Positions 1-64,000 of a stretch of 64,000 bases of DNA are shown piece after piece. Origin of the DNA: a virus. The notes beneath the pieces were generated by a model, which saw only the letters and a program-made list of their open reading frames with translations, ran no database searches and was not told where the DNA came from. Numbering within the stretch: the first letter of the stretch is position 1; each line of letters opens with the position of its first letter. A program made the translations under genes and the position numbers. The stretch lies in the IMG/VR virus record IMGVR_UViG_3300042484_001245, positions 28,931 through 92,930 of that record; one strand, 5' to 3'.

Positions 1-2
1 CA

Positions 3-1169
3 CACAGCTCATCATTAAATCTTGATCAAACATTTTCGATTGGTGCTTGGGTTAGAGCAAATGCATTGGGCAACACAACAGACCCTTTTGGTGCGAACAT
101 CAACGCCATCGGAAATCGACAAATAATATACTCAACACGAGTTAATAACGCAGCAGGATGTTTTCAACTTGAGCTAACCGGAACTACTATATCTGTGACT
201 GGTGTAGGAACATTTGTTATCTCAGCCGGAACAATCGCAGCAAATACCTGGTACTATATCACTTATGTGAGAAACGGCTCTGGTTCAGGAACTATCTACA
301 TAAACGGTGTTGCACAAACTCCATCAACAACCACAGCATACACATTTATAGACAACACCGACACAAAACAAATTGGTGGTGGTGGATCGACTGGTACTGG
401 ACAACCATTCAACGGAAGAATTGGTGAACTGCACTTATACAAACGTGCTCTTTCTCAAACCGAGATTTTACAAAATTATAGTGCAACATCACAAAAATAT
501 TCAACTTTAGTTACAACCAATCTTGTAATGCATTTAGACGCTGGAAATGCTTCAAGCTACCCAGGCTCTGGAACAACCTGGACTGATTTAAGTGGCGCAA
601 ATAGAAATGCAACACTTCGTCCGGGCATGACATACTCCTCCAGTGAGGGTCAGGGCTCTATAGTATTTACACCAACAACATATGCAACAATTAGTGGAAC
701 AAGCTCATTTATTCATAATACCGCATATACAAAATCTGTGTGGGTGAAATTCACATCAACAGGAAATTTCAAAAATTTAATATCGTCAGCAAACAACAAT
801 GCACACGCATTTTGGGTTCCTGAAGGTTTTAATGGAGTGCTTCAGAAACTATGTACAGGACATAATGGACAATGGACTGCAACTGCCGGTGCAACAACCA
901 TTCAACCAAATGTGTGGTACAATTTTTCTATGACATTTAGCCCAACAAATGGAATGAGAGTGTATATTAATGGCGTATTGGATGGTTCAAATTCTGCTCA
1001 AACCGCAACATTTAGTCCATCCGACAGTCCTCTTTATATAGGTTCATACGGTCTATTGGATAATGGTTTTAATGGATTTATGACAACTGCGCTAATATAC
1101 ACCAGAGAGTTGTCGGCACAAGAGCTGTTGCAAAATTTTAATGCAACAAAAAGTAGACATGGTTTATAA
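3..1169 (+). CDS. LamG/concanavalin A-like repeat virion (fibre) protein, 5'-truncated by window edge
   Basis: Frame is open from base 3 (HSSSLNLDQTFSIGAWVR...). Two LamG-like modules (WYYITYV..IYING..FNGRIGELHLYKRALS; LVMHLDAGNASSYPGSGTTWTDLSG..YINGV..IYTRELS). Confidence 0.8.
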   Translation, partial: HSSSLNLDQTFSIGAWVRANALGNTTDPFGANINAIGNRQIIYSTRVNNAAGCFQLELTGTTISVTGVGTFVISAGTIAANTWYYITYVRNGSGSGTIYINGVAQTPSTTTAYTFIDNTDTKQIGGGGSTGTGQPFNGRIGELHLYKRALSQTEILQNYSATSQKYSTLVTTNLVMHLDAGNASSYPGSGTTWTDLSGANRNATLRPGMTYSSSEGQGSIVFTPTTYATISGTSSFIHNTAYTKSVWVKFTSTGNFKNLISSANNNAHAFWVPEGFNGVLQKLCTGHNGQWTATAGATTIQPNVWYNFSMTFSPTNGMRVYINGVLDGSNSAQTATFSPSDSPLYIGSYGLLDNGFNGFMTTALIYTRELSAQELLQNFNATKSRHGL

Positions 1170-1191
1170 AAATTTGCTGTAGGCACCAAAG

Positions 1192-1674
1192 ATGAAACAC
1201 CATCTGTACGACATACTTAAAGATTACACACAGTCTGTCGCAGATGGTTTTTCATTTGGTGGACTATTCAAAAGTGTTCTTTTGCTTGTAGCTGCATTTT
1301 TAGCTCCAATAGCGACTGTCATCTTTGCAGTGATGTTCTTGATCTTTGTGGATCTTATCACTGGCGTTTTAGCTTCCATAAAAGAAAAGCAAACAATTAC
1401 AAGTTCCGCTATGTCAAGAACCATAGCAAAGACATTTGTTTACTGTACAACCATAATAGTGACTTATGTGGTACATAAATACTTACTGGTAGGCTTCGAC
1501 TTTCCAGTAGAAAGTATTGTGTCTGGTTTCATAGCTCTTACAGAGATGAAATCAATTTTGGAAAACATGGACAGAATCAGCAATCATTCTGTTCTTAGAG
1601 ACTTAATACTAATATTTTCTAACGAGAGGGAGAGACGACTGCCACCGAAACCAGTCAAGAAAGACAAAAAGTAG
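1192..1674 (+). CDS. Holin-like membrane protein
   Basis: 2-3 hydrophobic segments, D-x-I-T-G and E-x-x-S-I-x-E-N motifs typical of phage holin family 4, basic C-terminus. Confidence 0.65.
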   Translation: MKHHLYDILKDYTQSVADGFSFGGLFKSVLLLVAAFLAPIATVIFAVMFLIFVDLITGVLASIKEKQTITSSAMSRTIAKTFVYCTTIIVTYVVHKYLLVGFDFPVESIVSGFIALTEMKSILENMDRISNHSVLRDLILIFSNERERRLPPKPVKKDKK

Positions 1675-1683
1675 GCGTGGCAT

Positions 1684-3552
1684 ATGGCTCTCATCACAAG
1701 CACAATACAGAATGTTGACGTTGCAAAACTGAAACATGAAATTGAAAGTGCTGGCAACTACAAAGTACAAAGCATCACAGTAACATCTACAGGTGTAGAT
1801 GTTGTTGTTTTAACGACAACTGGCGCCGACATTCCTGAAGTCGAAGCAACTACACTCAAGACCAGTGTTATCGATGCACACCAAAGTCAACAACGAAGAA
1901 GAATAATTGTCAAAGATGCTCCAGCAAATGCTGACGAAGCTGCGAATAAGCAGTTTGTCGATTCAGCATTAACTGATGCAATTGATGAGCGCATTTCTGA
2001 ACTTGTTGATGGTGCGCCAGAAGCTCTCGATACATTAAAAGAACTAGCAGAAGCTCTTGCAAATGATGCAGATTTTGCTGGAACTATTTCCACACAACTC
2101 AGTGATCTATCAGACACAACAAGTGCAATTGACATTCGAGTGCAAGCTGTTGAATCAGATGTTGTTACAATAGCATCTAGTGTCGAGCAAGAAATAACTG
2201 ATAGAATTGCTGGTGATATAACAACACTCACATCAGCAAACACATATACTGATACACAAACGGCAGCTATTGAAGCAACTCTTGCGCCAGTAGCAACAAC
2301 TGGATCATACAACGATCTTACAGACAAGCCAACATTGTCTACGGCAGCTGCAACTGGATCGTATAACGATCTTACAGACAAGCCAACTATACCTGCGAAC
2401 TTGTCTGATTTAAGTGATGTTGCAGTATCGTCTCCAGAAACAAATCAAATCTTAAAATACAACGGCACTGAATGGGTCAACGCACAGAGCTATTTTGGCA
2501 CTGGTTCATATAACGATCTTTTAGACAAGCCGAGCCTTGCTACGGTCGCAACAACAGGATCATATGATGATCTTAGTGATAAACCAACACTTGCTACTGT
2601 TGCAACAACAGGATCATACAACGACTTAACAGACGTGCCTGTGATACCATCAGCAATACCTACGGGTATGATTGCACCGTTTGCTGGTGCAGCTGCGCCG
2701 GCTGGATGGTTATTATGTGATGGTACTCCTGTGCCAAGAGAAGACTACTGGGATTTGTTTTTAGTGATTGGTGTTTCGTATGGTTCAGGAAATGGTTCAT
2801 CAACATTTAACGTGCCTGATCTTTGCAGTCGAGTGCCTATTGGCAAAGGAAAAACAGTAAACACATCACTGGGGGATAATGACAATATAGCAGAAGAAAG
2901 TAGGTCTCTACAACATTCACACAATACAACGTTTTCTGGCCACTATCATGACATGACTGGTGCTGGATCAACGCTTACAACAAATATAGGACACACACAT
3001 ACGGGCTCTTATGCGGTTTCAGGATCTGTTACCGTGAATGCATATAATCTTGCACACAGTCATGGTGGTTCAACAGGTAATGACAGCCCAGATCACACAC
3101 ACGGTGTAATTGGTAGCACAGCAACTGATGGCTCACACAATCACTTAATGCCAACGTCCAGAGGAAGTGCAACAAACAGTGTTAGTGGTAAAGTTGATAA
3201 AAATGATGGTGATACTGTTAGTAACACTGGAACAACAGACACGGGAACAAATTCAAGCACACACTCACACGCAATAAGTTTTACATCACAAGGTGCAAAC
3301 CAAAGACATACACATACATTTTCCACCAATAGTACGACTATGGCAGTGGCAGGAAACTCACTAGATCACAGCCACACAACGTCTCACAATTTAACAGTTA
3401 GTGGTCAAACATTATCCGCAACTCCAGTTTCTGCTACAGGAAGAATTGGAAAAGTTACGGGTGGACTCGATGGAAATACAGATCAAACAGTATCAAGCAC
3501 AAATACAAACGGTGTCAACTATTTAATAGTTAATTACATCATCAAAACATAA
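1684..3552 (+). CDS. Tail fibre with tail-collar domain and His-x-His needle
   Basis: GAPEALDTLKELAEAL motif, TGSYNDL repeats, collar motif IPTGMIAPFAGAAAPAGWLLCDG..FNVPDL, nine HxH motifs, C-terminal VNYIIKT. Confidence 0.85.
   Translation: MALITSTIQNVDVAKLKHEIESAGNYKVQSITVTSTGVDVVVLTTTGADIPEVEATTLKTSVIDAHQSQQRRRIIVKDAPANADEAANKQFVDSALTDAIDERISELVDGAPEALDTLKELAEALANDADFAGTISTQLSDLSDTTSAIDIRVQAVESDVVTIASSVEQEITDRIAGDITTLTSANTYTDTQTAAIEATLAPVATTGSYNDLTDKPTLSTAAATGSYNDLTDKPTIPANLSDLSDVAVSSPETNQILKYNGTEWVNAQSYFGTGSYNDLLDKPSLATVATTGSYDDLSDKPTLATVATTGSYNDLTDVPVIPSAIPTGMIAPFAGAAAPAGWLLCDGTPVPREDYWDLFLVIGVSYGSGNGSSTFNVPDLCSRVPIGKGKTVNTSLGDNDNIAEESRSLQHSHNTTFSGHYHDMTGAGSTLTTNIGHTHTGSYAVSGSVTVNAYNLAHSHGGSTGNDSPDHTHGVIGSTATDGSHNHLMPTSRGSATNSVSGKVDKNDGDTVSNTGTTDTGTNSSTHSHAISFTSQGANQRHTHTFSTNSTTMAVAGNSLDHSHTTSHNLTVSGQTLSATPVSATGRIGKVTGGLDGNTDQTVSSTNTNGVNYLIVNYIIKT
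2290..2640 (+). repeat. Five intragenic (A)TGSY(N/D)DLxD(K/V)P repeats, 54-nt period within clusters
   Basis: Visible in protein and DNA, e.g. aacgatcttacagacaagccaac twice. Confidence 0.85.
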
Positions 3553-3562
3553 GAGTAGAGAT

Positions 3563-4795
3563 ATGCCGATTACACAATCATTCATATGCAGAGAACGTGC
3601 TGTTAGAACAAGTGCAACGTCATATACGATTGCAAACATTCCTAACGCAAACACTGAGCAAATCTTTGCGAACGGTGTACTTCAGAACTTTGGTCCAGAT
3701 AACGACTACACTTTGTCTGGAAAAACAATCACATTCAACAGAAACATTGAAGCTGATGAAGTTATACTTGTCAATTATATCTTAGATGTTTTTGTCGCTC
3801 CACCTGAAGACGCAACCATAACGGGAAAAGGTCTTGAGGGAAGAAAAAATTTGATTCATTGGTGCTTACGAAAACTTGGTGCACCAGTTATTGATATTAA
3901 CGTTGATGAAGATCAAATTGAAGATCGTATTGATGAAGCTCTGTTGTATTTCAGAGACTATCACTTTGATGGTGTTGAGCGTGTATATCTTCGTCATCAA
4001 GTTACTGCATCTTCTCTCAAACTAGAAGCACCATTTACTGGTGAAATACAGAAGGGTGCAACTATTGTTGGTCAAACATCTGGCGCTGCTGGTTACGTAT
4101 ACGACAAGTATGTTGATGGCACAACAGTTCGTTTTAAGCATTTAACAACTGCAAAGTTCATCAAAGGTGAAACTGTAGCGATTGATGGCACATCAGATAC
4201 ATTTCAAATACAAAACTCTGACGTAGCTGTTACACTTGGTGATGTTGACAATCACTACATTACACTCAATCAAAAAGTATTGAGTATCACAAACATTATT
4301 CCACAAGAGTCATCGTCTATTGGTGGCAATCTTGGTGGTATGTTTGACTTTCAATACCAGTTTGCATTGAACAATATGTTCAATCTTGCTTCAACTGATC
4401 TTGTTACATATGACATCTATAAGCGTTACATCTCTCAATGGGAATTCATGTTCAGGGGTGCTCGTGGAATCAGATTCAACAGAAAGACTGACAGAGTTGA
4501 ACTCGACATACAAGACTGGATCGTTGATCAATGGATCGTTCTTGAGTGTTGGTCAGCACTTGAGCCATCAACGTTCACAGAGATCTATACAGACGAATTC
4601 GTTCGTGAGTATGCATACAGTCTCATCAAACAACAGTGGGGTGCAAACTTAAAGAAGTTCTCTGGTATTTCGTTACCTGGTGGTGTACTTCTCAACGGTC
4701 AACAAATTTACGATGAAGCAACAGCTGAACTTGAAAAACTTAGAGAGCGTGTTCGTAAAGAGTTTGAGTTGCCGCCTGACTTTTTGATAGGATAG
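3563..4795 (+). CDS. gp13: Neck protein gp13 with N-terminal beta-module extension
   Basis: CLRKLGAPVIDINVDEDQIEDRIDEAL..YHFDG and KQQWGANLKKFSGISLPGGVLLNG; first gene of the T4 13-23 block. Confidence 0.92.
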   Translation: MPITQSFICRERAVRTSATSYTIANIPNANTEQIFANGVLQNFGPDNDYTLSGKTITFNRNIEADEVILVNYILDVFVAPPEDATITGKGLEGRKNLIHWCLRKLGAPVIDINVDEDQIEDRIDEALLYFRDYHFDGVERVYLRHQVTASSLKLEAPFTGEIQKGATIVGQTSGAAGYVYDKYVDGTTVRFKHLTTAKFIKGETVAIDGTSDTFQIQNSDVAVTLGDVDNHYITLNQKVLSITNIIPQESSSIGGNLGGMFDFQYQFALNNMFNLASTDLVTYDIYKRYISQWEFMFRGARGIRFNRKTDRVELDIQDWIVDQWIVLECWSALEPSTFTEIYTDEFVREYAYSLIKQQWGANLKKFSGISLPGGVLLNGQQIYDEATAELEKLRERVRKEFELPPDFLIG

Positions 4796-4798
4796 TTT

Positions 4799-5656
4799 GT
4801 GGGTAGCAATAAGTATTTCAACTTATATCATCAGAAACAAGAACAGAGTCTTCTCAACGACCTTGTTGAAGAGTCTGTGCGCATTCACTCTATTCAGGGT
4901 ATTTACATACCACGAGAGTCGAGTGGTAATGTTGATCCATTGTTTCGTGAAGATGTACTGAGCAAATTCAATGACTATCACCACGTTGATTTGTACATCA
5001 AGAACGTAGAAGCATTTGAAGGAGATGGTGACATCTTCAGAAAGTTTGGTCTTGATATTAAAAACCAAATCACGTTTTCGATTTCTCGCAAAAGTTTTTC
5101 AAAGATCTTTGGTCGAGAGATGTCACGTCCACGAGAAGGAGATCTCATCTACATACCATTGAGTATTGCAGATGCACTCTATGAGATTCGTTTTGTGCGT
5201 GAAGATAGCGTCTTCTTCAGTCTCGGTGAGTTTTACCTCTACGACTTACAATGTGAGCAAGCAACGTTTGATGATGAAAACATCAAAACAGGCATTGAAG
5301 AGATTGACACAATTGGAGATGAACTATCTCAGATGTTCTTACTCAAACTTGATCCATCTTCTGGTTCAGGCACATTTGAGTATGGAGAAACTATCTACCA
5401 AGGCGAGTCTCTTGAAACAGCTACAGCTAAAGGCACGTTCATATCAGTAGAGCTAAACAACACAATCAAAATCAAAGATGTGTATCAAACTTTTAGAGCA
5501 GAAGATGGTCCAATTAAAGGCGTCAAAAGTGACACACAATTTGACCTCGATGTGAGCTTCGATACGACAGATATTGTCGAAGACTTTGGAGCAAAAAACA
5601 AAGACTTCATTGTGATTGATTTTACAGAGAACAATCCATTCTCTGAAGAGGAGTAA
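4799..5656 (+). CDS. gp14: Neck protein gp14
   Basis: EQSLLNDLVEESV, RPREGDLIYIP, C-terminal DFTENNPF; GTG start; synteny. Confidence 0.9.
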   Translation: MGSNKYFNLYHQKQEQSLLNDLVEESVRIHSIQGIYIPRESSGNVDPLFREDVLSKFNDYHHVDLYIKNVEAFEGDGDIFRKFGLDIKNQITFSISRKSFSKIFGREMSRPREGDLIYIPLSIADALYEIRFVREDSVFFSLGEFYLYDLQCEQATFDDENIKTGIEEIDTIGDELSQMFLLKLDPSSGSGTFEYGETIYQGESLETATAKGTFISVELNNTIKIKDVYQTFRAEDGPIKGVKSDTQFDLDVSFDTTDIVEDFGAKNKDFIVIDFTENNPFSEEE

Positions 5657-5658
5657 TC

Positions 5659-6492
5659 ATGTTTCATTCACCGTTCTATCACTTTACCATGCGCAAAGCA
5701 GTAGCGAGTTTTGGCTCACTGTTTGCAAACATTTTTGTTGTAAAGAGAGACAAAGATGGTAAAGAAGTTGAGCGAGTCAAAGTGCCACTTGCATACGGTC
5801 CAGCTGAACGGTACATTGTTCGTAATCAAGAAGATCCTGAACTTAGCAGAAACTATGCACTGAAGTTGCCACGAATGAGTTTTGAGATTAAGTCACTTGA
5901 GTACGACTCACAGAGAAAACTCAACACACTTCGCAAGAATATACAGCCACTGCCAGAAGATCCTACAACTGTTGTTCGACAGTATCAGGGCGTGCCGTAC
6001 AAGATGACGATAGAGCTTTCGATCATCAGCAAATTTATTGATGACTCAAATCAAATTATTGAACAGATTTTGCCATGGTTCACGCCAGCGTACACTGTGA
6101 CTATCAGAAGCATTCCTGGAATGAATTTTCTCGATGACGTAGCAATCACACTCAATTCACTCAACTTGCAAGACAACTACGAAGATGACTGGACAACTCG
6201 TCGTGATGTCATTTGGACGCTTTCATTTGACTTGAAAGTAATGTTCTACGGACCCACTAAACAGTCGCCAGTTATTCAACGTGCAATTCAAGACATCTAC
6301 GCCGCAAACGGCGACTTGAACGATCCAGAAGTATTAGCAAAACAGTCTCGTGCTATACGAAGTACGATCACGCCTAATCCAGACAATGTGAACTACAACG
6401 AAGAGTTTGGATATTCTGAAACGATAGAATCTTTTACTGATGGAATGCGACTAAATCCTATTACTGGAGAAGACGAACCCATCGAAGACTAA
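5659..6492 (+). CDS. gp15: Tail sheath stabiliser/terminator gp15
   Basis: FYH..RK...FGSLF, KVPLAYGP, LPRMSFE, QIIEQILPWFTP. Confidence 0.92.
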   Translation: MFHSPFYHFTMRKAVASFGSLFANIFVVKRDKDGKEVERVKVPLAYGPAERYIVRNQEDPELSRNYALKLPRMSFEIKSLEYDSQRKLNTLRKNIQPLPEDPTTVVRQYQGVPYKMTIELSIISKFIDDSNQIIEQILPWFTPAYTVTIRSIPGMNFLDDVAITLNSLNLQDNYEDDWTTRRDVIWTLSFDLKVMFYGPTKQSPVIQRAIQDIYAANGDLNDPEVLAKQSRAIRSTITPNPDNVNYNEEFGYSETIESFTDGMRLNPITGEDEPIED

Positions 6493-6511
6493 ATGAGTTT
6501 GTGTGTGAATT

Positions 6512-7048
6512 ATGAGTGATGAGAAAGATATTATAACAAAATACGATGTGCAACAAGAATCGTTCGTTGCAACTGAAGAAGATCTCAAGTCGCTAGTGCA
6601 GCATACAGCACCAGTCACTGAGACACAGAAAGTTCAGCATACGCCTGAGCCAACTCCTGCTGAGTTGCCTGTACAGTTTGAGAAGAAAGAGATCGTTCAA
6701 GCTCCATCAACAGAGAACGACATTCACACAGACTATCAATACATTCGCACAAATCTCTATACGATTACAGAGCGTTCAATTGATGCTCTTAACAATCTTG
6801 TACAGATAGCAGATCAGAGCCAACATCCACGTGCGTATGAAGTAGTATCACAGCTCGTCAACACAATAGCGAGCGCACAGAAAGACTTGATTGGCATTCA
6901 TGCAACTCGTGCAAAAATTGACGCTCTCAAGAATAAGGGCAAAAGTGGACCTGACGTAGTAAACAACAACTTGTTTGTTGGCAACACTGCACAGCTCGAT
7001 GAGATTATTAAGAACATGAACAAGAAACACGATGACAACGACGAGTGA
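6512..7048 (+). CDS. gp16: Terminase small subunit gp16
   Basis: DYQYIRTNL, HPRAYEV, NNNLFVGNT; immediately upstream of gp17. Confidence 0.9.
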   Translation: MSDEKDIITKYDVQQESFVATEEDLKSLVQHTAPVTETQKVQHTPEPTPAELPVQFEKKEIVQAPSTENDIHTDYQYIRTNLYTITERSIDALNNLVQIADQSQHPRAYEVVSQLVNTIASAQKDLIGIHATRAKIDALKNKGKSGPDVVNNNLFVGNTAQLDEIIKNMNKKHDDNDE

Positions 7049-8705
7049 TGACACAACACACGCAGTAGCACCTGACGGCGTTCGCAATCATAAGAACAAT
7101 CCTAACCTCAAGAGCACTGGGGTTCAGTACATCTTTACTAAAGAGCAGATTGAAGAACGCATCAAGTGTATGCAAGATCCGATTTACTTCATTGAGCGAT
7201 ACATGAAGATCGTTCACGTAGATCGTGGTCTAGTGCCGTTTGATCTGTATGACTTTCAGAAAACGCTCTTACACTCATATGTAGACAATCGTTTTACGAT
7301 AGCGAAACTTCCACGTCAGGTCGGTAAATCTACAGTAACAATCGCATACATTCTGTGGACTGTTCTCTTTGGTCCAATGCAGAACATAGCAATACTTGCG
7401 AACAAAGCAAGCACAGCTAGAGACATCTTAGCTAAACTACAGTTAGCGTATGAGCACATTCCTCTCTGGATGCAACAAGGTATCGTCTCATGGAACAAAG
7501 GTAGCATCGAACTAGAGAACGGAAGTAAAGTTATCGCAAACGCTACAGCATCAAGCGCAGCACGTGGTAGCTCATACAACGTCATCTTTCTTGACGAGTT
7601 TGCGTTCGTGCCTAAGAACATTGCAGAAGAGTTCATTACTTCTGTGTACCCTACGATCTCTTCAGGTAAGACGACGAAAGTTATCATGGTCTCGACCCCC
7701 AATGGGATGAACTTGTTCTACAAATACTGGACTGATGCTGTCAATGGGCGAAACTTATACAAACCTGTCGAAGCCCACTGGAGTGTAGTGCCTGGGCGAG
7801 ACCAAGCATGGGCTGAAGACCAGATTAAACAGTTAGGGCAAGACAAGTTCGATCAAGAGTTTGGTTGCGATTTCATTGGAAGTGCTGGAACCCTCATCTC
7901 TTCAGCGAAACTTTCAGCGATGGCATGGATACCCCCTATTGAGAGAATCGGAGACTTACACATATACGAAGCGGCAAAGCAAGATCACATCTATGTAATG
8001 TCAGTGGACACAGCGGAAGGACAGGGCTTAGACCACTCAGCGTTTATTGTTATAGACTGTACAAGTTTGCCGTACAAAGTTGTGGCACGATACTACAATA
8101 GCAAGATAACACCGATGCTGTATCCAAACGTAATTTACAACGTAGCTGCACAATACAACAATGCTCACGTACTTATCGAGACTAACTCTATCGGTGGTCA
8201 AGTTGTAGAAGTGCTACACAATGAGCTTGAGTATGAAAACGTGTTCTCGACTACAAACATGGGTCGAGGGGGTCAGAAACTTAGTGCTGGATTTAAGAAG
8301 AACTCGAAACTTGGAATCAAGACGACTTCTCAGATCAAAACAATTGGTTGTGCGAATCTCAAAGCATTATTGGAATCTGATAAGATACTCGTTCAAGACT
8401 TCGACATGATCTCAGAGCTAACATCGTTTGTAGCATCAGGAGGTACGTTCTGTGCTGAACCTGGGTGTCACGACGACTTGACGATGTGCCTTGTGTTATT
8501 CTCATGGCTCTCGGCACAACCCCTATTCAAAGAGATGACTGATACGGATGCTCGAAAGAGACTGTTTGAAGAGAAGGTCCAAAATATTGAAGAGCAGATA
8601 CTACCCTTTGGATTCATCAATGACGGCGACAACGGCACAGGGTTCTTGGATGACGACGGTACTCTATGGCACACTGTCGGAGACGATGTTTCAGACGAGT
8701 TCTAA
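7032..8705 (+). CDS. gp17: Terminase large subunit gp17
   Basis: PRQVGKST Walker A, IFLDEFAF Walker B, STPNG, nuclease motifs VDTAEG and HDDLTM. Confidence 0.97.
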   Translation: MTTTSDDTTHAVAPDGVRNHKNNPNLKSTGVQYIFTKEQIEERIKCMQDPIYFIERYMKIVHVDRGLVPFDLYDFQKTLLHSYVDNRFTIAKLPRQVGKSTVTIAYILWTVLFGPMQNIAILANKASTARDILAKLQLAYEHIPLWMQQGIVSWNKGSIELENGSKVIANATASSAARGSSYNVIFLDEFAFVPKNIAEEFITSVYPTISSGKTTKVIMVSTPNGMNLFYKYWTDAVNGRNLYKPVEAHWSVVPGRDQAWAEDQIKQLGQDKFDQEFGCDFIGSAGTLISSAKLSAMAWIPPIERIGDLHIYEAAKQDHIYVMSVDTAEGQGLDHSAFIVIDCTSLPYKVVARYYNSKITPMLYPNVIYNVAAQYNNAHVLIETNSIGGQVVEVLHNELEYENVFSTTNMGRGGQKLSAGFKKNSKLGIKTTSQIKTIGCANLKALLESDKILVQDFDMISELTSFVASGGTFCAEPGCHDDLTMCLVLFSWLSAQPLFKEMTDTDARKRLFEEKVQNIEEQILPFGFINDGDNGTGFLDDDGTLWHTVGDDVSDEF

Positions 8706-8733
8706 TCAAGATTGCTATATAGCGTTTCATTTT

Positions 8734-8741
8734 TATAAATA
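8734..8741 (+). promoter_or_regulatory. T4-type late promoter TATAAATA
   Basis: Exact gp55 consensus in the intergenic gap upstream of gp18. Confidence 0.8.
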
Positions 8742-8833
8742 ATTGATGCAATACGCTTGACTATATCAGACATACCAAAAGTGTTGGTATCATTAGTGAT
8801 ATAACATCGATTTAAGAGACAAGGAGACACAAG

Positions 8834-10732
8834 ATGGCATTTCAAGTATCACCTGGAGTATTAGTTACTGAGAAAGACCTCACAACTGTAATTCCAGCAG
8901 TATCAGTATCTATTGGTGCTTTTGCGGGATTTTTCAAGTGGGGACCCCTCAATGACATTCAACTCGTAAGCACAGAAGACCAGTTAGCAAAGCGTTTTGG
9001 CAAGCCAGATGACGACACTGCAACATCATTCTTCACAGCTGCAAACTTCTTGGCATACGGAATCAGACTTAAAGTTGTTCGTGTCGCTGATGCTGCTGCA
9101 AGAAACGCAGATTCAAACGGCGATGGTGTTCGTATCGAGAACGATGATGACTATGCAACAAAGGCTGGCTCTCTTACAGCATCTTTCGTTGCTCGTCACC
9201 CTGGAGTTCTTGGTAACTCACTTCGTGTTTCTGTTTGTACAAGTGCTGATGCGTTCAAGACAACGCTTTCTAACACATTCACAGGCACTCGTAGCACTAA
9301 GACAATCACTGTATCTGGCGATTTGACAGATCAAATCGTTGTTGGAAGCATTCTTCGTGACAGAGCTACAGGACAGCAACGTTCTGTTGTAGCAATCAGC
9401 GCAGGCTCGACCACGACAACTATCACCGTTGATCGTGCACTCGACAAGAATATCAGTGGACAACTTGAACTCAAGTGGGAGTTCGCTGATGTTTGTGGTG
9501 TTGCTCCTGCAACATCTCAGTATGCAGAGACGGTTGGTGGATCTAACGATGAATTGCACGTTGTAGTAGTAGACACTAAGGGATCTTTCAGTGGTGCTGC
9601 TGGCACAATTCTCGAAAGATTTGTTTCTGTTTCAAAAGCAAGTGATGCTAAGAAAGAAGACGCATCGACAAACTACTATGTTGACGTAATCAACAATGCA
9701 TCTGAATACATTCGTGTTGGATCTCATGTTGCTGAAGCCAGCGAGACATGGGGTACCGAAGCAGCTGATACAGATTTCACAGACATCGAAGCTGATATTC
9801 AAGCACACAACTTGCCACTTTCTGGTGGTGTAGACGGTGCAGTATCTGCTGGAAGTGATGAGCGTATTGCTGGTTACGATTTGTTCAAGAACTCTGATGC
9901 TGTTGATTTGTCGTTCGTTCTTCTTGGCGAAGCGACACCATCAACTGCTCAGTATGTAATCAACAACATCTGCGAGACTCGTAAAGATTGTGTTGCGTTC
10001 GTATCTCCTGAGTATGCTGACGTTGTTGACAATCGTGGCAACGAGACTGAATCTGTTAAGACATTCAGAGAAGCACTCAATGTGTCAAGCTCGTATGCTG
10101 TTCTCGACAGTGGATGGAAGCGTCAGTACGACAAGTACAATGACAAGATGCGTTGGATTCCACTCAATGGTGACATAGCTGGTCTCTGCGCACGTACTGA
10201 TGATATTGCAGATCCTTGGTATTCACCAGCTGGTTACAATCGTGGTGGTATTAAGAACGTTGTTAAACTTGCTTGGAGTCCAACTAAGTTTGAGCGTGAC
10301 GAGTTGTATGTAAACGGAATCAATCCAGTAATTACTGCTCCAGGGCAAGGTACTGTACTTTTCGGAGACAAGACACTTCTTGGACGTCCATCTGCGTTTG
10401 ATCGTTTGAACGTTCGTCGCTTGTTCATTGTTCTTGAGAAAGCTATTGCTTCGGCTGCTAGATTCACACTCTTCGAGTTCAACGATACGTTCACTCGTGA
10501 GCAATTCAGAAATCTTATTGAGCCATACCTCAGAACAGTTAAAGCTCGTCGTGGTATTTACGACTTCAAGGTTGTGTGCGATGAGTCGAACAATCCAGCT
10601 GAAGTTATTGACCGCAACGACTTCGTTGGGGACATCTACATCAAACCAGCTCGTTCTATTAACACAATTCAATTGAATTTTGTTGCAGTTCGTACTGGAG
10701 TAGAATTCTCAGAAATCGTTGGAAAAGCATAA
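8834..10732 (+). CDS. gp18: Tail sheath protein gp18
   Basis: MAFQVSPGV, FKWGP, PWYSPAGYNRG, FDRLNVRRLF, IYIKPARSIN. Confidence 0.97.
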   Translation: MAFQVSPGVLVTEKDLTTVIPAVSVSIGAFAGFFKWGPLNDIQLVSTEDQLAKRFGKPDDDTATSFFTAANFLAYGIRLKVVRVADAAARNADSNGDGVRIENDDDYATKAGSLTASFVARHPGVLGNSLRVSVCTSADAFKTTLSNTFTGTRSTKTITVSGDLTDQIVVGSILRDRATGQQRSVVAISAGSTTTTITVDRALDKNISGQLELKWEFADVCGVAPATSQYAETVGGSNDELHVVVVDTKGSFSGAAGTILERFVSVSKASDAKKEDASTNYYVDVINNASEYIRVGSHVAEASETWGTEAADTDFTDIEADIQAHNLPLSGGVDGAVSAGSDERIAGYDLFKNSDAVDLSFVLLGEATPSTAQYVINNICETRKDCVAFVSPEYADVVDNRGNETESVKTFREALNVSSSYAVLDSGWKRQYDKYNDKMRWIPLNGDIAGLCARTDDIADPWYSPAGYNRGGIKNVVKLAWSPTKFERDELYVNGINPVITAPGQGTVLFGDKTLLGRPSAFDRLNVRRLFIVLEKAIASAARFTLFEFNDTFTREQFRNLIEPYLRTVKARRGIYDFKVVCDESNNPAEVIDRNDFVGDIYIKPARSINTIQLNFVAVRTGVEFSEIVGKA

Positions 10733-10735
10733 ATA
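10728..10735 (+). promoter_or_regulatory. Late promoter variant CATAAATA (related xxTAAATA boxes at 11415, 13100, 16026, 17503, 46312, 50605, 52266, 53456, 54052)
   Basis: TAAATA core sits upstream of gp19, gp20, gp67-like, gp23, gp3 and several genes of the 46-56 kb cluster. Confidence 0.6.
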
Positions 10736-10766
10736 ATTTTTAGCGTATTGTAAGGAGTTATCCACC

Positions 10767-11390
10767 ATGACATTCAACATCAACTCGTTCAAATCACAAC
10801 TTGTGGGCGGAGGTGCTAGACCTTCGCTCTTTGAAGTTACTCTTAACTTCCCATCTACCCTTGCTGCAATTGGTGCAGTACCTGGGTCCGGAGTTGGGGC
10901 TGTTACTGGTAGCGCATCACAGAAATTAACTTTCATGTGTAAAGCAAGTGCTATTCCAGCAAGCTCTGTTGCTCCAATCGAAGTTCCATACTTCGGTCGC
11001 AAGGTTAAGTTTGCAGGTAACAGAACATTTGCTGAGTGGACAATCACTGTAATCAACGATGAAGACTTCTTAGTTCGCAAGAGCTTCGAGGCTTGGCTTG
11101 CTGGAATCAATGGTCATTCTAGCAACACAAAACTCTTGGGTGATTCTCCAACTACTATTGCTGGACTTGGTACAGGTTATCAGCAAAGTGGAACAGTAAA
11201 ACAATATGGTAAAGCTGGTGGTAATCCAATCCGCACCTATGAGTTCGTGAATGTGTTCCCATCTGAGATTTCTCCGATTGAACTTAACTGGGCATCTGAG
11301 AATGAGATCGAAGAGTATACAGTAACTCTTCAATATGACTACTGGGTTGCTGATCCAGTTGTTACTAATGGAGACTTGATTGACATCTAA
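10767..11390 (+). CDS. gp19: Tail tube protein gp19
   Basis: GGGARPSLFEV, VPYFGRKVKFAGNRTFAEWTITVINDEDF, IEEYTVTLQYDYW. Confidence 0.96.
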   Translation: MTFNINSFKSQLVGGGARPSLFEVTLNFPSTLAAIGAVPGSGVGAVTGSASQKLTFMCKASAIPASSVAPIEVPYFGRKVKFAGNRTFAEWTITVINDEDFLVRKSFEAWLAGINGHSSNTKLLGDSPTTIAGLGTGYQQSGTVKQYGKAGGNPIRTYEFVNVFPSEISPIELNWASENEIEEYTVTLQYDYWVADPVVTNGDLIDI

Positions 11391-11431
11391 TCAAGTTTAG
11401 ACTTTTTTAGAATGACTAAATATTAGTAACT

Positions 11432-11455
11432 CGCCTTCTTCAGAGAAGGCGTTTT
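11432..11455 (+). terminator. Rho-independent terminator
   Basis: cgccttct-tcag-agaaggcg followed by tttt. Confidence 0.7.
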
Positions 11456-11473
11456 ACTTTATGGGACTTGAAT

Positions 11474-13096
11474 ATGGCATTTGAACTGTTTGGTTGGCAA
11501 CTAAAGAAATCAAAAGAAGAACAACAGCAAAAGAAAGCTGAGTCATTTGTACTCCCAGAGAATCAAGATGGTGCAGTCAATGTTGAAGGTGTTGCTGGTG
11601 CGTACGGCGCATACATTGACTTCGATGCGACAGTAAAGAATGAGTTTGAACTCGTTACTCGATATAGAGAGCTTTCGTTACTTCCAGATGTAGACTTTGC
11701 TATTGACGACATCGTGAATGAGATGATTGTTCTTGATGGCACAAACGATGCTGTCAAAATCAATCTTGAAAAAGTAAAAGTTTCAAAATCAGTTAAGACG
11801 AAGATTGAAGAAGAGTTTAGAAACGTTCTCACACTTCTTGACTGGAACAATCAAGCATACGAGATCGTAAAGAAGTGGTACATCGATGGTCGTTTGTACT
11901 ATCATGTTGTTCTCGATGAGAAGAATCCAACTAAAGGTATTGCAGAGCTTCGTTATATTGATCCACGACAGATTAGAAAAGTTCGTGAGATTGATCGTCA
12001 AGTAGACAATGACACTGGCATTGAATTAGTAAACGTCAAAGACGAGTATTTCACATACAATGCTCGTGGTATGCAGTTCATGTCAAACACTCCGAACTCA
12101 TACAGTCCAACTGCAACGATTGCAGGAATCAAAATTCATCCAGACTGTATCTGCTACACTCACAGTGGTATTGTAGACAAGTATTCAGCATCTATTCTTT
12201 CACATCTTCACAAAGCAATTAAACCAATCAATCAGCTGAAAATGATGGAAGATGCTCTTGTCATCTATCGTATTGCTCGTGCTCCTGAGAGACGTATTTT
12301 CTACGTTGACGTTGGTAACTTACCAAAGACAAAAGCAGACGATTACCTTCGCAGTGTAATGAATCGTTATCGTAACAAGCTCCAGTACAATATTGAGACT
12401 GGTGAAATGAAAGACGATAGACGATTCTTGTCGATGCTTGAAGACTACTGGCTTCCTCGCCGTGAGGGTTCTCAGGGCACTTCGATTGAAACTCTTCCAG
12501 GTGGAGAGAATCTTGGTGAAATGCAAGACGTAGAATACTTTCAGAAAAAAGTTTACAGAGCATTGAACGTGCCGCTTTCTCGTCTTGATTCTGGTGCGGG
12601 GTTTCAACTTGGACGTGCAGCTGAAATATCTCGTGACGAAGTGAAGTTTGCAAAGTTCATTCATCGCATTCGTTTACGATTCAGTCATTTGTTTGATGAG
12701 TTGTTAAAAAAGCAACTCGTTCTCAAGAAAGTTATCAATCCAGACGAGTGGGCTTCTATTCGTGAAGGAATTAAGTTTGACTACAATACAGATAACCACT
12801 TTGCTGAATTAAAAGAAGCAGAGATCTTCAAGAGCAGACTTGAATTACTTCAACAGATTGATAGTTTTGCCGGCAAATACTTTTCTCAAGCATGGATTCG
12901 TCAAAACGTTCTTCGACAGAGTGAAGAAGATCGTCGTGAAATTGATACACAGATCCAAAATGAGCAACGACTTGTTGCTCAACAACAGCAAGCTCAAGCA
13001 GATGGTGCACTTGACGATATTTCTACATCAGATACAGGTATCGATGATGTGCTTGAGATATACGATCCTCTATCAGATTTGGAACTAGACAATTAA
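11474..13096 (+). CDS. gp20: Portal vertex protein gp20
   Basis: WYIDGRLYYH, YRIARAPERRIFYVDVGNLPK, MLEDYWLPRREG, LPGGENLG. Confidence 0.97.
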   Translation: MAFELFGWQLKKSKEEQQQKKAESFVLPENQDGAVNVEGVAGAYGAYIDFDATVKNEFELVTRYRELSLLPDVDFAIDDIVNEMIVLDGTNDAVKINLEKVKVSKSVKTKIEEEFRNVLTLLDWNNQAYEIVKKWYIDGRLYYHVVLDEKNPTKGIAELRYIDPRQIRKVREIDRQVDNDTGIELVNVKDEYFTYNARGMQFMSNTPNSYSPTATIAGIKIHPDCICYTHSGIVDKYSASILSHLHKAIKPINQLKMMEDALVIYRIARAPERRIFYVDVGNLPKTKADDYLRSVMNRYRNKLQYNIETGEMKDDRRFLSMLEDYWLPRREGSQGTSIETLPGGENLGEMQDVEYFQKKVYRALNVPLSRLDSGAGFQLGRAAEISRDEVKFAKFIHRIRLRFSHLFDELLKKQLVLKKVINPDEWASIREGIKFDYNTDNHFAELKEAEIFKSRLELLQQIDSFAGKYFSQAWIRQNVLRQSEEDRREIDTQIQNEQRLVAQQQQAQADGALDDISTSDTGIDDVLEIYDPLSDLELDN

Positions 13097-13125
13097 AACA
13101 CTAAATATCACTACAGGAGAATACT

Positions 13126-13305
13126 ATGACAGCTAAGAATGAAAAGTCACTCATCAGAAAGGCACTTGAGTCTATTTCTAATGGAAACGCCACGGCGTTG
13201 AAAAAGAACATTAAAGAGGCACTTCTTTCCAAAGTTCGTAGAGCACTCAACGAAAAAGAGAAAGATCTTGCTAAGACAATTATCAACGACACAACAAAAA
13301 AGTAA
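13126..13305 (+). CDS. Small prohead core protein (gp67-like), 59 aa, missing from the ORF track
   Basis: ATG after aggag and an ACTAAATA box; MTAKNEKSLIRKALESISNGNATALKKNIKEALLSKVRRALNEKEKDLAKTIINDTTKK; position between gp20 and gp21. Confidence 0.7.
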   Translation: MTAKNEKSLIRKALESISNGNATALKKNIKEALLSKVRRALNEKEKDLAKTIINDTTKK

Positions 13306-13309
13306 GCAC

Positions 13310-13969
13310 ATGAAACTTATTTGCGAAGTTACAGAAGAAATCAAAGTAATCAAAGAGGGTGCAGAAACAGACCCTAAAAGCTATTACATTGAAGGTGTCT
13401 TCATGCAAGCGGAGATCAAGAACCGCAACGGACGTATGTACCCTGAAGAAATGCTCAAGAGAGAAATCGAGCGTTACAATGTTGAATACGTTCAAAAGAA
13501 ACGTGCGTTTGGTGAGTTAGGACATCCAGATGGACCTACAATCAATCTTGATCGTGTATCACACATGATCACTGAGCTTCGTCATGAGGGTGCAGACTTC
13601 ATAGGCAAGGCTAAGATTCTCAGTACACCAAATGGAAATATTGTTAAAGCACTTATTGATGAAGGTGCACGCCTTGGCGTGTCTTCTCGCGGAATGGGCT
13701 CAATCAAAACTGAAGGGCGCGATGTGCAGATCGTACAAGATGATTTTTATCTTGCAACAGCAGCCGATATTGTGGCAGACCCTAGTGCGCCTGATGCGTT
13801 TGTTAATGGGATAATGGAAGGTAAAGAGTGGGTATGGCAGAACGGCATACTCTGTGAGCGTGATATTCACGATATGAAGAAGCGCATTCAAAAAGCTCCA
13901 GCTAAGAAGATCAAAGAAGTAAGTGTGCAAGCATTTGAGAGCTTCATCAGGAAACTCGAAAAAAAGTAA
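13310..13969 (+). CDS. gp21: Prohead protease gp21
   Basis: YIEGVFMQAEIKNRNGRMYP, GELGHP, LGVSSRGMGS, DIVADPSAPDAFV. Confidence 0.96.
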   Translation: MKLICEVTEEIKVIKEGAETDPKSYYIEGVFMQAEIKNRNGRMYPEEMLKREIERYNVEYVQKKRAFGELGHPDGPTINLDRVSHMITELRHEGADFIGKAKILSTPNGNIVKALIDEGARLGVSSRGMGSIKTEGRDVQIVQDDFYLATAADIVADPSAPDAFVNGIMEGKEWVWQNGILCERDIHDMKKRIQKAPAKKIKEVSVQAFESFIRKLEKK

Positions 13970-13998
13970 GCATACATACTTTGTGATGGTGAATTGAG

Positions 13999-14409
13999 AT
14001 GGCAAACTTCTTATACGATAGTGCACGAGAAAAGTTTTTGAGCGGCGAATTGTCGTGGTTGAATGACGACATTCGTGTTGCCATACTCGTCAATAACGTA
14101 TATTCTGGAAATGATTTTTCTCGTGAAAACCACATTACACTTTCAGATATTCCATCAACTGCAATCTACAAAACATCAACTCCATTAACACACAAAGAAG
14201 CAACAAAGGGTATTGCAAACGCAGCGCCCGTTGTGTTTCGAGCTGTGCCTTCCGGCGTGACGTTCACATCAGTTGTGATATACAAGAAAGGTAGTTCAGC
14301 TACAAGCTCTCCGTTGATTGCACATATTGATATTCAGCTACAAACTACTGGACTTGATGATGTATCAATTCAGTGGAACACAACCGACAACAAGATATTC
14401 AAGTTATAG
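13999..14409 (+). CDS. Putative virion structural protein
   Basis: MANFLYDSAREKFLSGELSWLNDDIRVAIL pattern resembles small beta-rich phage structural proteins; not a T4 core gene. Confidence 0.5.
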   Translation: MANFLYDSAREKFLSGELSWLNDDIRVAILVNNVYSGNDFSRENHITLSDIPSTAIYKTSTPLTHKEATKGIANAAPVVFRAVPSGVTFTSVVIYKKGSSATSSPLIAHIDIQLQTTGLDDVSIQWNTTDNKIFKL

Positions 14410-14412
14410 TAT

Positions 14413-14793
14413 ATGGCAGGCTTAGGAATTTCATACTACATAACACACATCAAGCAACCTGCTGAGAGACTTCCAATCGACATCAGTTTTGGAAAACTTC
14501 ATGTTCTTCCAAGAGGTGCAAAGGAGATCATATCTGCTGACGTTTCAGCGAAGAGATGGCCTCGAAAATCACCAGACGATGTTGAACTTGCTAATGACTT
14601 CATAGCATCTAGCAATCCACTAACAGAGGAATCAACACCTTCAGTGACTATCTTGAATCCAAACAAAACATCAGTACGTTTTGTGGTTGAAGGTGGTGAA
14701 AGTGGATACGATTATGAAGTCACCGTTCTTGTGACGTTTGACAACGGAGCAAAATTGGAAGAAGAAGTGTTCATAAGAGTGAGAGAAGAATAG
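14413..14793 (+). CDS. Putative fibre/tail adaptor-like beta-sandwich protein
   Basis: K-x-P-x-E-x-L-x-x-x-I-x-F start and GG-x-x-G-x-x-Y-x-V..T ..E..I-x-V-x-E end typical of small phage adaptor proteins. Confidence 0.5.
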   Translation: MAGLGISYYITHIKQPAERLPIDISFGKLHVLPRGAKEIISADVSAKRWPRKSPDDVELANDFIASSNPLTEESTPSVTILNPNKTSVRFVVEGGESGYDYEVTVLVTFDNGAKLEEEVFIRVREE

Positions 14794-14796
14794 TTT

Positions 14797-14804
14797 TATA
14801 AATA
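14797..14804 (+). promoter_or_regulatory. T4-type late promoter TATAAATA
   Basis: Exact consensus upstream of gp22. Confidence 0.8.
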
Positions 14805-14845
14805 AAAATGCCGTAGTGCGGAATTTACAATCAGGAGTAATTACA

Positions 14846-16021
14846 ATGGCTATTACATCAAAGTTTTTGAGAGACATCCGTGAAAGTGCTGAAGCTGATT
14901 TGCCTATTCATGCTTCTGATGCATCATCTGACGCTCAGGCTGTAAAGGTTGAAGAGACTGATACAGACCACGAGAAGAAGATTGAGGAAGAGGAAGACGA
15001 GGAAGAAAAGCACGCCGTTGCCGAAGAGTCTGACGAAGACGAAAAGGCTGTAGCTGAAGAAGCTGACGAGGACGAACTCTCTGAAGAAGAGGAAGAAGAT
15101 CACGACAAGAAGGCTGTAGCTGAAGAAGCTGACGAGGACGAACTCTCTGAAGAAGAGGAAGAAGAAAAGCTCGCAGCTGCACACGAGTCATATGGCGATG
15201 AAGAAGAAGTAAAAGAAGAAGATGCTTCTATCGCAAAGGATGATGAAGAGAAACTTTCTGAAGAAGAAGATGAAGAAGTAAAAGAAGCGGCTGACGCTCT
15301 TACCAAGGATGAAGAACTCCCAGAGTCTTTCAAGTCCAAGGTTTCTTCTATCTTTGAAGCTGCCGTTAAGCGCACTGCCAAGAAGCGTGTTGCTGCGCAC
15401 AAGAAGAAGCTCGTAGAGAGCTACAACACCAAACTTGCAACGAGCAAGAAAAAGATTTCGGAAACCCTTGTCAACAAAGTCGATGGATACCTTGACTATG
15501 TTGTAGAAGAGTGGATGAAAGAGAATAGAGTGGCTGTTGAAGGTGCACTTCGCTCTGAGATAACTGAAAAGTTCATCACTGGATTGAAGAGCCTTTTTGA
15601 GAGTCATTATATCGAAGTTCCAGCTGAGAAGGCTAATGTGCTTTCTGAGCAGGAGTCTAAGATTAAGAAACTTGAGAAGGAGCTCAACGATGAACTCGTT
15701 AAGAGTGTCGAACTCCGTAAGGAGAACATTCGTCTCAAGAAGTCATCTATTATCAAGAAGCTCACTGAAGGAATGACTGTAACTGAATCAGCAAAGTTTG
15801 TTGAACTCTGTGAAGGGGTATCATACGAAAATGCTAATACATTCGGTCAGAAGCTCAAGGCGATTAAGGAAACTTACTTTCCAAAAACCCCTAAAAGCTC
15901 CGGTGACATTGACGCTTCTTTATTGACTGAAGGCGGTTTGACGCACGAAGATGAAAAGCCAAAGACTATTACTGCGGCTGACATCTATGCCCAAACCATT
16001 TCGCGTATGGTGAAGAAATAG
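14846..16021 (+). CDS. gp22: Prohead core scaffold gp22 with acidic N-terminal region
   Basis: IFEAAV, VDGYLDYVVEEWMKENRVAVE, FITGLKSLFESHYI, IKETYF; aggag SD. Confidence 0.93.
   Translation: MAITSKFLRDIRESAEADLPIHASDASSDAQAVKVEETDTDHEKKIEEEEDEEEKHAVAEESDEDEKAVAEEADEDELSEEEEEDHDKKAVAEEADEDELSEEEEEEKLAAAHESYGDEEEVKEEDASIAKDDEEKLSEEEDEEVKEAADALTKDEELPESFKSKVSSIFEAAVKRTAKKRVAAHKKKLVESYNTKLATSKKKISETLVNKVDGYLDYVVEEWMKENRVAVEGALRSEITEKFITGLKSLFESHYIEVPAEKANVLSEQESKIKKLEKELNDELVKSVELRKENIRLKKSSIIKKLTEGMTVTESAKFVELCEGVSYENANTFGQKLKAIKETYFPKTPKSSGDIDASLLTEGGLTHEDEKPKTITAADIYAQTISRMVKK
15044..15165 (+). repeat. Perfect 56-nt direct repeat, 66-nt period, in gp22
   Basis: aaggctgtagctgaagaagctgacgaggacgaactctctgaagaagaggaagaaga at 15044 and 15110. 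Confidence 0.9.
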
Positions 16022-16068
16022 GAATGATAAATAGTTTTTAAGGGATTATATTAAAAGGAGACATTCAA

Positions 16069-17373
16069 ATGTATCTCACTGAAGAACTTCAAAAGAAATG
16101 GGAAAAGGTGCTTAGTCACCCTGATTTGCCTGAAGTGCAAGATGCACACAAGAGAGCGGTTCTTACTGTTCTTCTTGAGAATCAGGAGCAAGAGGCTCGT
16201 AAGGAGCGTGGCATCATTACTGAGTCACTTCCTGCTAACCACGGTGGTCTTGCAACCCAGACAACTACCGCAAACGGAACAGCTAACGCTAACGTTCAAG
16301 CATATGACCCAGTGCTCATTTCGCTCGTTCGTCGTGCTCTTCCAAACCTCATGGCATTCGATGTATGCGGTGTTCAACCAATGAAAGCTCCAACTGGGCT
16401 CATCTTTGCTATGCGTAGCAAGTATGACACACAGGATGGTGCTGAGGCTCTCTACAAGGAAGCTAAGACATCTCACTCTGGAACTGGTACGCATGATGCG
16501 ACTGATCCATTTGCAGCACCTGGTCGTGGTCTCACTTCGACAGCTGGTGAAGCACTCGGAACTTCTGGCGGAGCAGCGTTCAAGGAAATGGCTTTCTCTA
16601 TCGACAAGATTTCGGTAGAAGCTAAGACTCGTGCACTCAAGGCTGAGTACACAATGGAACTTGCACAAGACCTTCGTGCAGTACATGGTCTTGATGCTGA
16701 GACTGAGCTTGCTAACATCCTCTCTGCTGAAATTCTTGCAGAGATCAACCGTGAAGTAATTCGTACTGTGTACAACGTTGCTAAGGAAGGTGCTCAACAC
16801 ACTGGACTTGCTAACGCTGGAGAGTTCGACCTTGACGTTGATGCAAACGGACGTTGGTCTGTTGAGAAGTACAAGGGCTTGATGGTTCAAATCGAGCGTG
16901 AAGCAAACACAATCGCTAAGGAAACTCGTCGTGGACGTGGAAACATCCTCATCTGTGACGCTGACACTGCAAGCGCATTGTCTGTTGCTGGACTTCTTGA
17001 TTGTAACTCTGCTCTCAAGGATTCTCTCTCAGTTGATGATACTGGAAACACATTCGTTGGAGTTCTCAACGGACGTTTCAAAGTATACATCGACCCATTT
17101 GCTCCTCTTGGCACTAACTTCTTAGTTGCTGGATTCAAGGGCGCAAATCAATACGATGCTGGATTGTTCTACTGCCCATACGTACCACTTCAGATGGTTC
17201 GTGCAGTTGACACTGGTTCGTTCCAGCCAAAGATTGGATTCAAGACCCGTTACGGGCTTGTAGCTAATCCTTTCGCTGCTGCGACTGCTGGCGATAACGC
17301 TGCTCTTAGTGGCGCTCTCACAGCTGGAACTAACTCTTACTATCGTAAGGTTAGCATCAAGAACCTTCTCTAA
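16069..17373 (+). CDS. gp23: Major capsid protein gp23
   Basis: DPVLISLVRR, GVQPMKAPTGLIFAMRS, RALKAEYTMELAQDLRAVHGLDAETEL, SFQPKIGFKTRYG. Confidence 0.98.
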   Translation: MYLTEELQKKWEKVLSHPDLPEVQDAHKRAVLTVLLENQEQEARKERGIITESLPANHGGLATQTTTANGTANANVQAYDPVLISLVRRALPNLMAFDVCGVQPMKAPTGLIFAMRSKYDTQDGAEALYKEAKTSHSGTGTHDATDPFAAPGRGLTSTAGEALGTSGGAAFKEMAFSIDKISVEAKTRALKAEYTMELAQDLRAVHGLDAETELANILSAEILAEINREVIRTVYNVAKEGAQHTGLANAGEFDLDVDANGRWSVEKYKGLMVQIEREANTIAKETRRGRGNILICDADTASALSVAGLLDCNSALKDSLSVDDTGNTFVGVLNGRFKVYIDPFAPLGTNFLVAGFKGANQYDAGLFYCPYVPLQMVRAVDTGSFQPKIGFKTRYGLVANPFAAATAGDNAALSGALTAGTNSYYRKVSIKNLL

Positions 17374-17401
17374 TTTAATTAGAGTAATATAATCCACGAA
17401 G

Positions 17402-17434
17402 AAGGGGGGTTGGAAATACCAACTCCCCTTTTTT
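17402..17434 (+). terminator. Rho-independent terminator after gp23
   Basis: aaggggggttgg-aaata-ccaactcccctt followed by a T-run. Confidence 0.85.
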
Positions 17435-17539
17435 ATTACCCAAATTCAGTCCAATTTGGATGTGGCAAGTTTTTTCTTGATATCCTCTGTTGTACGCTCT
17501 ATCATAAATACTAATGAATCGTTCTAACACTTTCCACAT

Positions 17540-18115
17540 ATGCCAACTTACGAAGTAGTAAACAGAAATTTTCAGTCTCCGTTGAACTTCGAGTTCCGAG
17601 TTGATCGTCTCACCGACTTCAACTACTTTGTACAGAAGATCAATCTTCCTGATCTGAGCATCACACCCGCATCTAACGGTGGTACTAACCCTCTCGTTAA
17701 GATTCCTATTCCAGGTGACAGTATCGACTTCGGTGAGTTATCAATCGATTTCAAAGTAGACGAAGGCATGAACAACTGGTATGAGATCTATGCGTGGATG
17801 CGTGGTATCTCTTTCCCTGAAGACAATCAACAGTATCGTGATTGGTTAGCAGGACGCACTACTAACTTGAATGGTGTTCCACTCTCAAGCACATTGAACA
17901 TGAATAGTGTTCACGGCACTGGAACATTTCTCATTAACACAAGTCAAAACAATCCTTGTTTGAAAATAACGTTTGTTGATATGCATCCAGTGAGCCTCGG
18001 TGAGATTGTTTTTGATACACGAGAGACTGACGTTTTGTATGTGACTGCGAGCGTTTCATTTAAGTATAGCTATTTTCTTGTTGAGAAGATAGTTCAACCA
18101 ACTACTTCAGTTTAG
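17540..18115 (+). CDS. gp3: Tail completion protein gp3
   Basis: NFQSPLNFEF, PGDSIDFGELSIDFKVDEGMNNWYEIYAWM; gp23-gp3-uvsY-uvsW synteny. Confidence 0.85.
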   Translation: MPTYEVVNRNFQSPLNFEFRVDRLTDFNYFVQKINLPDLSITPASNGGTNPLVKIPIPGDSIDFGELSIDFKVDEGMNNWYEIYAWMRGISFPEDNQQYRDWLAGRTTNLNGVPLSSTLNMNSVHGTGTFLINTSQNNPCLKITFVDMHPVSLGEIVFDTRETDVLYVTASVSFKYSYFLVEKIVQPTTSV

Positions 18116-18125
18116 GAGTTGTATT

Positions 18126-18494
18126 ATGGCTATTAAAACGAAGAAAAGAACAATACAGAGAAAAACACCACGCAGAGTAAAGATCGGATACTTAGACTTT
18201 AAGCTAGTACCTCGGTCAAAGAAATGGAGCATTAAACACAAGGCTCTTGGTATGTGTATTCCTGAAGATGCTCACATTGCATACTACTCTAAGCAAAAAA
18301 GATCAGAAATTGTAAACACCATCATTCATGAACTTCTTCATGGTGTTGTGTATATGTTTGACATCAATTTTAGAAACTTGCGAGAAGAAGAAAAAGTTGT
18401 GCGCAAGATGGCAAATGGTCTACATACTATATTCAAAGACAATCCTGAATTTTTAGAGTGGCTAGTTCAAAACTCAGTCAAAGATGACGAATAA
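18126..18494 (+). CDS. Small HExxH metallopeptidase-like protein
   Basis: NTIIHELLHG followed by EEKVV; basic N-terminus. Confidence 0.6.
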   Translation: MAIKTKKRTIQRKTPRRVKIGYLDFKLVPRSKKWSIKHKALGMCIPEDAHIAYYSKQKRSEIVNTIIHELLHGVVYMFDINFRNLREEEKVVRKMANGLHTIFKDNPEFLEWLVQNSVKDDE

Positions 18495-18741
18495 AGTTCC
18501 AGAGTGGGTTGAACGCTTGAAACAAGGTGAGTTTCTTGTAATAGTGTTTCCATACACTGGCGATACTGTCTATGCTAAGGTAATGGAAAACAATCCAACA
18601 CCTCAAGATAGTATGTACTTTGGCACGATCACTGTAAACTATACACTCAATAATCACTCAAAACAGGAAGATCTTCTATACGACGATTATTCAAAAGAGC
18701 CAGAATACTTTGACAACTGGTATGCTTATAGAGTAACATAG
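18484..18741 (+). CDS. Hypothetical protein
   Basis: Fills the operon, overlapping start; no motif recognised. Confidence 0.55.
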   Translation: MTNKVPEWVERLKQGEFLVIVFPYTGDTVYAKVMENNPTPQDSMYFGTITVNYTLNNHSKQEDLLYDDYSKEPEYFDNWYAYRVT

Positions 18742-18772
18742 TCATCGCACCAATACTTGTGAAACCATTATT

Positions 18773-19204
18773 ATGAAACTTGAAGAAATTGAAGCACTGT
18801 GGGAACAAGACTCTAAGATTGATCGCACTGATTTGGACAATGAGAGTCTAAAGATACCTACACTCCACAGTAAGTATTACAAGATCTACTTGCGTGAAAA
18901 AGTACAACTCAAAGCAGAAGAGCAAGAGTATAAGATTTACTATAAGCTCAAGCATGAATACTATACTGGCAAGATGTCAAAAGAAGATCTCGATGAACAT
19001 GGTTGGGAACCATTTCAGTTTGTTCTCAAGAACGACTTGCAAGTATACATCGATGCTGACAAAGATATTGCTGACAGACTATTAAAGCTCCAAGTTCAAC
19101 GTGAAAAGGTTGACTTACTTGAAAGCATCATCAAGACACTTAATGGTCGTGGCTTTCTGATCAAAAACGCAATCGACTTCATTCGTTTTACGAGTGGAGC
19201 ATAG
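18773..19204 (+). CDS. uvsY: Recombination mediator UvsY
   Basis: WEQDSKID..LDNESLKIPTLHSKY, IKNAIDF..F.SG. Confidence 0.92.
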   Translation: MKLEEIEALWEQDSKIDRTDLDNESLKIPTLHSKYYKIYLREKVQLKAEEQEYKIYYKLKHEYYTGKMSKEDLDEHGWEPFQFVLKNDLQVYIDADKDIADRLLKLQVQREKVDLLESIIKTLNGRGFLIKNAIDFIRFTSGA

Positions 19205-19205
19205 T

Positions 19206-19301
19206 ATGCTAGAGAACAAACTACTCGTTTTTTGCTCTCTTTTTGGATGTTGGACTGTTATCACAGCTATCATCGCATTTGTACAATCGATTCTTAACTA
19301 A
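19206..19301 (+). CDS. Putative 31-aa membrane peptide
   Basis: MLENKLLVFCSLFGCWTVITAIIAFVQSILN, starts immediately after the uvsY stop with ggag upstream. Confidence 0.4.
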   Translation: MLENKLLVFCSLFGCWTVITAIIAFVQSILN

Positions 19302-19427
19302 GAACACACCCTGCCGCTCTAGGATCGATTCCTACGCATAATTGCTTCTAGTACGTCTCATCGTACAGGAAGCACCGTTTTTTTACGGTAATAAATAATT
19401 CCAAAGGTATAGTTGTACTCTTTGGAA

Positions 19428-20903
19428 ATGGACAAAATCTCAGTCTCAAAACTTGATGAAGTTTACTTGCAAGTCTCGTGCGACTCTGGTATCGCTCGTG
19501 AGCTGGCTGAGTTCTTTAGTTTCTTTGTACCTGGGTATCAGTTCATGCCAGCGTACAAAATGCGAATGTGGAACGGGAAGATAAACTTGTTCAACCAGAT
19601 GAACTATACTCTATACATCGGGTTGTTGCCATACTTAAAGGAATTCTGCGCATCTCGTGATTACACACTTGACGTGTGTGACGAATTGACACATAAGCAG
19701 AAATGTTCTTTTGAAGATTGTCAAAAGTTCCTGGAAACTCTTGAACTGCCATTTGAAGCAAGAGACTACCAGATAGAAGCAATACGACACGGTATAAAAA
19801 ATCATAGAGCATTGCTACTTTCTCCCACTGGCTCAGGTAAGAGTCTCATCATATACGCTCTCGCACGTTACTACAACAAAAAAACTCTCGTTATTGTTCC
19901 AACCATTTCTCTCGTATCGCAGATGTTCTCTGACTTTAAGAACTATGCGAAGAATCAGCCTGAGTACAATGTAGACAAGATATGTCACCCAATATACGGA
20001 GGTCAAGAAAAAATCACAGATAAAAAAGTTGTGATCTCTACGTGGCAATCCATCTACAAACTCCCAAAGTCATGGTTCGAGCAGTTTGATGTTGTCATTG
20101 GTGATGAAGTACACTTATTCAAAGCAAAGTCATTGATGAGCATCATGTCAAAGCTCGACTCTGCAAAGTATCGCTTCGGTACAACTGGAACACTTGACGG
20201 AACACAAACACACAAACTTGTTCTTGAAGGACTGTTTGGCACTACGTTTGCAGTGACAACAACAAAATCACTGATGGACAAAAAGCAACTCGCAGACTTG
20301 AGTATCGAATGCATTGTGTTGAAGTATGACAAAGACATCATCAAAGCACGAAAGAAAGACAACTATCAAGATGAAATAAAGTTTCTTGTACAACACGAGA
20401 AGCGCAATATGTTCATTCGTAATTTGGCAGTCTCAACAAAATCAAACACACTTGTTATCTTTCAGCTAGTCGAGTTGCATGGAAAAGTTCTGTACAACTT
20501 AATCAAAGAGAAAGCACATAAGATTGATCCAAACAGAAAAGTGTTTTTTGTTTCTGGTGAAACTGATGCTGAAGTGCGAGAAGAAATTCGCCAAATCACC
20601 GAGAATGAGAAAGACGCAATCATCGTTGCATCAAGTGGTGTCTTCAGCACTGGAATCAACATTCGTAATCTTGAAAACATTATCTTTGCTTCACCAACAA
20701 AGAGTCGCATTAAAACGCTGCAATCAATTGGAAGAACACTACGCATTGGTGACAATTCAGATAAAGCAAAACTCTACGACATCGTTGATGACATGACAGA
20801 CAAATCTCATAAGAACTTTGCTGTAAAACATTTCTTAGAGCGTGTCAAGATCTACAATGAAGAGAAGTTCAAGTACAAATTACACAAGGTAAATCTGTTT
20901 TAA
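19428..20903 (+). CDS. uvsW: SF2 helicase UvsW
   Basis: SPTGSGKS, GDEVH, GTTGT, STGINI, QSIGR. Confidence 0.96.
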   Translation: MDKISVSKLDEVYLQVSCDSGIARELAEFFSFFVPGYQFMPAYKMRMWNGKINLFNQMNYTLYIGLLPYLKEFCASRDYTLDVCDELTHKQKCSFEDCQKFLETLELPFEARDYQIEAIRHGIKNHRALLLSPTGSGKSLIIYALARYYNKKTLVIVPTISLVSQMFSDFKNYAKNQPEYNVDKICHPIYGGQEKITDKKVVISTWQSIYKLPKSWFEQFDVVIGDEVHLFKAKSLMSIMSKLDSAKYRFGTTGTLDGTQTHKLVLEGLFGTTFAVTTTKSLMDKKQLADLSIECIVLKYDKDIIKARKKDNYQDEIKFLVQHEKRNMFIRNLAVSTKSNTLVIFQLVELHGKVLYNLIKEKAHKIDPNRKVFFVSGETDAEVREEIRQITENEKDAIIVASSGVFSTGINIRNLENIIFASPTKSRIKTLQSIGRTLRIGDNSDKAKLYDIVDDMTDKSHKNFAVKHFLERVKIYNEEKFKYKLHKVNLF

Positions 20904-20926
20904 TAAATATTTGAAAGGAACACGAT

Positions 20927-21349
20927 ATGGCAGTTATCAAAGTATTAAAGCTCACAACAGGCGACGAGATCATTGGAATTGTACAAGATGGTCGTGACAT
21001 GGAAGCAGGTGAGGACGGTTTCACTGTAGAAAATCTTTTGTTTGTTACAGCTCCACTTAAAGTCATTTCACGATACGACGAAAAGCTACGGGCACATTCG
21101 CTGTATCTTTCAGATTGGGTTCCATCAATTGGTGAAGAGACGTTGCCACTTGATAAGAGGAACATTTTGACTCTTGGGAATCCCAACACTGATCTTGAGA
21201 GTCACTACTACGAATTGATTCTTGCTAAAGACATGAAAGAGCAAGCCAAGAAACAAGAAGCAACACAACAGCTCGAAGATGATGCAGAAGACAAGCTCTT
21301 AAAGGAGTTGTTGAAGGAATGTGACTTTGATGATGACGACTTGAATTAA
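20927..21349 (+). CDS. Conserved T4-like protein, probable Sm-like fold
   Basis: KLTTGDEIIG start; position after uvsW; similar start in 37739..38044. Confidence 0.6.
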   Translation: MAVIKVLKLTTGDEIIGIVQDGRDMEAGEDGFTVENLLFVTAPLKVISRYDEKLRAHSLYLSDWVPSIGEETLPLDKRNILTLGNPNTDLESHYYELILAKDMKEQAKKQEATQQLEDDAEDKLLKELLKECDFDDDDLN

Positions 21350-21499
21350 ATGCTTTCCATTGCAGTTATCAATTCAGCTAGTTAGGACATCGAAAATCAA
21401 TAGGAATAACGAATCTGATACACGACATAGCTCCGTGTTAAAATGCCGTCCTATTGCCGTTTAGTGTTGTTGAGTTTGCTTAAACCAAATGCTACTAAA

Positions 21500-21543
21500 T
21501 TTGATAGCACAATCTATCAAATTTGATAGTACAAGCTATCAAA
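21500..21543. repeat. Tandem 22-bp palindromic unit TTTGATAG-N6-CTATCAAA x2
   Basis: tttgatag-cacaat-ctatcaaa-tttgatag-tacaag-ctatcaaa read directly. Confidence 0.85.
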
Positions 21544-21789
21544 AAATATTTTTTCATCCATCTCTGGAAAGCGCGGTTTTTGTTCTCTTGGAATACTACA
21601 TACGCTTGTAGCGCCTTCAGCATATCTTTACCTAAACCTTTTATTAAGATCTTATAAGGCCTTGGTAGGCCTTTATTAAACCCCTCCACGCACGAGCTGT
21701 TTTTTTCATTCAATCTACAAATAGGTCTCATGGATAAAAACTCGGATTTTGTGGAAAGATTCTACACGAATTTTCTTGATTCATTCTTT

Positions 21790-21895
21790 CAGGTTCTTTA
21801 TAAGACCTTATTAGAACCTTCCTAACCTAAAACCTTCCTAGACCTTTTAAGACCTTAAAACCTTTTAAGGTTCCTAAAAGGAACCTAAACCCAAA
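21790..21895. repeat. Cluster of short (A/G)ACCTT-type repeats and small hairpins
   Basis: aagacctt, agaacctt, aaaacctt, tagacctt, aagacctt, aaaacctt, then aggttcct-aaa-aggaacct. Confidence 0.7.
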
Positions 21896-21948
21896 ATCTC
21901 TAAAAGATTTTCTTGTATTAGTTTTAACATATGTTAGTATGAAACACT

Positions 21949-22551
21949 ATGAAGGAAAAATCAGAACAAAGGAAACCACAGCACTATGTAAACAATGCTG
22001 AGTTTCTTAAACACATGAAAGAGCACATCGCCGAAGTGAACAAGGCAAAAAAGGCGAAGCAACCTCTTCCGAGAGTTTCAGACTACATTGGTGAATGCAT
22101 TGTCAACATCGCAAACAAGTTAGCTAACAAGCCAAACTTCATGAACTATCCTTTCAGAGAAGAGATGATCTCAGACGGTATAGAAAATTGTTTGCAGTAT
22201 TTGAATAATTTCAATCCCAAAAAGTCTTCTAATCCATTTGCATACTTCACGCAGATTATCTACTACGCTTTTGTACGACGAATACAAAAAGAGAAGAAGC
22301 AACTGTATACGAAGTATCGCATGATTGAAGAATCACTCTTACATGATATTCATGATGTTGAGAATGTTTCAGCGAATAAGTATGGCAGCGACCAAGCTGA
22401 CTTGAATATGCATGAGTTCGTAGAAAACTTTGAGAGGAGTCGTGAAAACAAGAAGAAGAAAACAAAAGAAGCAAAATCTTCAAAGAAGAAGAAGACTGGC
22501 TCAGATTTTGACGACATCTTCGATCAGTACAAAGACCTTCCAGAACAATAG
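21949..22551 (+). CDS. gp55: Late sigma factor gp55
   Basis: HYVNNAEFL, YIGECI, PNFMNYPFREEMISDGIENC, NPFAYFTQIIYYAFVRRIQKEKKQ. Confidence 0.96.
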   Translation: MKEKSEQRKPQHYVNNAEFLKHMKEHIAEVNKAKKAKQPLPRVSDYIGECIVNIANKLANKPNFMNYPFREEMISDGIENCLQYLNNFNPKKSSNPFAYFTQIIYYAFVRRIQKEKKQLYTKYRMIEESLLHDIHDVENVSANKYGSDQADLNMHEFVENFERSRENKKKKTKEAKSSKKKKTGSDFDDIFDQYKDLPEQ

Positions 22552-22568
22552 TAGCAGTGGGATAGACT

Positions 22569-22841
22569 ATGAGTTTAGGGAAGAGGAAACAGGAGATCCT
22601 CGACAGCCTGTACAAACATTGTAGCTGTCGAACGAATCGATCCATTGATATTCTCCACAAGTTGTTGGATGACGTGAAGATATATCCAGGTAATACTGGA
22701 AAAGAAAATCTCCTTGCAATTATACGTGAGTATAAAGCAACCGGGAAAAATCTTGAATCCACAATCAATTCGATATATGATATTCTATATCCTGTTAAAA
22801 CATCTTTACCTGAGAGTAAAGATACAGACTATGAGTGGTAA
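22569..22841 (+). CDS. Hypothetical protein
   Basis: In operon between gp55 and gp47. Confidence 0.55.
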   Translation: MSLGKRKQEILDSLYKHCSCRTNRSIDILHKLLDDVKIYPGNTGKENLLAIIREYKATGKNLESTINSIYDILYPVKTSLPESKDTDYEW

Positions 22842-23027
22842 ATGACAAAGCGAAAAGCAACAGAGAAGAAAGTTTCTTCAGCTAAAACTACAAAAAAGAA
22901 ACTTTCACCTAAGAAAGCGTTGCTTTCTGATTTACTTGATGTAATCGACAAGCACGTTGCAAATGGAAACTTTGCTACACGAGATGAAGCAATCAATCAA
23001 ATTATCGTCACGTTCTTCGTTGGCTAA
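22842..23027 (+). CDS. Hypothetical small basic protein
   Basis: Abuts both neighbours; Lys-rich N-terminus. Confidence 0.5.
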   Translation: MTKRKATEKKVSSAKTTKKKLSPKKALLSDLLDVIDKHVANGNFATRDEAINQIIVTFFVG

Positions 23028-23033
23028 ACGAAC

Positions 23034-24116
23034 ATGAAAGTTGCAATTATTACTGACACGCACTGTGGTGCAGGTAACGACAATCAATCTCTCAATGAAT
23101 TCTTTCTTCGATTCTATGAAGAGGTGTTTTTTCCTTACTTGAAAGAGCACAACATCAAAAACGTTCTACATCTTGGCGATACGTTTGATAGACGTAAGTA
23201 CATCAACTTCAGTACACTTCACTCGTGGCAGAATCGTGTCTTCAAGCCATTGAATGATATGTGTGATCGTGTCGATCTTCTTATTGGTAATCACGACACA
23301 TACTACAAGAACACAAACAAAGTAAACAGTGTTGAAGAATTGTTGCGCATCTATGACAAGTTCAATGTGTATGTTGAGCCAAGCGAAGTAATACTCGGCG
23401 AACGAAAGTTCATGTATGTTCCCTGGATCTGTGAAGATAACGCACAACGTACACTTGACATGATCGAAAAATCTGATGCACACGTCTGTGCAGGACATCT
23501 TGAGCTTATCGGCTTCGAGATGTATGCTGGTCATATCAATGCAGACAAAGGACTTCGTTCTGAACTATTCGACAAGTTCTACATGACGATGAGTGGCCAC
23601 TTTCATCAAAAGTCTTCTCGTGGCAACATTCACTACCTTGGAGCTCCATATGCTATGATGTGGGGTGATTGGGGATCTCTCAAAGGTTTTCATGTACTCG
23701 ACACTGAAACACTTGAGTTGACGTTTGTTGAGAATCCTATACAGATGTTCCATAAGATCTACTACAACGACACAAACGAAACGTTTGACACGTTGATGAG
23801 TAAAGATCACTCAAGCATTGCAGGCAAGTTTGTTAAGTTGATTGTTCAGAAGAAGAACAACCCGTATTGGTTTGATCAACTTGTTGAGAGCTTGCAGAAG
23901 CACAATCCAGCAGATCTATCAGTGATAGAATCAGCATTTGAAGAAGGCATTTCTGACAGTGTTGATATTGATGAAGCGAAAGACACGCTGACTATTTTGA
24001 AAGAGTGTGTTGAGTCATTAGAAATTGACGAGCATAAAAATGCTCTAAATGATCTACTGAGAGATTTGTATCTCGAAGCATTGAACTCAAACGAACACAT
24101 TCAGAGTAATGGCTAG
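23034..24116 (+). CDS. gp47: Recombination endonuclease gp47 (Mre11-like)
   Basis: DTH, LGDTFDRRK, GNHD, GHLEL, SGHFH. Confidence 0.95.
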   Translation: MKVAIITDTHCGAGNDNQSLNEFFLRFYEEVFFPYLKEHNIKNVLHLGDTFDRRKYINFSTLHSWQNRVFKPLNDMCDRVDLLIGNHDTYYKNTNKVNSVEELLRIYDKFNVYVEPSEVILGERKFMYVPWICEDNAQRTLDMIEKSDAHVCAGHLELIGFEMYAGHINADKGLRSELFDKFYMTMSGHFHQKSSRGNIHYLGAPYAMMWGDWGSLKGFHVLDTETLELTFVENPIQMFHKIYYNDTNETFDTLMSKDHSSIAGKFVKLIVQKKNNPYWFDQLVESLQKHNPADLSVIESAFEEGISDSVDIDEAKDTLTILKECVESLEIDEHKNALNDLLRDLYLEALNSNEHIQSNG

Positions 24117-24121
24117 AGAGT

Positions 24122-25834
24122 ATGATAATATTCAAGAAGGTCAGATGGAAGAATCTTCTATCGACTGGAAACAACTTCACAGAGATTGATCTTAATACGA
24201 ATCACAGCACGATTTTGCTTGGTCAATCAGGTAGTGGCAAGAGTACGCTTCTTGATGCGATTGCGTTTGCTCTTTTTAATCGCCCGTTCCGTAACATTAA
24301 CAAGAATCAACTTGTCAACACACTGAACCAAAAGAACTGTCTTGTAGAGATCGAATTCAGTATTGGTACACAAGAGTACCTTATTCGCCGTGGCATTAAG
24401 CCAACAGTCTTTGAGATCTTTTGTAACAACAACCTTATTAACCAAGACTCGCATACGAAAGATTACCAACAATATCTTGAGAGAAGTATTCTCAAGTTTA
24501 ATTTCAAAGCATTCACTCAGATCATCGTTCTTGGTGCATCTAACTTCACACCATTTATGCAACTGAAACCAGTTGATAGACGAATCATCATCGAAGGTCT
24601 GTTAGACATCGAAATCTTCTCAGTGATGAATGCTATTCTAAAGCAGAGAGTGTCAACACTCAAGGGTGTTTCTCAAGAAAATGATTATGCACTCTCACTC
24701 GTCAAAGAAAAGATTGGTCTTCAATCAAAGTACATCTCTGACTTGTCGCATAGTAAGCAAGAAAAGATTCAAGAGAACCTTGCGCTCATTGAAAAGAACA
24801 AAGAGCAAGCAAAGACAATTTCTGGAGACATAGAAAGTCTAAAAAATACTATCGTCGGACTTCGAGAACAGTTAAACTTCAAGACTGAACTTGTATCACA
24901 GATCGACAAGATTCGTGACATCAAGAACAAACTTGACACTAACATTAGAAAGACTCGGAAAGAAATTACGTTTTATGAAGAAAACGATAATTGTCCTACT
25001 TGCCATCAGAACATTCCTGGCGATTTTAAGTATGTAGAGATCAACAAGAAGAACTCAAAGATCTCTGAGTGGCAGAACGGAATCACTGATGCTGAATCTG
25101 CTATGGTTCGTTTCTTAGCAAAGATGGAAGAAGCGAAAGCTATTGAAGATGAGATTGATTCGATACAGAGTCAAATTGTTAAGAATCAAAGCATGATTGA
25201 TGGTATCAATCAATTCATCAAGAAGATTGCAAAAGACACACTCGATCTGAAGAATGAGCAAGATGCTCCACAAGAGTGTAACGACCGTTTAGTTGAGTTG
25301 AATACTGAACAAGAACAACTTGAGCGCAATAAGATTGCGTTTTCAAACCAGAAGAACATACAAGATCTTGCAACAGCACTCTTGAAAGATGGTGGTGTAA
25401 AAGCACGAATCATCAAGCAGTATCTTCCATTGATTAACAAGCACACAAACATCTTCTTAAATGCGATGAACTTCTTTGTAACGTTCAACATCGATGAAGA
25501 GTTTAATGAGTGTATCAAGTCTCGTGGACGTGATGACTTTGCATACGAAAACTTCAGTGAAGGTGAAAAGCAACGAATCGATCTTGCACTTCTATTTACA
25601 TGGCGAACTATTGCCAAGATGAAGAACAGTGTAAACACAAATCTTCTCATTATGGACGAAGTGTTGGATAGCTACTTGGATCAAACGGCTACCGAAAACG
25701 TTCTCCAACTTTTGAATTCTGATATGTTCAAAGACACAAACGTGTTTGTTATCTCTCACAAAGAAACCATATCTGACAAATTCCAGAAAACAATTCGCTT
25801 TACAAAGAATAAAAATTTTAGTAATATCATATAA
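24122..25834 (+). CDS. gp46: Recombination ATPase gp46 (Rad50-like)
   Basis: GQSGSGKST, CPTC hook, FSEGEKQRIDLA, IMDEVLDS. Confidence 0.96.
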   Translation: MIIFKKVRWKNLLSTGNNFTEIDLNTNHSTILLGQSGSGKSTLLDAIAFALFNRPFRNINKNQLVNTLNQKNCLVEIEFSIGTQEYLIRRGIKPTVFEIFCNNNLINQDSHTKDYQQYLERSILKFNFKAFTQIIVLGASNFTPFMQLKPVDRRIIIEGLLDIEIFSVMNAILKQRVSTLKGVSQENDYALSLVKEKIGLQSKYISDLSHSKQEKIQENLALIEKNKEQAKTISGDIESLKNTIVGLREQLNFKTELVSQIDKIRDIKNKLDTNIRKTRKEITFYEENDNCPTCHQNIPGDFKYVEINKKNSKISEWQNGITDAESAMVRFLAKMEEAKAIEDEIDSIQSQIVKNQSMIDGINQFIKKIAKDTLDLKNEQDAPQECNDRLVELNTEQEQLERNKIAFSNQKNIQDLATALLKDGGVKARIIKQYLPLINKHTNIFLNAMNFFVTFNIDEEFNECIKSRGRDDFAYENFSEGEKQRIDLALLFTWRTIAKMKNSVNTNLLIMDEVLDSYLDQTATENVLQLLNSDMFKDTNVFVISHKETISDKFQKTIRFTKNKNFSNII

Positions 25835-26541
25835 TGAGTAAAAATGATTTTCTCAATGAGAGGCTACTGATGAGTCATGACCCCAAGCCTAGAAACATAG
25901 TTCTCGTAAACGAATTCACAGAGTTTGGCGTAAAGCAATTTAAGTGTGATTTCGATGACATTAACAACAGTGCGCTTCCTATTATCCCTGTTGTAATTGA
26001 TAGTTTTGGTGGTGAAGTTTATTCTCTTCTCGCTATGCTTGATATTATGTCAACTGCAACAAAGCCTGTAGCTACAATTGCAATTGGTAAAGCTATGAGC
26101 TGTGGTAGCATTTTGTTGTCGTGTGGTTCTGCTGGACTTCGTTTTGTTGGACCTCACGCTACTGTTATGATTCATGACGTTGCTACAGTTTCGTTTGGCA
26201 AGATCGAAGAGCTTAAAGCTGACGTTGGTGAAGGCGAGCGTTTGAACAACAAGATCTTTGAGATGCTTGATGATCGTTGTGGTAAGCCTCGCGGCTATTT
26301 TCAAAAGATTGTTGCTGAAAAGAAACACGCCAACTGGTACCTTGATGCGAAAGAAGTAATCAAACACGGCGTTGCAGATCATGTTGGTCTTCCTGTCATT
26401 GATTCGCTTTTCAATCTCGATGTTGTTCGTGAGCAAGTAATTGAGAGTGCATCGAAGTCCAAGTCTAAGTCAAAAGCAAAGTCTAAGTCAAAGGCTAAAA
26501 ATGAAAAAGTGGTTCTACGAGAAAAACGACGAGCTGCTTAA
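25834..26541 (+). CDS. clpP: ClpP-family serine protease with basic SK-repeat tail
   Basis: IDSFGGEV, AMSCGS (catalytic Ser), MIHD (His), WYLDAKE..G.AD. Confidence 0.85.
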   Translation: MSKNDFLNERLLMSHDPKPRNIVLVNEFTEFGVKQFKCDFDDINNSALPIIPVVIDSFGGEVYSLLAMLDIMSTATKPVATIAIGKAMSCGSILLSCGSAGLRFVGPHATVMIHDVATVSFGKIEELKADVGEGERLNNKIFEMLDDRCGKPRGYFQKIVAEKKHANWYLDAKEVIKHGVADHVGLPVIDSLFNLDVVREQVIESASKSKSKSKAKSKSKAKNEKVVLREKRRAA

Positions 26542-28147
26542 TAGTCCCGTCAACAAGCCATTTGAAGAAGTTCTCTGGATGACAGAACCTGAGTTTTGTG
26601 CTTGGGTTGCTGAGATGCGAGCAGAGGTCGTTCGCATTTGGGATTCTCTTGGTATACCACCTCGTGTTGGTTTTACTGAGCAAGAAATCATCGGACAGTT
26701 TCGTGAGATGCGTTCGTATCCGGTGCATCATCCTGTTGATGGGTTTGAGTCTATCGATGAGGAGACTGGCACTAAAGATTGCATCAGAAACAACAGTGTA
26801 ATTGGTAACGCAGCTAATCAATGGTTCCCAACCATGATGGCAACGAAAATTAACTACACGGATGATACTTCTTCTGGTCTTTCTATCTACGATCACTTCA
26901 AAAATCCTGAACTCTTGCCTAAGATGATTACATATGGTCGTAGGCATTTCAAGCGTGATTCCTTCTATCACTACTCAAATCCTGTAAAATATTTCAACGA
27001 AGGTGATAATCTTCAAGAGTATTTGAAGAAGTATTTTCTTGAGCCAAAAGATTCTGCTGTTGAATGGATCAAAGCATACGAAGCAAAGCGTTCTGTGTAC
27101 GAGTCGCAGTTCGATTACTGGCTTGAAGCAAAAGAAGAAGACTCAGAATATACTGGCTACGATGAAGACTTGCGAAAGCTCAAGTGTCTTCGCTTGACTC
27201 GTGATGAGATGAATGAGTTGAACGACATCATTCCTGACAAGTGTAAGACGAACATCGATTACAAGAATCGTGATCTGTTTCAGATTCGTGTATTCAAGCG
27301 TGGACAGAAGTTGTTCCCTCTTGGTTTGAAAGCGTTCAGAATCTCTGTGTGTCAGTATGCTGTAAACTTCCCACCGTTGACTGCAAAGTATCTCTATGAG
27401 AAGTTTACAGAAGAGATCAAGACGCAGCCGCAGATCAACATTTGGGATCCTTCGTCTGGTTGGGGCGGTCGTATTCTTGGCGCAATGAGTGTTGAGAATG
27501 ATACACGCCGCATCAACTATATTGGTACAGACCCAAACACAGATCACAACACTGAAACTGGTCGCACAAAGTATCATGAGCTTGCAGACTTCTACAACAA
27601 GCACACTGATTCGCCGTTTGCTACAAACCCACCACACTCATACGAGTTTTATCAGTGTGGTTCAGAAGAGATGTGCAATCAGCCCGGCTTTCAAAAGTAC
27701 AAAGGTAAACTCGATCTTGTGTTTACGAGTCCACCATACTTTGCAAAAGAATTGTATTCAGATGATGATACACAGAGCGCAACGAAGTTCAACACGTTTG
27801 ATACGTGGGTAGAAGGTTTCTTACGTCCTACGTTAGAGACTGCTGTAGAATGGCTTGCGCCAAATCGTTACTTGCTGTGGAATATTGCAGATGCAAAGTT
27901 TGCAAATCAGATGCTTCCGCTCGAAAAGATTTCGTGCGACATTCTTGAATCTCTTGGCATGAAGTATGAGGGTAAACTCAAAATGGCTCTCGCACAAATG
28001 CCTGGTGGAAATCGTGTAGATCCTGAGACTGGTAAACCACTTGCTAAAAATTTCTGTCGAATCAGAGAAGCAAAGAAAGGTATCAAGTCACAAACAAAGA
28101 GTATTTGGTTCAAGTACGAACCTGTTTTTATCTTTAAGAAAGTATGA
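26501..28147 (+). CDS. Amino-methyltransferase (probable N4-cytosine DNA MTase) with large N-terminal domain
   Basis: SAM motif I WDPSSGWGGR and catalytic motif DLVFTSPPYF. Confidence 0.8.
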   Translation: MKKWFYEKNDELLNSPVNKPFEEVLWMTEPEFCAWVAEMRAEVVRIWDSLGIPPRVGFTEQEIIGQFREMRSYPVHHPVDGFESIDEETGTKDCIRNNSVIGNAANQWFPTMMATKINYTDDTSSGLSIYDHFKNPELLPKMITYGRRHFKRDSFYHYSNPVKYFNEGDNLQEYLKKYFLEPKDSAVEWIKAYEAKRSVYESQFDYWLEAKEEDSEYTGYDEDLRKLKCLRLTRDEMNELNDIIPDKCKTNIDYKNRDLFQIRVFKRGQKLFPLGLKAFRISVCQYAVNFPPLTAKYLYEKFTEEIKTQPQINIWDPSSGWGGRILGAMSVENDTRRINYIGTDPNTDHNTETGRTKYHELADFYNKHTDSPFATNPPHSYEFYQCGSEEMCNQPGFQKYKGKLDLVFTSPPYFAKELYSDDDTQSATKFNTFDTWVEGFLRPTLETAVEWLAPNRYLLWNIADAKFANQMLPLEKISCDILESLGMKYEGKLKMALAQMPGGNRVDPETGKPLAKNFCRIREAKKGIKSQTKSIWFKYEPVFIFKKV

Positions 28148-28410
28148 TCGAGCTAATTGGACATTTAGGAGCTTTTCTGTTGTCGCTGTCGTCTGCGCCT
28201 CAGTTGATTACAACGTACAGAACGAAAGATGTGACTGGTCTTTCACTCAATATGTTGCTCTTGTGGGGATTCGGATGTGCATTCATGGGAGTTTACGTCC
28301 TCTTTACATCGAAACAACTTCCGCTCCTGATCAATTATGCTTTTAATACGGCACTGGTTTTCTCAAATATCGTGCTTTACCTCAAATATAAGCCTAATAA
28401 AATCAAGTAG
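28144..28410 (+). CDS. SemiSWEET / PQ-loop transporter
   Basis: Three TM helices, PQ motif followed by RTKDVTGLS, late Asn in TM3. Confidence 0.85.
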   Translation: MIELIGHLGAFLLSLSSAPQLITTYRTKDVTGLSLNMLLLWGFGCAFMGVYVLFTSKQLPLLINYAFNTALVFSNIVLYLKYKPNKIK

Positions 28411-28431
28411 TTAAACTACTAAAAATAGTTG

Positions 28432-28461
28432 TTGACAACCAATAGATGTGTTTGTTATACT
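28432..28461 (+). promoter_or_regulatory. Sigma70-type (early) promoter
   Basis: TTGACA-18 nt-TATACT with TG extension. Confidence 0.7.
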
Positions 28462-28495
28462 TATAATACGGAAACTGTATTGTAAGGTAACGTTC

Positions 28496-30697
28496 ATGTC
28501 AAAACGCATATCATCAAAAGAAACACTTGCTAAGTTGATGGCAACGGAAAACATTTTCGTTGAACACGCTAACGTACCAACGGCTGGTTTCGATCTTATC
28601 AATCGACGGTTGCTTCTCCCTAACTGGAAAAACATCTCCGATGATGTGTACACACTTCTGATTTCGCATGAAGTTGGTCACGCTCTTTACACTCCGACTA
28701 AAGAGTGGGAAGATGCTATTCTCAAGTCTAAAGACATGAATCTCAAACAAGTTGTAAACATCGTTGAAGATGTTCGCATTGAGAAGATGATTCAACAAAA
28801 GTTTCCTGGTACTACTCGTGCCTTTCGTTCTGGATACGATGAGTTAGAAAAGTCCAATCTCTTCGGTACAAAAGATCGTGAGATTACTTCATACGGATTG
28901 CTCGACCGTCTTAACCTTCATTTCAAGATCGGACACTTTGGTTATGCTAACGTTCCGTTCTCTGATAAAGAACGACCTTGGCTTGATCGTGTGTCAGGCT
29001 GTAAATCATTCGCCGATGTTCTCAAAGTAGCAACCGAGTTAATGGAATTCGTTGAGCAGAATCCTGAATCGCAAGGTGATCCTCAAAAGAATCAAGATGG
29101 TGAGGGTGACTCATCTGAGAATGTCCAGATGAGTGAAGACGGCAAGCCTGGTGATAATCAGATTAGTGGTCAACAGTCACGATCACGTTCAATGCGTGGC
29201 AGCCGTTCAGAAGATGGTGAACAAGAGTCACAGGCAGCATCTGGACAATTAGGTGATGACTCATCAAACGAGAAGAGTCAAGATAGTGATGCCGATGGTG
29301 CCAGCTCCGACTCTCAAGAGGGTAATATCTCTGAGACTCAAAAACATTTTGATTCTGCGATTCAGGGACTTGTCGATAAGTCAATCTCTGATACAAAGTA
29401 TGCTAACTTTCCTGAGATCCAACTTGATAAGTTGATCGTTCCTTACAAGACCGTTCATGAGCAGATCACATCGTTCTACTCTAATTACTACTCCACGATG
29501 TATAATCAAGCCTCACAACAGGTTGATCAGTTTCGTAACAGTAGCAAGAATGTTGTGAACCAGTTAGCTAATATCTTTGAGATGAAAAAGAAGGCTAAAC
29601 TTGATGTCAAAGCCCTTACATCCAAGACTGGTAAACTTGACATGAATCGTGTACACTCATACCGCTACAACGATGACGTGTTCAAAAAAGTTACTACAGT
29701 GCCACAGGGCAAGAATCACGGTCTTGTGATGTTCATCGATATGTCAAGCTCGATGAGCGAGAACCTTGCTGGTACGTTTGAGCAATTGCTTAATCTCGTA
29801 TTGTTCTGTAAGAGAGTGAACATTCCGTATGACGTATACGGATTCACTGATTCGTATAGTGCTCGTCGCAATCTTCCTGCACACCCAACTAAGAATGGTT
29901 CGTTGTACTTTGATCCACACTTCTGTCTCCGTCAATACTTCAGTAGCAGAATGACTGGACCTGAGTTTAATCAAGCCCTTCAGAATGTAATATGCCTTAT
30001 GCGTCACTACTCTGGACAGTTGATGAGTGGTCTTCCTTCAGAAGAGATTCTGAACACTACTCCACTTGTTCCAGCTATCATGACTGCAATACCTCTTGTT
30101 CAGAAGTTTCGTCGTGATTATGGTCTTGATGTTGTCAATACGATCTTCTTAACTGATGGTGAAGACACTCACGGACTCTTGTATCACTCTAACACTGGTG
30201 ACACAAAGTATTTTGCGTGTGACCGTTATGGATTTAACCGTGTTACTGAGAAGTATTTTGTTCGTGATGTAAAGACTCGTAAGCAATGGGAAGTTAAGAA
30301 CACGACAAACGATATGCTCAACATCCTTCGTGAGACGGCTGGTGTAAAGACTATCGGCTTTCACATCATTCGTAAGAGAGATGTACCATACGTTGTTGGA
30401 CGCTACACAAAGAACACAAAAGAAGAACAAGCACACGTTGAATGCTTCAAGACGAACAAGTTCGCCGAGATGACTAACATCCCTGGCTACGATGCGTACT
30501 ACTTGATTCCTTCTGGATCGAGTCTCAACGTTGGCGATGACGAGTTCGAGGGTAACGTTGACACTACTGTTGATTGGGACGATGAGAAACAAGCAAAGAA
30601 GGCGATGAAAGCCGTTCAGAAAAGTTTCAACAATTTCATGAAACAGAAAGTTACCAGCCGAATCCTTCTCAACCGCTTTATCGAGCATATTTCATAG
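28496..30697 (+). CDS. CobT-like protein: N-terminal HExxH domain, acidic linker, C-terminal vWA domain
   Basis: HEVGHA..NIVEDVRIE; MIDAS DMSSSM; FLTDGE. Confidence 0.85.
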   Translation: MSKRISSKETLAKLMATENIFVEHANVPTAGFDLINRRLLLPNWKNISDDVYTLLISHEVGHALYTPTKEWEDAILKSKDMNLKQVVNIVEDVRIEKMIQQKFPGTTRAFRSGYDELEKSNLFGTKDREITSYGLLDRLNLHFKIGHFGYANVPFSDKERPWLDRVSGCKSFADVLKVATELMEFVEQNPESQGDPQKNQDGEGDSSENVQMSEDGKPGDNQISGQQSRSRSMRGSRSEDGEQESQAASGQLGDDSSNEKSQDSDADGASSDSQEGNISETQKHFDSAIQGLVDKSISDTKYANFPEIQLDKLIVPYKTVHEQITSFYSNYYSTMYNQASQQVDQFRNSSKNVVNQLANIFEMKKKAKLDVKALTSKTGKLDMNRVHSYRYNDDVFKKVTTVPQGKNHGLVMFIDMSSSMSENLAGTFEQLLNLVLFCKRVNIPYDVYGFTDSYSARRNLPAHPTKNGSLYFDPHFCLRQYFSSRMTGPEFNQALQNVICLMRHYSGQLMSGLPSEEILNTTPLVPAIMTAIPLVQKFRRDYGLDVVNTIFLTDGEDTHGLLYHSNTGDTKYFACDRYGFNRVTEKYFVRDVKTRKQWEVKNTTNDMLNILRETAGVKTIGFHIIRKRDVPYVVGRYTKNTKEEQAHVECFKTNKFAEMTNIPGYDAYYLIPSGSSLNVGDDEFEGNVDTTVDWDDEKQAKKAMKAVQKSFNNFMKQKVTSRILLNRFIEHIS

Positions 30698-30736
30698 GGG
30701 GGTAAGTTATTGAAATTACTAGCGTAATAATAGCTG

Positions 30737-30765
30737 TTGACTCTGTTATCCAGCTATGATATAAT
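30737..30765 (+). promoter_or_regulatory. Sigma70-type (early) promoter
   Basis: TTGACT-17 nt-TATAAT with TG extension. Confidence 0.8.
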
Positions 30766-30799
30766 AGATCCATATCGTGAAATGTAGTATTGTTTAGGA

Positions 30800-32068
30800 A
30801 TGATTATGAATACTAAAAACAACAAACAAGAATTCTTGAATGCGTTTGTAGCTGAGTTCGGTCACTCGGCTGTAAAACGTAGCGATGTGAAGGACTTTGC
30901 TAATCAACGAGGATTCTCTAATCTTCGATGGTTTCTTTCCGACGATTCATACAAGTGTGCTCGCGGAATGTATGCTGTTCCGTCGAGTATGAGCACTACC
31001 GAGTTGACTAACACACAACCAGCTCCTTCGATGCAACCAGCATCTTCTCCACTTGAGAACCTTGGTGTTGTTCACTCTTTTATCGGTGAACTACCACGAG
31101 AGAATCATATTCCAGAAGTTGATAAGCTATTCGTGAAACATGGCGAATTCGATCTCGTGTCTCGCATCATCGGCTCAAAACTTTTCTACCCTATCTTCAT
31201 CACAGGTCTGTCAGGTAACGGCAAGACCTTCGGTGTTGAACAGGCTTGTGCCGCTCATCATCGTGAAATGTTTCGAGTCAACATCACGATTGAAACTGAC
31301 GAGGACGATCTTCTCGGAGGTTTCCGTCTCGTGAACGATAGCACAAAGTGGTTCGATGGACCTGTCGTCCGTGCTATGAAGAGCGGTGGTGTGTTGCTAC
31401 TTGATGAAGTTGACCTTGGTAGCAATAAGCTCCTTTGCTTGCAACCTGTTCTTGAGGGTAAGGGTATCTTACTGAAGAAGATCAACCAATTCGTAAAGCC
31501 AGCTCCTGGATTCACCATTGTCGCTACTGCGAACACAAAGGGTCAAGGATCTGAGACTGGAAAATTCGTGGGTACGAACATTCTCAATGAAGCATTCCTT
31601 GAGCGATTCTGTGCCACGTTTGAGCAGAAGTATCCAGAAGAGCGTGTTGAGAAGAGCATCCTTAAAAAGTTGTTCTCTTCACATGGCCTCAAGTCTGATG
31701 TGATAGAAGACTTCATCACGAAACTTGTCACATGGGCGTTTGGTACTCGTAAGACATTCGAGACTGGCGGCACTTCTGATCTCATTAGTACACGCCGACT
31801 CGTTCACATAGTTAATGCGTATGTCATTCTTGGTCATCCAGCCGACGAGACAGACCGCAAGACCATCGGCGAACGCCGTAAACAAGCAATCGAGTTGTGT
31901 ATTGCACGATTCGATGAAAGCACCAAGATCTCATTCATGAACTTTTATGAGAACATCGATCCATACTTAAACATGGACGATGGCTCAAAACCAGTTGAAT
32001 CGAATGAGGGTGAACAGTTGGAATCAAAAGAGCACGATATTCTTTCGATTCTGACTAATCAATCGTAA
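30800..32068 (+). CDS. MoxR/CobS-like AAA+ ATPase
   Basis: GLSGNGKT, ETDEDDLLGG, LLLDEVD, ATANTKG, NEAFLERF, ISTRRL. Confidence 0.9.
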   Translation: MIMNTKNNKQEFLNAFVAEFGHSAVKRSDVKDFANQRGFSNLRWFLSDDSYKCARGMYAVPSSMSTTELTNTQPAPSMQPASSPLENLGVVHSFIGELPRENHIPEVDKLFVKHGEFDLVSRIIGSKLFYPIFITGLSGNGKTFGVEQACAAHHREMFRVNITIETDEDDLLGGFRLVNDSTKWFDGPVVRAMKSGGVLLLDEVDLGSNKLLCLQPVLEGKGILLKKINQFVKPAPGFTIVATANTKGQGSETGKFVGTNILNEAFLERFCATFEQKYPEERVEKSILKKLFSSHGLKSDVIEDFITKLVTWAFGTRKTFETGGTSDLISTRRLVHIVNAYVILGHPADETDRKTIGERRKQAIELCIARFDESTKISFMNFYENIDPYLNMDDGSKPVESNEGEQLESKEHDILSILTNQS

Positions 32069-32094
32069 TTGTTCCATACAATACTACATTCCGT

Positions 32095-32129
32095 GCCCCG
32101 TTGCTAATTCTGGCAACGGGGCTTTTTTT
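32095..32129 (+). terminator. Rho-independent terminator
   Basis: gccccgttgc-N8-gcaacggggc plus ttttttt. Confidence 0.9.
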
Positions 32130-32239
32130 ATGTTTATTTTCTTGATGTGTCGTTTTTAATATGATATTGTAAATGAAAAGTGGGATAACCACTTTATTGA
32201 TAGAAGTACAATTGTACCATTTTGTTTATAAGGATAATT

Positions 32240-32500
32240 ATGTCAACTAGCACATCTCAAAACGCAAAGCTCGTTCGTCGTCTTAGCACTGGAAAGAACC
32301 TCACTGTAACCGAGGCTCGTGGTAAGTATGGTATCGCTCGTCTCGCCGCTCGCATTCATGAGCTTCGTGAGGCTGGATTCCCAATCTACACCAACAAGGT
32401 TCGTGTAAAGGGTGGATCTAATAAGGGTCGTGTTGTTACAGCATATCGCCTTGCTGTTGATGCTACTCCAAAGTCGCTCTTTTCTTCTTTCACTGCATAA
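32240..32500 (+). CDS. Small winged-HTH DNA-binding protein
   Basis: LT..EA...YGIARLAARIHELREAGFPI; own putative promoter (32142-32170) and terminator. Confidence 0.75.
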   Translation: MSTSTSQNAKLVRRLSTGKNLTVTEARGKYGIARLAARIHELREAGFPIYTNKVRVKGGSNKGRVVTAYRLAVDATPKSLFSSFTA

Positions 32501-32513
32501 TTAAATTGATACG

Positions 32514-32550
32514 AGGCAGCCTAGCTGTTATAGTTAGGCTGCCTTTCTCT
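32514..32550 (+). terminator. Hairpin terminator after HTH gene
   Basis: aggcagcctagct..agttaggctgcct followed by a pyrimidine run. Confidence 0.7.
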
Positions 32551-32583
32551 TCTCTTTCTATCAATTTTTTGGAGCAATTTGTA

Positions 32584-33252
32584 ATGAAACTTTCTACTGA
32601 CACAATCAAGATTCTCAGAAACTTCTCAGACATCAACAACACAATTTACATTCGTAAGGGAAACAACATCATCACCGTTGACCCACAAAAGAGAATCGTA
32701 GCTGATGCAAGCATTAGTGAGTCGCTTCCTCGTGACTGTGCACTGTATGACCTCAATCGTTTTCTTGGGGTAACATCTCTCTTTGATAGTCCAGATCTCG
32801 ATTTTGCTAATGACAAGATCGTTGTAAAGAGTGACAATCGTTCTATCGATTTTATCTATGCTGATCCATCTGTAGTACAAGATGCTGGTCCAACTCGTAA
32901 GAAGATTCCATCTGTGTTTGATGAGAAGTCAATCGTTCAGAAGTTTACTCTCACTGAAGACGACCTCAAGAGCCTTCGACAAGCAGCATCTCTTCTTGGT
33001 CTTACACACGTATCGTTTGTTAGTGATGATGCTGGTCTTAAAGTGATTGCTCAAGATGTATCAAACGAATCTCTTGGTAAAGTAACACTTAACGTAGCTG
33101 GCGAGTGTACTGCAAACTCTACGTGCAATATGCTTTTTGAAAACTTGAAAGTGTTGCCTGACACATACAACGTAGAAGTGTCGCCGACGGTAGCACACTT
33201 TGTTGGTACTACTACGGGCGTTCAATACTGGATTGTAATGGAAGCACGATAA
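32584..33252 (+). CDS. gp45: Sliding clamp gp45
   Basis: MKLSTDTIKILRNFSDIN, LYDLNRFLG, YADPS, ENLKVLP, YWIVME. Confidence 0.92.
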   Translation: MKLSTDTIKILRNFSDINNTIYIRKGNNIITVDPQKRIVADASISESLPRDCALYDLNRFLGVTSLFDSPDLDFANDKIVVKSDNRSIDFIYADPSVVQDAGPTRKKIPSVFDEKSIVQKFTLTEDDLKSLRQAASLLGLTHVSFVSDDAGLKVIAQDVSNESLGKVTLNVAGECTANSTCNMLFENLKVLPDTYNVEVSPTVAHFVGTTTGVQYWIVMEAR

Positions 33253-33458
33253 TGGTAGATTTACTCCAAGATCCAGAGGGGTATGCTAGACGTGCCATCG
33301 CAGCGATAGAGACACAACTCGAAACTGCGGTGAGCACAACTAGAAAAGCTCGACTGACTAGCAAACTAAATCAGTGGAAAAAAGCACTGGTGATTTTAAG
33401 TGAAGACAATGCCAACAAAGAAGAAAGTAGCCAAACAGACTCAATCACCACAAAGTGA
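33252..33458 (+). CDS. Hypothetical protein
   Basis: Translationally coupled to gp45. Confidence 0.5.
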   Translation: MVDLLQDPEGYARRAIAAIETQLETAVSTTRKARLTSKLNQWKKALVILSEDNANKEESSQTDSITTK

Positions 33459-33663
33459 TTCTACACAAGAATTTCTTGTTCTTGGACATTTAATTAAGTA
33501 CAATATGTACTTGCTTACTAAAGCAGTTGTCTTCTCGGCAGTATCTGCTAAGACTAACAACGTAGAAGAAGCAGTAAACATGACTCACAGAGTGATGACT
33601 GAACTTGACCTCGATACAAAACGTAGAACGGAACAAGATCGGCCTGAAGAAACACTACAGTAG
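33409..33663 (+). CDS. Hypothetical protein
   Basis: Fills the gap before gp44. Confidence 0.5.
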   Translation: MPTKKKVAKQTQSPQSDSTQEFLVLGHLIKYNMYLLTKAVVFSAVSAKTNNVEEAVNMTHRVMTELDLDTKRRTEQDRPEETLQ

Positions 33664-33702
33664 TTTTTCTTTCTCTGTAATTTATTATTTGATTGGTGAT
33701 TC

Positions 33703-34656
33703 ATGAGCGAAGTCTCGCAAGAGCGCAAACATATCGTGTGGATGGAAAAGTATCGACCTCAAACAGTCGATGAGTGTATTCTACCACAGGGTCTTAAAGA
33801 CACATTCAACGGTATTGTCAAGACGGGTGAGTTGCCACATATGCTGTTTTGTGGCACAGCAGGAGTTGGTAAGACTACTGTAGCAAAGGCGTTGTGTAAA
33901 GCTCTCGATTACGATTACATCCTTATTAACGCATCTGATGATCGTAACATCGACACGCTCAGAACTACTGTAAAGCAGTTTGCATCTTCTGTATCATTCA
34001 ACGGTAGACGAAAGGTAATCATTCTTGACGAGGCTGATTACTTGAACCCACAGAGCTTTCAGCCAGCTCTCCGTGGTGTGATGGAAGAGTTTTCACGCAA
34101 CTGTTCATTCATTCTAACTTGCAACTTTAAGAATAAGATTATTGAGCCACTTCAGTCACGATGTTCTGTTAAAGAGTTTAGAATCTCTAAGACTGAAAAG
34201 AAGCACATCATCGAAGCGTGTTACAAGCGTATTGTAAAGATACTTGAATCTGAGAACATAGAGTTTGATGGCAAAGCACTTGCAGCTATTGTTGTGAAGT
34301 ATTTTCCAGATATGCGACGTTTGTTGAATGAGCTTCAGACATTCAGTAAAGAACACGGCAAGATCGATGAAGGTATTCTGACGTTTGCTGGTGATGTGAA
34401 CGTATCACGATTGTACAAGTCACTCAAAGAGAAAGACTATGTACAAGTTCGTGAGTGGGTTGTTGAGAATTGTGAAAACGATCCTGCAATCATCTATCGC
34501 AGAATCTACGATCATCTCAAGCAGAACATGAAGCCGTCTTCTATTCCACTTGCGATTGTTACGATTGCAAAGTACATGAATCAACAAGTTATTGATCAAG
34601 AGATTAACCTCATGGCTTGTCTCATTGAACTTGGAATGACTTGTGAGTTTGTATGA
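33703..34656 (+). CDS. gp44: Clamp loader large subunit gp44
   Basis: WMEKYRP, GTAGVGKTT, IILDEAD, PLQSRC. Confidence 0.96.
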   Translation: MSEVSQERKHIVWMEKYRPQTVDECILPQGLKDTFNGIVKTGELPHMLFCGTAGVGKTTVAKALCKALDYDYILINASDDRNIDTLRTTVKQFASSVSFNGRRKVIILDEADYLNPQSFQPALRGVMEEFSRNCSFILTCNFKNKIIEPLQSRCSVKEFRISKTEKKHIIEACYKRIVKILESENIEFDGKALAAIVVKYFPDMRRLLNELQTFSKEHGKIDEGILTFAGDVNVSRLYKSLKEKDYVQVREWVVENCENDPAIIYRRIYDHLKQNMKPSSIPLAIVTIAKYMNQQVIDQEINLMACLIELGMTCEFV

Positions 34657-35066
34657 GCAACGATAACAAAAACTTGTTGTTTGATTTCATCAACGACCTT
34701 TCTCAAAATAAGAAAGATGTTCTTACTGAAGAGAACGAGCGTGAGTATTCTGCATACATGATCAATCGTTTCTTGTCGATGAACATTACGACAATCATGT
34801 ATGCAAATGAAATGAACATGAATGGTCATCTGCCAAAGCGAATGCAGTATGACTACTATTTGAATTCAATCAAAAAGCAGAAGCGATATTTCAAATACAT
34901 AAAGCACAAGAGACAAGACGACATTGATGTGATCAAAGAGTATCACGGATACAGTGAAGCACGAGCAAAAGAAGTTCTGCCAATATTCACTGACGAAGAT
35001 ATTCAGTACATGAAAGATAGGCTTAACAAGGGTGGTGTCAAAAATGGCAAGCAAAAAACAAAATGA
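34653..35066 (+). CDS. gp62: Clamp loader small subunit gp62
   Basis: YMINRFLS, ANEMN, QYDYYLNSI, IKEYHGYS. Confidence 0.92.
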   Translation: MSNDNKNLLFDFINDLSQNKKDVLTEENEREYSAYMINRFLSMNITTIMYANEMNMNGHLPKRMQYDYYLNSIKKQKRYFKYIKHKRQDDIDVIKEYHGYSEARAKEVLPIFTDEDIQYMKDRLNKGGVKNGKQKTK

Positions 35067-35241
35067 ACCATCTATTGATGAACTGATCAAACTTGCTGAA
35101 CAGATCTCTTTGCTGATTGAAGACAACAATCAGAACATAAAAGATTGTACACAAGTCTTAAAGAAGATTCAGAGTAAAATTTGTCCAAAGAAACCATCTG
35201 TGTTGTCACGAGCAATTCAAAAATTGCTAAATAAAAACTGA
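35044..35241 (+). CDS. Hypothetical protein
   Basis: Overlaps the gp62 end; helical character. Confidence 0.45.
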   Translation: MASKKQNEPSIDELIKLAEQISLLIEDNNQNIKDCTQVLKKIQSKICPKKPSVLSRAIQKLLNKN

Positions 35242-35272
35242 ACTGAGGTACTAACATTATTAGGTACAGTTA

Positions 35273-35728
35273 ATGACGACGGTGATTGATACATTAGTAG
35301 AAGTAACCTTGAACTCTCCTGACGATTTCTTAAAGGTCAAGGAGACTCTAACACGTATTGGCGTTGCATCCAAAAAAGACAAAACACTCTACCAGTCTTG
35401 TCATATCTTGCACAAAAGAGACAAGATTACAAAGCAAAGCCGATACTACATCGTACACTTCAAAGAGTTGTTCAAGTTAGATGGAAAACCAACACAGATA
35501 ACAGAAGATGATGTTGCTCGCCGCAACACGATTGCCAATATTTTGGCAGAATGGAAGTTGGTTAATCTTGTTGACAAATCCAAGAGTGCCGAGCCTGTAG
35601 CTTCCATATCCACAATTAAGATTGTTCCATATAAAGAAAAGATAGCTTGGAAGCTAGAAGCAAAGTATAATATTGGTAGCTCTAAAAAGAAAGATCAAGT
35701 ACCAACCCCGACAATCACAAAAGTGTAG
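35273..35728 (+). CDS. regA: Translational repressor RegA
   Basis: DDFLKVKETLTRIGVAS, LYQSCHILHK, YYIVHFKELF, RRNTIA. Confidence 0.96.
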   Translation: MTTVIDTLVEVTLNSPDDFLKVKETLTRIGVASKKDKTLYQSCHILHKRDKITKQSRYYIVHFKELFKLDGKPTQITEDDVARRNTIANILAEWKLVNLVDKSKSAEPVASISTIKIVPYKEKIAWKLEAKYNIGSSKKKDQVPTPTITKV

Positions 35729-35744
35729 TTGAAAAAAATTTATT

Positions 35745-36287
35745 ATGTTGAACATTTTTAAGTCGGGCACAGACCTTGCTGTATTCAAGTCTAATGCTGC
35801 CGCAATCATTCCTGCATACTCAACTGAAGCATCAGCGTGTTTTGATATTCATGCGTGTCTGCCTCAAGGCACACGTGTCAAAGCAAAAGTAAAAACAAAT
35901 CCACTATCTCGTGACACAGATGCAATTCTTGCATCTGGTCCTGATCTTACTGTTACGATTGCACCAGGTGCACGAGCCTTAATACCTACTGGTCTGAAGT
36001 TTCACATACCAAAAGGGCACTCACTTCGTTTGCACCCACGTTCAGGTCACGCATTCAAGAGTGGCATCATGCTCGCAAACTGTGAAGGCATCATCGATGA
36101 AGATTATGTTGATGAAGTTTTTGTTGCCGTGTACAACACATCAAACGAAGCATTTACAATTAAACATGGCGACAGAATCTGCCAAGCGGAACTCTTGAAA
36201 GACATCAAAGTAAACATTTCGGAATCAAAATCTGAACCAACCAAAAAGACTAGCCGCTCTGGTGGATTTGGCTCAACTGGAGTGTAG
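35745..36287 (+). CDS. dut: Trimeric dUTPase
   Basis: ACFDI, PRSG, GIIDEDY, GDRICQ, RSGGFGSTG. Confidence 0.95.
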   Translation: MLNIFKSGTDLAVFKSNAAAIIPAYSTEASACFDIHACLPQGTRVKAKVKTNPLSRDTDAILASGPDLTVTIAPGARALIPTGLKFHIPKGHSLRLHPRSGHAFKSGIMLANCEGIIDEDYVDEVFVAVYNTSNEAFTIKHGDRICQAELLKDIKVNISESKSEPTKKTSRSGGFGSTGV

Positions 36288-36289
36288 TC

Positions 36290-36991
36290 GTGAAGATCTT
36301 GTGTATATCTGATACACATCAGCACCATGATTCTATTACTTTGGTGCCATGCGATGTTCTAATTATTGCTGGTGATATTTGTACTTCAGGTGAAATTGTA
36401 CAAGTTGAAAAGTTTGCCAATTGGCTTCAACGTCAATCACACAATTTTAACAAAGCCATAATTATCGCAGGCAATCATGACTGGGCACTCATGCGCTTTC
36501 GTATTCTTGCATTAGAAGCTCTACGCCGTGCTATAGGCGACAAACTAATCTATCTTGAAGACTCGTCGTGTATCATTGATGGGGTGAAATTCTACGGGTC
36601 TCCATGGCAGCCAGAATTTAATTCATGGGCATTTAATGTTCCACGTGGTGAAAAGATCAGAACGATCTGGGATGCAATCGACTTGGATACAGACGTTTTG
36701 ATCACACATGGTCCACCATTTGGTATCGGCGACAGAGTGTTTGGCAACAGTGTTGGTTGTTTTGAGCTTGCAAAAAAATTGCGTGAACTTAATCGGCTCT
36801 CACTTCATGTGTATGGTCACGTTCATGCTGGCAATGGAGCGTACATCAGCGAAGAGCATCCAGGTGTTCAATTTTGCAATGCGTCACTACTTGATGAAGA
36901 CTATAAGCCAGTAAACCCATCATATATGTACACGTTTCTCAACACCGCCAACTATCGTGTCAGCACTGCCACTTCCATCAAGCTGTTTTAG
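36290..36991 (+). CDS. Calcineurin-like metallophosphoesterase
   Basis: SDTH, AGD, AGNHD, THGPP, GHVH. Confidence 0.9.
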   Translation: MKILCISDTHQHHDSITLVPCDVLIIAGDICTSGEIVQVEKFANWLQRQSHNFNKAIIIAGNHDWALMRFRILALEALRRAIGDKLIYLEDSSCIIDGVKFYGSPWQPEFNSWAFNVPRGEKIRTIWDAIDLDTDVLITHGPPFGIGDRVFGNSVGCFELAKKLRELNRLSLHVYGHVHAGNGAYISEEHPGVQFCNASLLDEDYKPVNPSYMYTFLNTANYRVSTATSIKLF

Positions 36992-36992
36992 A

Positions 36993-37245
36993 TCACATTG
37001 TTGTTAAAACAGACACCGTTGAGACTATGATTTGGTCCAACTTTGGTCCAAGTTTGGTCCAAAATTTGACGAGTTTGGAGAGTTAGACCTGTTGTTGGTC
37101 ATATTAGTGTGAAAACAGATGTTGTGAGAGCTGTCATTTGGTCCAACTTTGGTCCAAGTTTGGTCCAAAAATAAACCAAGCAATACTGTGCTTGATCATA
37201 TTAGCGTGATAACAACTATTGTTATGACTGTGATTTGGTCCAAAA
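36993..37245. repeat. Non-coding array: three units of a 19-bp box plus TTTGGTCCAA iterons (3+3+1 copies)
   Basis: TTTGGTCCAA at 37031, 37042, 37053, 37137, 37148, 37159, 37234; upstream box at 36993, 37099, 37196. Confidence 0.9.
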
Positions 37246-37290
37246 TGACCGAATGAATACCAAGCCAATTTTGTGCGCATATATAATAGT

Positions 37291-37737
37291 ATGGGTAACA
37301 AAACCAGCGAAGCCGGAAAAAATTTGATCAAAGAGTTTGAAGGTTTTCGAGCTACAGCATACATTTGTCCAGCAGGTGTTGTAACTGTCGGTTATGGCAC
37401 AACTCGTATCAAAGGTAATGCTGTTCAACTTGGAACAACAATCACCACAGACGAAGCCGATGTTCTTTTGGAAGAAGATCTCAAAAAGTTTGAAGATGCT
37501 GTGAACCAAAATGTGCGTGTTGAAATAACACAAAATCAGTTTGACGCTCTTGTTGCGTTCGTCTATAATGTAGGAGCAGGAAACTTTAAGAAGTCCACTT
37601 TGCTCAAGAAAATTAACGATGAGGACTTTACTGTAGCCGCCGATGAGTTTCTTAAATGGAACAAAGCTGGCGGCAAAGTTCTTAAAGGTCTTACGAGAAG
37701 ACGCACTGCGGAACGTGAATTATTTTTAAGAGACTAA
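37291..37737 (+). CDS. GH24 lysozyme (endolysin)
   Basis: IKEFEG..AY.CPAGV.TVGYG, QNQFDALVAFVYNVG, GLTRRRTAE. Confidence 0.93.
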   Translation: MGNKTSEAGKNLIKEFEGFRATAYICPAGVVTVGYGTTRIKGNAVQLGTTITTDEADVLLEEDLKKFEDAVNQNVRVEITQNQFDALVAFVYNVGAGNFKKSTLLKKINDEDFTVAADEFLKWNKAGGKVLKGLTRRRTAERELFLRD

Positions 37738-37738
37738 T

Positions 37739-38044
37739 ATGAGCGTATTGATTACACGATTGATTACAGGTGAAGAGATTCTTGGTAGCATCACACTTTC
37801 TAATGATGATACGTGCGTGATTGAAAATCCAGTACATATTGCAGCTAGTCAGAATCCTAGCACAGGCAAGATTGACATCCACATGGCACCTTTTGTGCCA
37901 CTGTGTGCAGATAAAGCACTTACAATTAACCTCAAGAATGTGTTGTGTCAATATGAGCCAGTGCTTGAGATCAAGAATAAGTACAGCACAATGTTTGGTA
38001 GCGGAATTATCATTCCATCAAATACTGGTCTTGCTGGCGTCTAA
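37739..38044 (+). CDS. Conserved T4-like small protein, probable Sm-like fold
   Basis: RLITGEEILG, C-terminal YSTMFGSGIIIP; typical position upstream of gp43. Confidence 0.65.
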   Translation: MSVLITRLITGEEILGSITLSNDDTCVIENPVHIAASQNPSTGKIDIHMAPFVPLCADKALTINLKNVLCQYEPVLEIKNKYSTMFGSGIIIPSNTGLAGV

Positions 38045-38087
38045 TATTAAATTGACACTCACACAGTAATCTGTCAATCTATACTAC

Positions 38088-39554
38088 ATGACAACAGAAC
38101 GTTTCTATACGAATTGCACTTGCATTGGCAACAACATTTTATATCGAGGTATCGAAGACGGCGAGCGAGTGTCGAGAAAGTTTACGTTCAAGCCAAAATT
38201 GTTTGTGCCGACAAACAAGCAAACAAAGTGGAAGACACTTGATGGCAAGTTTGTTGATAAGATCGAGTTTCAAGACATCAACGATGCAAAAGAGTTTGTT
38301 CGCAAGTACGAAGGTGTTGATAATTTCGTATACTACGGCAACACGAAGTATCAGTATGTTCATCTTGCTGATGCTTTTCCGCAGATGGTTGATTATGATT
38401 TCTCACGCATAGTTATTGCCAATATAGATATTGAGGTAGCTTCCGAGGGTGGGTTTGCTCCACCAGAGAACCCTTTTGAAGAAGTGATAGCAATAACTGT
38501 TGAGAGCAATAACACGTATGTTGTCTTTGGCTGCGGTGAATTCACATCTTCAAAGGATAATGTCAAATACATTCGTTGTGAGAATGAAGTTGATCTGCTA
38601 CGACGTTTCATGGCGCATTGGGAACATCTTGCTCCAGACATTGTAACTGGCTGGAACGTTCAGTTCTACGATATTCCGTACATTGTAAATCGAATCTCTC
38701 GTGTATTCGGTGACAAAGAAGCAAAGCGAATGTCACCGTGGAAGTATCTCTCAACACGATCAGCCGCATACAAAGGTCGTATGCATCAAGTTGTCGAGCT
38801 TGTTGGCATCTCTACACTCGATTACATCGAGATGTACAGAAAGTATCAGCCGCGCCAAGAGAGTGAGAAGTTGAACTACATCGCATACGCAGAGCTTGGT
38901 GAAAAGAAGATCTCATATGAAGAATATGGCGACTTGCACACACTGTACAAGAGCAACTATCAAAAGTTCATCGAGTATAACATCAAAGACGTTGAGCTTG
39001 TTCGTAAACTTGAAGAAAAGCTAAAGCTCATCGAGATGGTCGTTGCTCTCGCATATGATGCAAAAGTGAACTATGTTGACACGTTCGCACAAGTGCGTAT
39101 GTGGGACACAATCATCTACAACTACCTCAAGCAACAGAACATCGTGCTTCCTCGATTGCTCGAAAAAGATAAGAGTGCAGACTATGCTGGTGCATACGTC
39201 AAAGATGTTGTGCCTGGTATGTACGAGTGGGTCGTTTCATTCGACTTGAACTCTCTGTATCCTAACTTGATTGCTCAGTTTAATATCTCACCAGAGTGTT
39301 TGTTGCCAGACAAATATCGCCACGTTACGGTACAGTCGCTTTTGAATCGTCAAGTTGATACGAGTGATGTTACAAAAGCTAATATTGGATTAGCAGCTAA
39401 CGGTCACTGTTTCAGTAACGACAAGATTGGATTCTTGCCTGATGTTCTCATGCGTATGTACGAAGATCGTAAGTTGTACAAAAATAAGATGTTGGCTGCG
39501 CAGAAAGAGTTGGAACGAGTCAAAGAAGAAATGCATCGTCGTGGATTGCAATAA
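38088..39554 (+). CDS. gp43: DNA polymerase B, N-terminal subunit (gp43A)
   Basis: Exonuclease motifs DIE, GWNVQFYD, YNIKD; polymerase motif A SFDLNSLYP; stops in the fingers after RKLYKNKM. Confidence 0.95.
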   Translation: MTTERFYTNCTCIGNNILYRGIEDGERVSRKFTFKPKLFVPTNKQTKWKTLDGKFVDKIEFQDINDAKEFVRKYEGVDNFVYYGNTKYQYVHLADAFPQMVDYDFSRIVIANIDIEVASEGGFAPPENPFEEVIAITVESNNTYVVFGCGEFTSSKDNVKYIRCENEVDLLRRFMAHWEHLAPDIVTGWNVQFYDIPYIVNRISRVFGDKEAKRMSPWKYLSTRSAAYKGRMHQVVELVGISTLDYIEMYRKYQPRQESEKLNYIAYAELGEKKISYEEYGDLHTLYKSNYQKFIEYNIKDVELVRKLEEKLKLIEMVVALAYDAKVNYVDTFAQVRMWDTIIYNYLKQQNIVLPRLLEKDKSADYAGAYVKDVVPGMYEWVVSFDLNSLYPNLIAQFNISPECLLPDKYRHVTVQSLLNRQVDTSDVTKANIGLAANGHCFSNDKIGFLPDVLMRMYEDRKLYKNKMLAAQKELERVKEEMHRRGLQ

Positions 39555-39579
39555 AAATAATCCAACTCCGATTATTTAA

Positions 39580-39608
39580 TTGAACCACAATTTCGTATTT
39601 GTTATATT
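39580..39608 (+). promoter_or_regulatory. Sigma70-type promoter at the start of the intra-polymerase cassette
   Basis: TTGAAC-17 nt-TATATT with TG extension. Confidence 0.6.
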
Positions 39609-39660
39609 GTTTGTATAGGGTAAGTTACCCTTAATGTTTACGTTAAACAAACAGTATATT

Positions 39661-41172
39661 ATGAAATTGTTATCTGCCATTTTTGACTCTCTCCTAGAGA
39701 CTTCTGATTTTCCTAGTGCATCTCGAAAAACAATCACACTCGCTGATTATTACGCACTCAGAACATACATCGACACTTCGCCTGTTGAGTATCAACGACC
39801 TTACGATCCTAGCCGAGAGAACTCTGATGAGAAAGGATTAGTTCGATACGTTCTTGATGTTTTCTTTTACAGAGACATAAACGCAAATTTACTTCCTGCA
39901 CTTGTGATGCGACAACTTCACATGAAGCAAATTGAGCAGCGTGAGAAAGCAGGACGAAAGAATAACAAGATGCTTGAAATGACAGACGGGCAACACAGAA
40001 CCGTTATCATGTTTAAGTTACTCAGTGGCGAAATCAGAATACCTTCTGGCTACACTGTGATGTTCAAGGGTAGAAACATTCTCATCGGTGATAAGACAAT
40101 ACCTGAACTGATGCAAATGGGATCAGACTATCGAGAACTTATCGAGACGTGTGTATTCTCAATGGAAGTACATCTCGACTATTACTACAACATCTCAGAT
40201 AAACGTGCAGCAGAGATTTTTGCTGAACGAAACTCTGGAGCACCACAATCAAGACAGACTGTTCGTAATTGCCAAACACATAAACTGAGCATTCTTGTTC
40301 GTTCTCTTGCACGAGACATACCAGAGTTTGATACAACGTGTCATCCTCTCATGGCAGTTTCGTCTAACAAAAAGGGTGAACTCATCGGAAAGTTTTACCC
40401 AGGCAAGATGACAAGCGATCTCAACTTTGATGAAGATGTTGCACGAACGTTAGCGACAATCATTGGATACGATAAGCTGTCTAAAGAAGATTCGATGAGC
40501 ATAGATCAAAACTCACTTGATAAACTCTATGCTGATTATGGTGATCAATTGAATCAGAAATACTACAATATGCTGATTCAAGTATTAGATTTTCAGCATC
40601 AATTTTTGAAACACATACATGAGAATTTACGGCGTGATCGTATTGACAAGAGCTTCTGGAATGCTCTTCGTTACGTCTCTGTGATTCTCGTGCATAGAGC
40701 ATATGTTGACAATCGAACACTCTCGTTTGGTGTTGATAAGCGAGCAGCTACCTGGCTTATGTGGACTAAGTTCAATAAGTTCATAAAAGATATGTGTACT
40801 GTGCCAAAGAAAGATCGAGCTAATATCAAACAGACTTTGTTTGAGCGCAGTTTGAATAAGATGAACTGGTATTCAAAGACAAGTGGCACAGGTCTTGCTG
40901 TAGTATTTGCCGCCTTTGATAGATTCTTAAAGAACAATTCGCCAAAATCTTTCGGTGTCATAATGAAAGACAATCGTGAAACGTTCAGTGCAAAAACGAG
41001 ATCGATGTTATACACAGAACAAGATGGTAGAGATGCAATCACAGGTCGCATGATTGATTACAGTGATGCTGTCACTGATCATGTTGAGTGTCGAGCTATG
41101 GGTGGCGAAACAGAAAAGCATAATGCGCAAGTTGTTTCAGAATGCACAAACAGCATGAAGAGTGTGAACTAA
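39661..41172 (+). CDS. DUF262 (ParB-like) + C-terminal HNH protein, GmrSD-like architecture
   Basis: YQR, DGQHR, F..RNSG.P; C-terminal DH....GG.T...NAQ.....N..K. Confidence 0.8.
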   Translation: MKLLSAIFDSLLETSDFPSASRKTITLADYYALRTYIDTSPVEYQRPYDPSRENSDEKGLVRYVLDVFFYRDINANLLPALVMRQLHMKQIEQREKAGRKNNKMLEMTDGQHRTVIMFKLLSGEIRIPSGYTVMFKGRNILIGDKTIPELMQMGSDYRELIETCVFSMEVHLDYYYNISDKRAAEIFAERNSGAPQSRQTVRNCQTHKLSILVRSLARDIPEFDTTCHPLMAVSSNKKGELIGKFYPGKMTSDLNFDEDVARTLATIIGYDKLSKEDSMSIDQNSLDKLYADYGDQLNQKYYNMLIQVLDFQHQFLKHIHENLRRDRIDKSFWNALRYVSVILVHRAYVDNRTLSFGVDKRAATWLMWTKFNKFIKDMCTVPKKDRANIKQTLFERSLNKMNWYSKTSGTGLAVVFAAFDRFLKNNSPKSFGVIMKDNRETFSAKTRSMLYTEQDGRDAITGRMIDYSDAVTDHVECRAMGGETEKHNAQVVSECTNSMKSVN

Positions 41173-41762
41173 TGTGTGCTGCCATGAATAAACAAGTTAA
41201 GAAGACGATTAAAGAGATAAACAAAATACTCTCAGAGCAGTGTCCGACGTTTACACTTAATGTGGACTCTGTTAGACACTTAGATGCCATACGCTCCGAC
41301 ACAAAACTACAGTTTTATGAAAAGACTCACACATTTGGAGAACCTAAAGTTGTTACTCGAATGTGGAAGCATTTTAAGTGTAGGGGATTACCTAGTGTTA
41401 CGCCAACAAAAACGATCACACTCTATATTGTGATCATGCGCAACAAGAAAACTGGAGAACCACACTATAAGTTTGGCACAACAAAATCTCTGTATGTTGC
41501 TGAACGATTTCTAAAGAAAAGCTCTACGTGGGAGTTTATGCATGAGGCTGTAACATCTCGTGTTGGTCCAAAAGACCAGATGCTTGCTCTCGAAAAGCGC
41601 ATCAAAGAGTTTGCTATGAAGAATGGATTGATTCAAGAAGGTGTTGAAGACTTCATCTTTGGAGGTCACACTGAACTTTTAATACCAACACGTTTAATTC
41701 CTGCTGATAAGTATTGCGACCTGTTGCGAATCTTTAATGACTTTGGGTTTGACGGATTGTAG
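41172..41762 (+). CDS. GIY-YIG superfamily (T5orf172-like) nuclease
   Basis: LYIV...YKFGTT....ERF...LEKRI...GGHTE pattern; TAATG coupling to the upstream gene. Confidence 0.6.
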   Translation: MCAAMNKQVKKTIKEINKILSEQCPTFTLNVDSVRHLDAIRSDTKLQFYEKTHTFGEPKVVTRMWKHFKCRGLPSVTPTKTITLYIVIMRNKKTGEPHYKFGTTKSLYVAERFLKKSSTWEFMHEAVTSRVGPKDQMLALEKRIKEFAMKNGLIQEGVEDFIFGGHTELLIPTRLIPADKYCDLLRIFNDFGFDGL

Positions 41763-41768
41763 TACACT

Positions 41769-42260
41769 ATGTCACACATTAACTGGCAACAATACTTTAT
41801 GGGCATGGCATTACTGGCTGCACAACGTAGCAAAGACCCTAGCACACAAGTTGGCTCATGTATTGTCACAAACGATAATAGAATTATCGGCATTGGCTGG
41901 AATGGAATGCCAAAATCAAAGCCTGGTTATAATAACGACACATCTCTCCCTTGGGGTAAAGACGCTCAAGATCCTCTTGAGAACAAATATATGTACGTTG
42001 TTCATGCTGAGCCAAATGCCATTCTTCATGCGTCAGAAGATGTGTCTGGATGTACAATGTATCTTACTTGGTTTCCTTGTAGTGAGTGTGCCAAGACGAT
42101 AGCACAATCTGGCATTTCTAAACTCGTGTATCTCAAAGAAAATGCAACCGATAGGTATCGAGTCAGTATGGAAGCAGCCAAGAAAATTTTTACCGCATCT
42201 GGAGTTGAATGTATAGAATATGTTGCGAATAAAGATGACATTGTTCTCAAGTTCGACTAG
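41769..42260 (+). CDS. cd: dCMP deaminase
   Basis: RSKDPSTQVG, HAEPNAI, PCSEC. Confidence 0.95.
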   Translation: MSHINWQQYFMGMALLAAQRSKDPSTQVGSCIVTNDNRIIGIGWNGMPKSKPGYNNDTSLPWGKDAQDPLENKYMYVVHAEPNAILHASEDVSGCTMYLTWFPCSECAKTIAQSGISKLVYLKENATDRYRVSMEAAKKIFTASGVECIEYVANKDDIVLKFD

Positions 42261-42269
42261 AATACAATC

Positions 42270-43376
42270 ATGCAAGATCTTTCAAAACTATCTGATGCTG
42301 AGTTAAAAGCATACGCACGAAAACTCTCGTTTGACATCTCGAAGTATCACAACTTCCAGTTGACGAAAAAGATTCAGCTCAACTCTGCGTACGGAGCGAT
42401 GGGCAATCAATACTTTCGTTTCTACGACATTCGTTTGGCTGAAGCAGTAACACTTTCTGGTCAGTTAGTGATTCAGTGGCTTGCTCGTGACATCAACAAG
42501 TATATGAACACGATTCTTAAAACTGAGAATCACGATTATGTTATTGCAATCGATACTGACTCAATTTACTTGAATCTTAAACAACTTGTTCACACAGTAT
42601 ACAAAGACAAGCTGCCTGAAGACAAATCAAAGATCGTTGACTTTCTCGACAAAGTGGCTAACGAGAAGATTCAAACAGTCATCGACAAAAGTTGTAAAGA
42701 ACTCAGAACATATTTGAATGCACGTTCACAAAAGATGCAGATGAAGCGAGAGTCGATTGCAGACAAAGCAATCTGGACTGCAAAGAAGCGTTACATTCTG
42801 AATGTGTTTGACGTTGAGGGTGTTCGATACGAAACACCGAAGCTCAAGATTCAAGGTATTGAGGCTGTCAAGTCGTCTACGCCAGAAGTGTGTCGTCAGA
42901 AAATTAAAGACGCAATCAAAATCATTCTCACAAAATCTCAATCAGAGTTGCACGGCTATATCGATTCATTCAAGTCTGAGTTTAAGCAGTTGCCACCAGA
43001 GAGAGTTGCGTTTCCTCGTGGCTGCAACGGCATCAGCACATACTCAGATCACAAATCGATTTACAAGAAAGGTACTCCAATCCATGTTCGTGGTGCGTTA
43101 GTGTACAATCGTTTAATCAAAGATAAGAAATTGGATAAGAAATATCCTTGCATCCATGAAGGTGATAAGATAAAATTCATTTACTTGCGTGAGCCAAATC
43201 CGACGCAGGAAAATGTTATCACTATGAGTGAAGATGGTCTTCCGCAAGAACTAAATCTTCACAAGTATGTTGATTACGAATTGCAGTTTGAAAAAACGTT
43301 TGTTGACCCACTCAAGATCATTCTCGATGCAATCAACTGGTCGACAAAGAAGACAATGAGTTTTGATGATTTATAG
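42270..43376 (+). CDS. gp43: DNA polymerase B, C-terminal subunit (gp43B)
   Basis: Motif B KIQLNSAYG, motif C IDTDS, KKRY, KSSTP, C-terminal clamp-binding-like MSFDDL. Confidence 0.95.
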   Translation: MQDLSKLSDAELKAYARKLSFDISKYHNFQLTKKIQLNSAYGAMGNQYFRFYDIRLAEAVTLSGQLVIQWLARDINKYMNTILKTENHDYVIAIDTDSIYLNLKQLVHTVYKDKLPEDKSKIVDFLDKVANEKIQTVIDKSCKELRTYLNARSQKMQMKRESIADKAIWTAKKRYILNVFDVEGVRYETPKLKIQGIEAVKSSTPEVCRQKIKDAIKIILTKSQSELHGYIDSFKSEFKQLPPERVAFPRGCNGISTYSDHKSIYKKGTPIHVRGALVYNRLIKDKKLDKKYPCIHEGDKIKFIYLREPNPTQENVITMSEDGLPQELNLHKYVDYELQFEKTFVDPLKIILDAINWSTKKTMSFDDL

Positions 43377-43386
43377 GAGATAGACT

Positions 43387-44457
43387 ATGGCAAAAAACAA
43401 TCCCTTTACTGACGTGCTCAAGGTGCTTGAGAATGAATATGCGGCTGTCGCCGACGAAGGTACATCAGCCGATGTTGTCGGCTTCATTGACACTGGTTCA
43501 TACGCACTGAATGCACTCTACTCTGGTAGCATCTTTAGAGGTATGCCAGCAAACAAGATTTCTGCACTTGCTGGAGAAGAAGCAACTGGTAAGACATTCT
43601 TTGCACTTGGTATTGTGAAGAACTTTCTCGACACAAACGAAAAAGCTCTCAGCATCATTTTCGAGTCTGAGGGTTCTGTAACGAAAGAAATTCTACAATC
43701 TCGTGGCGTTGATACAAAGCGTGTTCTTATTGTGCCTGTTGAGACTATTCAGCAATTCAAGACACAAGCTCTTCGAGTTGTTGAGAATCACTTGAACACA
43801 CCAGAGAAAGAACGACGACCACTCATGCTGTGCCTTGACTCTCTCGGAATGCTTTCAACAACAAAAGAGATGGCAGACTCAGGCACTGGCAAAGAAGTTA
43901 AAGACATGACTCGTACAGCAGAAATTAAGGCTGCGTTTCGAGTTCTTACCCTGAAGTTGAGCAAAGCAAAGATTCCTCTTCTCGTGACAAACCACGTATA
44001 TCAGACAATGGGAATGTTCCCAACAAAAGAGATGGGTGGCGGAGGTGGACTCAAGTACGCAGCGAACAACATCATCGCTCTTTCTAAGTCTAAGAACAAA
44101 GATGCTGATGGCACTGTTACTGGTATTTTCATTCGATGTAAGAATCTCAAGTCACGTTTGACAAAAGAGAACACAGAAGCAAGCGTGATGCTCTCGTATG
44201 ATAAGGGACTCGACAGATACTATGGTCTTGTTGATCTTGCAATCGAGCATGGCATCTTCAAGAAAGTTTCTACGAAGATTGAAGTGTCAGATGGCAAGAC
44301 TGTATTCGAGAAGCAGATCATCAACAATCCAGAGAAGTATTTCACTCCAGAAGTGTTGCAGAAACTCGATGAAGCAGCGCAGAAGGAGTACAGCTACGGA
44401 ACTGGCGGTATTGATACTGAAGATGTTGTAGAGGAGTTATTAAATGACGCTCACTGA
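43387..44457 (+). CDS. uvsX: RecA-like recombinase UvsX
   Basis: DTGSYALN, AGEEATGKT, DSLGML, DMTR, MGGGGG. Confidence 0.94.
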   Translation: MAKNNPFTDVLKVLENEYAAVADEGTSADVVGFIDTGSYALNALYSGSIFRGMPANKISALAGEEATGKTFFALGIVKNFLDTNEKALSIIFESEGSVTKEILQSRGVDTKRVLIVPVETIQQFKTQALRVVENHLNTPEKERRPLMLCLDSLGMLSTTKEMADSGTGKEVKDMTRTAEIKAAFRVLTLKLSKAKIPLLVTNHVYQTMGMFPTKEMGGGGGLKYAANNIIALSKSKNKDADGTVTGIFIRCKNLKSRLTKENTEASVMLSYDKGLDRYYGLVDLAIEHGIFKKVSTKIEVSDGKTVFEKQIINNPEKYFTPEVLQKLDEAAQKEYSYGTGGIDTEDVVEELLNDAH

Positions 44458-44806
44458 TGTGCCAATAAAAGACAAGTACAGAATCGTTTTTGATCCACAA
44501 GATTCAAAGAAGTGGTGTGTAGAACTTCTTGCACCATGTGATCCATTTCATGGCATCATTCTGTCGTATGGAGAGTTTACTATTAAAGCAAACGGCGAGA
44601 ACGATCCTAATCCGAAGTTTTCATTCCAGACAGAAATAATTTATGTGCCAGAAAGACTAAAAGATGTTACACTACCTGATGAAGCTGAGGATCAAATGCA
44701 GACGTTGCTTGGTCAGATCTTGATTGACATCATCGAGCATAATGCAAGCAAAGCAAAATCAGAGAACGGTAAGTTGTTTCTTGAGTTGGTAAAAGATGAT
44801 AAATGA
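44444..44806 (+). CDS. Hypothetical protein, positional equivalent of gp40
   Basis: Lies between uvsX and gp41 as T4 gp40 does; G-I-I-x-x-Y-G..LGQILIDII pattern. Confidence 0.5.
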   Translation: MTLTDVPIKDKYRIVFDPQDSKKWCVELLAPCDPFHGIILSYGEFTIKANGENDPNPKFSFQTEIIYVPERLKDVTLPDEAEDQMQTLLGQILIDIIEHNASKAKSENGKLFLELVKDDK

Positions 44807-46211
44807 TCGAATTGAAAGCGTGATTCTCAGTAGTCTTATCAATGATGAGACTTTCTGTAGACGTGTGCTTCCGTTTATTAAGCCTGAATACTTTTCCGAT
44901 GAGTGTGAAAAGCTCATCTTCTTAAAAGTTTCAGACTTCATTTTGAAGTACGATTCGTTGCCTTCAAAAGAAGCACTCGTCATCGCAATTTCAAACGATA
45001 AACAACTTATCGATTCTGTAGAGAAACAGGCAAAAGATATTGTTGTATCACTTGAGCCAATCAAAGTTGAGCAGAAGTGGTTGATTGATCAGACTGAAGA
45101 GTGGTGTAAAGATCGTGCAATCTATCATGCACTCATGAACAGCATCAAGATTGCTGACGACAAGAAGGGTAAACTCAGTCGTGGCACAATACCAAAACTT
45201 TTGACTGATGCTCTTTCAGTATCTTTTGATCCAAACATTGGTCATAGCTACCTTGACGACACTGATTCTCGCTACGAGTTCTACCACAAAGTAGAAGAGA
45301 AGTTTGCGTTCGATCTTGATTGCATGAACAAGATCACAAAGAACGGTGTGCCTCGTAAGACGTTGAACGTTATTCTTGCAGGTACAGCCGTTGGTAAATC
45401 TCTCGCACTCTGTCACATGGCAGCGAGCTATTTCATGAATGGCAAAAATGTTCTGTACATTACACTTGAAATGGCAGAAGCACGTATTGCAGAACGTATT
45501 GATGCAAACTTGCTTAACATCTCACTGTCAGATCTTCAAAGCATATCAAAAGATATGTACGACAGAAAGATTGCAGCTATTAAGAGCAAAACAGTTGGGC
45601 GAATGATTATCAAAGAGTATCCAACTGCGACTGCGACTGTAACACACTTCAGAGCATTACTGAGTGAGTTGTATCTCAAAAAGAACTTTGTGCCGGATGT
45701 CATCTTTGTTGACTACTTAAACATTTCAGCCAGTGCACGATTGAATCAGTCAAATCATGTCAACAGCTACACATACGTGAAGAGCATTGCAGAAGAGTTT
45801 CGTGGTCTTGCTGTAGAGTGTAATGTTCCAATCTGGACTGCAACACAGACAAATAGACAAGGATTTGTTTCTAGTGATATTGGACTTGAGAATACATCAG
45901 AGTCATTTGGTCTTCCAGCGACTGCTGACTTTATGATTGCGCTCTCAACAACTGAAGAACTTGAACAGATGGGTCAGATTCTCGTAAAACAGCTCAAGAA
46001 TCGATACAACGACATCTCAACACTTAAACGCTTCGTGTTGGGTATTGATCGTTCAAAGATGCGTTTGTTTGATCTTGATCAATCTGCACAAGATGAGCTT
46101 GTTGATACTGACATGAAAGATAAAAATAAAGACTCATCGGTGTTTGACAAGTCTAAATTTGGATCATCAATGATGGCCGAGAAGAAAGACGTTGATGACT
46201 TTAAGTGGTAG
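44796..46211 (+). CDS. gp41: Replicative helicase gp41
   Basis: AGTAVGKS, YITLEMAE, VDYLNI, TATQTNR, SESFGLPATAD, KQLKNRY. Confidence 0.96.
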   Translation: MINDRIESVILSSLINDETFCRRVLPFIKPEYFSDECEKLIFLKVSDFILKYDSLPSKEALVIAISNDKQLIDSVEKQAKDIVVSLEPIKVEQKWLIDQTEEWCKDRAIYHALMNSIKIADDKKGKLSRGTIPKLLTDALSVSFDPNIGHSYLDDTDSRYEFYHKVEEKFAFDLDCMNKITKNGVPRKTLNVILAGTAVGKSLALCHMAASYFMNGKNVLYITLEMAEARIAERIDANLLNISLSDLQSISKDMYDRKIAAIKSKTVGRMIIKEYPTATATVTHFRALLSELYLKKNFVPDVIFVDYLNISASARLNQSNHVNSYTYVKSIAEEFRGLAVECNVPIWTATQTNRQGFVSSDIGLENTSESFGLPATADFMIALSTTEELEQMGQILVKQLKNRYNDISTLKRFVLGIDRSKMRLFDLDQSAQDELVDTDMKDKNKDSSVFDKSKFGSSMMAEKKDVDDFKW

Positions 46212-46217
46212 TTGTAT

Positions 46218-46310
46218 ATGTCACAACCTGAATCCAAAGAACGATTGTTTTTGGCTATTATTGCAGTTTTTCTTGCCATAGCACTTAGCATAATTGCGAA
46301 CAATAAGTAG
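46218..46310 (+). CDS. Putative 30-aa membrane peptide
   Basis: MSQPESKERLFLAIIAVFLAIALSIIANNK fills the gap after gp41. Confidence 0.4.
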   Translation: MSQPESKERLFLAIIAVFLAIALSIIANNK

Positions 46311-46346
46311 ACATAAATAATTGGTTGTGTGAGACTGATACGACCA

Positions 46347-47570
46347 ATGAGAACATTTAGACAATACATAACTGAATCTGCTGATAAGAATACTCATCTT
46401 GAGCATTTGGAAGATGAGGTATTCAATGGTGGTGTCAACGGCACTCGTAGAGCTATCAATTTTTTGAGAGGTCTGCGTGATATGCTTTCTGGAAGCAGCA
46501 CATCATCAGTCAACGTTACGGTTAAGTGGGACGGAGCGCCTGCAATCGTTTGTGGTATCAATCCAGAAAACGGTAAGTTCTTTGTTGCAACAAAGAGCGC
46601 ATTCAATAAGACACCAAAGCTCAACTATACACATGATGATATTGAAAAGAACCATTCTGGTCAGACAGCTCTTATTGAAAAATTGCGCATAGCTCTCGAC
46701 AATCTTTCCAAGCTAGGTATCAAAGGTGTTCTTCAGGGTGATCTTCTTTTCACAAAAGGTGAATTGCAAAACATCGAACACAGCGGCGAGTCACTTCTTG
46801 CATTTAGAGCAAACACAATCACGTATGCTGTTCCACAAGATTCAGATCTTGCAGATACAATTCGTGCAGCTAACATAGGCATCGTGTTTCACACAACGTA
46901 CACTGGCAACAAGATTCAAGATATGAAAGCGTCATTTGGCGCAAACGTTTCATCACTCAAGAAGACATCGAGTGTATGGGTTACTGATGCAGATTTCAGA
47001 GATGAATCTGGAACAGCAACACTCACAAAAGATGAGACGGCATACGTTACAGCACGTCTTAGTGAAATTGGCAGACAGTTCAATAGAATGGACTCAGCCA
47101 TTATCAACGAGATCGTAACTGATGACGAACTTATTGCATTCGTAAAAACTTATGTGAACGCTAAGGTAAAAGTTGGTGAGAACATCACTGGCACACAAAA
47201 GTACGCAAAGGGTCTTGTTGAATTCATCACAGACAAGTATCAGAAAGAGATTGACAAGCTCAAGACAGAGCGAGGAAAACAAGGTCGTAAAGAGCGACTA
47301 AATGCACACATATCTTTCATCAAAACAAATCGTGAGCAGTTAATTTTGATGTTCTTAATTGCAGCACTGATTGCTGATGTGAAAGGTGTTTTGTTGAGCA
47401 AGCTACGCAAAGTCAATTCTATTGGCACGTTTTTAGAGACGCCTGATGGTTTCAAAGTAACTTCGCCTGAAGGCTTCGTTGCAGTAGACCACTTGAAGGG
47501 TAACGCAGTTAAACTTGTTGATCGTCTTGAATTCAGTAGAGCAAATTTCACACTCGACAAAGGTTGGTAG
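46347..47570 (+). CDS. Ligase-fold nucleotidyltransferase-like protein with capsid-targeting leader
   Basis: Leader MRTFRQYITE; KWDG, TKS, QGDL, EGFV, VKL motifs. Confidence 0.7.
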   Translation: MRTFRQYITESADKNTHLEHLEDEVFNGGVNGTRRAINFLRGLRDMLSGSSTSSVNVTVKWDGAPAIVCGINPENGKFFVATKSAFNKTPKLNYTHDDIEKNHSGQTALIEKLRIALDNLSKLGIKGVLQGDLLFTKGELQNIEHSGESLLAFRANTITYAVPQDSDLADTIRAANIGIVFHTTYTGNKIQDMKASFGANVSSLKKTSSVWVTDADFRDESGTATLTKDETAYVTARLSEIGRQFNRMDSAIINEIVTDDELIAFVKTYVNAKVKVGENITGTQKYAKGLVEFITDKYQKEIDKLKTERGKQGRKERLNAHISFIKTNREQLILMFLIAALIADVKGVLLSKLRKVNSIGTFLETPDGFKVTSPEGFVAVDHLKGNAVKLVDRLEFSRANFTLDKGW

Positions 47571-47572
47571 AC

Positions 47573-48289
47573 ATGAAACGTTTCAAAGTATTCATTACAG
47601 AGTCACACGACGATCTTCATGAAGATGCTGAGTATCAAGGTAAGAAAGTTACTTTGAACAAGCCATTCAGAACTCCAGATGGACCAAAGAAATTTTCTGT
47701 GTATGTAAAGAATGACAATGGTAACGTTGTCAAAGTCAACTTCGGTGATCCCAATATGGAGATTAAGCGTGATGATCCTGAGCGTAGAGCAAATTACAGA
47801 GCACGCCACAATTGTGATGATCCCGGACCTAAGTGGAAAGCAAACTACTGGTCATGCAAGATGTGGTCTTCAAAACCAGTCTCTAAGATTGCAGAGAATG
47901 TTGATGTGTCTCAAGCCGCAAAACTGTTCTCTAAGTTTTTGAGAACTACTGGTGCTCCAGACAAAGTTTCTACATTCACATCGACAAAGAAAAATGTGTT
48001 CAAAGGGCAATCAGCTAAATGGGAATACGTTGTTGATATGGACAAGAAAACTGTATCGGCACGTCAACGTTCTAGCATGAATGATGCTGTGTATGTGTGG
48101 GATGATAAGACTAACGCAATTAAAATTGTTGAGTCTAAGACCAACTTAACTGAAGCAGCACCACCTGACGCAGAAGTTGAGCAGTGGATTAAAGACAACA
48201 AAGAAAGATTTAAGAAAGAGTATGGTGCAGAAGAGGGTGAAAAGATTCTCTATGCAAAGGCTTGGAAAATGTATAATGATAAAAAGTAG
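47573..48289 (+). CDS. Multi-module putative internal head protein
   Basis: Leader MKRFKVFITE; modules V.FGDPNM..RR.NYRARHNC..YWSC and FKKEYG..ILYAKAWK. Confidence 0.65.
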   Translation: MKRFKVFITESHDDLHEDAEYQGKKVTLNKPFRTPDGPKKFSVYVKNDNGNVVKVNFGDPNMEIKRDDPERRANYRARHNCDDPGPKWKANYWSCKMWSSKPVSKIAENVDVSQAAKLFSKFLRTTGAPDKVSTFTSTKKNVFKGQSAKWEYVVDMDKKTVSARQRSSMNDAVYVWDDKTNAIKIVESKTNLTEAAPPDAEVEQWIKDNKERFKKEYGAEEGEKILYAKAWKMYNDKK

Positions 48290-48298
48290 GAGAATGTT

Positions 48299-48541
48299 AT
48301 GATCGTAAAACCTTTATCACAAGAAGTCACACTCGCATCTGCAACTGATGTTGAGCTTGCATCTGTTGTTCGTGTTGTCAATACTGGCAGTACAACTACT
48401 GTTACTGTCAAAGATGGTGACACAACAGTAGCATCGCTGACTGTAGCAGCTGGCGAAGTTTTGAATATTCAAAAGACACCTTCGCATACATTGTTGGCAA
48501 CAGCATCAGTAAAAGCAGTGAAGATTGCACACACAAACTAA
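48299..48541 (+). CDS. Small beta-rich hypothetical protein
   Basis: aggag SD; Val/Thr/Ala-rich 80 aa. Confidence 0.6.
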   Translation: MIVKPLSQEVTLASATDVELASVVRVVNTGSTTTVTVKDGDTTVASLTVAAGEVLNIQKTPSHTLLATASVKAVKIAHTN

Positions 48542-49599
48542 TGAAAAGTTTTGTTGAATACATCACGGAGGCTAATCCAGTTGTCGATAAACAATATCGC
48601 AGCGAAGCCCTGCACGTATTCAATCGAATTATTGCCAAGCTAGAAAATCTAGTCAAAGCAAAATCAACACAGCACATGAAGATTGAGCAATCGACTCGAT
48701 CTCCTGTTTTGTATTTTGATCTTGGTGAATTTCTTGGTGATGGTCGATACAAAGGTGTTAGACTATCATTTGATAGTGTCAATCGCAATTATGGTGGGGC
48801 GTACGGCAATGAATATGGTAAAATTGAACTTGTTCTTGCCATTATGAACATGAGAAAGGTGCGAGATCCTAAATATAAAATGACCAACACCTCATATGAT
48901 GATCATAATGGTTGGGAGTATTCTCCAGCATTTCTTAATTGGGAGGACTCAAGTAATTATGAACACCTTTTGGATACTATAAAGAGAAAGAAAGAAGAAG
49001 TGCGAGACGTTTTTGTTCATGAGTTTATTCATCACATGGACACATTTCGATACAAAAAGTCTGCATACAAATCAGAGCCATCATACAACGACAGAACTGG
49101 CTACGGTCAAGAATATTTCAATCATCCAAAAGAGCTGAACGCCCACACACAAGAAATGATCATGAATATTGATGAGTGGTATAAAACATACTACCTCAGT
49201 ATCGCTACAACACTCAAATCAAATTTTGTAAAGAAGTTTAACTCGGCAAATAATCAAGACCAATATGAAGATGCGATGTTTCTCGCTCATAAGTTTGCAT
49301 TGAACTACGATATGTTTGTTCAATACATTTCGGACAAAAATTTTGCCATAAAAGAGATTAGAGAAAAGATACCTAGAGGAAAACACATTTTCGGAAAACA
49401 CTTAACGGTTGATAACAAGAAAAAGGTTTTAGCTAGACTGTATCAATACTATGATGAAGTGTTGAAGAAGAGGTTTCAGCTTCTTAAATCTACGCTAGAT
49501 AAATTACCAAAGCAATTAAACAATCCAGAAGCCGCAGCGTATGTAAAACTTCATGCGCCTGATGCATACAAAACTCTTCGTAAACTGGGTATGAAATGA
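48541..49599 (+). CDS. HExxH metalloprotease-like protein with capsid-targeting leader
   Basis: Leader MKSFVEYITE; VHEFIHHMD and downstream YFNHPKELNAH. Confidence 0.65.
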   Translation: MKSFVEYITEANPVVDKQYRSEALHVFNRIIAKLENLVKAKSTQHMKIEQSTRSPVLYFDLGEFLGDGRYKGVRLSFDSVNRNYGGAYGNEYGKIELVLAIMNMRKVRDPKYKMTNTSYDDHNGWEYSPAFLNWEDSSNYEHLLDTIKRKKEEVRDVFVHEFIHHMDTFRYKKSAYKSEPSYNDRTGYGQEYFNHPKELNAHTQEMIMNIDEWYKTYYLSIATTLKSNFVKKFNSANNQDQYEDAMFLAHKFALNYDMFVQYISDKNFAIKEIREKIPRGKHIFGKHLTVDNKKKVLARLYQYYDEVLKKRFQLLKSTLDKLPKQLNNPEAAAYVKLHAPDAYKTLRKLGMK

Positions 49600-50609
49600 A
49601 AACTTTAGTAGAAGTTGTAAAGAAGAAAAAAGCAGTGTTCGCTTTTGGACGAATGAATCCTCCTACTATTGGTCACGAAAAACTCATCAACAAAGTAATT
49701 GCAGTTGCACGAAAAGAAAACGCAGAGCCGTTTATATTTGTTTCTCATACACAAGATTCAAAGAAGAATCCCTTGTCAAGTAAGCAGAAAGCAAAATACT
49801 TGAGACTTGGAGTTCCAGCAGCTGAAAAACACATCAAAGCAGAATCAACAATCAAAACTCCATTTGATGCTCTTGGTCATTTGATTGATCTTGGCTACAC
49901 TGATGTCATCATGATTGCTGGTGATGATCGTGTTGCAGATTTCAAAAAGTCTATTGGCAGTTATGTTAATCATCCAGATCCTGATAAGAGCTTTGAGTTA
50001 AACTCATTCAAAGTTGTTAGTGCAGGTGCTCGTGATCCAGATGCTGATGGTGCTGAAGGAATGAGCGCAACGAAAATGCGACAAGCTGCGACATCAAATG
50101 ATTTTGCATCTTTCAAGAAAGGTGTGCCATCGAATCTCAGTGACAAGTTTGCTCGTGAGATGTTTGATGAAATTCGCAAAGCTATGCACATTGTTGAAAT
50201 GGTCGAAGAGATTCAAAAACTCAAGAACACTCTCAATATACCACGCAAGAATATGCCACAGATCAAGCGAGAGTTCATACCAGATTTTATTAAGAGACTT
50301 GACAAACTTGGTGTTGACGTTGCAAAGCGTGATGTAAGCGTTCGCACTCTCAAGCCAACACAGTCAGAAGTGAACATGAATAAGGTGCGTGAGAAGCACG
50401 AGAAGTTTGTGAGTGGTAAGAAAGAGCCTAAGCCATTCATCGTATCATACGACAACTTTATATTGGACGGTCACCATCAGTTGTTGGCTCTTCAGACTTT
50501 GGATAAAGACATTAAAGTGCCATGCTACGTCATTGGCATACGAATGAAAGACTTATTGCAGTACGCACATGACTATCCAAAGACAACTTATAAAGACATA
50601 GACGACTAA
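49596..50609 (+). CDS. HIGH-family nucleotidyltransferase (cytidyltransferase-like) fused to a ParB-like domain
   Basis: FGRMNPPTIGH, KNPL, GDDR, MSATKMR; C-terminal LKPTQ..ILDGHH. Confidence 0.8.
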   Translation: MKTLVEVVKKKKAVFAFGRMNPPTIGHEKLINKVIAVARKENAEPFIFVSHTQDSKKNPLSSKQKAKYLRLGVPAAEKHIKAESTIKTPFDALGHLIDLGYTDVIMIAGDDRVADFKKSIGSYVNHPDPDKSFELNSFKVVSAGARDPDADGAEGMSATKMRQAATSNDFASFKKGVPSNLSDKFAREMFDEIRKAMHIVEMVEEIQKLKNTLNIPRKNMPQIKREFIPDFIKRLDKLGVDVAKRDVSVRTLKPTQSEVNMNKVREKHEKFVSGKKEPKPFIVSYDNFILDGHHQLLALQTLDKDIKVPCYVIGIRMKDLLQYAHDYPKTTYKDIDD

Positions 50610-50620
50610 ATACGAATACT

Positions 50621-50938
50621 ATGAAAGACTTCAAAACATTCATAAACGAAGCAGCAGACACGTCACCCTCGGCTGAAGACCGTGCTCGTGAGCGCATCAA
50701 TCGTGAGAAAGAAGCGGCAAAGATTCGCCAGAATCGTGAGTTGGAACGTGCTCGTGAACAAGACTTTAGAAAGAAAGTTGCTGACAGAAAAGCAGCTGAA
50801 GTAAAGAAGAACGCAGAGCGAGCCCTTGGTGAAGAAGATGTTGTTACAACAGACGACACCGAAGAAGTGACTGAGTATGTTGAAGATGGCACACCTGAAG
50901 CTGTAGCAGCATATCGAAAAGCTACGCCAGGAATCTAG
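50621..50938 (+). CDS. Small charged putative internal head protein
   Basis: Leader MKDFKTFINE; late box at 50605; C-terminal GT......Y...TPG. Confidence 0.65.
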   Translation: MKDFKTFINEAADTSPSAEDRARERINREKEAAKIRQNRELERAREQDFRKKVADRKAAEVKKNAERALGEEDVVTTDDTEEVTEYVEDGTPEAVAAYRKATPGI

Positions 50939-50986
50939 TATACATAGTAGTGACGTTGACTTAATTTTTGTTTAATGGAGAATAAT

Positions 50987-51277
50987 ATGAGTAATGATAC
51001 AGCACAAACAACTGAGCAGACAACTGAAGAAACAACCGCAGAGGCAACAGCCGTTGCTGAACTTCCAGTATTGACGACTGAGCAAGAAATCGCAGCACTT
51101 CGTAGTGTTCATGAGTTTCTTTCTAAGTTTGATCGTGTACCTGGGTTTCTTGCTAATCAATGGTCGCAAGCTCTCGACACGGTAGCAGTAGTTGCAAATT
51201 CTCTCATCAGAAAAGCAACAGATGCTAACGCACAAACTACAACTGAAGCTCAAACTGAAGACACAATCACTCAATAA
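50987..51277 (+). CDS. Hypothetical Thr/Glu-rich protein
   Basis: ggag SD; fills the operon. Confidence 0.55.
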   Translation: MSNDTAQTTEQTTEETTAEATAVAELPVLTTEQEIAALRSVHEFLSKFDRVPGFLANQWSQALDTVAVVANSLIRKATDANAQTTTEAQTEDTITQ

Positions 51278-51292
51278 TTTTGTGGTGTTGTT

Positions 51293-51478
51293 ATGCCATA
51301 CTATGAATACGAGTGTAAGAAGTGTGGAATAGTTGAAGTTCGACAGAGCATTACTGATGAGCCGTTGAAGAAGTGTCCTGTTTGTGACGCAAAAGTAAAA
51401 CGCATCATATCTGCTACTGCCGATCCTCAATTCAAAGGCTCAGGCTTTTACACAACTGATTACGTGAAGAAAAAGTAA
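51293..51478 (+). CDS. FmdB-family zinc-ribbon protein
   Basis: MPYYEYECKKCG..CPVC..FKGSGFYTTDY. Confidence 0.9.
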   Translation: MPYYEYECKKCGIVEVRQSITDEPLKKCPVCDAKVKRIISATADPQFKGSGFYTTDYVKKK

Positions 51479-52347
51479 TGTCAATCGTTGCTTGCAAATA
51501 CTTTGAAGATATTGGCTGGGTAATTGCCAAGAATCGAGATAGGTCGTACAAACCTCTCATTCGTGTGCGCAAGTCTTTTCGCAATAATGTTGAAAGACTT
51601 TTACTCTGGGACCAAAAGACAAAGTACACTGAAGGCGTAAACGAATACGGTGTTGCTATTGTTTCAGCTAGTATCTCAACTACTACTGATGAGATTGAGG
51701 GGGCAATAGCAACAAAGTACAATTCACGATTGACTAAGACGCCACGAGTCTATTACTCACCAGACGGTCTGCGAATTCGCAAAGCACTTTTTGAAAAGAC
51801 TGCGTTCGATGCAATTCGTAAAGTCATCGAGTTTCAAATACCAGGTAACACCATTGTTGCAGACAAAGACAGATGCTTTTTGATCGAAGCCGGCTTTCTA
51901 AACACAAATGAGTATGTGTATGAAGTTGTCGAAGTTCCAACAACACATATTGCAGTAAGAACAAATCACGGCATCTTTTTACCGTGGACTGGGTACAGTG
52001 CTGATGTGCCGCAAGAAGTATCAAAGCGACGAAGTTCTGAAGTTCGATATGAAAAAGTCAACGAGGGTCTAAAACGTGCATCAACGTTTGAACAGTTTGT
52101 CGATGTGTTGTCAAACAGTAATGATAGCAATCCACAAATGAACCCATTGCGTGTAGATCCAAGAAAAGGTGCTATGCGAACGTCTGGTCAAATCTTCATT
52201 GTTCCAAAAGACAAAACCTTGCACTATAGACCTATATGGTGTGATACCGTGTTCAATCTGGATAAGCTAAATACAGTCACAGAGAAAACTTTCTTTGAAG
52301 TTGTATCAACAAGAAAGTTGATAAGTTTTACAAATCATTCCATGTAG
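51478..52347 (+). CDS. Ntn-hydrolase-fold protein
   Basis: N-terminal residue-2 nucleophile position, KNRDR, EGVNEYG, RTNHG, SS..RY. Confidence 0.65.
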   Translation: MSIVACKYFEDIGWVIAKNRDRSYKPLIRVRKSFRNNVERLLLWDQKTKYTEGVNEYGVAIVSASISTTTDEIEGAIATKYNSRLTKTPRVYYSPDGLRIRKALFEKTAFDAIRKVIEFQIPGNTIVADKDRCFLIEAGFLNTNEYVYEVVEVPTTHIAVRTNHGIFLPWTGYSADVPQEVSKRRSSEVRYEKVNEGLKRASTFEQFVDVLSNSNDSNPQMNPLRVDPRKGAMRTSGQIFIVPKDKTLHYRPIWCDTVFNLDKLNTVTEKTFFEVVSTRKLISFTNHSM

Positions 52348-52354
52348 GGGAATC

Positions 52355-53464
52355 ATGGCATCTATAAAAGACGTATCCAAATCGCTTATTAACGCAGTGA
52401 GCGAAGTTGTTACAAAAAGTTCAGAACACAGAGCTAAATTAGAGCGAGCTGTGTTTGTTGAAGCACTCAAAAAGTTTAAGGTATCGTCTGTATCAGAACT
52501 AGCTGAACAGGATAAGAAAGCATTTCATGCTTACGTTCAGAATCAGTTGACTGAATCTGATTGTTCTTGTGGTTCTATGGATGAAGACGATATGCCTGGA
52601 GATGAAGTATATCACAAAGGTGGAGATGAAGATGCTGAGAAAAAGAAAGAACTTGGTGAAGACGAAGACGAAGAAGATTCGAGCGTTGACGCCTCCGACT
52701 CAGAAGAGAAAGACGATATTGAAGAGCGTTGCTGGGACGGCTACAAACCTACGCCTGGTGTAAAGGCATATGAAAAGGGTTCTTGCATGAAAGAAGGTGC
52801 AGACCCCGATGAGCTTGCAACAAATGGAGCACTTGGTGTCACTGATGCTTCAAAGCAACTTCCTGTTCACGCTGATGTTCTCAAAGATTCTTCCCCCGTC
52901 GATGGAACAACAGAATACAGACTCTTTGCACAATTCAACACAAACACTTTGCCACAGATTGTTCCGCCAGTAACTCTTCCCGGTGCACCAACAGTTGATG
53001 CGCTTCGTGATATTGTTGAGGGACTTCCTTGGTTCTGTGATGTATGCGAAAGGGCACTTGCTGACGCAAGTGACTCTCCCCATCAAAGAGTAGCAGACGA
53101 AACAACTGAAGTAAATGAGTCGTACATAGCCACACCTTACGATAAGAAAGTGATGGCAACAATAAAAAATACTGTAAAAGCTCACGAGGTAACTGTTAGT
53201 GACACTTTAACTAAAGGCCTTCATGTTCATAAATTCACAGCTGTTGTTGATAAACCTGAACTTGCGCCTGAGATCCAAATAATTCATGTTAGTGAAGAGC
53301 CTAGCAGAAAAGCTCCCGGAAAATCTGTATGGCGAGTTCAATCGGACATAAACGGCTATGGTATTGAAAGTCTTGTTAGTGAGCCATATCTTCCTGGTGT
53401 TGAGCTTAAAGCACTTCAAGCATTGAAGGATGTTCTTGCAAAAGTATTTTTGCAAAATAAATAA
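52355..53464 (+). CDS. Acidic multi-module putative internal head protein
   Basis: ALKKFKVSSVSEL...KKAF module, CWDGY..PG......SC module, several hydrophobic-x-E junctions. Confidence 0.55.
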   Translation: MASIKDVSKSLINAVSEVVTKSSEHRAKLERAVFVEALKKFKVSSVSELAEQDKKAFHAYVQNQLTESDCSCGSMDEDDMPGDEVYHKGGDEDAEKKKELGEDEDEEDSSVDASDSEEKDDIEERCWDGYKPTPGVKAYEKGSCMKEGADPDELATNGALGVTDASKQLPVHADVLKDSSPVDGTTEYRLFAQFNTNTLPQIVPPVTLPGAPTVDALRDIVEGLPWFCDVCERALADASDSPHQRVADETTEVNESYIATPYDKKVMATIKNTVKAHEVTVSDTLTKGLHVHKFTAVVDKPELAPEIQIIHVSEEPSRKAPGKSVWRVQSDINGYGIESLVSEPYLPGVELKALQALKDVLAKVFLQNK

Positions 53465-53468
53465 TTGT

Positions 53469-54056
53469 ATGAAATCGTTTCGCACATATTTGAAAGAAGA
53501 TGTTGAGGTAGACAGTGACGTTGCGGTAACAACTGCACTTCCTGAAATCTATCTTGATATGGACGAAACAATCGTAGACTGGATGAAAGGTGCTGACGAA
53601 GCTCTTGAGCGAGCTGGCAAGCCATCATGGAATGATTCATACTGGACAGAGAATCACACTGAAGAAGAAGCTGAAAAGATCAAGTGGCAGATTCTTAATA
53701 CTACACCAAACTTCTGGGAGAATCTTGAATTTCTACCTGACGGTAAAGCCCTCTGGAACTTTGTGAAGAAGTACAAGCCACACATTCTCAGTGCCTGTGG
53801 CACACTCGCCACTACGTGTAAGAATGGCAAGAAACGTTGGTTAGCAAAGTTCTTAGGGTATAAAAACCTTGGTAACATTCATCTTGTAAAGCGTTCACAG
53901 AAAAAAGATTTTGCTGTTGTTGATGGTAAGCCCACAATACTTATTGACGATTTCATCAAGAATTGTCAAGAGTACAAAGCTCATGGTGGGCTGGCAATTC
54001 AGCGCACAACTACTATAGAAGTGATTAGTAAATTAAAGCGTCTGGGATTCAAATAA
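53469..54056 (+). CDS. HAD-superfamily 5'(3')-nucleotidase/phosphatase with capsid-targeting leader
   Basis: Leader MKSFRTYLKE; IYLDMDETI, ILS, K, ILIDD. Confidence 0.8.
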   Translation: MKSFRTYLKEDVEVDSDVAVTTALPEIYLDMDETIVDWMKGADEALERAGKPSWNDSYWTENHTEEEAEKIKWQILNTTPNFWENLEFLPDGKALWNFVKKYKPHILSACGTLATTCKNGKKRWLAKFLGYKNLGNIHLVKRSQKKDFAVVDGKPTILIDDFIKNCQEYKAHGGLAIQRTTTIEVISKLKRLGFK

Positions 54057-54089
54057 ATAAAGTATAACTTTTAATTGGAGATAATTGAT

Positions 54090-54947
54090 ATGTCACTTTG
54101 GGGTAAAGAAGATAAGACGACAGCTCGACCAAAATCAGTTAAGCTAAAAGCTAACGGTACCCTCGCTCATGATGCATCTGGTAAGAAACTGGTATACTTG
54201 TCTAAAGAAGAAGCTATTGCAAACTCTACTAAGGGTGCATCTGGTGCTGGTTGGTACACTGTTCTTACTACTAAGAAAGGTACGGCTGAAGAGCGCACAC
54301 GTCTTGAACTTCTTATCGCAATCTCTGATGAAGATAGAGTGTCAATTAATAATGTTGAGTTTATAGAAGCAGATTTATTTAATAGTAATGTTCTTGCTAA
54401 TGGTGGTGCCGCTGCTGGAATAGAAGATCCTAATGGTCGTCCTGGATGGTATTTCAAAAACGATTCCTCTGGAAAAAAGGTTAATTGGTATTATTTTGAT
54501 GGTCAAGCATACAATATAAATTTGAGTGATTTTTCTGCGTATGCTGTAGTCACTCTTGATTCTACAACTTCACGTCCATTTTTAGCACTGTATAGCAAAC
54601 CCACAGGAGCCGGAGATATTATACCTGGGTTTGCTCGCTCAAGTAGGGTATATACTTGGCCAGCAGGCGCCGTTGCGGGAACAAAATATTTGATATATTT
54701 TGGACAAAATCCTAATGTTCATTTAGACTTACCAAGAGTTGAATTAACACCAGGAATAACTAGAGGACCTTTCCTACCCACAGAAAAAGTGGCAACTATA
54801 TCTTTGCACTCTGACTCAGGATCTTCTGTAAATAATGTTCAGTTTGTTGTAGAAAATTTGGGTATTAATTCTACCACAGTAAAAGCTGACGTAGAATTAA
54901 AACTCGATGTTAGTGACGTAACTGAAGACGATGCTGGCCTAGAATAA
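54090..54947 (+). CDS. Putative virion structural/decoration protein
   Basis: MSLWG start and GW..R.R.ELLIAI motif seen in T4-like structural proteins; late box at 54052. Confidence 0.5.
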   Translation: MSLWGKEDKTTARPKSVKLKANGTLAHDASGKKLVYLSKEEAIANSTKGASGAGWYTVLTTKKGTAEERTRLELLIAISDEDRVSINNVEFIEADLFNSNVLANGGAAAGIEDPNGRPGWYFKNDSSGKKVNWYYFDGQAYNINLSDFSAYAVVTLDSTTSRPFLALYSKPTGAGDIIPGFARSSRVYTWPAGAVAGTKYLIYFGQNPNVHLDLPRVELTPGITRGPFLPTEKVATISLHSDSGSSVNNVQFVVENLGINSTTVKADVELKLDVSDVTEDDAGLE

Positions 54948-54977
54948 TCTTAATCAGAACATTGTCGTAGTTATATC

Positions 54978-55391
54978 ATGCTAGATGAATTTTTTGAAGA
55001 TATGGGCATAAGATTGACAGAAAAAAATGTTGTCATGTATGCTATGAAACATTACGACAATGTTCAGTGCATCGACATTGATGAGTTCTATGACGACTTA
55101 AAGCGCATTAACTACATCAAACGTTTGTTTGTTCGTTACAAGAATGAAAATGAACTAAAAGAACGATTGATTCTTAACCATCTCATTATTTTGTTTAATG
55201 TGTTTCCTGTAAACGTTGCAACCAATCTTTTGTTCTTCAAGATAGACGGTGAACACTGGTCGCAGCTAAAAACGTTTCTTGTATATCTGAACTATATGCC
55301 AGAAAAGCTAACGTTTTTAGAAAATTGTGAGATCATCACCAGTGACATACCACTTGACTCTCACATCATATCTGTTTTGAGGTGCTTATGA
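54978..55391 (+). CDS. Conserved T4-like hypothetical protein
   Basis: YAMKHYDN.QC...EFYDDLKR..YIKRL, ERLILNHLIILFNVF, LKTFLVYLNYMP. Confidence 0.75.
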   Translation: MLDEFFEDMGIRLTEKNVVMYAMKHYDNVQCIDIDEFYDDLKRINYIKRLFVRYKNENELKERLILNHLIILFNVFPVNVATNLLFFKIDGEHWSQLKTFLVYLNYMPEKLTFLENCEIITSDIPLDSHIISVLRCL

Positions 55392-55738
55392 AAACGTATC
55401 GCCAACTCATTACTGAAGCAAAGTCATTCTCAAAAGATGATGCACATCGTATCGGCGATAAACTAGACGTAAATTGGGACAAAGTTGACATCGAGCAATT
55501 CAGAATTGGTCTTGGCGTCGAAAGTGAGCACGATGATGGATCTGAGCTTGATGTTGTTGGATCTGAAAAAGACTTAGGCAAGATCGTACTCGCACACTTA
55601 ACAGAACTTCCAGATTACTACACAAAACTCAAGCAAGTTGAAGAAGAGGGTGTTCCAGCAAATTCAATCTCTGGTGGTGGAATCGCAAACATAGATCAAC
55701 CCCTCGTTCGCAAGAAACCAAAAAACGAAAGCAAATAA
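55388..55738 (+). CDS. Small putative internal head protein
   Basis: Leader MKTYRQLITE; G..VE.EH..I.LAHL.E.PDYYTKL metal-binding-like motif. Confidence 0.7.
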   Translation: MKTYRQLITEAKSFSKDDAHRIGDKLDVNWDKVDIEQFRIGLGVESEHDDGSELDVVGSEKDLGKIVLAHLTELPDYYTKLKQVEEEGVPANSISGGGIANIDQPLVRKKPKNESK

Positions 55739-55819
55739 TCTCATCAAAAGTTTGATAATTTCCGAACCTATGTTATTATTAAACGTAGGTAATAATTGGA
55801 TATTATCATAAATACTACT

Positions 55820-56152
55820 ATGGATGAGAAAGACGACAAGCAACCAGACAATCTCTTCGACTCTTTAGGTCTCGAAGTGAAGTTTGGTGATGTAGAAGTG
55901 GGACAAACGTACCCCATCTACGGGATGATAACTGACATAATCTCAGACACGCCGGGTGATGTCATTGTCATGGTCAACTACAATATCGAAATGCGCATGA
56001 ATGTAGAAGATGCTGAGAAACTTGCACTTCTTAAACGAAAATGTTTTGAGCCAGGAATTTTTGTTTGTGCCATAAGTCACACTGAGCCATCTGTTAAAGG
56101 AGATTGTGTGACAGTTGTCTTTGGTAAAAGTAGCACTTCGGAAATGCACTAA
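55820..56152 (+). CDS. Hypothetical protein
   Basis: CATAAATA box just upstream. Confidence 0.55.
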   Translation: MDEKDDKQPDNLFDSLGLEVKFGDVEVGQTYPIYGMITDIISDTPGDVIVMVNYNIEMRMNVEDAEKLALLKRKCFEPGIFVCAISHTEPSVKGDCVTVVFGKSSTSEMH

Positions 56153-56153
56153 T

Positions 56154-56489
56154 ATGAAAACTTTTATAGAATTGCGAGAAGAACTTTACGCTGGCATCAA
56201 ACAGCTCAAGTCATCTATTGATGACGCTATGATCAATATGTCGAAGATGTATGGTGAAGAACACTATGCAATTCAAAGATTGAAATCGTACTATCCTGCA
56301 TTAGACAAGCAGTTAGAATATGCAAACGATTTAGATGAATCAATGCGAACGGGAAATCACGAAGAGACGGCGCAAGCAATTGCACGAATACAAGCCATCT
56401 CCGACATGATTCGCACTGATGCCAAATCACTTTTGAACAGTCTACATACAGGAAAGGATATCATACCAGATACAAAATCACTACACTAA
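56154..56489 (+). CDS. Hypothetical helical protein
   Basis: Starts MKTFIELREE, a weaker match to the leader. Confidence 0.55.
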   Translation: MKTFIELREELYAGIKQLKSSIDDAMINMSKMYGEEHYAIQRLKSYYPALDKQLEYANDLDESMRTGNHEETAQAIARIQAISDMIRTDAKSLLNSLHTGKDIIPDTKSLH

Positions 56490-56492
56490 GAT

Positions 56493-56882
56493 ATGCGAGC
56501 ATTCTTCATTTTTAATAACATGAAAGTGAATACGTTTGCTCTTCAAGATCAGCCGTTTCCTGGGTTTGAGTTGTTGACGTGGGAGCACGAATCGTTTGTA
56601 GATGGTACATTATGGGACATTGGTAACGATGCTGGTTACACACCGATAGGTATAACCAAAGTTCATGGACAACTTTGGCTGGCACAAGACACACAACAAA
56701 TATCAGAGCTTGAATATTTCTTGGGTGTTCAGTCTGGATTGACTGAACCAATGAACACAAAAGCCTATATACAAACACACGATGTTGCTGAGAAAGTAGA
56801 TGTCGTGATATATAGACTGAAAAACATCGATACGAACTATCTCATAGTTCACGATGGAAAGTGGATGATTAAACGGTCGTGA
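56493..56882 (+). CDS. Gamma-glutamylcyclotransferase-like fold protein (degenerate)
   Basis: G-x-L-W/Y-D-x-G..Y, V-x-G-x-L-W/Y spacing; canonical YG[ST]L and catalytic E absent. Confidence 0.45.
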   Translation: MRAFFIFNNMKVNTFALQDQPFPGFELLTWEHESFVDGTLWDIGNDAGYTPIGITKVHGQLWLAQDTQQISELEYFLGVQSGLTEPMNTKAYIQTHDVAEKVDVVIYRLKNIDTNYLIVHDGKWMIKRS

Positions 56883-56883
56883 T

Positions 56884-57315
56884 ATGTTGACAAGTATATT
56901 ATTGTTTTTGAATAAATTGTGGGATAACAGAATTGTCATAGTGCTAGGTGCCTTTGGTGTTCTCATCGCCGCGTTTTATTTCTATTACGTTATTGCATCA
57001 AACAGAATTGATGAATTGACTCGTGAGAAGATTGAGCTTCAAGCAATTGTTGAACAACAAAAGAAAGCCATCGAACAGATTCAGCGTGATTATAAACACG
57101 TTATCGAATCGAAAGAAGAACTGAACAAACAAATACAAGACACACAAACAGAAGTGCAAGAGCTTCGTGAAAAGTTGTTCAGAGAAAATCAAGGCAAGCG
57201 ACCCCTCGAAGAGCTTGCAACAAAGAAGACTACATTGATTGAAAAGAAGATCAACAAAGCCACACAAGATGTGTTGAGCTGTCTTGAGCTTTTGACACGT
57301 GGAGGCGATTGTTAA
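56884..57315 (+). CDS. Inner-membrane spanin (Rz-like)
   Basis: Single N-terminal TM, coiled coil, C-terminal Cys residues; coupled to a lipoprotein gene. Confidence 0.7.
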   Translation: MLTSILLFLNKLWDNRIVIVLGAFGVLIAAFYFYYVIASNRIDELTREKIELQAIVEQQKKAIEQIQRDYKHVIESKEELNKQIQDTQTEVQELREKLFRENQGKRPLEELATKKTTLIEKKINKATQDVLSCLELLTRGGDC

Positions 57316-57665
57316 TGAGAAAGTTTTCTTTACTTCTTTGTGTGTGCTTGTCTGCGTGTTTCAAAACGTACACGACTCCTGTTGAACGTCCACGATTAGA
57401 TCTTCCACCTCCACCTTCTGTCACTCTTCAATCAGTAAAGTTTCGTGTTATTCACAAACATAATGCTGACAAGTTTTTTAACGATGTTGATAAGAATGAT
57501 GGTAAAGAACCTGTTGTGGTTGCGTTGAGTGTGCAAGATTACAAAAAGATGGCACTAAACCTTGCCAAACTAAAGGCATATATAAAATCACAACAAAAGA
57601 TTATTTCGTTATACAAGAGATACTACGAGGCTAACAAAAATGGCAACAAAGAAGCGCAAAAGTAA
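57315..57665 (+). CDS. Outer-membrane lipoprotein spanin (Rz1-like)
   Basis: Lipobox LSAC, Pro-rich linker, DY..MALN...LKAYI..Q..II..YK.YYE. Confidence 0.75.
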   Translation: MRKFSLLLCVCLSACFKTYTTPVERPRLDLPPPPSVTLQSVKFRVIHKHNADKFFNDVDKNDGKEPVVVALSVQDYKKMALNLAKLKAYIKSQQKIISLYKRYYEANKNGNKEAQK

Positions 57666-57846
57666 GAAGACAGAAGAAGCAACAGTAGAAGTGGTTGAAG
57701 CTCCAGCTCAGAAGCTGGATGTTGCTACTGTCGAAGTTGCAAAGTCTCCAGTGCCACCATCTCGTCGTTTGTTTCCATCTTCATTGATCGCAGAATTGGA
57801 TGCAATCAAAGCACGTCTTGATGAAATTGAAAAAAAGCTGAAGTAA
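57640..57846 (+). CDS. Hypothetical protein
   Basis: Basic N-terminus, C-terminal coiled coil. Confidence 0.5.
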   Translation: MATKKRKSKKTEEATVEVVEAPAQKLDVATVEVAKSPVPPSRRLFPSSLIAELDAIKARLDEIEKKLK

Positions 57847-57898
57847 GCCATTTTAATATTATGTTGCCTCAGCCTGGCATTTTGATATACTACCTTTC

Positions 57899-58909
57899 AT
57901 GTTATACGTTGATTTGAAATACGTTACGACTGTAGGCATACATCTTCGCAACTTCAAGAAAAAGAAAGATAACTTATTCAACTGCTCGTGTCCTATCTGT
58001 GGCGACAGTGAAAAGAAAAAATCAAAAGCTCGTGGATACTTTTATCAAAAAGGCACTTCGATGTATTTCAAGTGTCACAACTGTGGCTCTGGCATCGGTG
58101 TTGGCAATTTTCTCAAGCATCATTTTCCTGCGTATCATGAGCAATACTTGCTTGAGAAGTACAAGTCTGGTGTAGACACAAAGAAAACAAAAGCTGCGAT
58201 TGCGCCAGTGGCAAAAGCTGTACTGACGAAGTTTCATTCGAGCAAAGCTATCAAGCTGAGTGAGTTGTCTGATGAGCACTACGCAAAGCAGTATGTGATT
58301 CGCAGAAAAATTCCATTTGAGCACTACTCTCGTATATTCTTTACTGACGATTTTGCAGGTCTTGTTGATGATGTGTTTCCCGGCAAGTATGAGAATCTTC
58401 AGAAAGATGAACCTCGATTGATCATTCCATTCTTTGATGCACAAAACAACTTAACTGGCTTGCAGGGACGTTCATTCTCTCCTGAGAAATCGTTGCGATA
58501 CATCACAATTCGTGCGACGAGTAACACAGACTTAGTATTTGGTCTTGAGAGATTTGATTCAACAAAACTCGGCTACGTTGTTGAGGGTCCAATCGATAGT
58601 TTGTTTTTGCCGAATTGTCTTGCCGCAGCCAACTCAGATCTTGCGTCTGTAATTGATAAAACAAAAAACGACAACCTTGTTCTCGTATATGACAATGAGC
58701 CACGAAACCGCGAGATTGTAAAACTCATCGAGTCTGCAATTAACAGGGGCAGAAAAGTTTGCATCTGGACATCTAACATCGAACAGAAAGATATAAATGA
58801 CATGATACTGTCTGGCACATCAGTGTGTGATATACATCGCATAATACAAAAGCGCACGTTCAGTGGTCTTGAAGCACAGTTGGAGTTTTGTAAATGGAAG
58901 AAAGTGTAA
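57899..58909 (+). CDS. gp61: DNA primase gp61
   Basis: CPICGDS..ARG..CHNC, QGRS, VEGPIDSLF, YDNEPRN, KDINDM. Confidence 0.96.
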   Translation: MLYVDLKYVTTVGIHLRNFKKKKDNLFNCSCPICGDSEKKKSKARGYFYQKGTSMYFKCHNCGSGIGVGNFLKHHFPAYHEQYLLEKYKSGVDTKKTKAAIAPVAKAVLTKFHSSKAIKLSELSDEHYAKQYVIRRKIPFEHYSRIFFTDDFAGLVDDVFPGKYENLQKDEPRLIIPFFDAQNNLTGLQGRSFSPEKSLRYITIRATSNTDLVFGLERFDSTKLGYVVEGPIDSLFLPNCLAAANSDLASVIDKTKNDNLVLVYDNEPRNREIVKLIESAINRGRKVCIWTSNIEQKDINDMILSGTSVCDIHRIIQKRTFSGLEAQLEFCKWKKV

Positions 58910-59151
58910 GTTCAGTAGACACGTTCACTTGGTTGCCTGTAGGATATATGACAGCATCAATAGGGGCGAGCGTTCCATCAAACTTTATTGAAGTGGACGG
59001 ACAACTTCTGTCAAAACAAGAGTATGCAGAAGTATATGAAGTATTGCGTGGATCTGTCAAAGAAGATGCTGAAAACTTTTTCTTGCCATCCAAAGATGAA
59101 GTTAAAACTTTGTTTAGTTTGTCTGCCAGGATTTTCATCAAAGTCAGATAG
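58894..59151 (+). CDS. Stand-alone tail-collar-like domain
   Basis: PVG......VPSNFIEVDGQLLSKQEYAEVYEVL....FFLP..IFIKV. Confidence 0.6.
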   Translation: MEESVSSVDTFTWLPVGYMTASIGASVPSNFIEVDGQLLSKQEYAEVYEVLRGSVKEDAENFFLPSKDEVKTLFSLSARIFIKVR

Positions 59152-59193
59152 TGGCAAACATACATAGTAGAGATATACTATTGTGTGCTTACC

Positions 59194-60486
59194 ATGAAAA
59201 ATATTTTGCTTTCTATTGTCACTCTTGTTACAACACTTTTTGTTCCAGTGAGTTCAGAAGCGAACGCACAGGGTTTACCAAACGTTGGTTACGCACCATT
59301 CAATTTGACAGCCAACAAGTTTAATTGTAATGGGTTCATAAAATCAATAGAGCCACTAGAAGAAGTCCACATCGCCTTTTTGTTCAATACATTTGGCAAC
59401 AACTTTTCTTGCTTAGAGCGATTGCTTGCAGACCCACGACTCAAGACACTTGAAGTAAACTTAATCAATGAGCCTGGTCACAGAAACAATCGCCTTGGTA
59501 GCTATGAATTTTTGTATGGTGTTGGATCAGTAGCAACTTGGAACAAGAAGCTATCAGCACGAAATCCAGCACTAAAGCAGAAGTATATTAACTACGTTAA
59601 ACCCATTCAAGCTGTTTTGGCAGAACATCTTCGCCCACACACGACATTGATGATTAACCCAGGCTTAGAAAGTAATGTGTCAGCATCAGCAGGTAGAGTT
59701 CTTATTGCGTGGACTAGAGATCTTTTTCCTGATGCTCGAATTGTGTGGAATCCACACAGAGCATCTTTGAACACACGAAAATTTGTAAGTGCGGATCTTA
59801 TAGAAGGTCATGGACAATTTCCTGCACTTCGTGAGCCATGTGTTTACAACATGGATGGCACTGATGTTAAGTATAATAACAGACCTGCATTAGGTGAGGG
59901 TTCTGGTATAAAGAACTACTTTCACTCTGGTGCGCCATTGTTTCAACAGCTAGAAAAATATGCAAACCGATGTGAAGTAGCATTTGTTTGGACTCAAGAG
60001 GGTAATGGCCTAAGTTACAAGCAGGGATTCAAAGATCCGAGAGAGCGCAATAATTTTATTCCAACCGCTATGTACAGACAGATTATGCGAGACATTATTG
60101 CAGTACAGAAGCGTGGGAGAATTGCACCTAAGAGTGACACATACACAGCTAAAGACAATGCTATTGTCAACTCATGCTCTGTTGTGTCAAGCAATTTTGA
60201 AGATGGTCTAAAGTCTGGGAGATTATTAAAGCAATCTGAGTTTCCAGACCGAGGTGGTGTTTTGCTTCTTCCTACGGAGTTTCGCTCAGTAAAAAATGCA
60301 AGTCTCGTAAAGGGTACAAAAACTGTTGACTCTTTTAGAAATACTGGACCATATCACGATGGTCGACCATTGTTTCGTTCTAACACTTCCCCAACAACTT
60401 ATCCGTTTAACACATATCTGGTGTTCAACAAGGGAAACGTTCGATATTGTTTCAAATTATCTAACCCAAGAATCAGGTTGGACTAA
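59194..60486 (+). CDS. Exported protein with Sec signal peptide, unknown function
   Basis: MKNILLSIVTLVTTLFVPVSSEANA|QG; several Cys; NEP motif. Confidence 0.65.
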   Translation: MKNILLSIVTLVTTLFVPVSSEANAQGLPNVGYAPFNLTANKFNCNGFIKSIEPLEEVHIAFLFNTFGNNFSCLERLLADPRLKTLEVNLINEPGHRNNRLGSYEFLYGVGSVATWNKKLSARNPALKQKYINYVKPIQAVLAEHLRPHTTLMINPGLESNVSASAGRVLIAWTRDLFPDARIVWNPHRASLNTRKFVSADLIEGHGQFPALREPCVYNMDGTDVKYNNRPALGEGSGIKNYFHSGAPLFQQLEKYANRCEVAFVWTQEGNGLSYKQGFKDPRERNNFIPTAMYRQIMRDIIAVQKRGRIAPKSDTYTAKDNAIVNSCSVVSSNFEDGLKSGRLLKQSEFPDRGGVLLLPTEFRSVKNASLVKGTKTVDSFRNTGPYHDGRPLFRSNTSPTTYPFNTYLVFNKGNVRYCFKLSNPRIRLD

Positions 60487-60494
60487 ATTAAATC

Positions 60495-60523
60495 TTGTCA
60501 TTACAGTCTGAGTTTGCTATATT
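60495..60523 (+). promoter_or_regulatory. Sigma70-type promoter upstream of RNR
   Basis: TTGTCA-17 nt-TATATT with TG extension. Confidence 0.6.
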
Positions 60524-60559
60524 CTCTTTCAGTTAATTGTCATTATCTGAGGTACATTC

Positions 60560-62491
60560 ATGTCTAAACTTCCTACGCTTTATCAGCAATTCATCCATCT
60601 TTCTCGCTACAGCCGATGGCTGCCAAATGAAAAAAGACGAGAAACTTGGGAAGAAACTGTTGATAGATATTTCGATTTTTTTGAAACACACTTACAAAAT
60701 CGTTGCGAATACACACTCAAGAAAACAACACGAGAAGAATTAAAAGAAGCTATTATTGCACTTGATGTTATGCCATCAATGCGTTGCTTGATGACGGCTG
60801 GCCCAGCATTAGAGCGTGACGAGATTGCAGGCTATAATTGTTCGTTTGTTGCTATTGATAGTCCACGTTCGTTTGATGAAATTCTATACATTCTTTCATG
60901 TGGTGTTGGAGTAGGATTTTCTGTCGAACGGCAATACGTCTCTCAACTGCCATCAGTATCAGACGAGTTCTATGATACAGATACAACAATTGTTGTGCAA
61001 GATTCAAAGATCGGATGGGCAAAATCACTTAAAGAGTTAATCGGACTTTTGTATCAAGGTCAAGTTCCAAAGATTGATGTGAGTAGAGTTAGACCTTCTG
61101 GTGCACCATTGAAAACATTTGGTGGTCGTGCATCAGGTCCAGCACCACTCGTAGCACTATTTGAGTTCTGTATCAAAACATTCAAAGGTGCAGCTGGCAG
61201 AAAGCTACAGTCAATTGAGTGTCACGACATCGTGTGCAAGATTGCAGAAGTAATCGTTGTCGGTGGTGTTCGTCGTTCAGCACTAATTTCTTTGAGCAAT
61301 CTTTCAGACGACAGAATGCGAGCAGCAAAATCTGGTCAGTGGTGGATAGAAAATGTACAGCGAGCACTTGCAAACAACAGTGCTTGTTATACTGAGAAGC
61401 CCGACATTGGCATCTTTATGGACGAGTGGAAGTCTTTGTACGAATCTCGCTCTGGTGAACGAGGCATCTTTAATCTTGTTGCAGCGAAGAAGAGCGCAGA
61501 AAATCTTGGCACAAATTCTCATGGCGACCCTCGAAGAGATGCATCAAAGATCGCTGGCACAAATCCATGTGCTGAGATTCTTCTCCGCAACAAAGGCTTC
61601 TGTAATCTTTCAGAAGTTGTTGTTCGTGCTGAAGATACAAAAGAAACACTACTCAAGAAAGTAGAACTTGCGACGATACTCGGCACGTTTCAATCAACTC
61701 TTACTGATTTTAGATACCTCTCGAAAGAGTGGAAAAAGAACGCAGAAGAAGAGCGATTGCTTGGTGTATCACTCACTGGTATTCTTGATAACTTGTTCAT
61801 GTCAACTCCAAGCGATGCGTTGAAAGAGTTCTTACTTGAATTGCGTGACAAAGCAATTGAGACAAATAGAAAGTGGGCAAAGCTGTTGGGTGTTCCTGAG
61901 TCTGCATCCATCACTTGTGTTAAGCCATCTGGCACAGTGTCTCAGCTCGTAGACAGTGCGAGTGGTATTCATCCTCGCCACTCTGATTACTACATCAGAA
62001 CAGTGCGAGCTGATAACAAAGATCCATTGTGCACACTGATGAAACAGATGGGATTTCCTAATGAGCCTGACGTTACAAAACCAGAACACACAACTGTGTT
62101 TTCGTTCCCTGTGAAGTCACCTGACCACGCACGTTTTAGAAATCAAGTTTCTGCTATTCAGCATCTTGAACTTTGGTTGTTCTACAAGAAGTATTGGGCA
62201 GAGCACACAGTGTCTATCACGATCTCTGTAAAAGAGAATGAATGGCTTGATGTTGCAGCGTATGTGTTTAAGCACTTTGATCACATTTCTGGAATATCAT
62301 TCTTGCCATTCAGTGATCATGTGTACAAACAAGCTCCATACCAAGACTGTACGAAAGAACAATATCAAGCTCTTTGTTCCAAGATGCCTCAGGATGCTGA
62401 CTGGTCGAAATTGCATATATACGAGAAGGAAGATACGACCACATCCACACAAGAATTGGCTTGTGTAGCAGGCTCGTGTGAACTTACATAA
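60560..62491 (+). CDS. nrdJ: Class II (adenosylcobalamin-dependent) ribonucleotide reductase
   Basis: SRYSRW..RRETWEETV, YNCSF, VVGGVRRSALISLS, TNPCAEI, VKPSGTVS, C-terminal ACVAGSCE; no nrdB adjacent. Confidence 0.92.
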   Translation: MSKLPTLYQQFIHLSRYSRWLPNEKRRETWEETVDRYFDFFETHLQNRCEYTLKKTTREELKEAIIALDVMPSMRCLMTAGPALERDEIAGYNCSFVAIDSPRSFDEILYILSCGVGVGFSVERQYVSQLPSVSDEFYDTDTTIVVQDSKIGWAKSLKELIGLLYQGQVPKIDVSRVRPSGAPLKTFGGRASGPAPLVALFEFCIKTFKGAAGRKLQSIECHDIVCKIAEVIVVGGVRRSALISLSNLSDDRMRAAKSGQWWIENVQRALANNSACYTEKPDIGIFMDEWKSLYESRSGERGIFNLVAAKKSAENLGTNSHGDPRRDASKIAGTNPCAEILLRNKGFCNLSEVVVRAEDTKETLLKKVELATILGTFQSTLTDFRYLSKEWKKNAEEERLLGVSLTGILDNLFMSTPSDALKEFLLELRDKAIETNRKWAKLLGVPESASITCVKPSGTVSQLVDSASGIHPRHSDYYIRTVRADNKDPLCTLMKQMGFPNEPDVTKPEHTTVFSFPVKSPDHARFRNQVSAIQHLELWLFYKKYWAEHTVSITISVKENEWLDVAAYVFKHFDHISGISFLPFSDHVYKQAPYQDCTKEQYQALCSKMPQDADWSKLHIYEKEDTTTSTQELACVAGSCELT

Positions 62492-62724
62492 TGGGAAAGA
62501 AAGCAAAGAAAAGTTGTACGTGTCACGAATGTGAGATTGAGTTTGATATAGTCATCACATCAACGTCGGGTGGTCGCCATACTCCACAGATTTGTCCTTT
62601 CTGTGGAGATGGTGTCACTCTTAAAGAAGATCGTCCACTTCTTAAAGACTTCGATGAATATGACGAGTTTGATGACGACGAGTATTACACTGAAGATGAA
62701 GATGATTTTGATGATGAAGACTAA
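62491..62724 (+). CDS. Zinc-ribbon protein with acidic tail
   Basis: CHEC..CPFC, D/E-rich end. Confidence 0.7.
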   Translation: MGKKAKKSCTCHECEIEFDIVITSTSGGRHTPQICPFCGDGVTLKEDRPLLKDFDEYDEFDDDEYYTEDEDDFDDED

Positions 62725-62732
62725 TTCACGCC

Positions 62733-63287
62733 GTGATTACTATCGGAATAGATTACTCAATGTCATCACCTGCCATCGCAGTTCACACTGGCGATGTGTG
62801 GAGTTTTGATGCGTGTAAATTCTACTTTCTCACTTCTGTCAAAAAGTTTGAAGTCAAGACACCTCGCATAGAGTCTACACTCTACAAGAATTGGCAATCA
62901 AACGAAGAGCGTTTTGATTTCATTTCATCATGGGCACTAAACATCATCAAGCAACATTCAGGTGCTCATGTGTTCTTAGAAGACTATGCGTTTGCAGCTA
63001 AAGGTGTTGTGTTCCACATCGGCGAGTGTGCAGGTACACTCAAACACAAACTGTGGCTAAACAAGTTTCAGTACAGTGCCTTCTCACCACCTTCAGTAAA
63101 AAAGTTTGCTTCAGGTAAAGGTAACGCAAACAAGATCATCATGCACGATGCATTCATCAAAGAGACTGCGTTCAATATTACAGCACAACTCGATTGCAAA
63201 ATTGGAGACAGTCCATCGAGCGATGTCATCGATGCGTATTATGTTGCTAAATGTGGCTTCACATCACTAACTACGAAAAACTCGTAG
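62733..63287 (+). CDS. RuvC-like Holliday junction resolvase
   Basis: IGIDYS, FLEDYA, VKKFASGKGNANK, DVIDAY. Confidence 0.85.
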   Translation: MITIGIDYSMSSPAIAVHTGDVWSFDACKFYFLTSVKKFEVKTPRIESTLYKNWQSNEERFDFISSWALNIIKQHSGAHVFLEDYAFAAKGVVFHIGECAGTLKHKLWLNKFQYSAFSPPSVKKFASGKGNANKIIMHDAFIKETAFNITAQLDCKIGDSPSSDVIDAYYVAKCGFTSLTTKNS

Positions 63288-63425
63288 AGACTCGCTAGGA
63301 TCGATTTTAAGCATTAAACGGCACTTACGTGATACTTTGCTCATCTTTTCAGAAATCGCCGTTCCTAGCGCATTTTGATTTTCTAACTAGCTGATTTTAT
63401 TGGGTGAAAAAAATCGATTTTTTCG

Positions 63426-63454
63426 TTGTTCTGATTGCTTTCTAGTGTTACTCT
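63426..63454 (+). promoter_or_regulatory. Possible sigma70-type promoter
   Basis: TTGTTC-17 nt-TACTCT with TG extension, upstream of the last ORF. Confidence 0.45.
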
Positions 63455-63501
63455 CTCAATGTTCAAAACCGTTTGTTTCCAAAAAAGTATTGAGTTATAA
63501 C

Positions 63502-64000
63502 ATGAGAACAAAATCCAGATTAACTGTTACTGAGGACGAACCACGTTTGAAGCCTGCGGAAACAGAGAGCATCGAATCTCAACTGAGTAAGATGTTCACA
63601 TGGTACAATTACAATCGCAACGGCGAAGATGCAAAGAAGTATTTCGTCGAATTCTTGCGACAGTCTGGAGAACCTTCAGACACACTGACACAGATTGAAG
63701 AATGCTCTACACTTCCATTATCGAGCACTATTGGATGGTTGTGTCGAATTAAAATCATTAACGGCGAGCGAGTACCAGCATCTTATGATAATAACATCGA
63801 AAAAGAAAAGATGCGAGTGCTTCAAGTTGCACTTGCAAAAAAGACTGTAGAAGAAAAGCCACAAGTAGAAAAAAAACCTAGCGTTCAAGATCATCTTGAG
63901 AATCAACTGCGAGAGTTGTTGAGCGATCTTGCGGTTAAAGTTGATGAGTTTGTTGAGACTCGTGGCAAAGCATCGTTTAACGCATACGATTGGCTTCAAT
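63502..64000 (+). CDS. Conserved T4-like hypothetical protein, 3'-truncated; missing from the ORF track
   Basis: Open from ATG 63502 to the window end: MRTKSRLTVTEDEPR..FTWYNY..AKKY..TIGWLCR..PSVQDHL. Confidence 0.7.
   Translation, partial: MRTKSRLTVTEDEPRLKPAETESIESQLSKMFTWYNYNRNGEDAKKYFVEFLRQSGEPSDTLTQIEECSTLPLSSTIGWLCRIKIINGERVPASYDNNIEKEKMRVLQVALAKKTVEEKPQVEKKPSVQDHLENQLRELLSDLAVKVDEFVETRGKASFNAYDWLQ

Follow-up and report, generated by a model that had tools for sequence, protein, structure and literature searches.

A cluster of predicted late genes in the window (the whole 64,000-nt stretch analysed, positions 28,931 to 92,930 of a 92,930-base viral contig) encodes proteins that share a 10-residue N-terminal leader, and judged from sequence these leaders are likely T4-type capsid-targeting sequences (CTSs) on internal head proteins processed by gp21. 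The tagged set probably represents protein cargo that is packaged in the head, and this may account for the presence of such enzymes in purified cyanophage particles.

The contig derives from an uncultured marine T4-like phage and is ~64% complete. Every ATG in the window and in the complete contig, on either strand, was checked for the leader pattern M-[KR]-x-[FYL]-x-x-[FYL]-[ILVR]-x-E, and seven matches were obtained, all of which are the starts of plus-strand genes with ORFs of 105–407 aa (cargos 1–7, Table 1). Block-shuffled genomes gave a mean of 0.07 matches with a maximum of 1, amino-acid composition predicts 0.0066 matches in 97 genes, and the seven leader genes are confined to 16 consecutive genes out of the 97 (P ≤ 7e-5). 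The preliminary description had proposed such a genome-wide scan from eight N-termini in the cluster, all of which we recover at the same positions; every match falls in the cluster and none on other genes of the contig. It was also correct that upstream GTG, TTG or ATG starts in the ORF list (46329, 47564, 53430, 55382 and 56115) mask the pattern, and that two leaders are weaker, namely that of cargo 7 (R at position 8) and the MKTLVE start of the gene at 49596, which is without E10. Once trimmed of the leader, the proteins of the cluster fall into separate BLAST families. Position 4 is F or Y and position 7 is F, Y or L in 7/7 leaders, which end in ITE|S (two), ITE|A (two) and INE|A (one), with LKE|D being imperfect at P1′ and REE|L weak.

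The CTSs of T4 internal proteins IPI, IPII and IPIII (Mullaney and Black 1996) are reviewed in PMC9026906 and PMC3012670. Mapping assigned targeting to residues 4 and 7, and processing to 8 and 10 (PMC9026906), and it is these same positions (4, 7, 8 and 10) that are conserved in the leaders. In the T4 record, IPII and IPIII carry MKTYQEFIAE-A and the IPI leader ends in ITE-A; set against the former, the MKTYRQLITE-A of cargo 6 justifies the earlier designation as T4-type, and is identical to the leader of IPIII at 7/10 positions. As a control, the same regular expression was applied to the T4 genome, where it picks out ipII and ipIII and a single further ORF. The likeness extends to a length of ~10 residues, an MK[TS][FY] start, aromatic or hydrophobic residues at 4 and 7, [IL]-x-E at 8–10 followed by a small residue, attachment to otherwise unrelated proteins, and the presence of a gp21 protease and a gp22 core in the phage. 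T4 internal proteins are, however, small, fast-evolving, non-enzymatic GmrSD-type nuclease inhibitors (PMC12373910), whereas the cargo here includes 21–44 kDa proteins with enzyme motifs, is encoded by an island of predicted late genes that lies between genes 41 and 61, and displays no homology to any T4 internal protein.

The head-assembly machinery that such leaders call for is encoded in the window. The GELGHP and GVSSRG motifs of the phage protease align with T4 gp21 and its N-terminus (MKLICEVTEE) contains [LIV]xE sites, of which the gp22-type protein has 25. In an alignment of T4, Melnitz, G001 and G002, the predicted gp23 maturation site IITE-S (residues 49–53) aligns with T4 LTE-A, and the ITE-S or ITE-A ends of four leaders match this site. 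Comparable pairs occur in Melnitz, where gp23 FLSE-A is found with the leader MQGFKTFLSE-A, and in S-CREM2, where the major capsid protein (LLTE-A) is found with a leader ending FLTE-A. We propose that the gp55 sigma factor would direct late transcription of the tagged genes from NATAAATA promoters, and that the aromatic or hydrophobic residues at positions 4 and 7 would attach the newly made proteins to the gp22 scaffolding core during prohead assembly. The gp21 protease would then cut after E10 (motif [IL]-x-E-small), the same type of site as on gp23, and the mature proteins would be freed inside the head and remain with the DNA. Cargo loaded in this way would be the 44-kDa RNA-ligase-like enzyme, the HAD phosphatase and the protein with the HExxH motif, together with a 26-kDa protein and three small ones, and perhaps also the cytidylyltransferase/ParB-like protein.

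Table 1. Leader genes, late-promoter boxes and predicted head-assembly genes (window coordinates).
Feature	Position	Strand	Length	Leader	Remarks
Cargo 1	46347..47570	+	407 aa	MRTFRQYITE-S	DUF6267, ligase-like nucleotidyltransferase
Cargo 2	47573..48289	+	238 aa	MKRFKVFITE-S	No assigned function; regex match
Cargo 3	48541..49599	+	352 aa	MKSFVEYITE-A	Invariant HExxH
Cytidylyltransferase-like protein (HxGH type) with ParB-like domain	49596..50609	+	337 aa	MKTLVE-VVKK	Degenerate leader
Cargo 4	50621..50938	+	105 aa	MKDFKTFINE-A	Charged small protein; regex match
Cargo 5	53469..54056	+	195 aa	MKSFRTYLKE-D	HAD-type 5′-nucleotidase/phosphatase
Head-protein-like gene	54090..54947	+	285 aa		Leaderless; weak phrog_613 'head protein' match, residues 1–95
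Cargo 6	55388..55738	+	116 aa	MKTYRQLITE-A	DUF5661
Cargo 7	56154..56489	+	111 aa	MKTFIELREE-L	Weaker leader
Late-promoter box CATAAATA	46312..46319	+			35 nt 5′ of first leader gene, in 135-nt gap after gp41 helicase gene
NATAAATA box	53456..53463	+			Beside cargo 5 start (53469)
Late box AATAAATA	54052..54059	+			Before leaderless head-protein-like gene
Late box CATAAATA	55807..55814	+			5′ of cargo 7 gene (56154)
gp21-type prohead protease	13310..13969	+			Predicted processing enzyme; Pfam Peptidase_S77 3.5e-38
gp22-type head scaffolding (core) protein	14846..16021	+			Predicted docking partner of leaders; phrog_237 7.6e-61
gp23 major capsid protein	16069..17373	+			Pfam Gp23 4.2e-133
gp55-type late sigma factor	21949..22551	+			phrog_234 3.7e-59

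The late-promoter motif NATAAATA is found 18 times on the plus strand of the whole contig and 0 times on the minus strand, and outside the cluster it lies 25–45 nt ahead of structural genes. Between window positions 20902 and 46312, a 25-kb region of replication genes, there are none, and four then occur in the 10-kb cluster (Table 1), which by these predicted promoters is a late-promoter island within replication genes. Several leader genes had been said to follow TAAATA late boxes; the boxes are real, but they are fewer than claimed, and only that at 46312 stands at the typical spacing before a leader gene, the remaining leader genes being packed tightly downstream.

Enzyme-type features are evident in several of the cargo proteins. 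In cargo 1 the DUF6267 domain (Pfam E 2.9e-118) begins at residue 15, and K60-W-D62-G63, E375-G376 and K389, as KxDG motif I, EG motif IV and K motif V, are invariant in 36 orthologues. Its AF2 model (pLDDT 77 overall, with residues 1–18 below 50) leaves the leader outside the packed part, and the fold matches (VIA), all with Z below 8, include RNA ligase 5cot (Z 7.6, rmsd 3.9, 182 aligned), 1xdn (Z 7.3, 199 aligned), T4 Rnl2 (Z 6.7, 178 aligned) and T4 Rnl1 (Z 6.4); every one of the best long alignments is to a ligase, Foldseek gives E 0.05, and a sequence comparison with the PDB gave no match. The protein encoded at 49596 matches Pfam CTP_transf_like (2.4e-6) and ParBc_2 (8.7e-5) as well as phrog_3041 (1.4e-61). 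Cargo 5 matches phrog_2643, a 5′-3′ deoxyribonucleotidase (1.4e-22), contains the DxDxT motif as DMDET, and has a Pfam NT5C match (1.2e-4) that at 22.4 bits is just under the 24.8 cut-off. Of the assignments in the preliminary description, the nucleotidyltransferase and the HAD phosphatase are supported, as is a ligase-like cargo 1 with a candidate ligase-type fold. Its candidate metalloprotease, cargo 3, does have the HExxH motif, with HEF[IV]H and ELNAHTQE being invariant in the four orthologues compared, but the fold search on the model (pLDDT 70) gave nothing specific, matching only generic helical bundles over residues 185–345, and neither Pfam nor PHROG returned a match. Of the remainder, cargo 2 has a weak DUF5754 match, matches phrog_7595 and retains the leader in its orthologues in L005, L006, L082 and L083; cargo 4 has orthologues in L005, L006 and L007; and the DUF5661 domain of cargo 6 (2.4e-19) begins at residue 19, so that here too the Pfam domain starts downstream of the leader.

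Among 80 related loci the leader pattern matches 78 times in the sense of the genes, spread over 14 unrelated families, and 0 times in the antisense. Among orthologues it comes and goes, and the nearest named relatives, Melnitz and HTVC008M, have degenerate versions only. In DUF6267, E10 is kept in 34/36 orthologues (46–93% identity); as just 0–3 residues lie between E10 and an invariant KNTH block, the leader could in part be a feature of this family. The proteins with enzyme motifs are themselves conserved, in hundreds of genomes from marine phages. The gene at 49596 is homologous to the cyanomyovirus cytidylyltransferase T4-GC190 (SSM1_190, Syn9 gp184, S-PM2 p142 and S-CREM2 gp154), which lies in the same 41–61 island. 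Its own leader is degenerate and six or seven other proteins of this phage have the full leader, whereas its orthologues in relatives have a full leader, as seen in S-SM1, Syn9 and S-CREM2. Two of these leader-bearing proteins, SSM1_190 (MKKFSAFLNE-A) and S-CREM2 gp154 (MKNFSSFLTE-A), were detected in virions by mass spectrometry, the latter from 3 peptides; the S-CREM2 authors warn that non-structural proteins, when abundant, may be carried along in virion purification. A leaderless DUF6267 homologue (T4-GC71) has no virion-protein flag, which suggests, from very few proteins compared, that leader presence tracks virion detection. The publications reporting the virion detection of the cytidylyltransferase do not mention a targeting sequence, and a literature search for CTSs in cyanophages returned only a T4 review.

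T4 internal proteins and the 70-kDa enzyme Alt exit the head with the DNA. Alt is a head-carried, gp21-trimmed ADP-ribosyltransferase and shows that large enzymes can use this route, although it is made with a propeptide of its own at either end (PMC9026906) and no ART domain is present here. The preliminary description had proposed both packaging and injection; the T4-type leader, gp21, gp22, gp23 and gp55, the late island and the virion orthologues support packaging, while from the T4 analogy we infer that the cargo may also be ejected into the host and have an early enzymatic role, and that this role may lie in counter-defence. A broader and more doubtful proposal is that Kyanoviridae (cyanophages, pelagiphages and relatives) preload a conserved enzyme kit via CTSs, delivered with the DNA and active before phage gene expression, consisting of the DUF6267 RNA-ligase-like enzyme, the NMNAT-like nucleotidyltransferase with ParB-like domain and the HAD phosphatase. 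Were this so, the kit might, for example, counter abortive-infection defences by mending cut RNA or by replenishing a nucleotide cofactor, and gain and loss of the 10-residue tag would set which enzymes each lineage delivers. An unlikely alternative to delivery is that the packaged proteins act only within the capsid, in DNA condensation, head stabilisation or assembly. The basic nature of the larger mature cargo proteins (pI 8.8–9.4) fits DNA-associated internal proteins, and the same island has leaderless head proteins (T4-GC425 and 426) that are plentiful in the virions of cyanophages; the N-terminus (MSLWG) of the gene at 54090 resembles that of proteins with an S-layer domain in Melnitz, HTVC008M and S-SM1 (T4-GC425, flagged as a virion protein). 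The exit of T4 internal proteins and Alt with the DNA speaks against it, as do the catalytic-type motifs (KxDG, EG and K of DUF6267, HxGH, and DxDxT), whose invariance across 46–93% identity points to an enzymatic function.

That the shared N-terminus is instead a translation-initiation or mRNA feature (an A-rich second codon or a downstream box), or a generic amphipathic helix (chaperone, degron or oligomerisation), and no capsid signal, appears quite improbable. The second codon is AAA in 53/69 leaders, phage genes rich in AT often start with MK, and in Melnitz and HTVC008M several cluster genes open with MK[ST]F but lack a terminal [IL]-x-E. Yet codons at the leader positions differ synonymously (TTT/TTC, TAT/TAC, ATA/ATC/ATT and GAA/GAG), F/Y/L and I/L/V interchange, and between the seven leaders the identity of the 30-nt DNA is only ~60% (maximum 73%), so that selection acts on the leader peptide. 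The highly expressed late genes for gp23, sheath and tube are, moreover, without the motif, and the agreement of the leader with the experimentally mapped T4 positions, its ending in the same tripeptide at which gp23 of this phage is predicted to be cut and the leader-bearing orthologues in virions all favour a capsid-targeting function. It is scarcely credible that the leaders are functionless remnants of recombination, a short 5′ module for cassette exchange as proposed for T-even ip loci: the leader does occur on 14 unrelated families, variably among orthologues and as two tandem copies on one protein of L024, but the leader DNAs are too dissimilar for homologous exchange, conservation is at the amino-acid level, and such exchange would be compatible with CTS function and not replace it. 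Targeting by cleaved N-termini has a further parallel in the ejection proteins of the phiKZ-like and SPN3US giant phages, which, although their propeptides are 80–130 residues long with no shared 10-mer, are likewise cut by a gp21-related protease at x-x-E, with the propeptides thought to be prohead-targeting (PMC5694885).

The phage is a T4-like myovirus whose source contig in IMG/VR (92,930 bases, of which the window covers 28931–92930; completeness ∼64% by CheckV) carries almost all of its genes on the + strand and encodes the gp22 scaffold, the gp55 late sigma factor, UvsX, the gp41 helicase and the gp61 primase. The preliminary description had drawn attention to a 10-residue N-terminal leader ending in E10 on a set of unrelated cargo proteins (named here by their window start). 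The N-termini that it quoted are all found in the sequence, and the two leaders described as weaker are so, with R at position 8 in 56154 and MKTLVE without E10 in 49596, a cytidylyltransferase/ParB-like gene. The genome-wide scan that it proposed was run with the pattern M-[KR]-x-[FYL]-x-x-[FYL]-[ILVR]-x-E, tried at each ATG of either strand over the full contig. Exactly seven matches are obtained (window 46347, 47573, 48541, 50621, 53469, 55388 and 56154), all of them starts of + strand ORFs of 105–407 aa and all in the island between gp41 and gp61. Block-shuffled genomes give a mean of 0.07 matches, and 0.0066 are expected in 97 genes from composition. The seven genes are confined to 16 consecutive genes of the 97 (P ≤ 7e-5) and their products, once stripped of the leader, show no match to one another; the pattern is thus genuine and greatly exceeds what chance would give. 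The possibility that the leaders are signal peptides was discarded, since they are charged and amphipathic instead of hydrophobic; the only true lipoprotein signal nearby is that of a spanin (57315).

The leaders are of T4 type, as had been proposed. In the T4 record, the internal proteins (IPs) IPII and IPIII begin MKTYQEFIAE|A (bar, predicted gp21 cut) and the protein at 55388 begins MKTYRQLITE|A; IPI begins MKTFKEF, and its 19-residue leader ends ITE|A. Residues 4 and 7 of the T4 capsid targeting sequence (CTS) serve mainly in targeting, and residues 8 and 10 in processing (review, PMC9026906); the constrained positions here are the same four. As a specificity control, the same pattern applied to the whole T4 genome recovers ipII, ipIII and gene 61.1 only. 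In agreement with gp21 processing, the T4 gp23 cut site LTE|A aligns with IITE|S in the phage's own gp23, and four of the leaders close with ITE|S or ITE|A and a fifth with INE|A. Likewise, FLSE|A of gp23 in Methylophilales phage Melnitz mirrors the leader MQGFKTFLSE|A, and LLTE|A of the S-CREM2 major capsid protein mirrors MKNFSSFLTE|A. The gp21 homologue retains the GELGHP and GVSSRG motifs when aligned with T4 gp21. Its own N-terminus (MKLICEVTEE, window 13310–13340) contains [LIV]xE twice, at residues 6 and 9. These sites parallel LIE-9 as described for T4 gp21 and suggest that the protease processes its own N-terminus.

To follow the leader in relatives, viral contigs were searched with the first cargo protein (46347, DUF6267), giving 80 loci (856 kb in all) in which the pattern has 78 matches on the gene strand and 0 on the opposite strand. 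The tagged proteins, stripped of their leaders, fall into 14 unrelated families. Orthologues of DUF6267 (46–93% identity) keep the leader, with E10 in 34 of 36 and an invariant KNTH block 0–3 residues after it; the homologues of Syn9, S-PM2 and S-SM1 are without it. The cytidylyltransferase leader, degenerate in the present phage, is complete in many relatives, where the tagged protein can reach 1074 aa. Presence on 14 families, and presence or absence among orthologues, therefore point to a tag that behaves as a portable module, gained and lost. One relative encodes a 495-aa DUF6267 protein (L024:660–2144) with two leader copies, MKTFKSYITE at the true N-terminus and a methionine-less FESFSGYITE immediately ahead of the KNTH block, an arrangement reminiscent of the fusion of a small tagged ORF to the tagged enzyme.

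The timing of expression was examined through the heptamer ATAAATA (NATAAATA), which we take to be the T4-type late promoter. The whole contig has 18 copies on the + strand and 0 on the − strand, against ∼15 expected on the latter, a deficit that suggests selection against late promoters in antisense orientation. Most copies lie 25–45 nt ahead of structural genes (baseplate, sheath, tube, gp22, gp23). No box occurs in the 25 kb of replication genes from window 20902 to 46312, four occur in the 10-kb cluster (46312, 53456, 54052 and 55807), and none beyond it; the cluster would thus be a late island within the replication region, which fits a need for its products during prohead assembly. Several leader genes had been described as following TAAATA late boxes. 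Four boxes do stand in the cluster; the first is 35 nt upstream of 46347, inside the only sizeable gap, and the genes from 46347 to 54056 follow it almost without spacing. Sigma-70-like promoters and intrinsic terminators in 44000–59000 are at shuffle level and uninformative.

Evidence from virions comes from cultured cyanophages. The cyanophage-core cytidylyltransferase (T4-GC190) was detected in purified S-SM1 virions (Sullivan et al. 2010, text and supplementary file 3), and its N-terminus in the S-SM1 record is MKKFSAFLNE|A. In S-CREM2, the cytidylyltransferase gp154, whose N-terminus is MKNFSSFLTE|A, is listed as a virion protein by mass spectrometry; the authors describe such enzymes as often present in cyanophage virions, unexplained, and caution over co-purification. 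Syn9 gp184 begins MKKFSAFLSE|A. The leaderless DUF6267 homologue (T4-GC71) bears no virion mark in supplementary file 3 of Sullivan et al. 2010, which flags virion-detected clusters. Detection with the leader and none without it is the direction predicted by the CTS reading, still on small numbers. The tag may thus provide a mechanism by which cytidylyltransferases and other 'non-structural' proteins come to be found, hitherto unexplained, in purified cyanophage virions; our literature search found no paper linking these proteins to a targeting sequence.

The best-supported reading, which we regard as likely, is that the tagged proteins would be made late, that leader positions 4 and 7 would dock the cargo on the gp22 core, that gp21 would cleave after E10 and that the mature cargo would stay in the filled head. 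Ejection into the host with an early enzymatic or counter-defence role, as had been put forward, is a tentative extension by analogy with the T4 IPs and Alt, and we consider it rather doubtful; its direct rival is packaging without delivery into the host. A role of the leader in translation, or as some other N-terminal feature, competes with packaging itself. At the conserved positions codons vary synonymously and F/Y/L and I/L/V interchange, and the seven leader DNAs share only ∼60% identity. What is constrained is therefore the peptide and not DNA or RNA, and the same observations speak against a recombination remnant.

The cargo assignments are collected in the table. The predicted ligase fold is borne out at 46347 as ligase-like, every one of the best long structural matches of its model being an RNA or DNA ligase: Naegleria RNA ligase (Z 7.6), T. 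brucei REL1 (Z 7.3), T4 Rnl2 (Z 6.7) and T4 Rnl1 (Z 6.4). Because these scores are middling, the protein is named ligase-like rather than a proven ligase; Foldseek gave only weak ligase matches (E ∼0.05), and phmmer against PDB sequences gave none. In its AlphaFold model, residues 1–18 have pLDDT <50 and are unpacked against the fold, and the Pfam domains of the cargo begin downstream of the leader. The anticipated HAD phosphatase and possible nucleotidyltransferase correspond to 53469 and 49596. For the suggested metalloprotease (48541) the HExxH motif holds, but profile support is absent and the protease reading is not confirmed, because the fold search returned only generic helical bundles. 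An ESM Atlas search gave viral hypothetical clusters only, plus weak LPD23/LPD1 leads (<0.9). The larger mature cargo proteins are basic. PHROG 455 covers both DUF6267 and the nucleotidyltransferase. In S-PM2 (L095:6026–7805) the DUF6267 gene is split between p141, with the N-terminal half, and p142, in which the C-terminal half is joined to the cytidylyltransferase. Both findings suggest that the two enzymes are functionally coupled and work together. The pair is conserved, and its members are candidates for first-strike enzymes of phages that are very abundant in the ocean.

Features of the leader cluster and of the compared genes (window coordinates or window start unless stated).
Feature	Position	Assignment	Evidence or context
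gp23		major capsid protein	Pfam Gp23, 4.2e-133
gp21		prohead protease	Peptidase_S77, 3.5e-38
gp41	44796–46211	helicase	left neighbour of leader cluster
Cargo	46347	DUF6267, ligase-like	KxDG, EG, K invariant; long structural matches
Cargo	48541	protein with invariant HExxH	
Cluster gene	49596	HxGH nucleotidyltransferase with ParB-like tail	
Cargo	53469	HAD 5'-nucleotidase type	
Cargo	55388; 47573, 50621, 56154	DUF5661 (55388); other leader cargo	
gp61	57899–58909	primase	right neighbour of leader cluster
T4 gene 61.1	NC_000866 18966–19130		L136:467–631, − strand

The CTS device itself is already known from T-even phages. The present case differs in four respects: the phage group is marine and Kyanoviridae-like; the cargo is conserved and enzyme-like, with proteins of up to 44 kDa in this phage and >1000 aa in relatives; the genes occupy a predicted late island that separates genes 41 and 61; and orthologues gain or lose the tag in a modular way. 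Literature on CTS and cyanophages, on DUF6267 and reviews of T4-like genomes gave no description of the leader outside T-even phages, although an earlier mention in the KVP40 genome paper is possible. The tag offers a simple sequence-readable rule predicting head-carried proteins of uncultured T4-like phages.

Named phages show no nucleotide match to the cluster (megablast). Named relatives emerge only at the protein level; Melnitz and Pelagibacter phage HTVC008M are closest (46–47% identity), ahead of hundreds of cyanomyoviruses. The records examined are classed as Kyanoviridae. A gp41–gp61 block of mostly hypothetical genes is also present in Melnitz, HTVC008M, Syn9, S-PM2 and S-SM1, and in S-CREM2 the corresponding block lies directly upstream of the primase. 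A leaderless DUF7207/phrog_407 protein (T4-GC198; window 54978–55391) is present in the 41–61 (or pre-primase) island of every relative examined, as Syn9 gp189, S-PM2 p149, S-SM1 196, S-CREM2 gp159 and, judged by a similar N-terminus, as Melnitz gp28 and an HTVC008M protein (L004 23164–23529). Another leaderless island protein (289 aa, window 51478–52347) is without match in Pfam and PHROG searches; its N-terminus, MSIVACKYF, has an early cysteine that recalls N-terminal-nucleophile hydrolases. The island ends with an Rz-like spanin pair (window 56884–57315 and 57315–57665), a coiled-coil protein anchored in the membrane and a lipoprotein whose sequence begins MRKFSLLLCVCLSAC (phrog_739, 6e-14; phrog_812, 1.7e-14). 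In T4, the hypothetical 54-aa product of gene 61.1 starts with a near-perfect CTS, MKTFKEFIKE|D, and the gene sits between genes 41 and 61, the syntenic slot of the present cluster. Its G/S-rich middle and lysine-rich end bear a faint likeness to the C-terminus of 55388, for which homology is not claimed because the BLAST similarity is too weak (E 0.11), and also to the N-termini of the cyanophage 'major head protein' (T4-GC426).

Follow-up and report, generated by a model that had tools for sequence, protein, structure and literature searches.

The gene at positions 46347..47570 (+ strand) raises the question of whether a protein of this T4-like aquatic phage that has so far carried only a family number is an enzyme that joins nucleic-acid ends, and whether it travels to the host inside the phage head. 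The window, that is, the whole stretch of DNA that was analysed, comprises 64,000 nucleotides (positions 28,931 to 92,930 of IMG/VR record IMGVR_UViG_3300042484_001245).

Gene and family membership

The reading frame is free of stops and encodes 407 amino acids followed by a stop codon. An alternative GTG start at 46329, six codons upstream of the ATG, likewise lies in the open frame; the ATG is preferred because an N-terminal leader begins at this codon in homologues and in five other open reading frames of the window. The product matches the Pfam family DUF6267 (PF19782) over residues 15-405 (E 2.9e-118; bit score 395.9, cut-off 27), and as it covers profile positions 1-376 it is a full-length member; it also matches PHROG 455 (E 1.9e-115). 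The remark in the sequence-only reading that such proteins of T4-like phages are left as DUF or hypothetical was right. The family is large, with at least 2810 clusters at 50% identity matching at E<=1e-3, and it is equivalent to PHROG 455 and to T4-GC71 of Sullivan 2010. The GC 71 label is present in the database records of the P-SSM4 and S-PM2 orthologues, and the Syn9 orthologue is placed in row 71 by the table of Sullivan 2010 alone, under other coordinates. Literature searches found no paper naming DUF6267 and none using the database spelling 'cytitidyltransferase'. NCBIfam held no match for the protein, and a feature search of the ESM Atlas returned unnamed viral clusters only, with no Atlas structure for the DUF6267 protein.

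Conserved motifs and predicted fold

Six ligase-like motifs had been quoted from the translation, and all of them are there in the order given: VKWDG (residues 59-63), FVATKS (79-84), VLQGDLL (128-134), IGIVFH (177-182), PEGFVAV (374-380) and AVKLV (387-391). Conservation was followed in a main alignment of 110 homologues (36-91% identity) and in a distant alignment of seven sequences, down to 31% identity, that includes a Pseudoalteromonas phage. Residues K60, D62, G376 and K389 are present in all 110 homologues, G63, Q130, G131, D132 and E375 each in at least 106, and R393 in 108; the same catalytic-position residues recur without exception in the distant set.

Motif I, KWDG (residues 60-63; 46524..46535, +), with K60 and D62 invariant and G63 in 109/110 homologues, is placed by the AlphaFold model at the turn of a beta-hairpin formed by strands 56-60 and 66-71, and K60 is the predicted AMP-accepting lysine. 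The motif III-like QGD (130-132; 46734..46742, +) lies inside strand 128-136 and is found with Q130 in 106, G131 in 109 and D132 in 109 of the 110 sequences, the sole homologue without Asp at position 132 having Glu; DUF6267 thus carries Asp where ligases have Glu. The motif IIIa-like IGIVFHTTY (46875..46901, +) spans strand 177-186, with G178 and H182 invariant and an aromatic residue 181 that is F or W in 103/110 homologues. Motif IV, PEGFV (47466..47480, +; E375 in 109/110, G376 in 110/110), is followed by motif V, AVKLVDR (47505..47525, +), which has one Lys (K389, 110/110) rather than two, and then R393 (108/110). Upstream of all these, an N-terminal HLEHLED element (H17, H20, E22 and D23; 46395..46415, +) is conserved as well: H20 is found in 110/110, H17 in 106/110 and E22 in 99/110 homologues, and these three residues are invariant in the distant set. 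A KxDG motif with a conserved lysine is thus kept in at least 109/110 homologues and in the distant set, and motifs III, IIIa, IV and V are colinear, each conserved in at least 103/110 homologues and placed on predicted strands. Occurrence of the motifs by chance was rejected on the grounds of conservation and fold.

The AlphaFold (AF2) model has a pLDDT of 89.6 and a pTM of 0.83, falling below a pLDDT of 50 in residues 1-11, the leader region. It consists of a nucleotidyltransferase domain (residues ~13-215 plus ~356-403) interrupted, between motifs IIIa and IV, by a helical module of ~125 residues (228-354; 47028..47408, +). The helices of the module (228-246, 250-258, 260-275, 284-304, 308-327 and 329-354) are modelled mostly with a pLDDT above 90, and two of its residues, N271 and K346, do not vary across the distant set; Syn9 and P-SSM4 have a shortened version. 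The protein ends 18 residues past K389, with the sole helix there at 393-402, a stretch too short to hold an OB domain.

In an unbiased structure search of 48,161 chains, RNA ligases lead once short all-helical chains are set aside, and DNA ligases come next. The Z scores are 8.1 for NgrRnl (5cot, 184 residues), 7.7 for fungal Trl1 (9r3w), 7.6 for Trypanosoma REL1, 7.2 for T4 Rnl2, 6.8 for T4 Rnl1 (9do4) and 6.7 for Rnl3; the best DNA ligase reaches at most 6.3 as against 8.3 for the RNA ligases, a Z of about 8 being middling by the search tool's own scale. A second structure comparison aligned 183-187 residues to residues 142-339 of NgrRnl, a stretch that holds the mutation sites K170, E227, E312 and K326. 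Foldseek against the PDB placed DNA ligases on top with weak scores (E 0.06), and in BFVD the first annotated matches outside the family were RNA ligases (E 5e-3). A ligase-type nucleotidyltransferase fold was thus recovered in three libraries with moderate scores, at the level of a fold comparison. The spacing of motifs IV and V is similar too, being 14 residues in DUF6267 (E375-K389), 13 in T4 Rnl1 (E227-K240) and, according to the numbering used in the titles of PDB entries, 14 in NgrRnl (E312-K326). The model, together with the conserved positions of motifs I, III, IIIa, IV and V, upholds the earlier claim of a covalent nucleotidyltransferase fold of the ligase type.

Relationship to known ligase families

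Structure prediction with Foldseek and profile comparison had been proposed as a check; its structural part returned a ligase fold, whereas the profile match to T4 Rnl1 was not significant. All hhalign comparisons with T4 Rnl1, using a single sequence or a 36-sequence profile and the whole protein or its N- and C-terminal parts, gave probabilities below 3% and aligned only the piece with motifs IV and V, in which PEGFV is paired with I-E227-G228-YVAV and K389 with K240. With the 36-sequence profile the probability was below 1% (E 0.12). The T4 Rnl1 family PF09511 matched weakly in only 4/110 homologues (best E 6e-4), and the helical C-terminal tRNA-specificity domain that follows motif V in T4 Rnl1 is absent. 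An OB domain with motif VI after the nucleotidyltransferase domain, as in DNA ligases, is likewise missing. The DNA-ligase family PF01068 matched neither the protein of the window nor anything else in the virus record and is not among the families listed for the 110 homologues; PF09414 is also not among the latter, and the LigA adenylation domain PF01653 is not among the Pfam matches listed for the protein and the 110 homologues. Sequence searches of the PDB with the protein and with a 110-sequence profile returned no ligase; the only hits, low-complexity helical stretches of eS8 and of kinetochore proteins aligned with the helical module, were set aside as compositional. Pfam matches to SWI2_SNF2 (14/110 homologues) and Big_6 were dismissed as chance or compositional.

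The closest structural relative is NgrRnl (Rnl5; 5cot/6vt9), with a Z of 8.0-8.3 and an rmsd of 3.7-3.9 A over 183-187 residues; it shares with DUF6267 the lack of an OB domain and an equal spacing of motifs IV and V. The two proteins are nevertheless only 12-14% identical, and NgrRnl has a separate N-terminal domain, whereas in DUF6267 a helical module sits inside the nucleotidyltransferase domain, motif III carries Asp, motif V has a single Lys and the protein starts with a capsid-targeting leader. T4 Rnl1 and Trl1 share the ligase fold, and to our knowledge T4 Rnl1 carries no capsid-targeting sequence (CTS). The nick-sealing RNA ligases T4 Rnl2 and REL1 resemble DUF6267 in the nucleotidyltransferase domain over 180-196 residues, but DUF6267 lacks the PF09414 match and the C-terminal domain of Rnl2. 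Similarly, the ATP-dependent DNA ligase gp30 of T4 shows the superfamily fold (6dt1, Z 5.5) but differs by its OB domain and PF01068 match; DUF6267 is common in phages that lack gp30. DUF6267 therefore reads as a family of its own within the ligase superfamily and not as a member of a known one.

Leader peptide and late-promoter-like motif

The protein begins with MRTFRQYITE (46347..46376, +), a capsid-targeting-like propeptide similar to the N-terminus MKTYQEFIAE of T4 ipII and ipIII, with a predicted gp21 cut after E10. In the T4 sequence, targeting depends on residues 4 and 7 and processing on residues 8 and 10 (PMC9026906). An aromatic residue at positions 4 and 7, I/L at 8 and E at 10 are found in most of the 110 homologues, and six + strand open reading frames of the window start with the pattern M-[KR]-x-[FY]-x-x-[FYL]-[IL]-x-E. 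The leader tag noted earlier is thus real, being shared by these six frames and resembling the T4 peptide. A T4-type late-promoter-like motif, CATAAATA (46312..46319, +), lies 35 nt upstream of the start codon. The + strand of the window holds 12 copies of NATAAATA and the - strand none, and nine of the 12 copies lie 13-43 nt upstream of starts of open reading frames, scaffold and major-capsid genes among them.

The same genome carries homologues of gp20, gp21, gp22 and gp23 (portal, protease, scaffold and major head protein). The gp21-type prohead protease (13268..13969, +; PHROG 207 head maturation protease, E 2.3e-83) would be the enzyme that cuts off the leader. As in T4 IPII and IPIII (and IPI and Alt), a ten-residue N-terminal peptide with the same key positions is accompanied by a gp21-type protease; unlike the T4 internal proteins, the cargo in this phage is a ligase-fold enzyme. 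We know of no packaged ligase described so far. On the strength of its ten-residue T4-type head-loading tag, the DUF6267 protein is probably packaged in the head and injected with the DNA.

The cyanophage orthologues of DUF6267 have no leader, and the same leader is found instead on a partner cytidylyltransferase. In the supplementary proteomic-data column of Sullivan 2010, which draws on the virion proteomes of S-SM1, S-PM2 and Syn9, the leaderless T4-GC71 is unflagged and the neighbouring cytidylyltransferase is flagged. The partner that bears the leader has been detected in virions of S-SM1 (PMC3037559) and of S-CREM2 (PMC10665884), and the DUF6267 orthologue is not among the examined entries of the S-CREM2 virion table (PMC10665884). 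Sigma-70 scans of the regions preceding the leaderless orthologues in Syn9 and P-SSM4 yielded no complete promoter; a bare TATAAT is visible by eye.

Neighbouring genes and domain fusions

In every relative examined, uvsX and gp41 directly precede the DUF6267 gene. The next gene in the window (47573..48289, +) is linked to the gene module that DUF6267 forms with its nucleotidyltransferase partner. Its product of 238 amino acids has the leader MKRFKVFITE, and the N-terminal part of this product matches the C-terminus of the protein encoded by Melnitz-3 gene 18, which has the cytidylyltransferase at its own N-terminus. The partner itself (49596..50609, +) combines a HIGH-motif nucleotidyltransferase resembling NMN/NaMN adenylyltransferases with a ParB-like domain, as indicated by Pfam (CTP_transf_like, E 2.4e-6; ParBc_2, E 8.7e-5), by an AF2 model with a pLDDT of 90.5 and by Foldseek, for which the best PDB matches are NadD (E 6e-7), NadM and human NMNAT, followed by PPAT. 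As PPAT-type enzymes score nearly as high, the substrate of the partner is not fixed. DUF6267 is fused to an enzyme of this type in 10/20 long homologues tested, and the fusions with CTP_transf_like occur in both domain orders.

For a PolX-type enzyme (PF14792), neither the virus record nor five reference phages gave a match. A polynucleotide-kinase-type domain also accompanies some relatives. One homologue (P0172) has an AAA_33 domain, annotated in PHROG as 'polynucleotide kinase', fused to DUF6267, and in HTVC008M an AAA_33-type kinase lies two genes downstream; the kinase domain of T4 Pnkp falls in AAA_33. These fused or adjacent kinases recall tRNA heal-and-seal by T4 Rnl1 and Pnkp, but no kinase was seen in the window, and DUF6267 has no C-terminal domain of the Rnl1 type. 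A leader-tagged HAD/NT5C-like phosphatase (53469..54056, +; leader MKSFRTYLKE) matches PHROG 2643, 5'-3' deoxyribonucleotidase (E 1.4e-22), and Pfam NT5C (E 1.2e-4); HAD_PNKP is not among its matches listed at E<=0.01. It is a possible end-healing partner. The HAD protein resembles a deoxyribonucleotidase and not the phosphatase of Pnkp.

Proposed function and alternative explanations

With slightly better than even confidence, we place DUF6267 in the lysine-nucleotidyl (ATP-dependent ligase) superfamily as a divergent and probably active family of its own, one that is probably delivered in the head and seals nucleic-acid ends. The gene would be transcribed late, and the ten-residue T4-type targeting peptide would bring the protein into the prohead core, where a gp21-type protease would cut it after E10; the mature enzyme would then enter the host along with the DNA. 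There, K60 of KWDG would attack ATP to give an enzyme-AMP, D132, F181/H182, E375/G376 and K389/R393 assisting in the adenylylation, and the AMP would move to a 5'-phosphate polynucleotide end that is subsequently joined to a 3'-OH. DUF6267 would act in a module with the NMN-adenylyltransferase-like enzyme and, in some relatives, with a P-loop kinase of the polynucleotide-kinase type. Its most likely job would be the sealing of broken nucleic-acid ends at the very start of infection, with RNA as a somewhat more likely substrate than DNA. Mending tRNA or DNA that host defences have broken, as suggested in the sequence-only reading, may be this job and is one hypothesis among several. What speaks against the preferred explanation is that, at the level of sequence profiles, there is no link between DUF6267 and a known ligase family. 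Further points against it are the middling structural scores, the Asp of motif III, the single Lys of motif V, the missing OB domain and motif VI, the unflagged leaderless orthologues of cyanophages and the resemblance of the HAD protein to a deoxyribonucleotidase.

It is conceivable, if rather unlikely, that DUF6267 is instead the nick-sealing DNA ligase 'missing' from phages of the cyanomyovirus type (Kyanoviridae), replacing T4 gp30 in Okazaki-fragment joining and recombination, with the capsid tag merely pre-loading it. PF01068 is absent from all eight Kyanoviridae genomes tested, and PF01653 and PF09414 from the four also tested for these, in scans that detected gp30 and Rnl2 in the T4 control. 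T4-GC71 is present in 16/16 cyanomyoviruses and 0/10 non-cyanophage T4-likes (Sullivan 2010), and cyanomyoviruses were reported to have no known g30 homologue, a distant one being thought possible (Clokie et al. 2010; PMC2984593). The position behind uvsX and gp41 and the absence of a virion flag for the leaderless cyanophage orthologues are also in line with a replicative role. However, known DNA ligases need an OB domain and motif VI, both of which DUF6267 lacks, and RNA ligases outscore DNA ligases in the structural comparisons. The gene in the window has a late-type motif upstream and a packaging leader, and a replicative ligase would not be expected to be fused to an NMNAT-like enzyme or a kinase. 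Moreover, a PF01068 ligase and a motif-intact DUF6267 occur together in Pseudoalteromonas phage XG4, and the two are therefore not simple alternatives. A literature search brought up no relevant report of a DNA ligase in cyanomyoviruses. A broader proposal, which we hold to be doubtful, makes DUF6267 an unrecognised class of polynucleotide ligase, the long-sought strand-joiner of cyanomyovirus-type phages, which count among the ocean's most abundant viruses, often pre-loaded into capsids with its NMNAT-like partner and possibly coupling sealing to NAD+. If true, such a class would lack an OB domain and have a helical substrate module within its nucleotidyltransferase domain, and sealing would be ready once the DNA enters.

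A direct tie of DUF6267 to NAD+ appears improbable. In one version, the AMP would come from NAD+ made on the spot by the NMN-adenylyltransferase-like partner, with the released NMN being recycled; in another, the pair would act on NAD-related nucleotides or NAD-capped ends and blunt host defences that deplete NAD. The top structural matches of the partner are indeed NaMN/NMN adenylyltransferases, the two enzymes are fused in either order in many phages, and the conserved H17, H20, E22 and D23 element with its helix sits where, by analogy, domain Ia of NAD+ ligases would sit. On the other hand, the LigA adenylation domain is not among the Pfam families listed, the best structural matches of DUF6267 are ATP-dependent ligases, and PPAT-type enzymes fit the partner nearly as well. 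It is more improbable still that the fold is kept for something other than polynucleotide ligation, in an enzyme that nucleotidylates itself or other proteins, or in a non-catalytic protein of the head core. The substrate-binding domains of known ligases (OB, and the C-domains of Rnl1 and Rnl2) are absent, and their place is taken by a helical module that is unrelated to them and in which N271 and K346 are invariant; but the lysine, acidic and EG/K positions, invariant in a family of at least 2810 clusters, point to catalysis, and the kinase fusions point to nucleic-acid ends.

Significance

The T4-like phages of cyanobacteria, the pelagiphages and their relatives in freshwater rank among the most common viruses on Earth, and DUF6267, a core gene of 16 cyanomyoviruses (Sullivan et al. 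2010), had no prior functional assignment. Its placement in the ligase superfamily makes it a testable enzyme and bears on a puzzle raised in the literature, the lack of a recognisable DNA ligase in these phages (PMC2984593). The unusual domain plan may be of interest for ligase engineering, and the recurrent NMNAT-like fusion hints at chemistry outside the known heal-and-seal pathways. Phage proteins carried in the head and injected include T4 Alt, the internal proteins and the RNA polymerase of N4; if the preferred reading of DUF6267 as a head-delivered, end-sealing enzyme is true, a nucleic-acid joining enzyme would join this short list.

DUF6267 family and conserved motifs

The gene at 46347-47570 (+) comprises 407 codons without a stop, and the six motif strings quoted from it in a sequence-only reading are all found in its translation, in the order claimed. 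Its product, P0001, is a full-length DUF6267 protein (Pfam PF19782, 395.9 bits, E 2.9e-118) and also belongs to PHROG 455, labelled 'unknown function'. Its close relatives number more than 8000, the family forms 2810 clusters at 50% identity (E<=1e-3), and 466 records of cultured phages match it, nearly all T4-like marine myoviruses, including Synechococcus and Prochlorococcus phages, the Methylophilales phage Melnitz (47% identity) and Pelagibacter phage HTVC008M. DUF6267 corresponds to gene cluster T4-GC71, present in 16 of 16 cyanomyoviruses and in none of 10 other T4-like phages (Sullivan et al. 2010); no mention of DUF6267 was found in the literature searched.

Across 110 homologues (36-91% identity), H20, K60, D62, G70, Y160, G178, H182, N271, G376, K389 and N400 are invariant, and H17, E22, G63, Q130, G131, D132, E375 and R393 nearly so; these same positions of the 110-homologue set are all invariant in a second alignment, which reaches 31% identity and takes in Syn9 gp183, P-SSM4_154 and a Pseudoalteromonas phage protein. 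The conserved core, composed of KxDG, QGD, an aromatic-His strand, EG and then a Lys 14 residues on, reads as the motif I, III, IIIa, IV and V pattern of covalent nucleotidyltransferases. However, motif III of those enzymes usually has Glu and motif V two Lys, whereas DUF6267 has Asp and a single Lys.

Predicted fold

The AlphaFold2 model built from the 110-homologue alignment is confident (pLDDT 89.6, pTM 0.83). From the N-terminus it shows a disordered segment (residues 1-11), one long helix at 21-48, a domain rich in beta strands (56-215), a module of six helices (228-354), four further strands (360-390) and a last helix (393-402). Structural alignments cover model residues 13-403, and the nucleotidyltransferase domain is therefore predicted to be split, the helical module dividing it with motifs I-IIIa before and IV-V after. 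In Syn9 and P-SSM4 this module is about 50 residues shorter, with N271 and K346 still invariant.

Foldseek returned weak PDB matches for the P0001 model, the top-ranked being mostly ATP-dependent DNA ligases (E 0.06). When 48,161 chains were scanned independently of Foldseek and short all-helical chains set aside, RNA ligases ranked first, led by NgrRnl (5cot, Z 8.1 over 184 aa) and followed by Trl1 (Z 7.7), REL1 (7.6), T4 Rnl2 (7.2), T4 Rnl1 (6.8) and Rnl3 (6.7), with DNA ligases coming after. A second look aligned 183-187 model residues with NgrRnl residues 142-339 (Z 8.0-8.3), values of about 6.7-8.3 being moderate by the structure-search tool's own caution. Beyond family members, the first annotated matches in BFVD are viral RNA ligases. 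Considered jointly with the motif conservation, these moderate Z values make it very likely that DUF6267 adopts a ligase-superfamily fold, as proposed earlier.

Capsid tag, putative late promoter and predicted packaging

The P0001 N-terminus, MRTFRQYITE, matches MKTYQEFIAE, the start of two T4 genes that we read as ipII and ipIII. The T4 capsid-targeting sequence depends on residues 4 and 7 for targeting itself and on residues 8 and 10 for gp21 processing (PMC9026906). P0001 is aromatic at 4 and 7 and has Ile at 8 and Glu at 10, and the leader pattern is shared by most of the 110 homologues. The same pattern, M-[KR]-x-[FY]-x-x-[FYL]-[IL]-x-E, opens six otherwise unrelated window ORFs, all on the + strand (starts at 46347, 47573, 48541, 50621, 53469 and 55388), among which are an HExxH protein, an NT5C-like HAD phosphatase and a DUF5661 protein. 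A T4-type portal, gp21-type protease, scaffold and major head protein are all encoded in the window. The T4 match and the five further ORFs bear out the suggested leader tag, and DUF6267 in the window's clade carries a T4-type head-targeting tag.

The sequence CATAAATA lies 35 nt upstream of the DUF6267 start codon. The + strand has 12 copies of NATAAATA (1474, 8734, 10728, 14797, 16026, 17503, 19390, 20902, 46312, 53456, 54052 and 55807) and the - strand none; nine of the 12 stand 13-43 nt upstream of ORF starts, including those of the scaffold, major capsid, DUF6267 and HAD genes. The motif fits a T4-type late promoter, and its strand specificity and position upstream of scaffold and capsid genes suggest late transcription of an operon that would extend from DUF6267 through the partner gene at least.

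Among relatives, T4-GC71 carries no proteomic flag, and the following gene, annotated 'cytitidyltransferase' (T4-GC190), has one that marks its product as a virion protein (Sullivan et al. 2010); this product was also detected in S-CREM2 virions (PMC10665884). The cytidylyltransferases of Syn9 (MKKFSAFLSEA) and P-SSM4 (MKKFSAFLKEA) have the leader, and the DUF6267 proteins of both phages are leaderless, beginning right at the HLEH element. Because the flagged cytidylyltransferase bears a leader and the unflagged cyanophage DUF6267 does not, the leader goes with presence in virions, in support of a targeting function. Packaging of DUF6267 would then be clade-specific, and for the window protein we infer it.

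Partner enzymes and gene fusions

A CTP_transf_like domain is fused to DUF6267, on either side, in 10 of 20 long homologues examined. S-PM2 is represented in BFVD by a single 591-aa fusion of DUF6267 and cytidyltransferase; in the older record NC_006820 (3026-4805 of our S-PM2 locus, p141/p142) the DUF6267 match lies in two different frames, its second half joined to the cytidyltransferase ORF, a split caused by a frameshift or else by an error of sequencing in that record. The window partner (49596-50609, +) is modelled confidently (pLDDT 90.5); its N-terminal domain best matches NaMN/NMN adenylyltransferases (NadD, E 6e-7; NadM; NMNAT), with PPAT next, and its C-terminal domain is ParB-like (ParBc_2). 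The first residues of the protein, MKTLVE, fall short of a full leader but may form a short gp21 site. Melnitz-3 gene 18 (6625-8577 of its locus) joins a cytidylyltransferase N-terminus to about 95 C-terminal residues homologous to the N-terminal part of window ORF 47573-48289 (238 aa), which is leader-bearing and adjoins DUF6267; this fusion is one more link within the module that DUF6267 and the NMNAT-like enzyme share.

Kinases are also associated with the family: one homologue, P0172, has an AAA_33 ('polynucleotide kinase') P-loop domain fused to DUF6267, and HTVC008M has a Zeta_toxin/AAA_33 P-loop kinase gene (3215-3877 of its locus) two genes downstream. The T4 Pnkp kinase domain falls in AAA_33; no kinase of this type was seen in the window's DUF6267 module. 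The proposed 'heal-and-seal pair' is weak for the leader-bearing HAD protein at 53469, since this is closer to deoxyribonucleotidases than to Pnkp phosphatases. In Pseudoalteromonas phage vB_Psh_XG4 (L022:6013-7116; PP712099.1 139814-140449), DUF6267 is leaderless with intact motifs and a gp30-type DNA ligase is encoded elsewhere; no same-strand ORF of at least 90 aa follows within 3.4 kb, and therefore no cytidylyltransferase gene adjoins it.

Relation to known ligases

The lack of a recognised DNA ligase in cyanomyoviruses has been noted in print (PMC2984593), and DUF6267 might be this 'missing' enzyme of Kyanoviridae, in place of gp30. A PF01068 ligase is absent from all eight Kyanoviridae genomes tested (Syn9, P-SSM4, HTVC008M, Melnitz-3, S-PM2, P-SSM2, P-TIM40 and S-CAM3), as are PF01653 and PF09414 from the four tested for both, with T4 as positive control, in which gp30 and Rnl2 both score; DUF6267 moreover directly follows uvsX-gp41 in every relative examined. 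However, XG4 carries a gp30-type (PF01068) ligase together with DUF6267, the OB domain is absent from the DUF6267 model, and the structural neighbours are RNA ligases, so that replacement of gp30 seems rather unlikely.

A close relationship to T4 Rnl1 did not emerge either: the profile-profile comparison was not significant and paired solely the motif IV-V piece, PEGFVAV...K389 with IEGYVAV...K240. PF09511 is touched weakly by 4 of the 110 homologues, Pfam scans gave no match to PF01068 or PF09414, and PDB sequence searches gave no ligase match. DUF6267 is a genuine, conserved protein and probably a catalytic enzyme, and within the ligase superfamily it constitutes a new family, outside the known ligase families.
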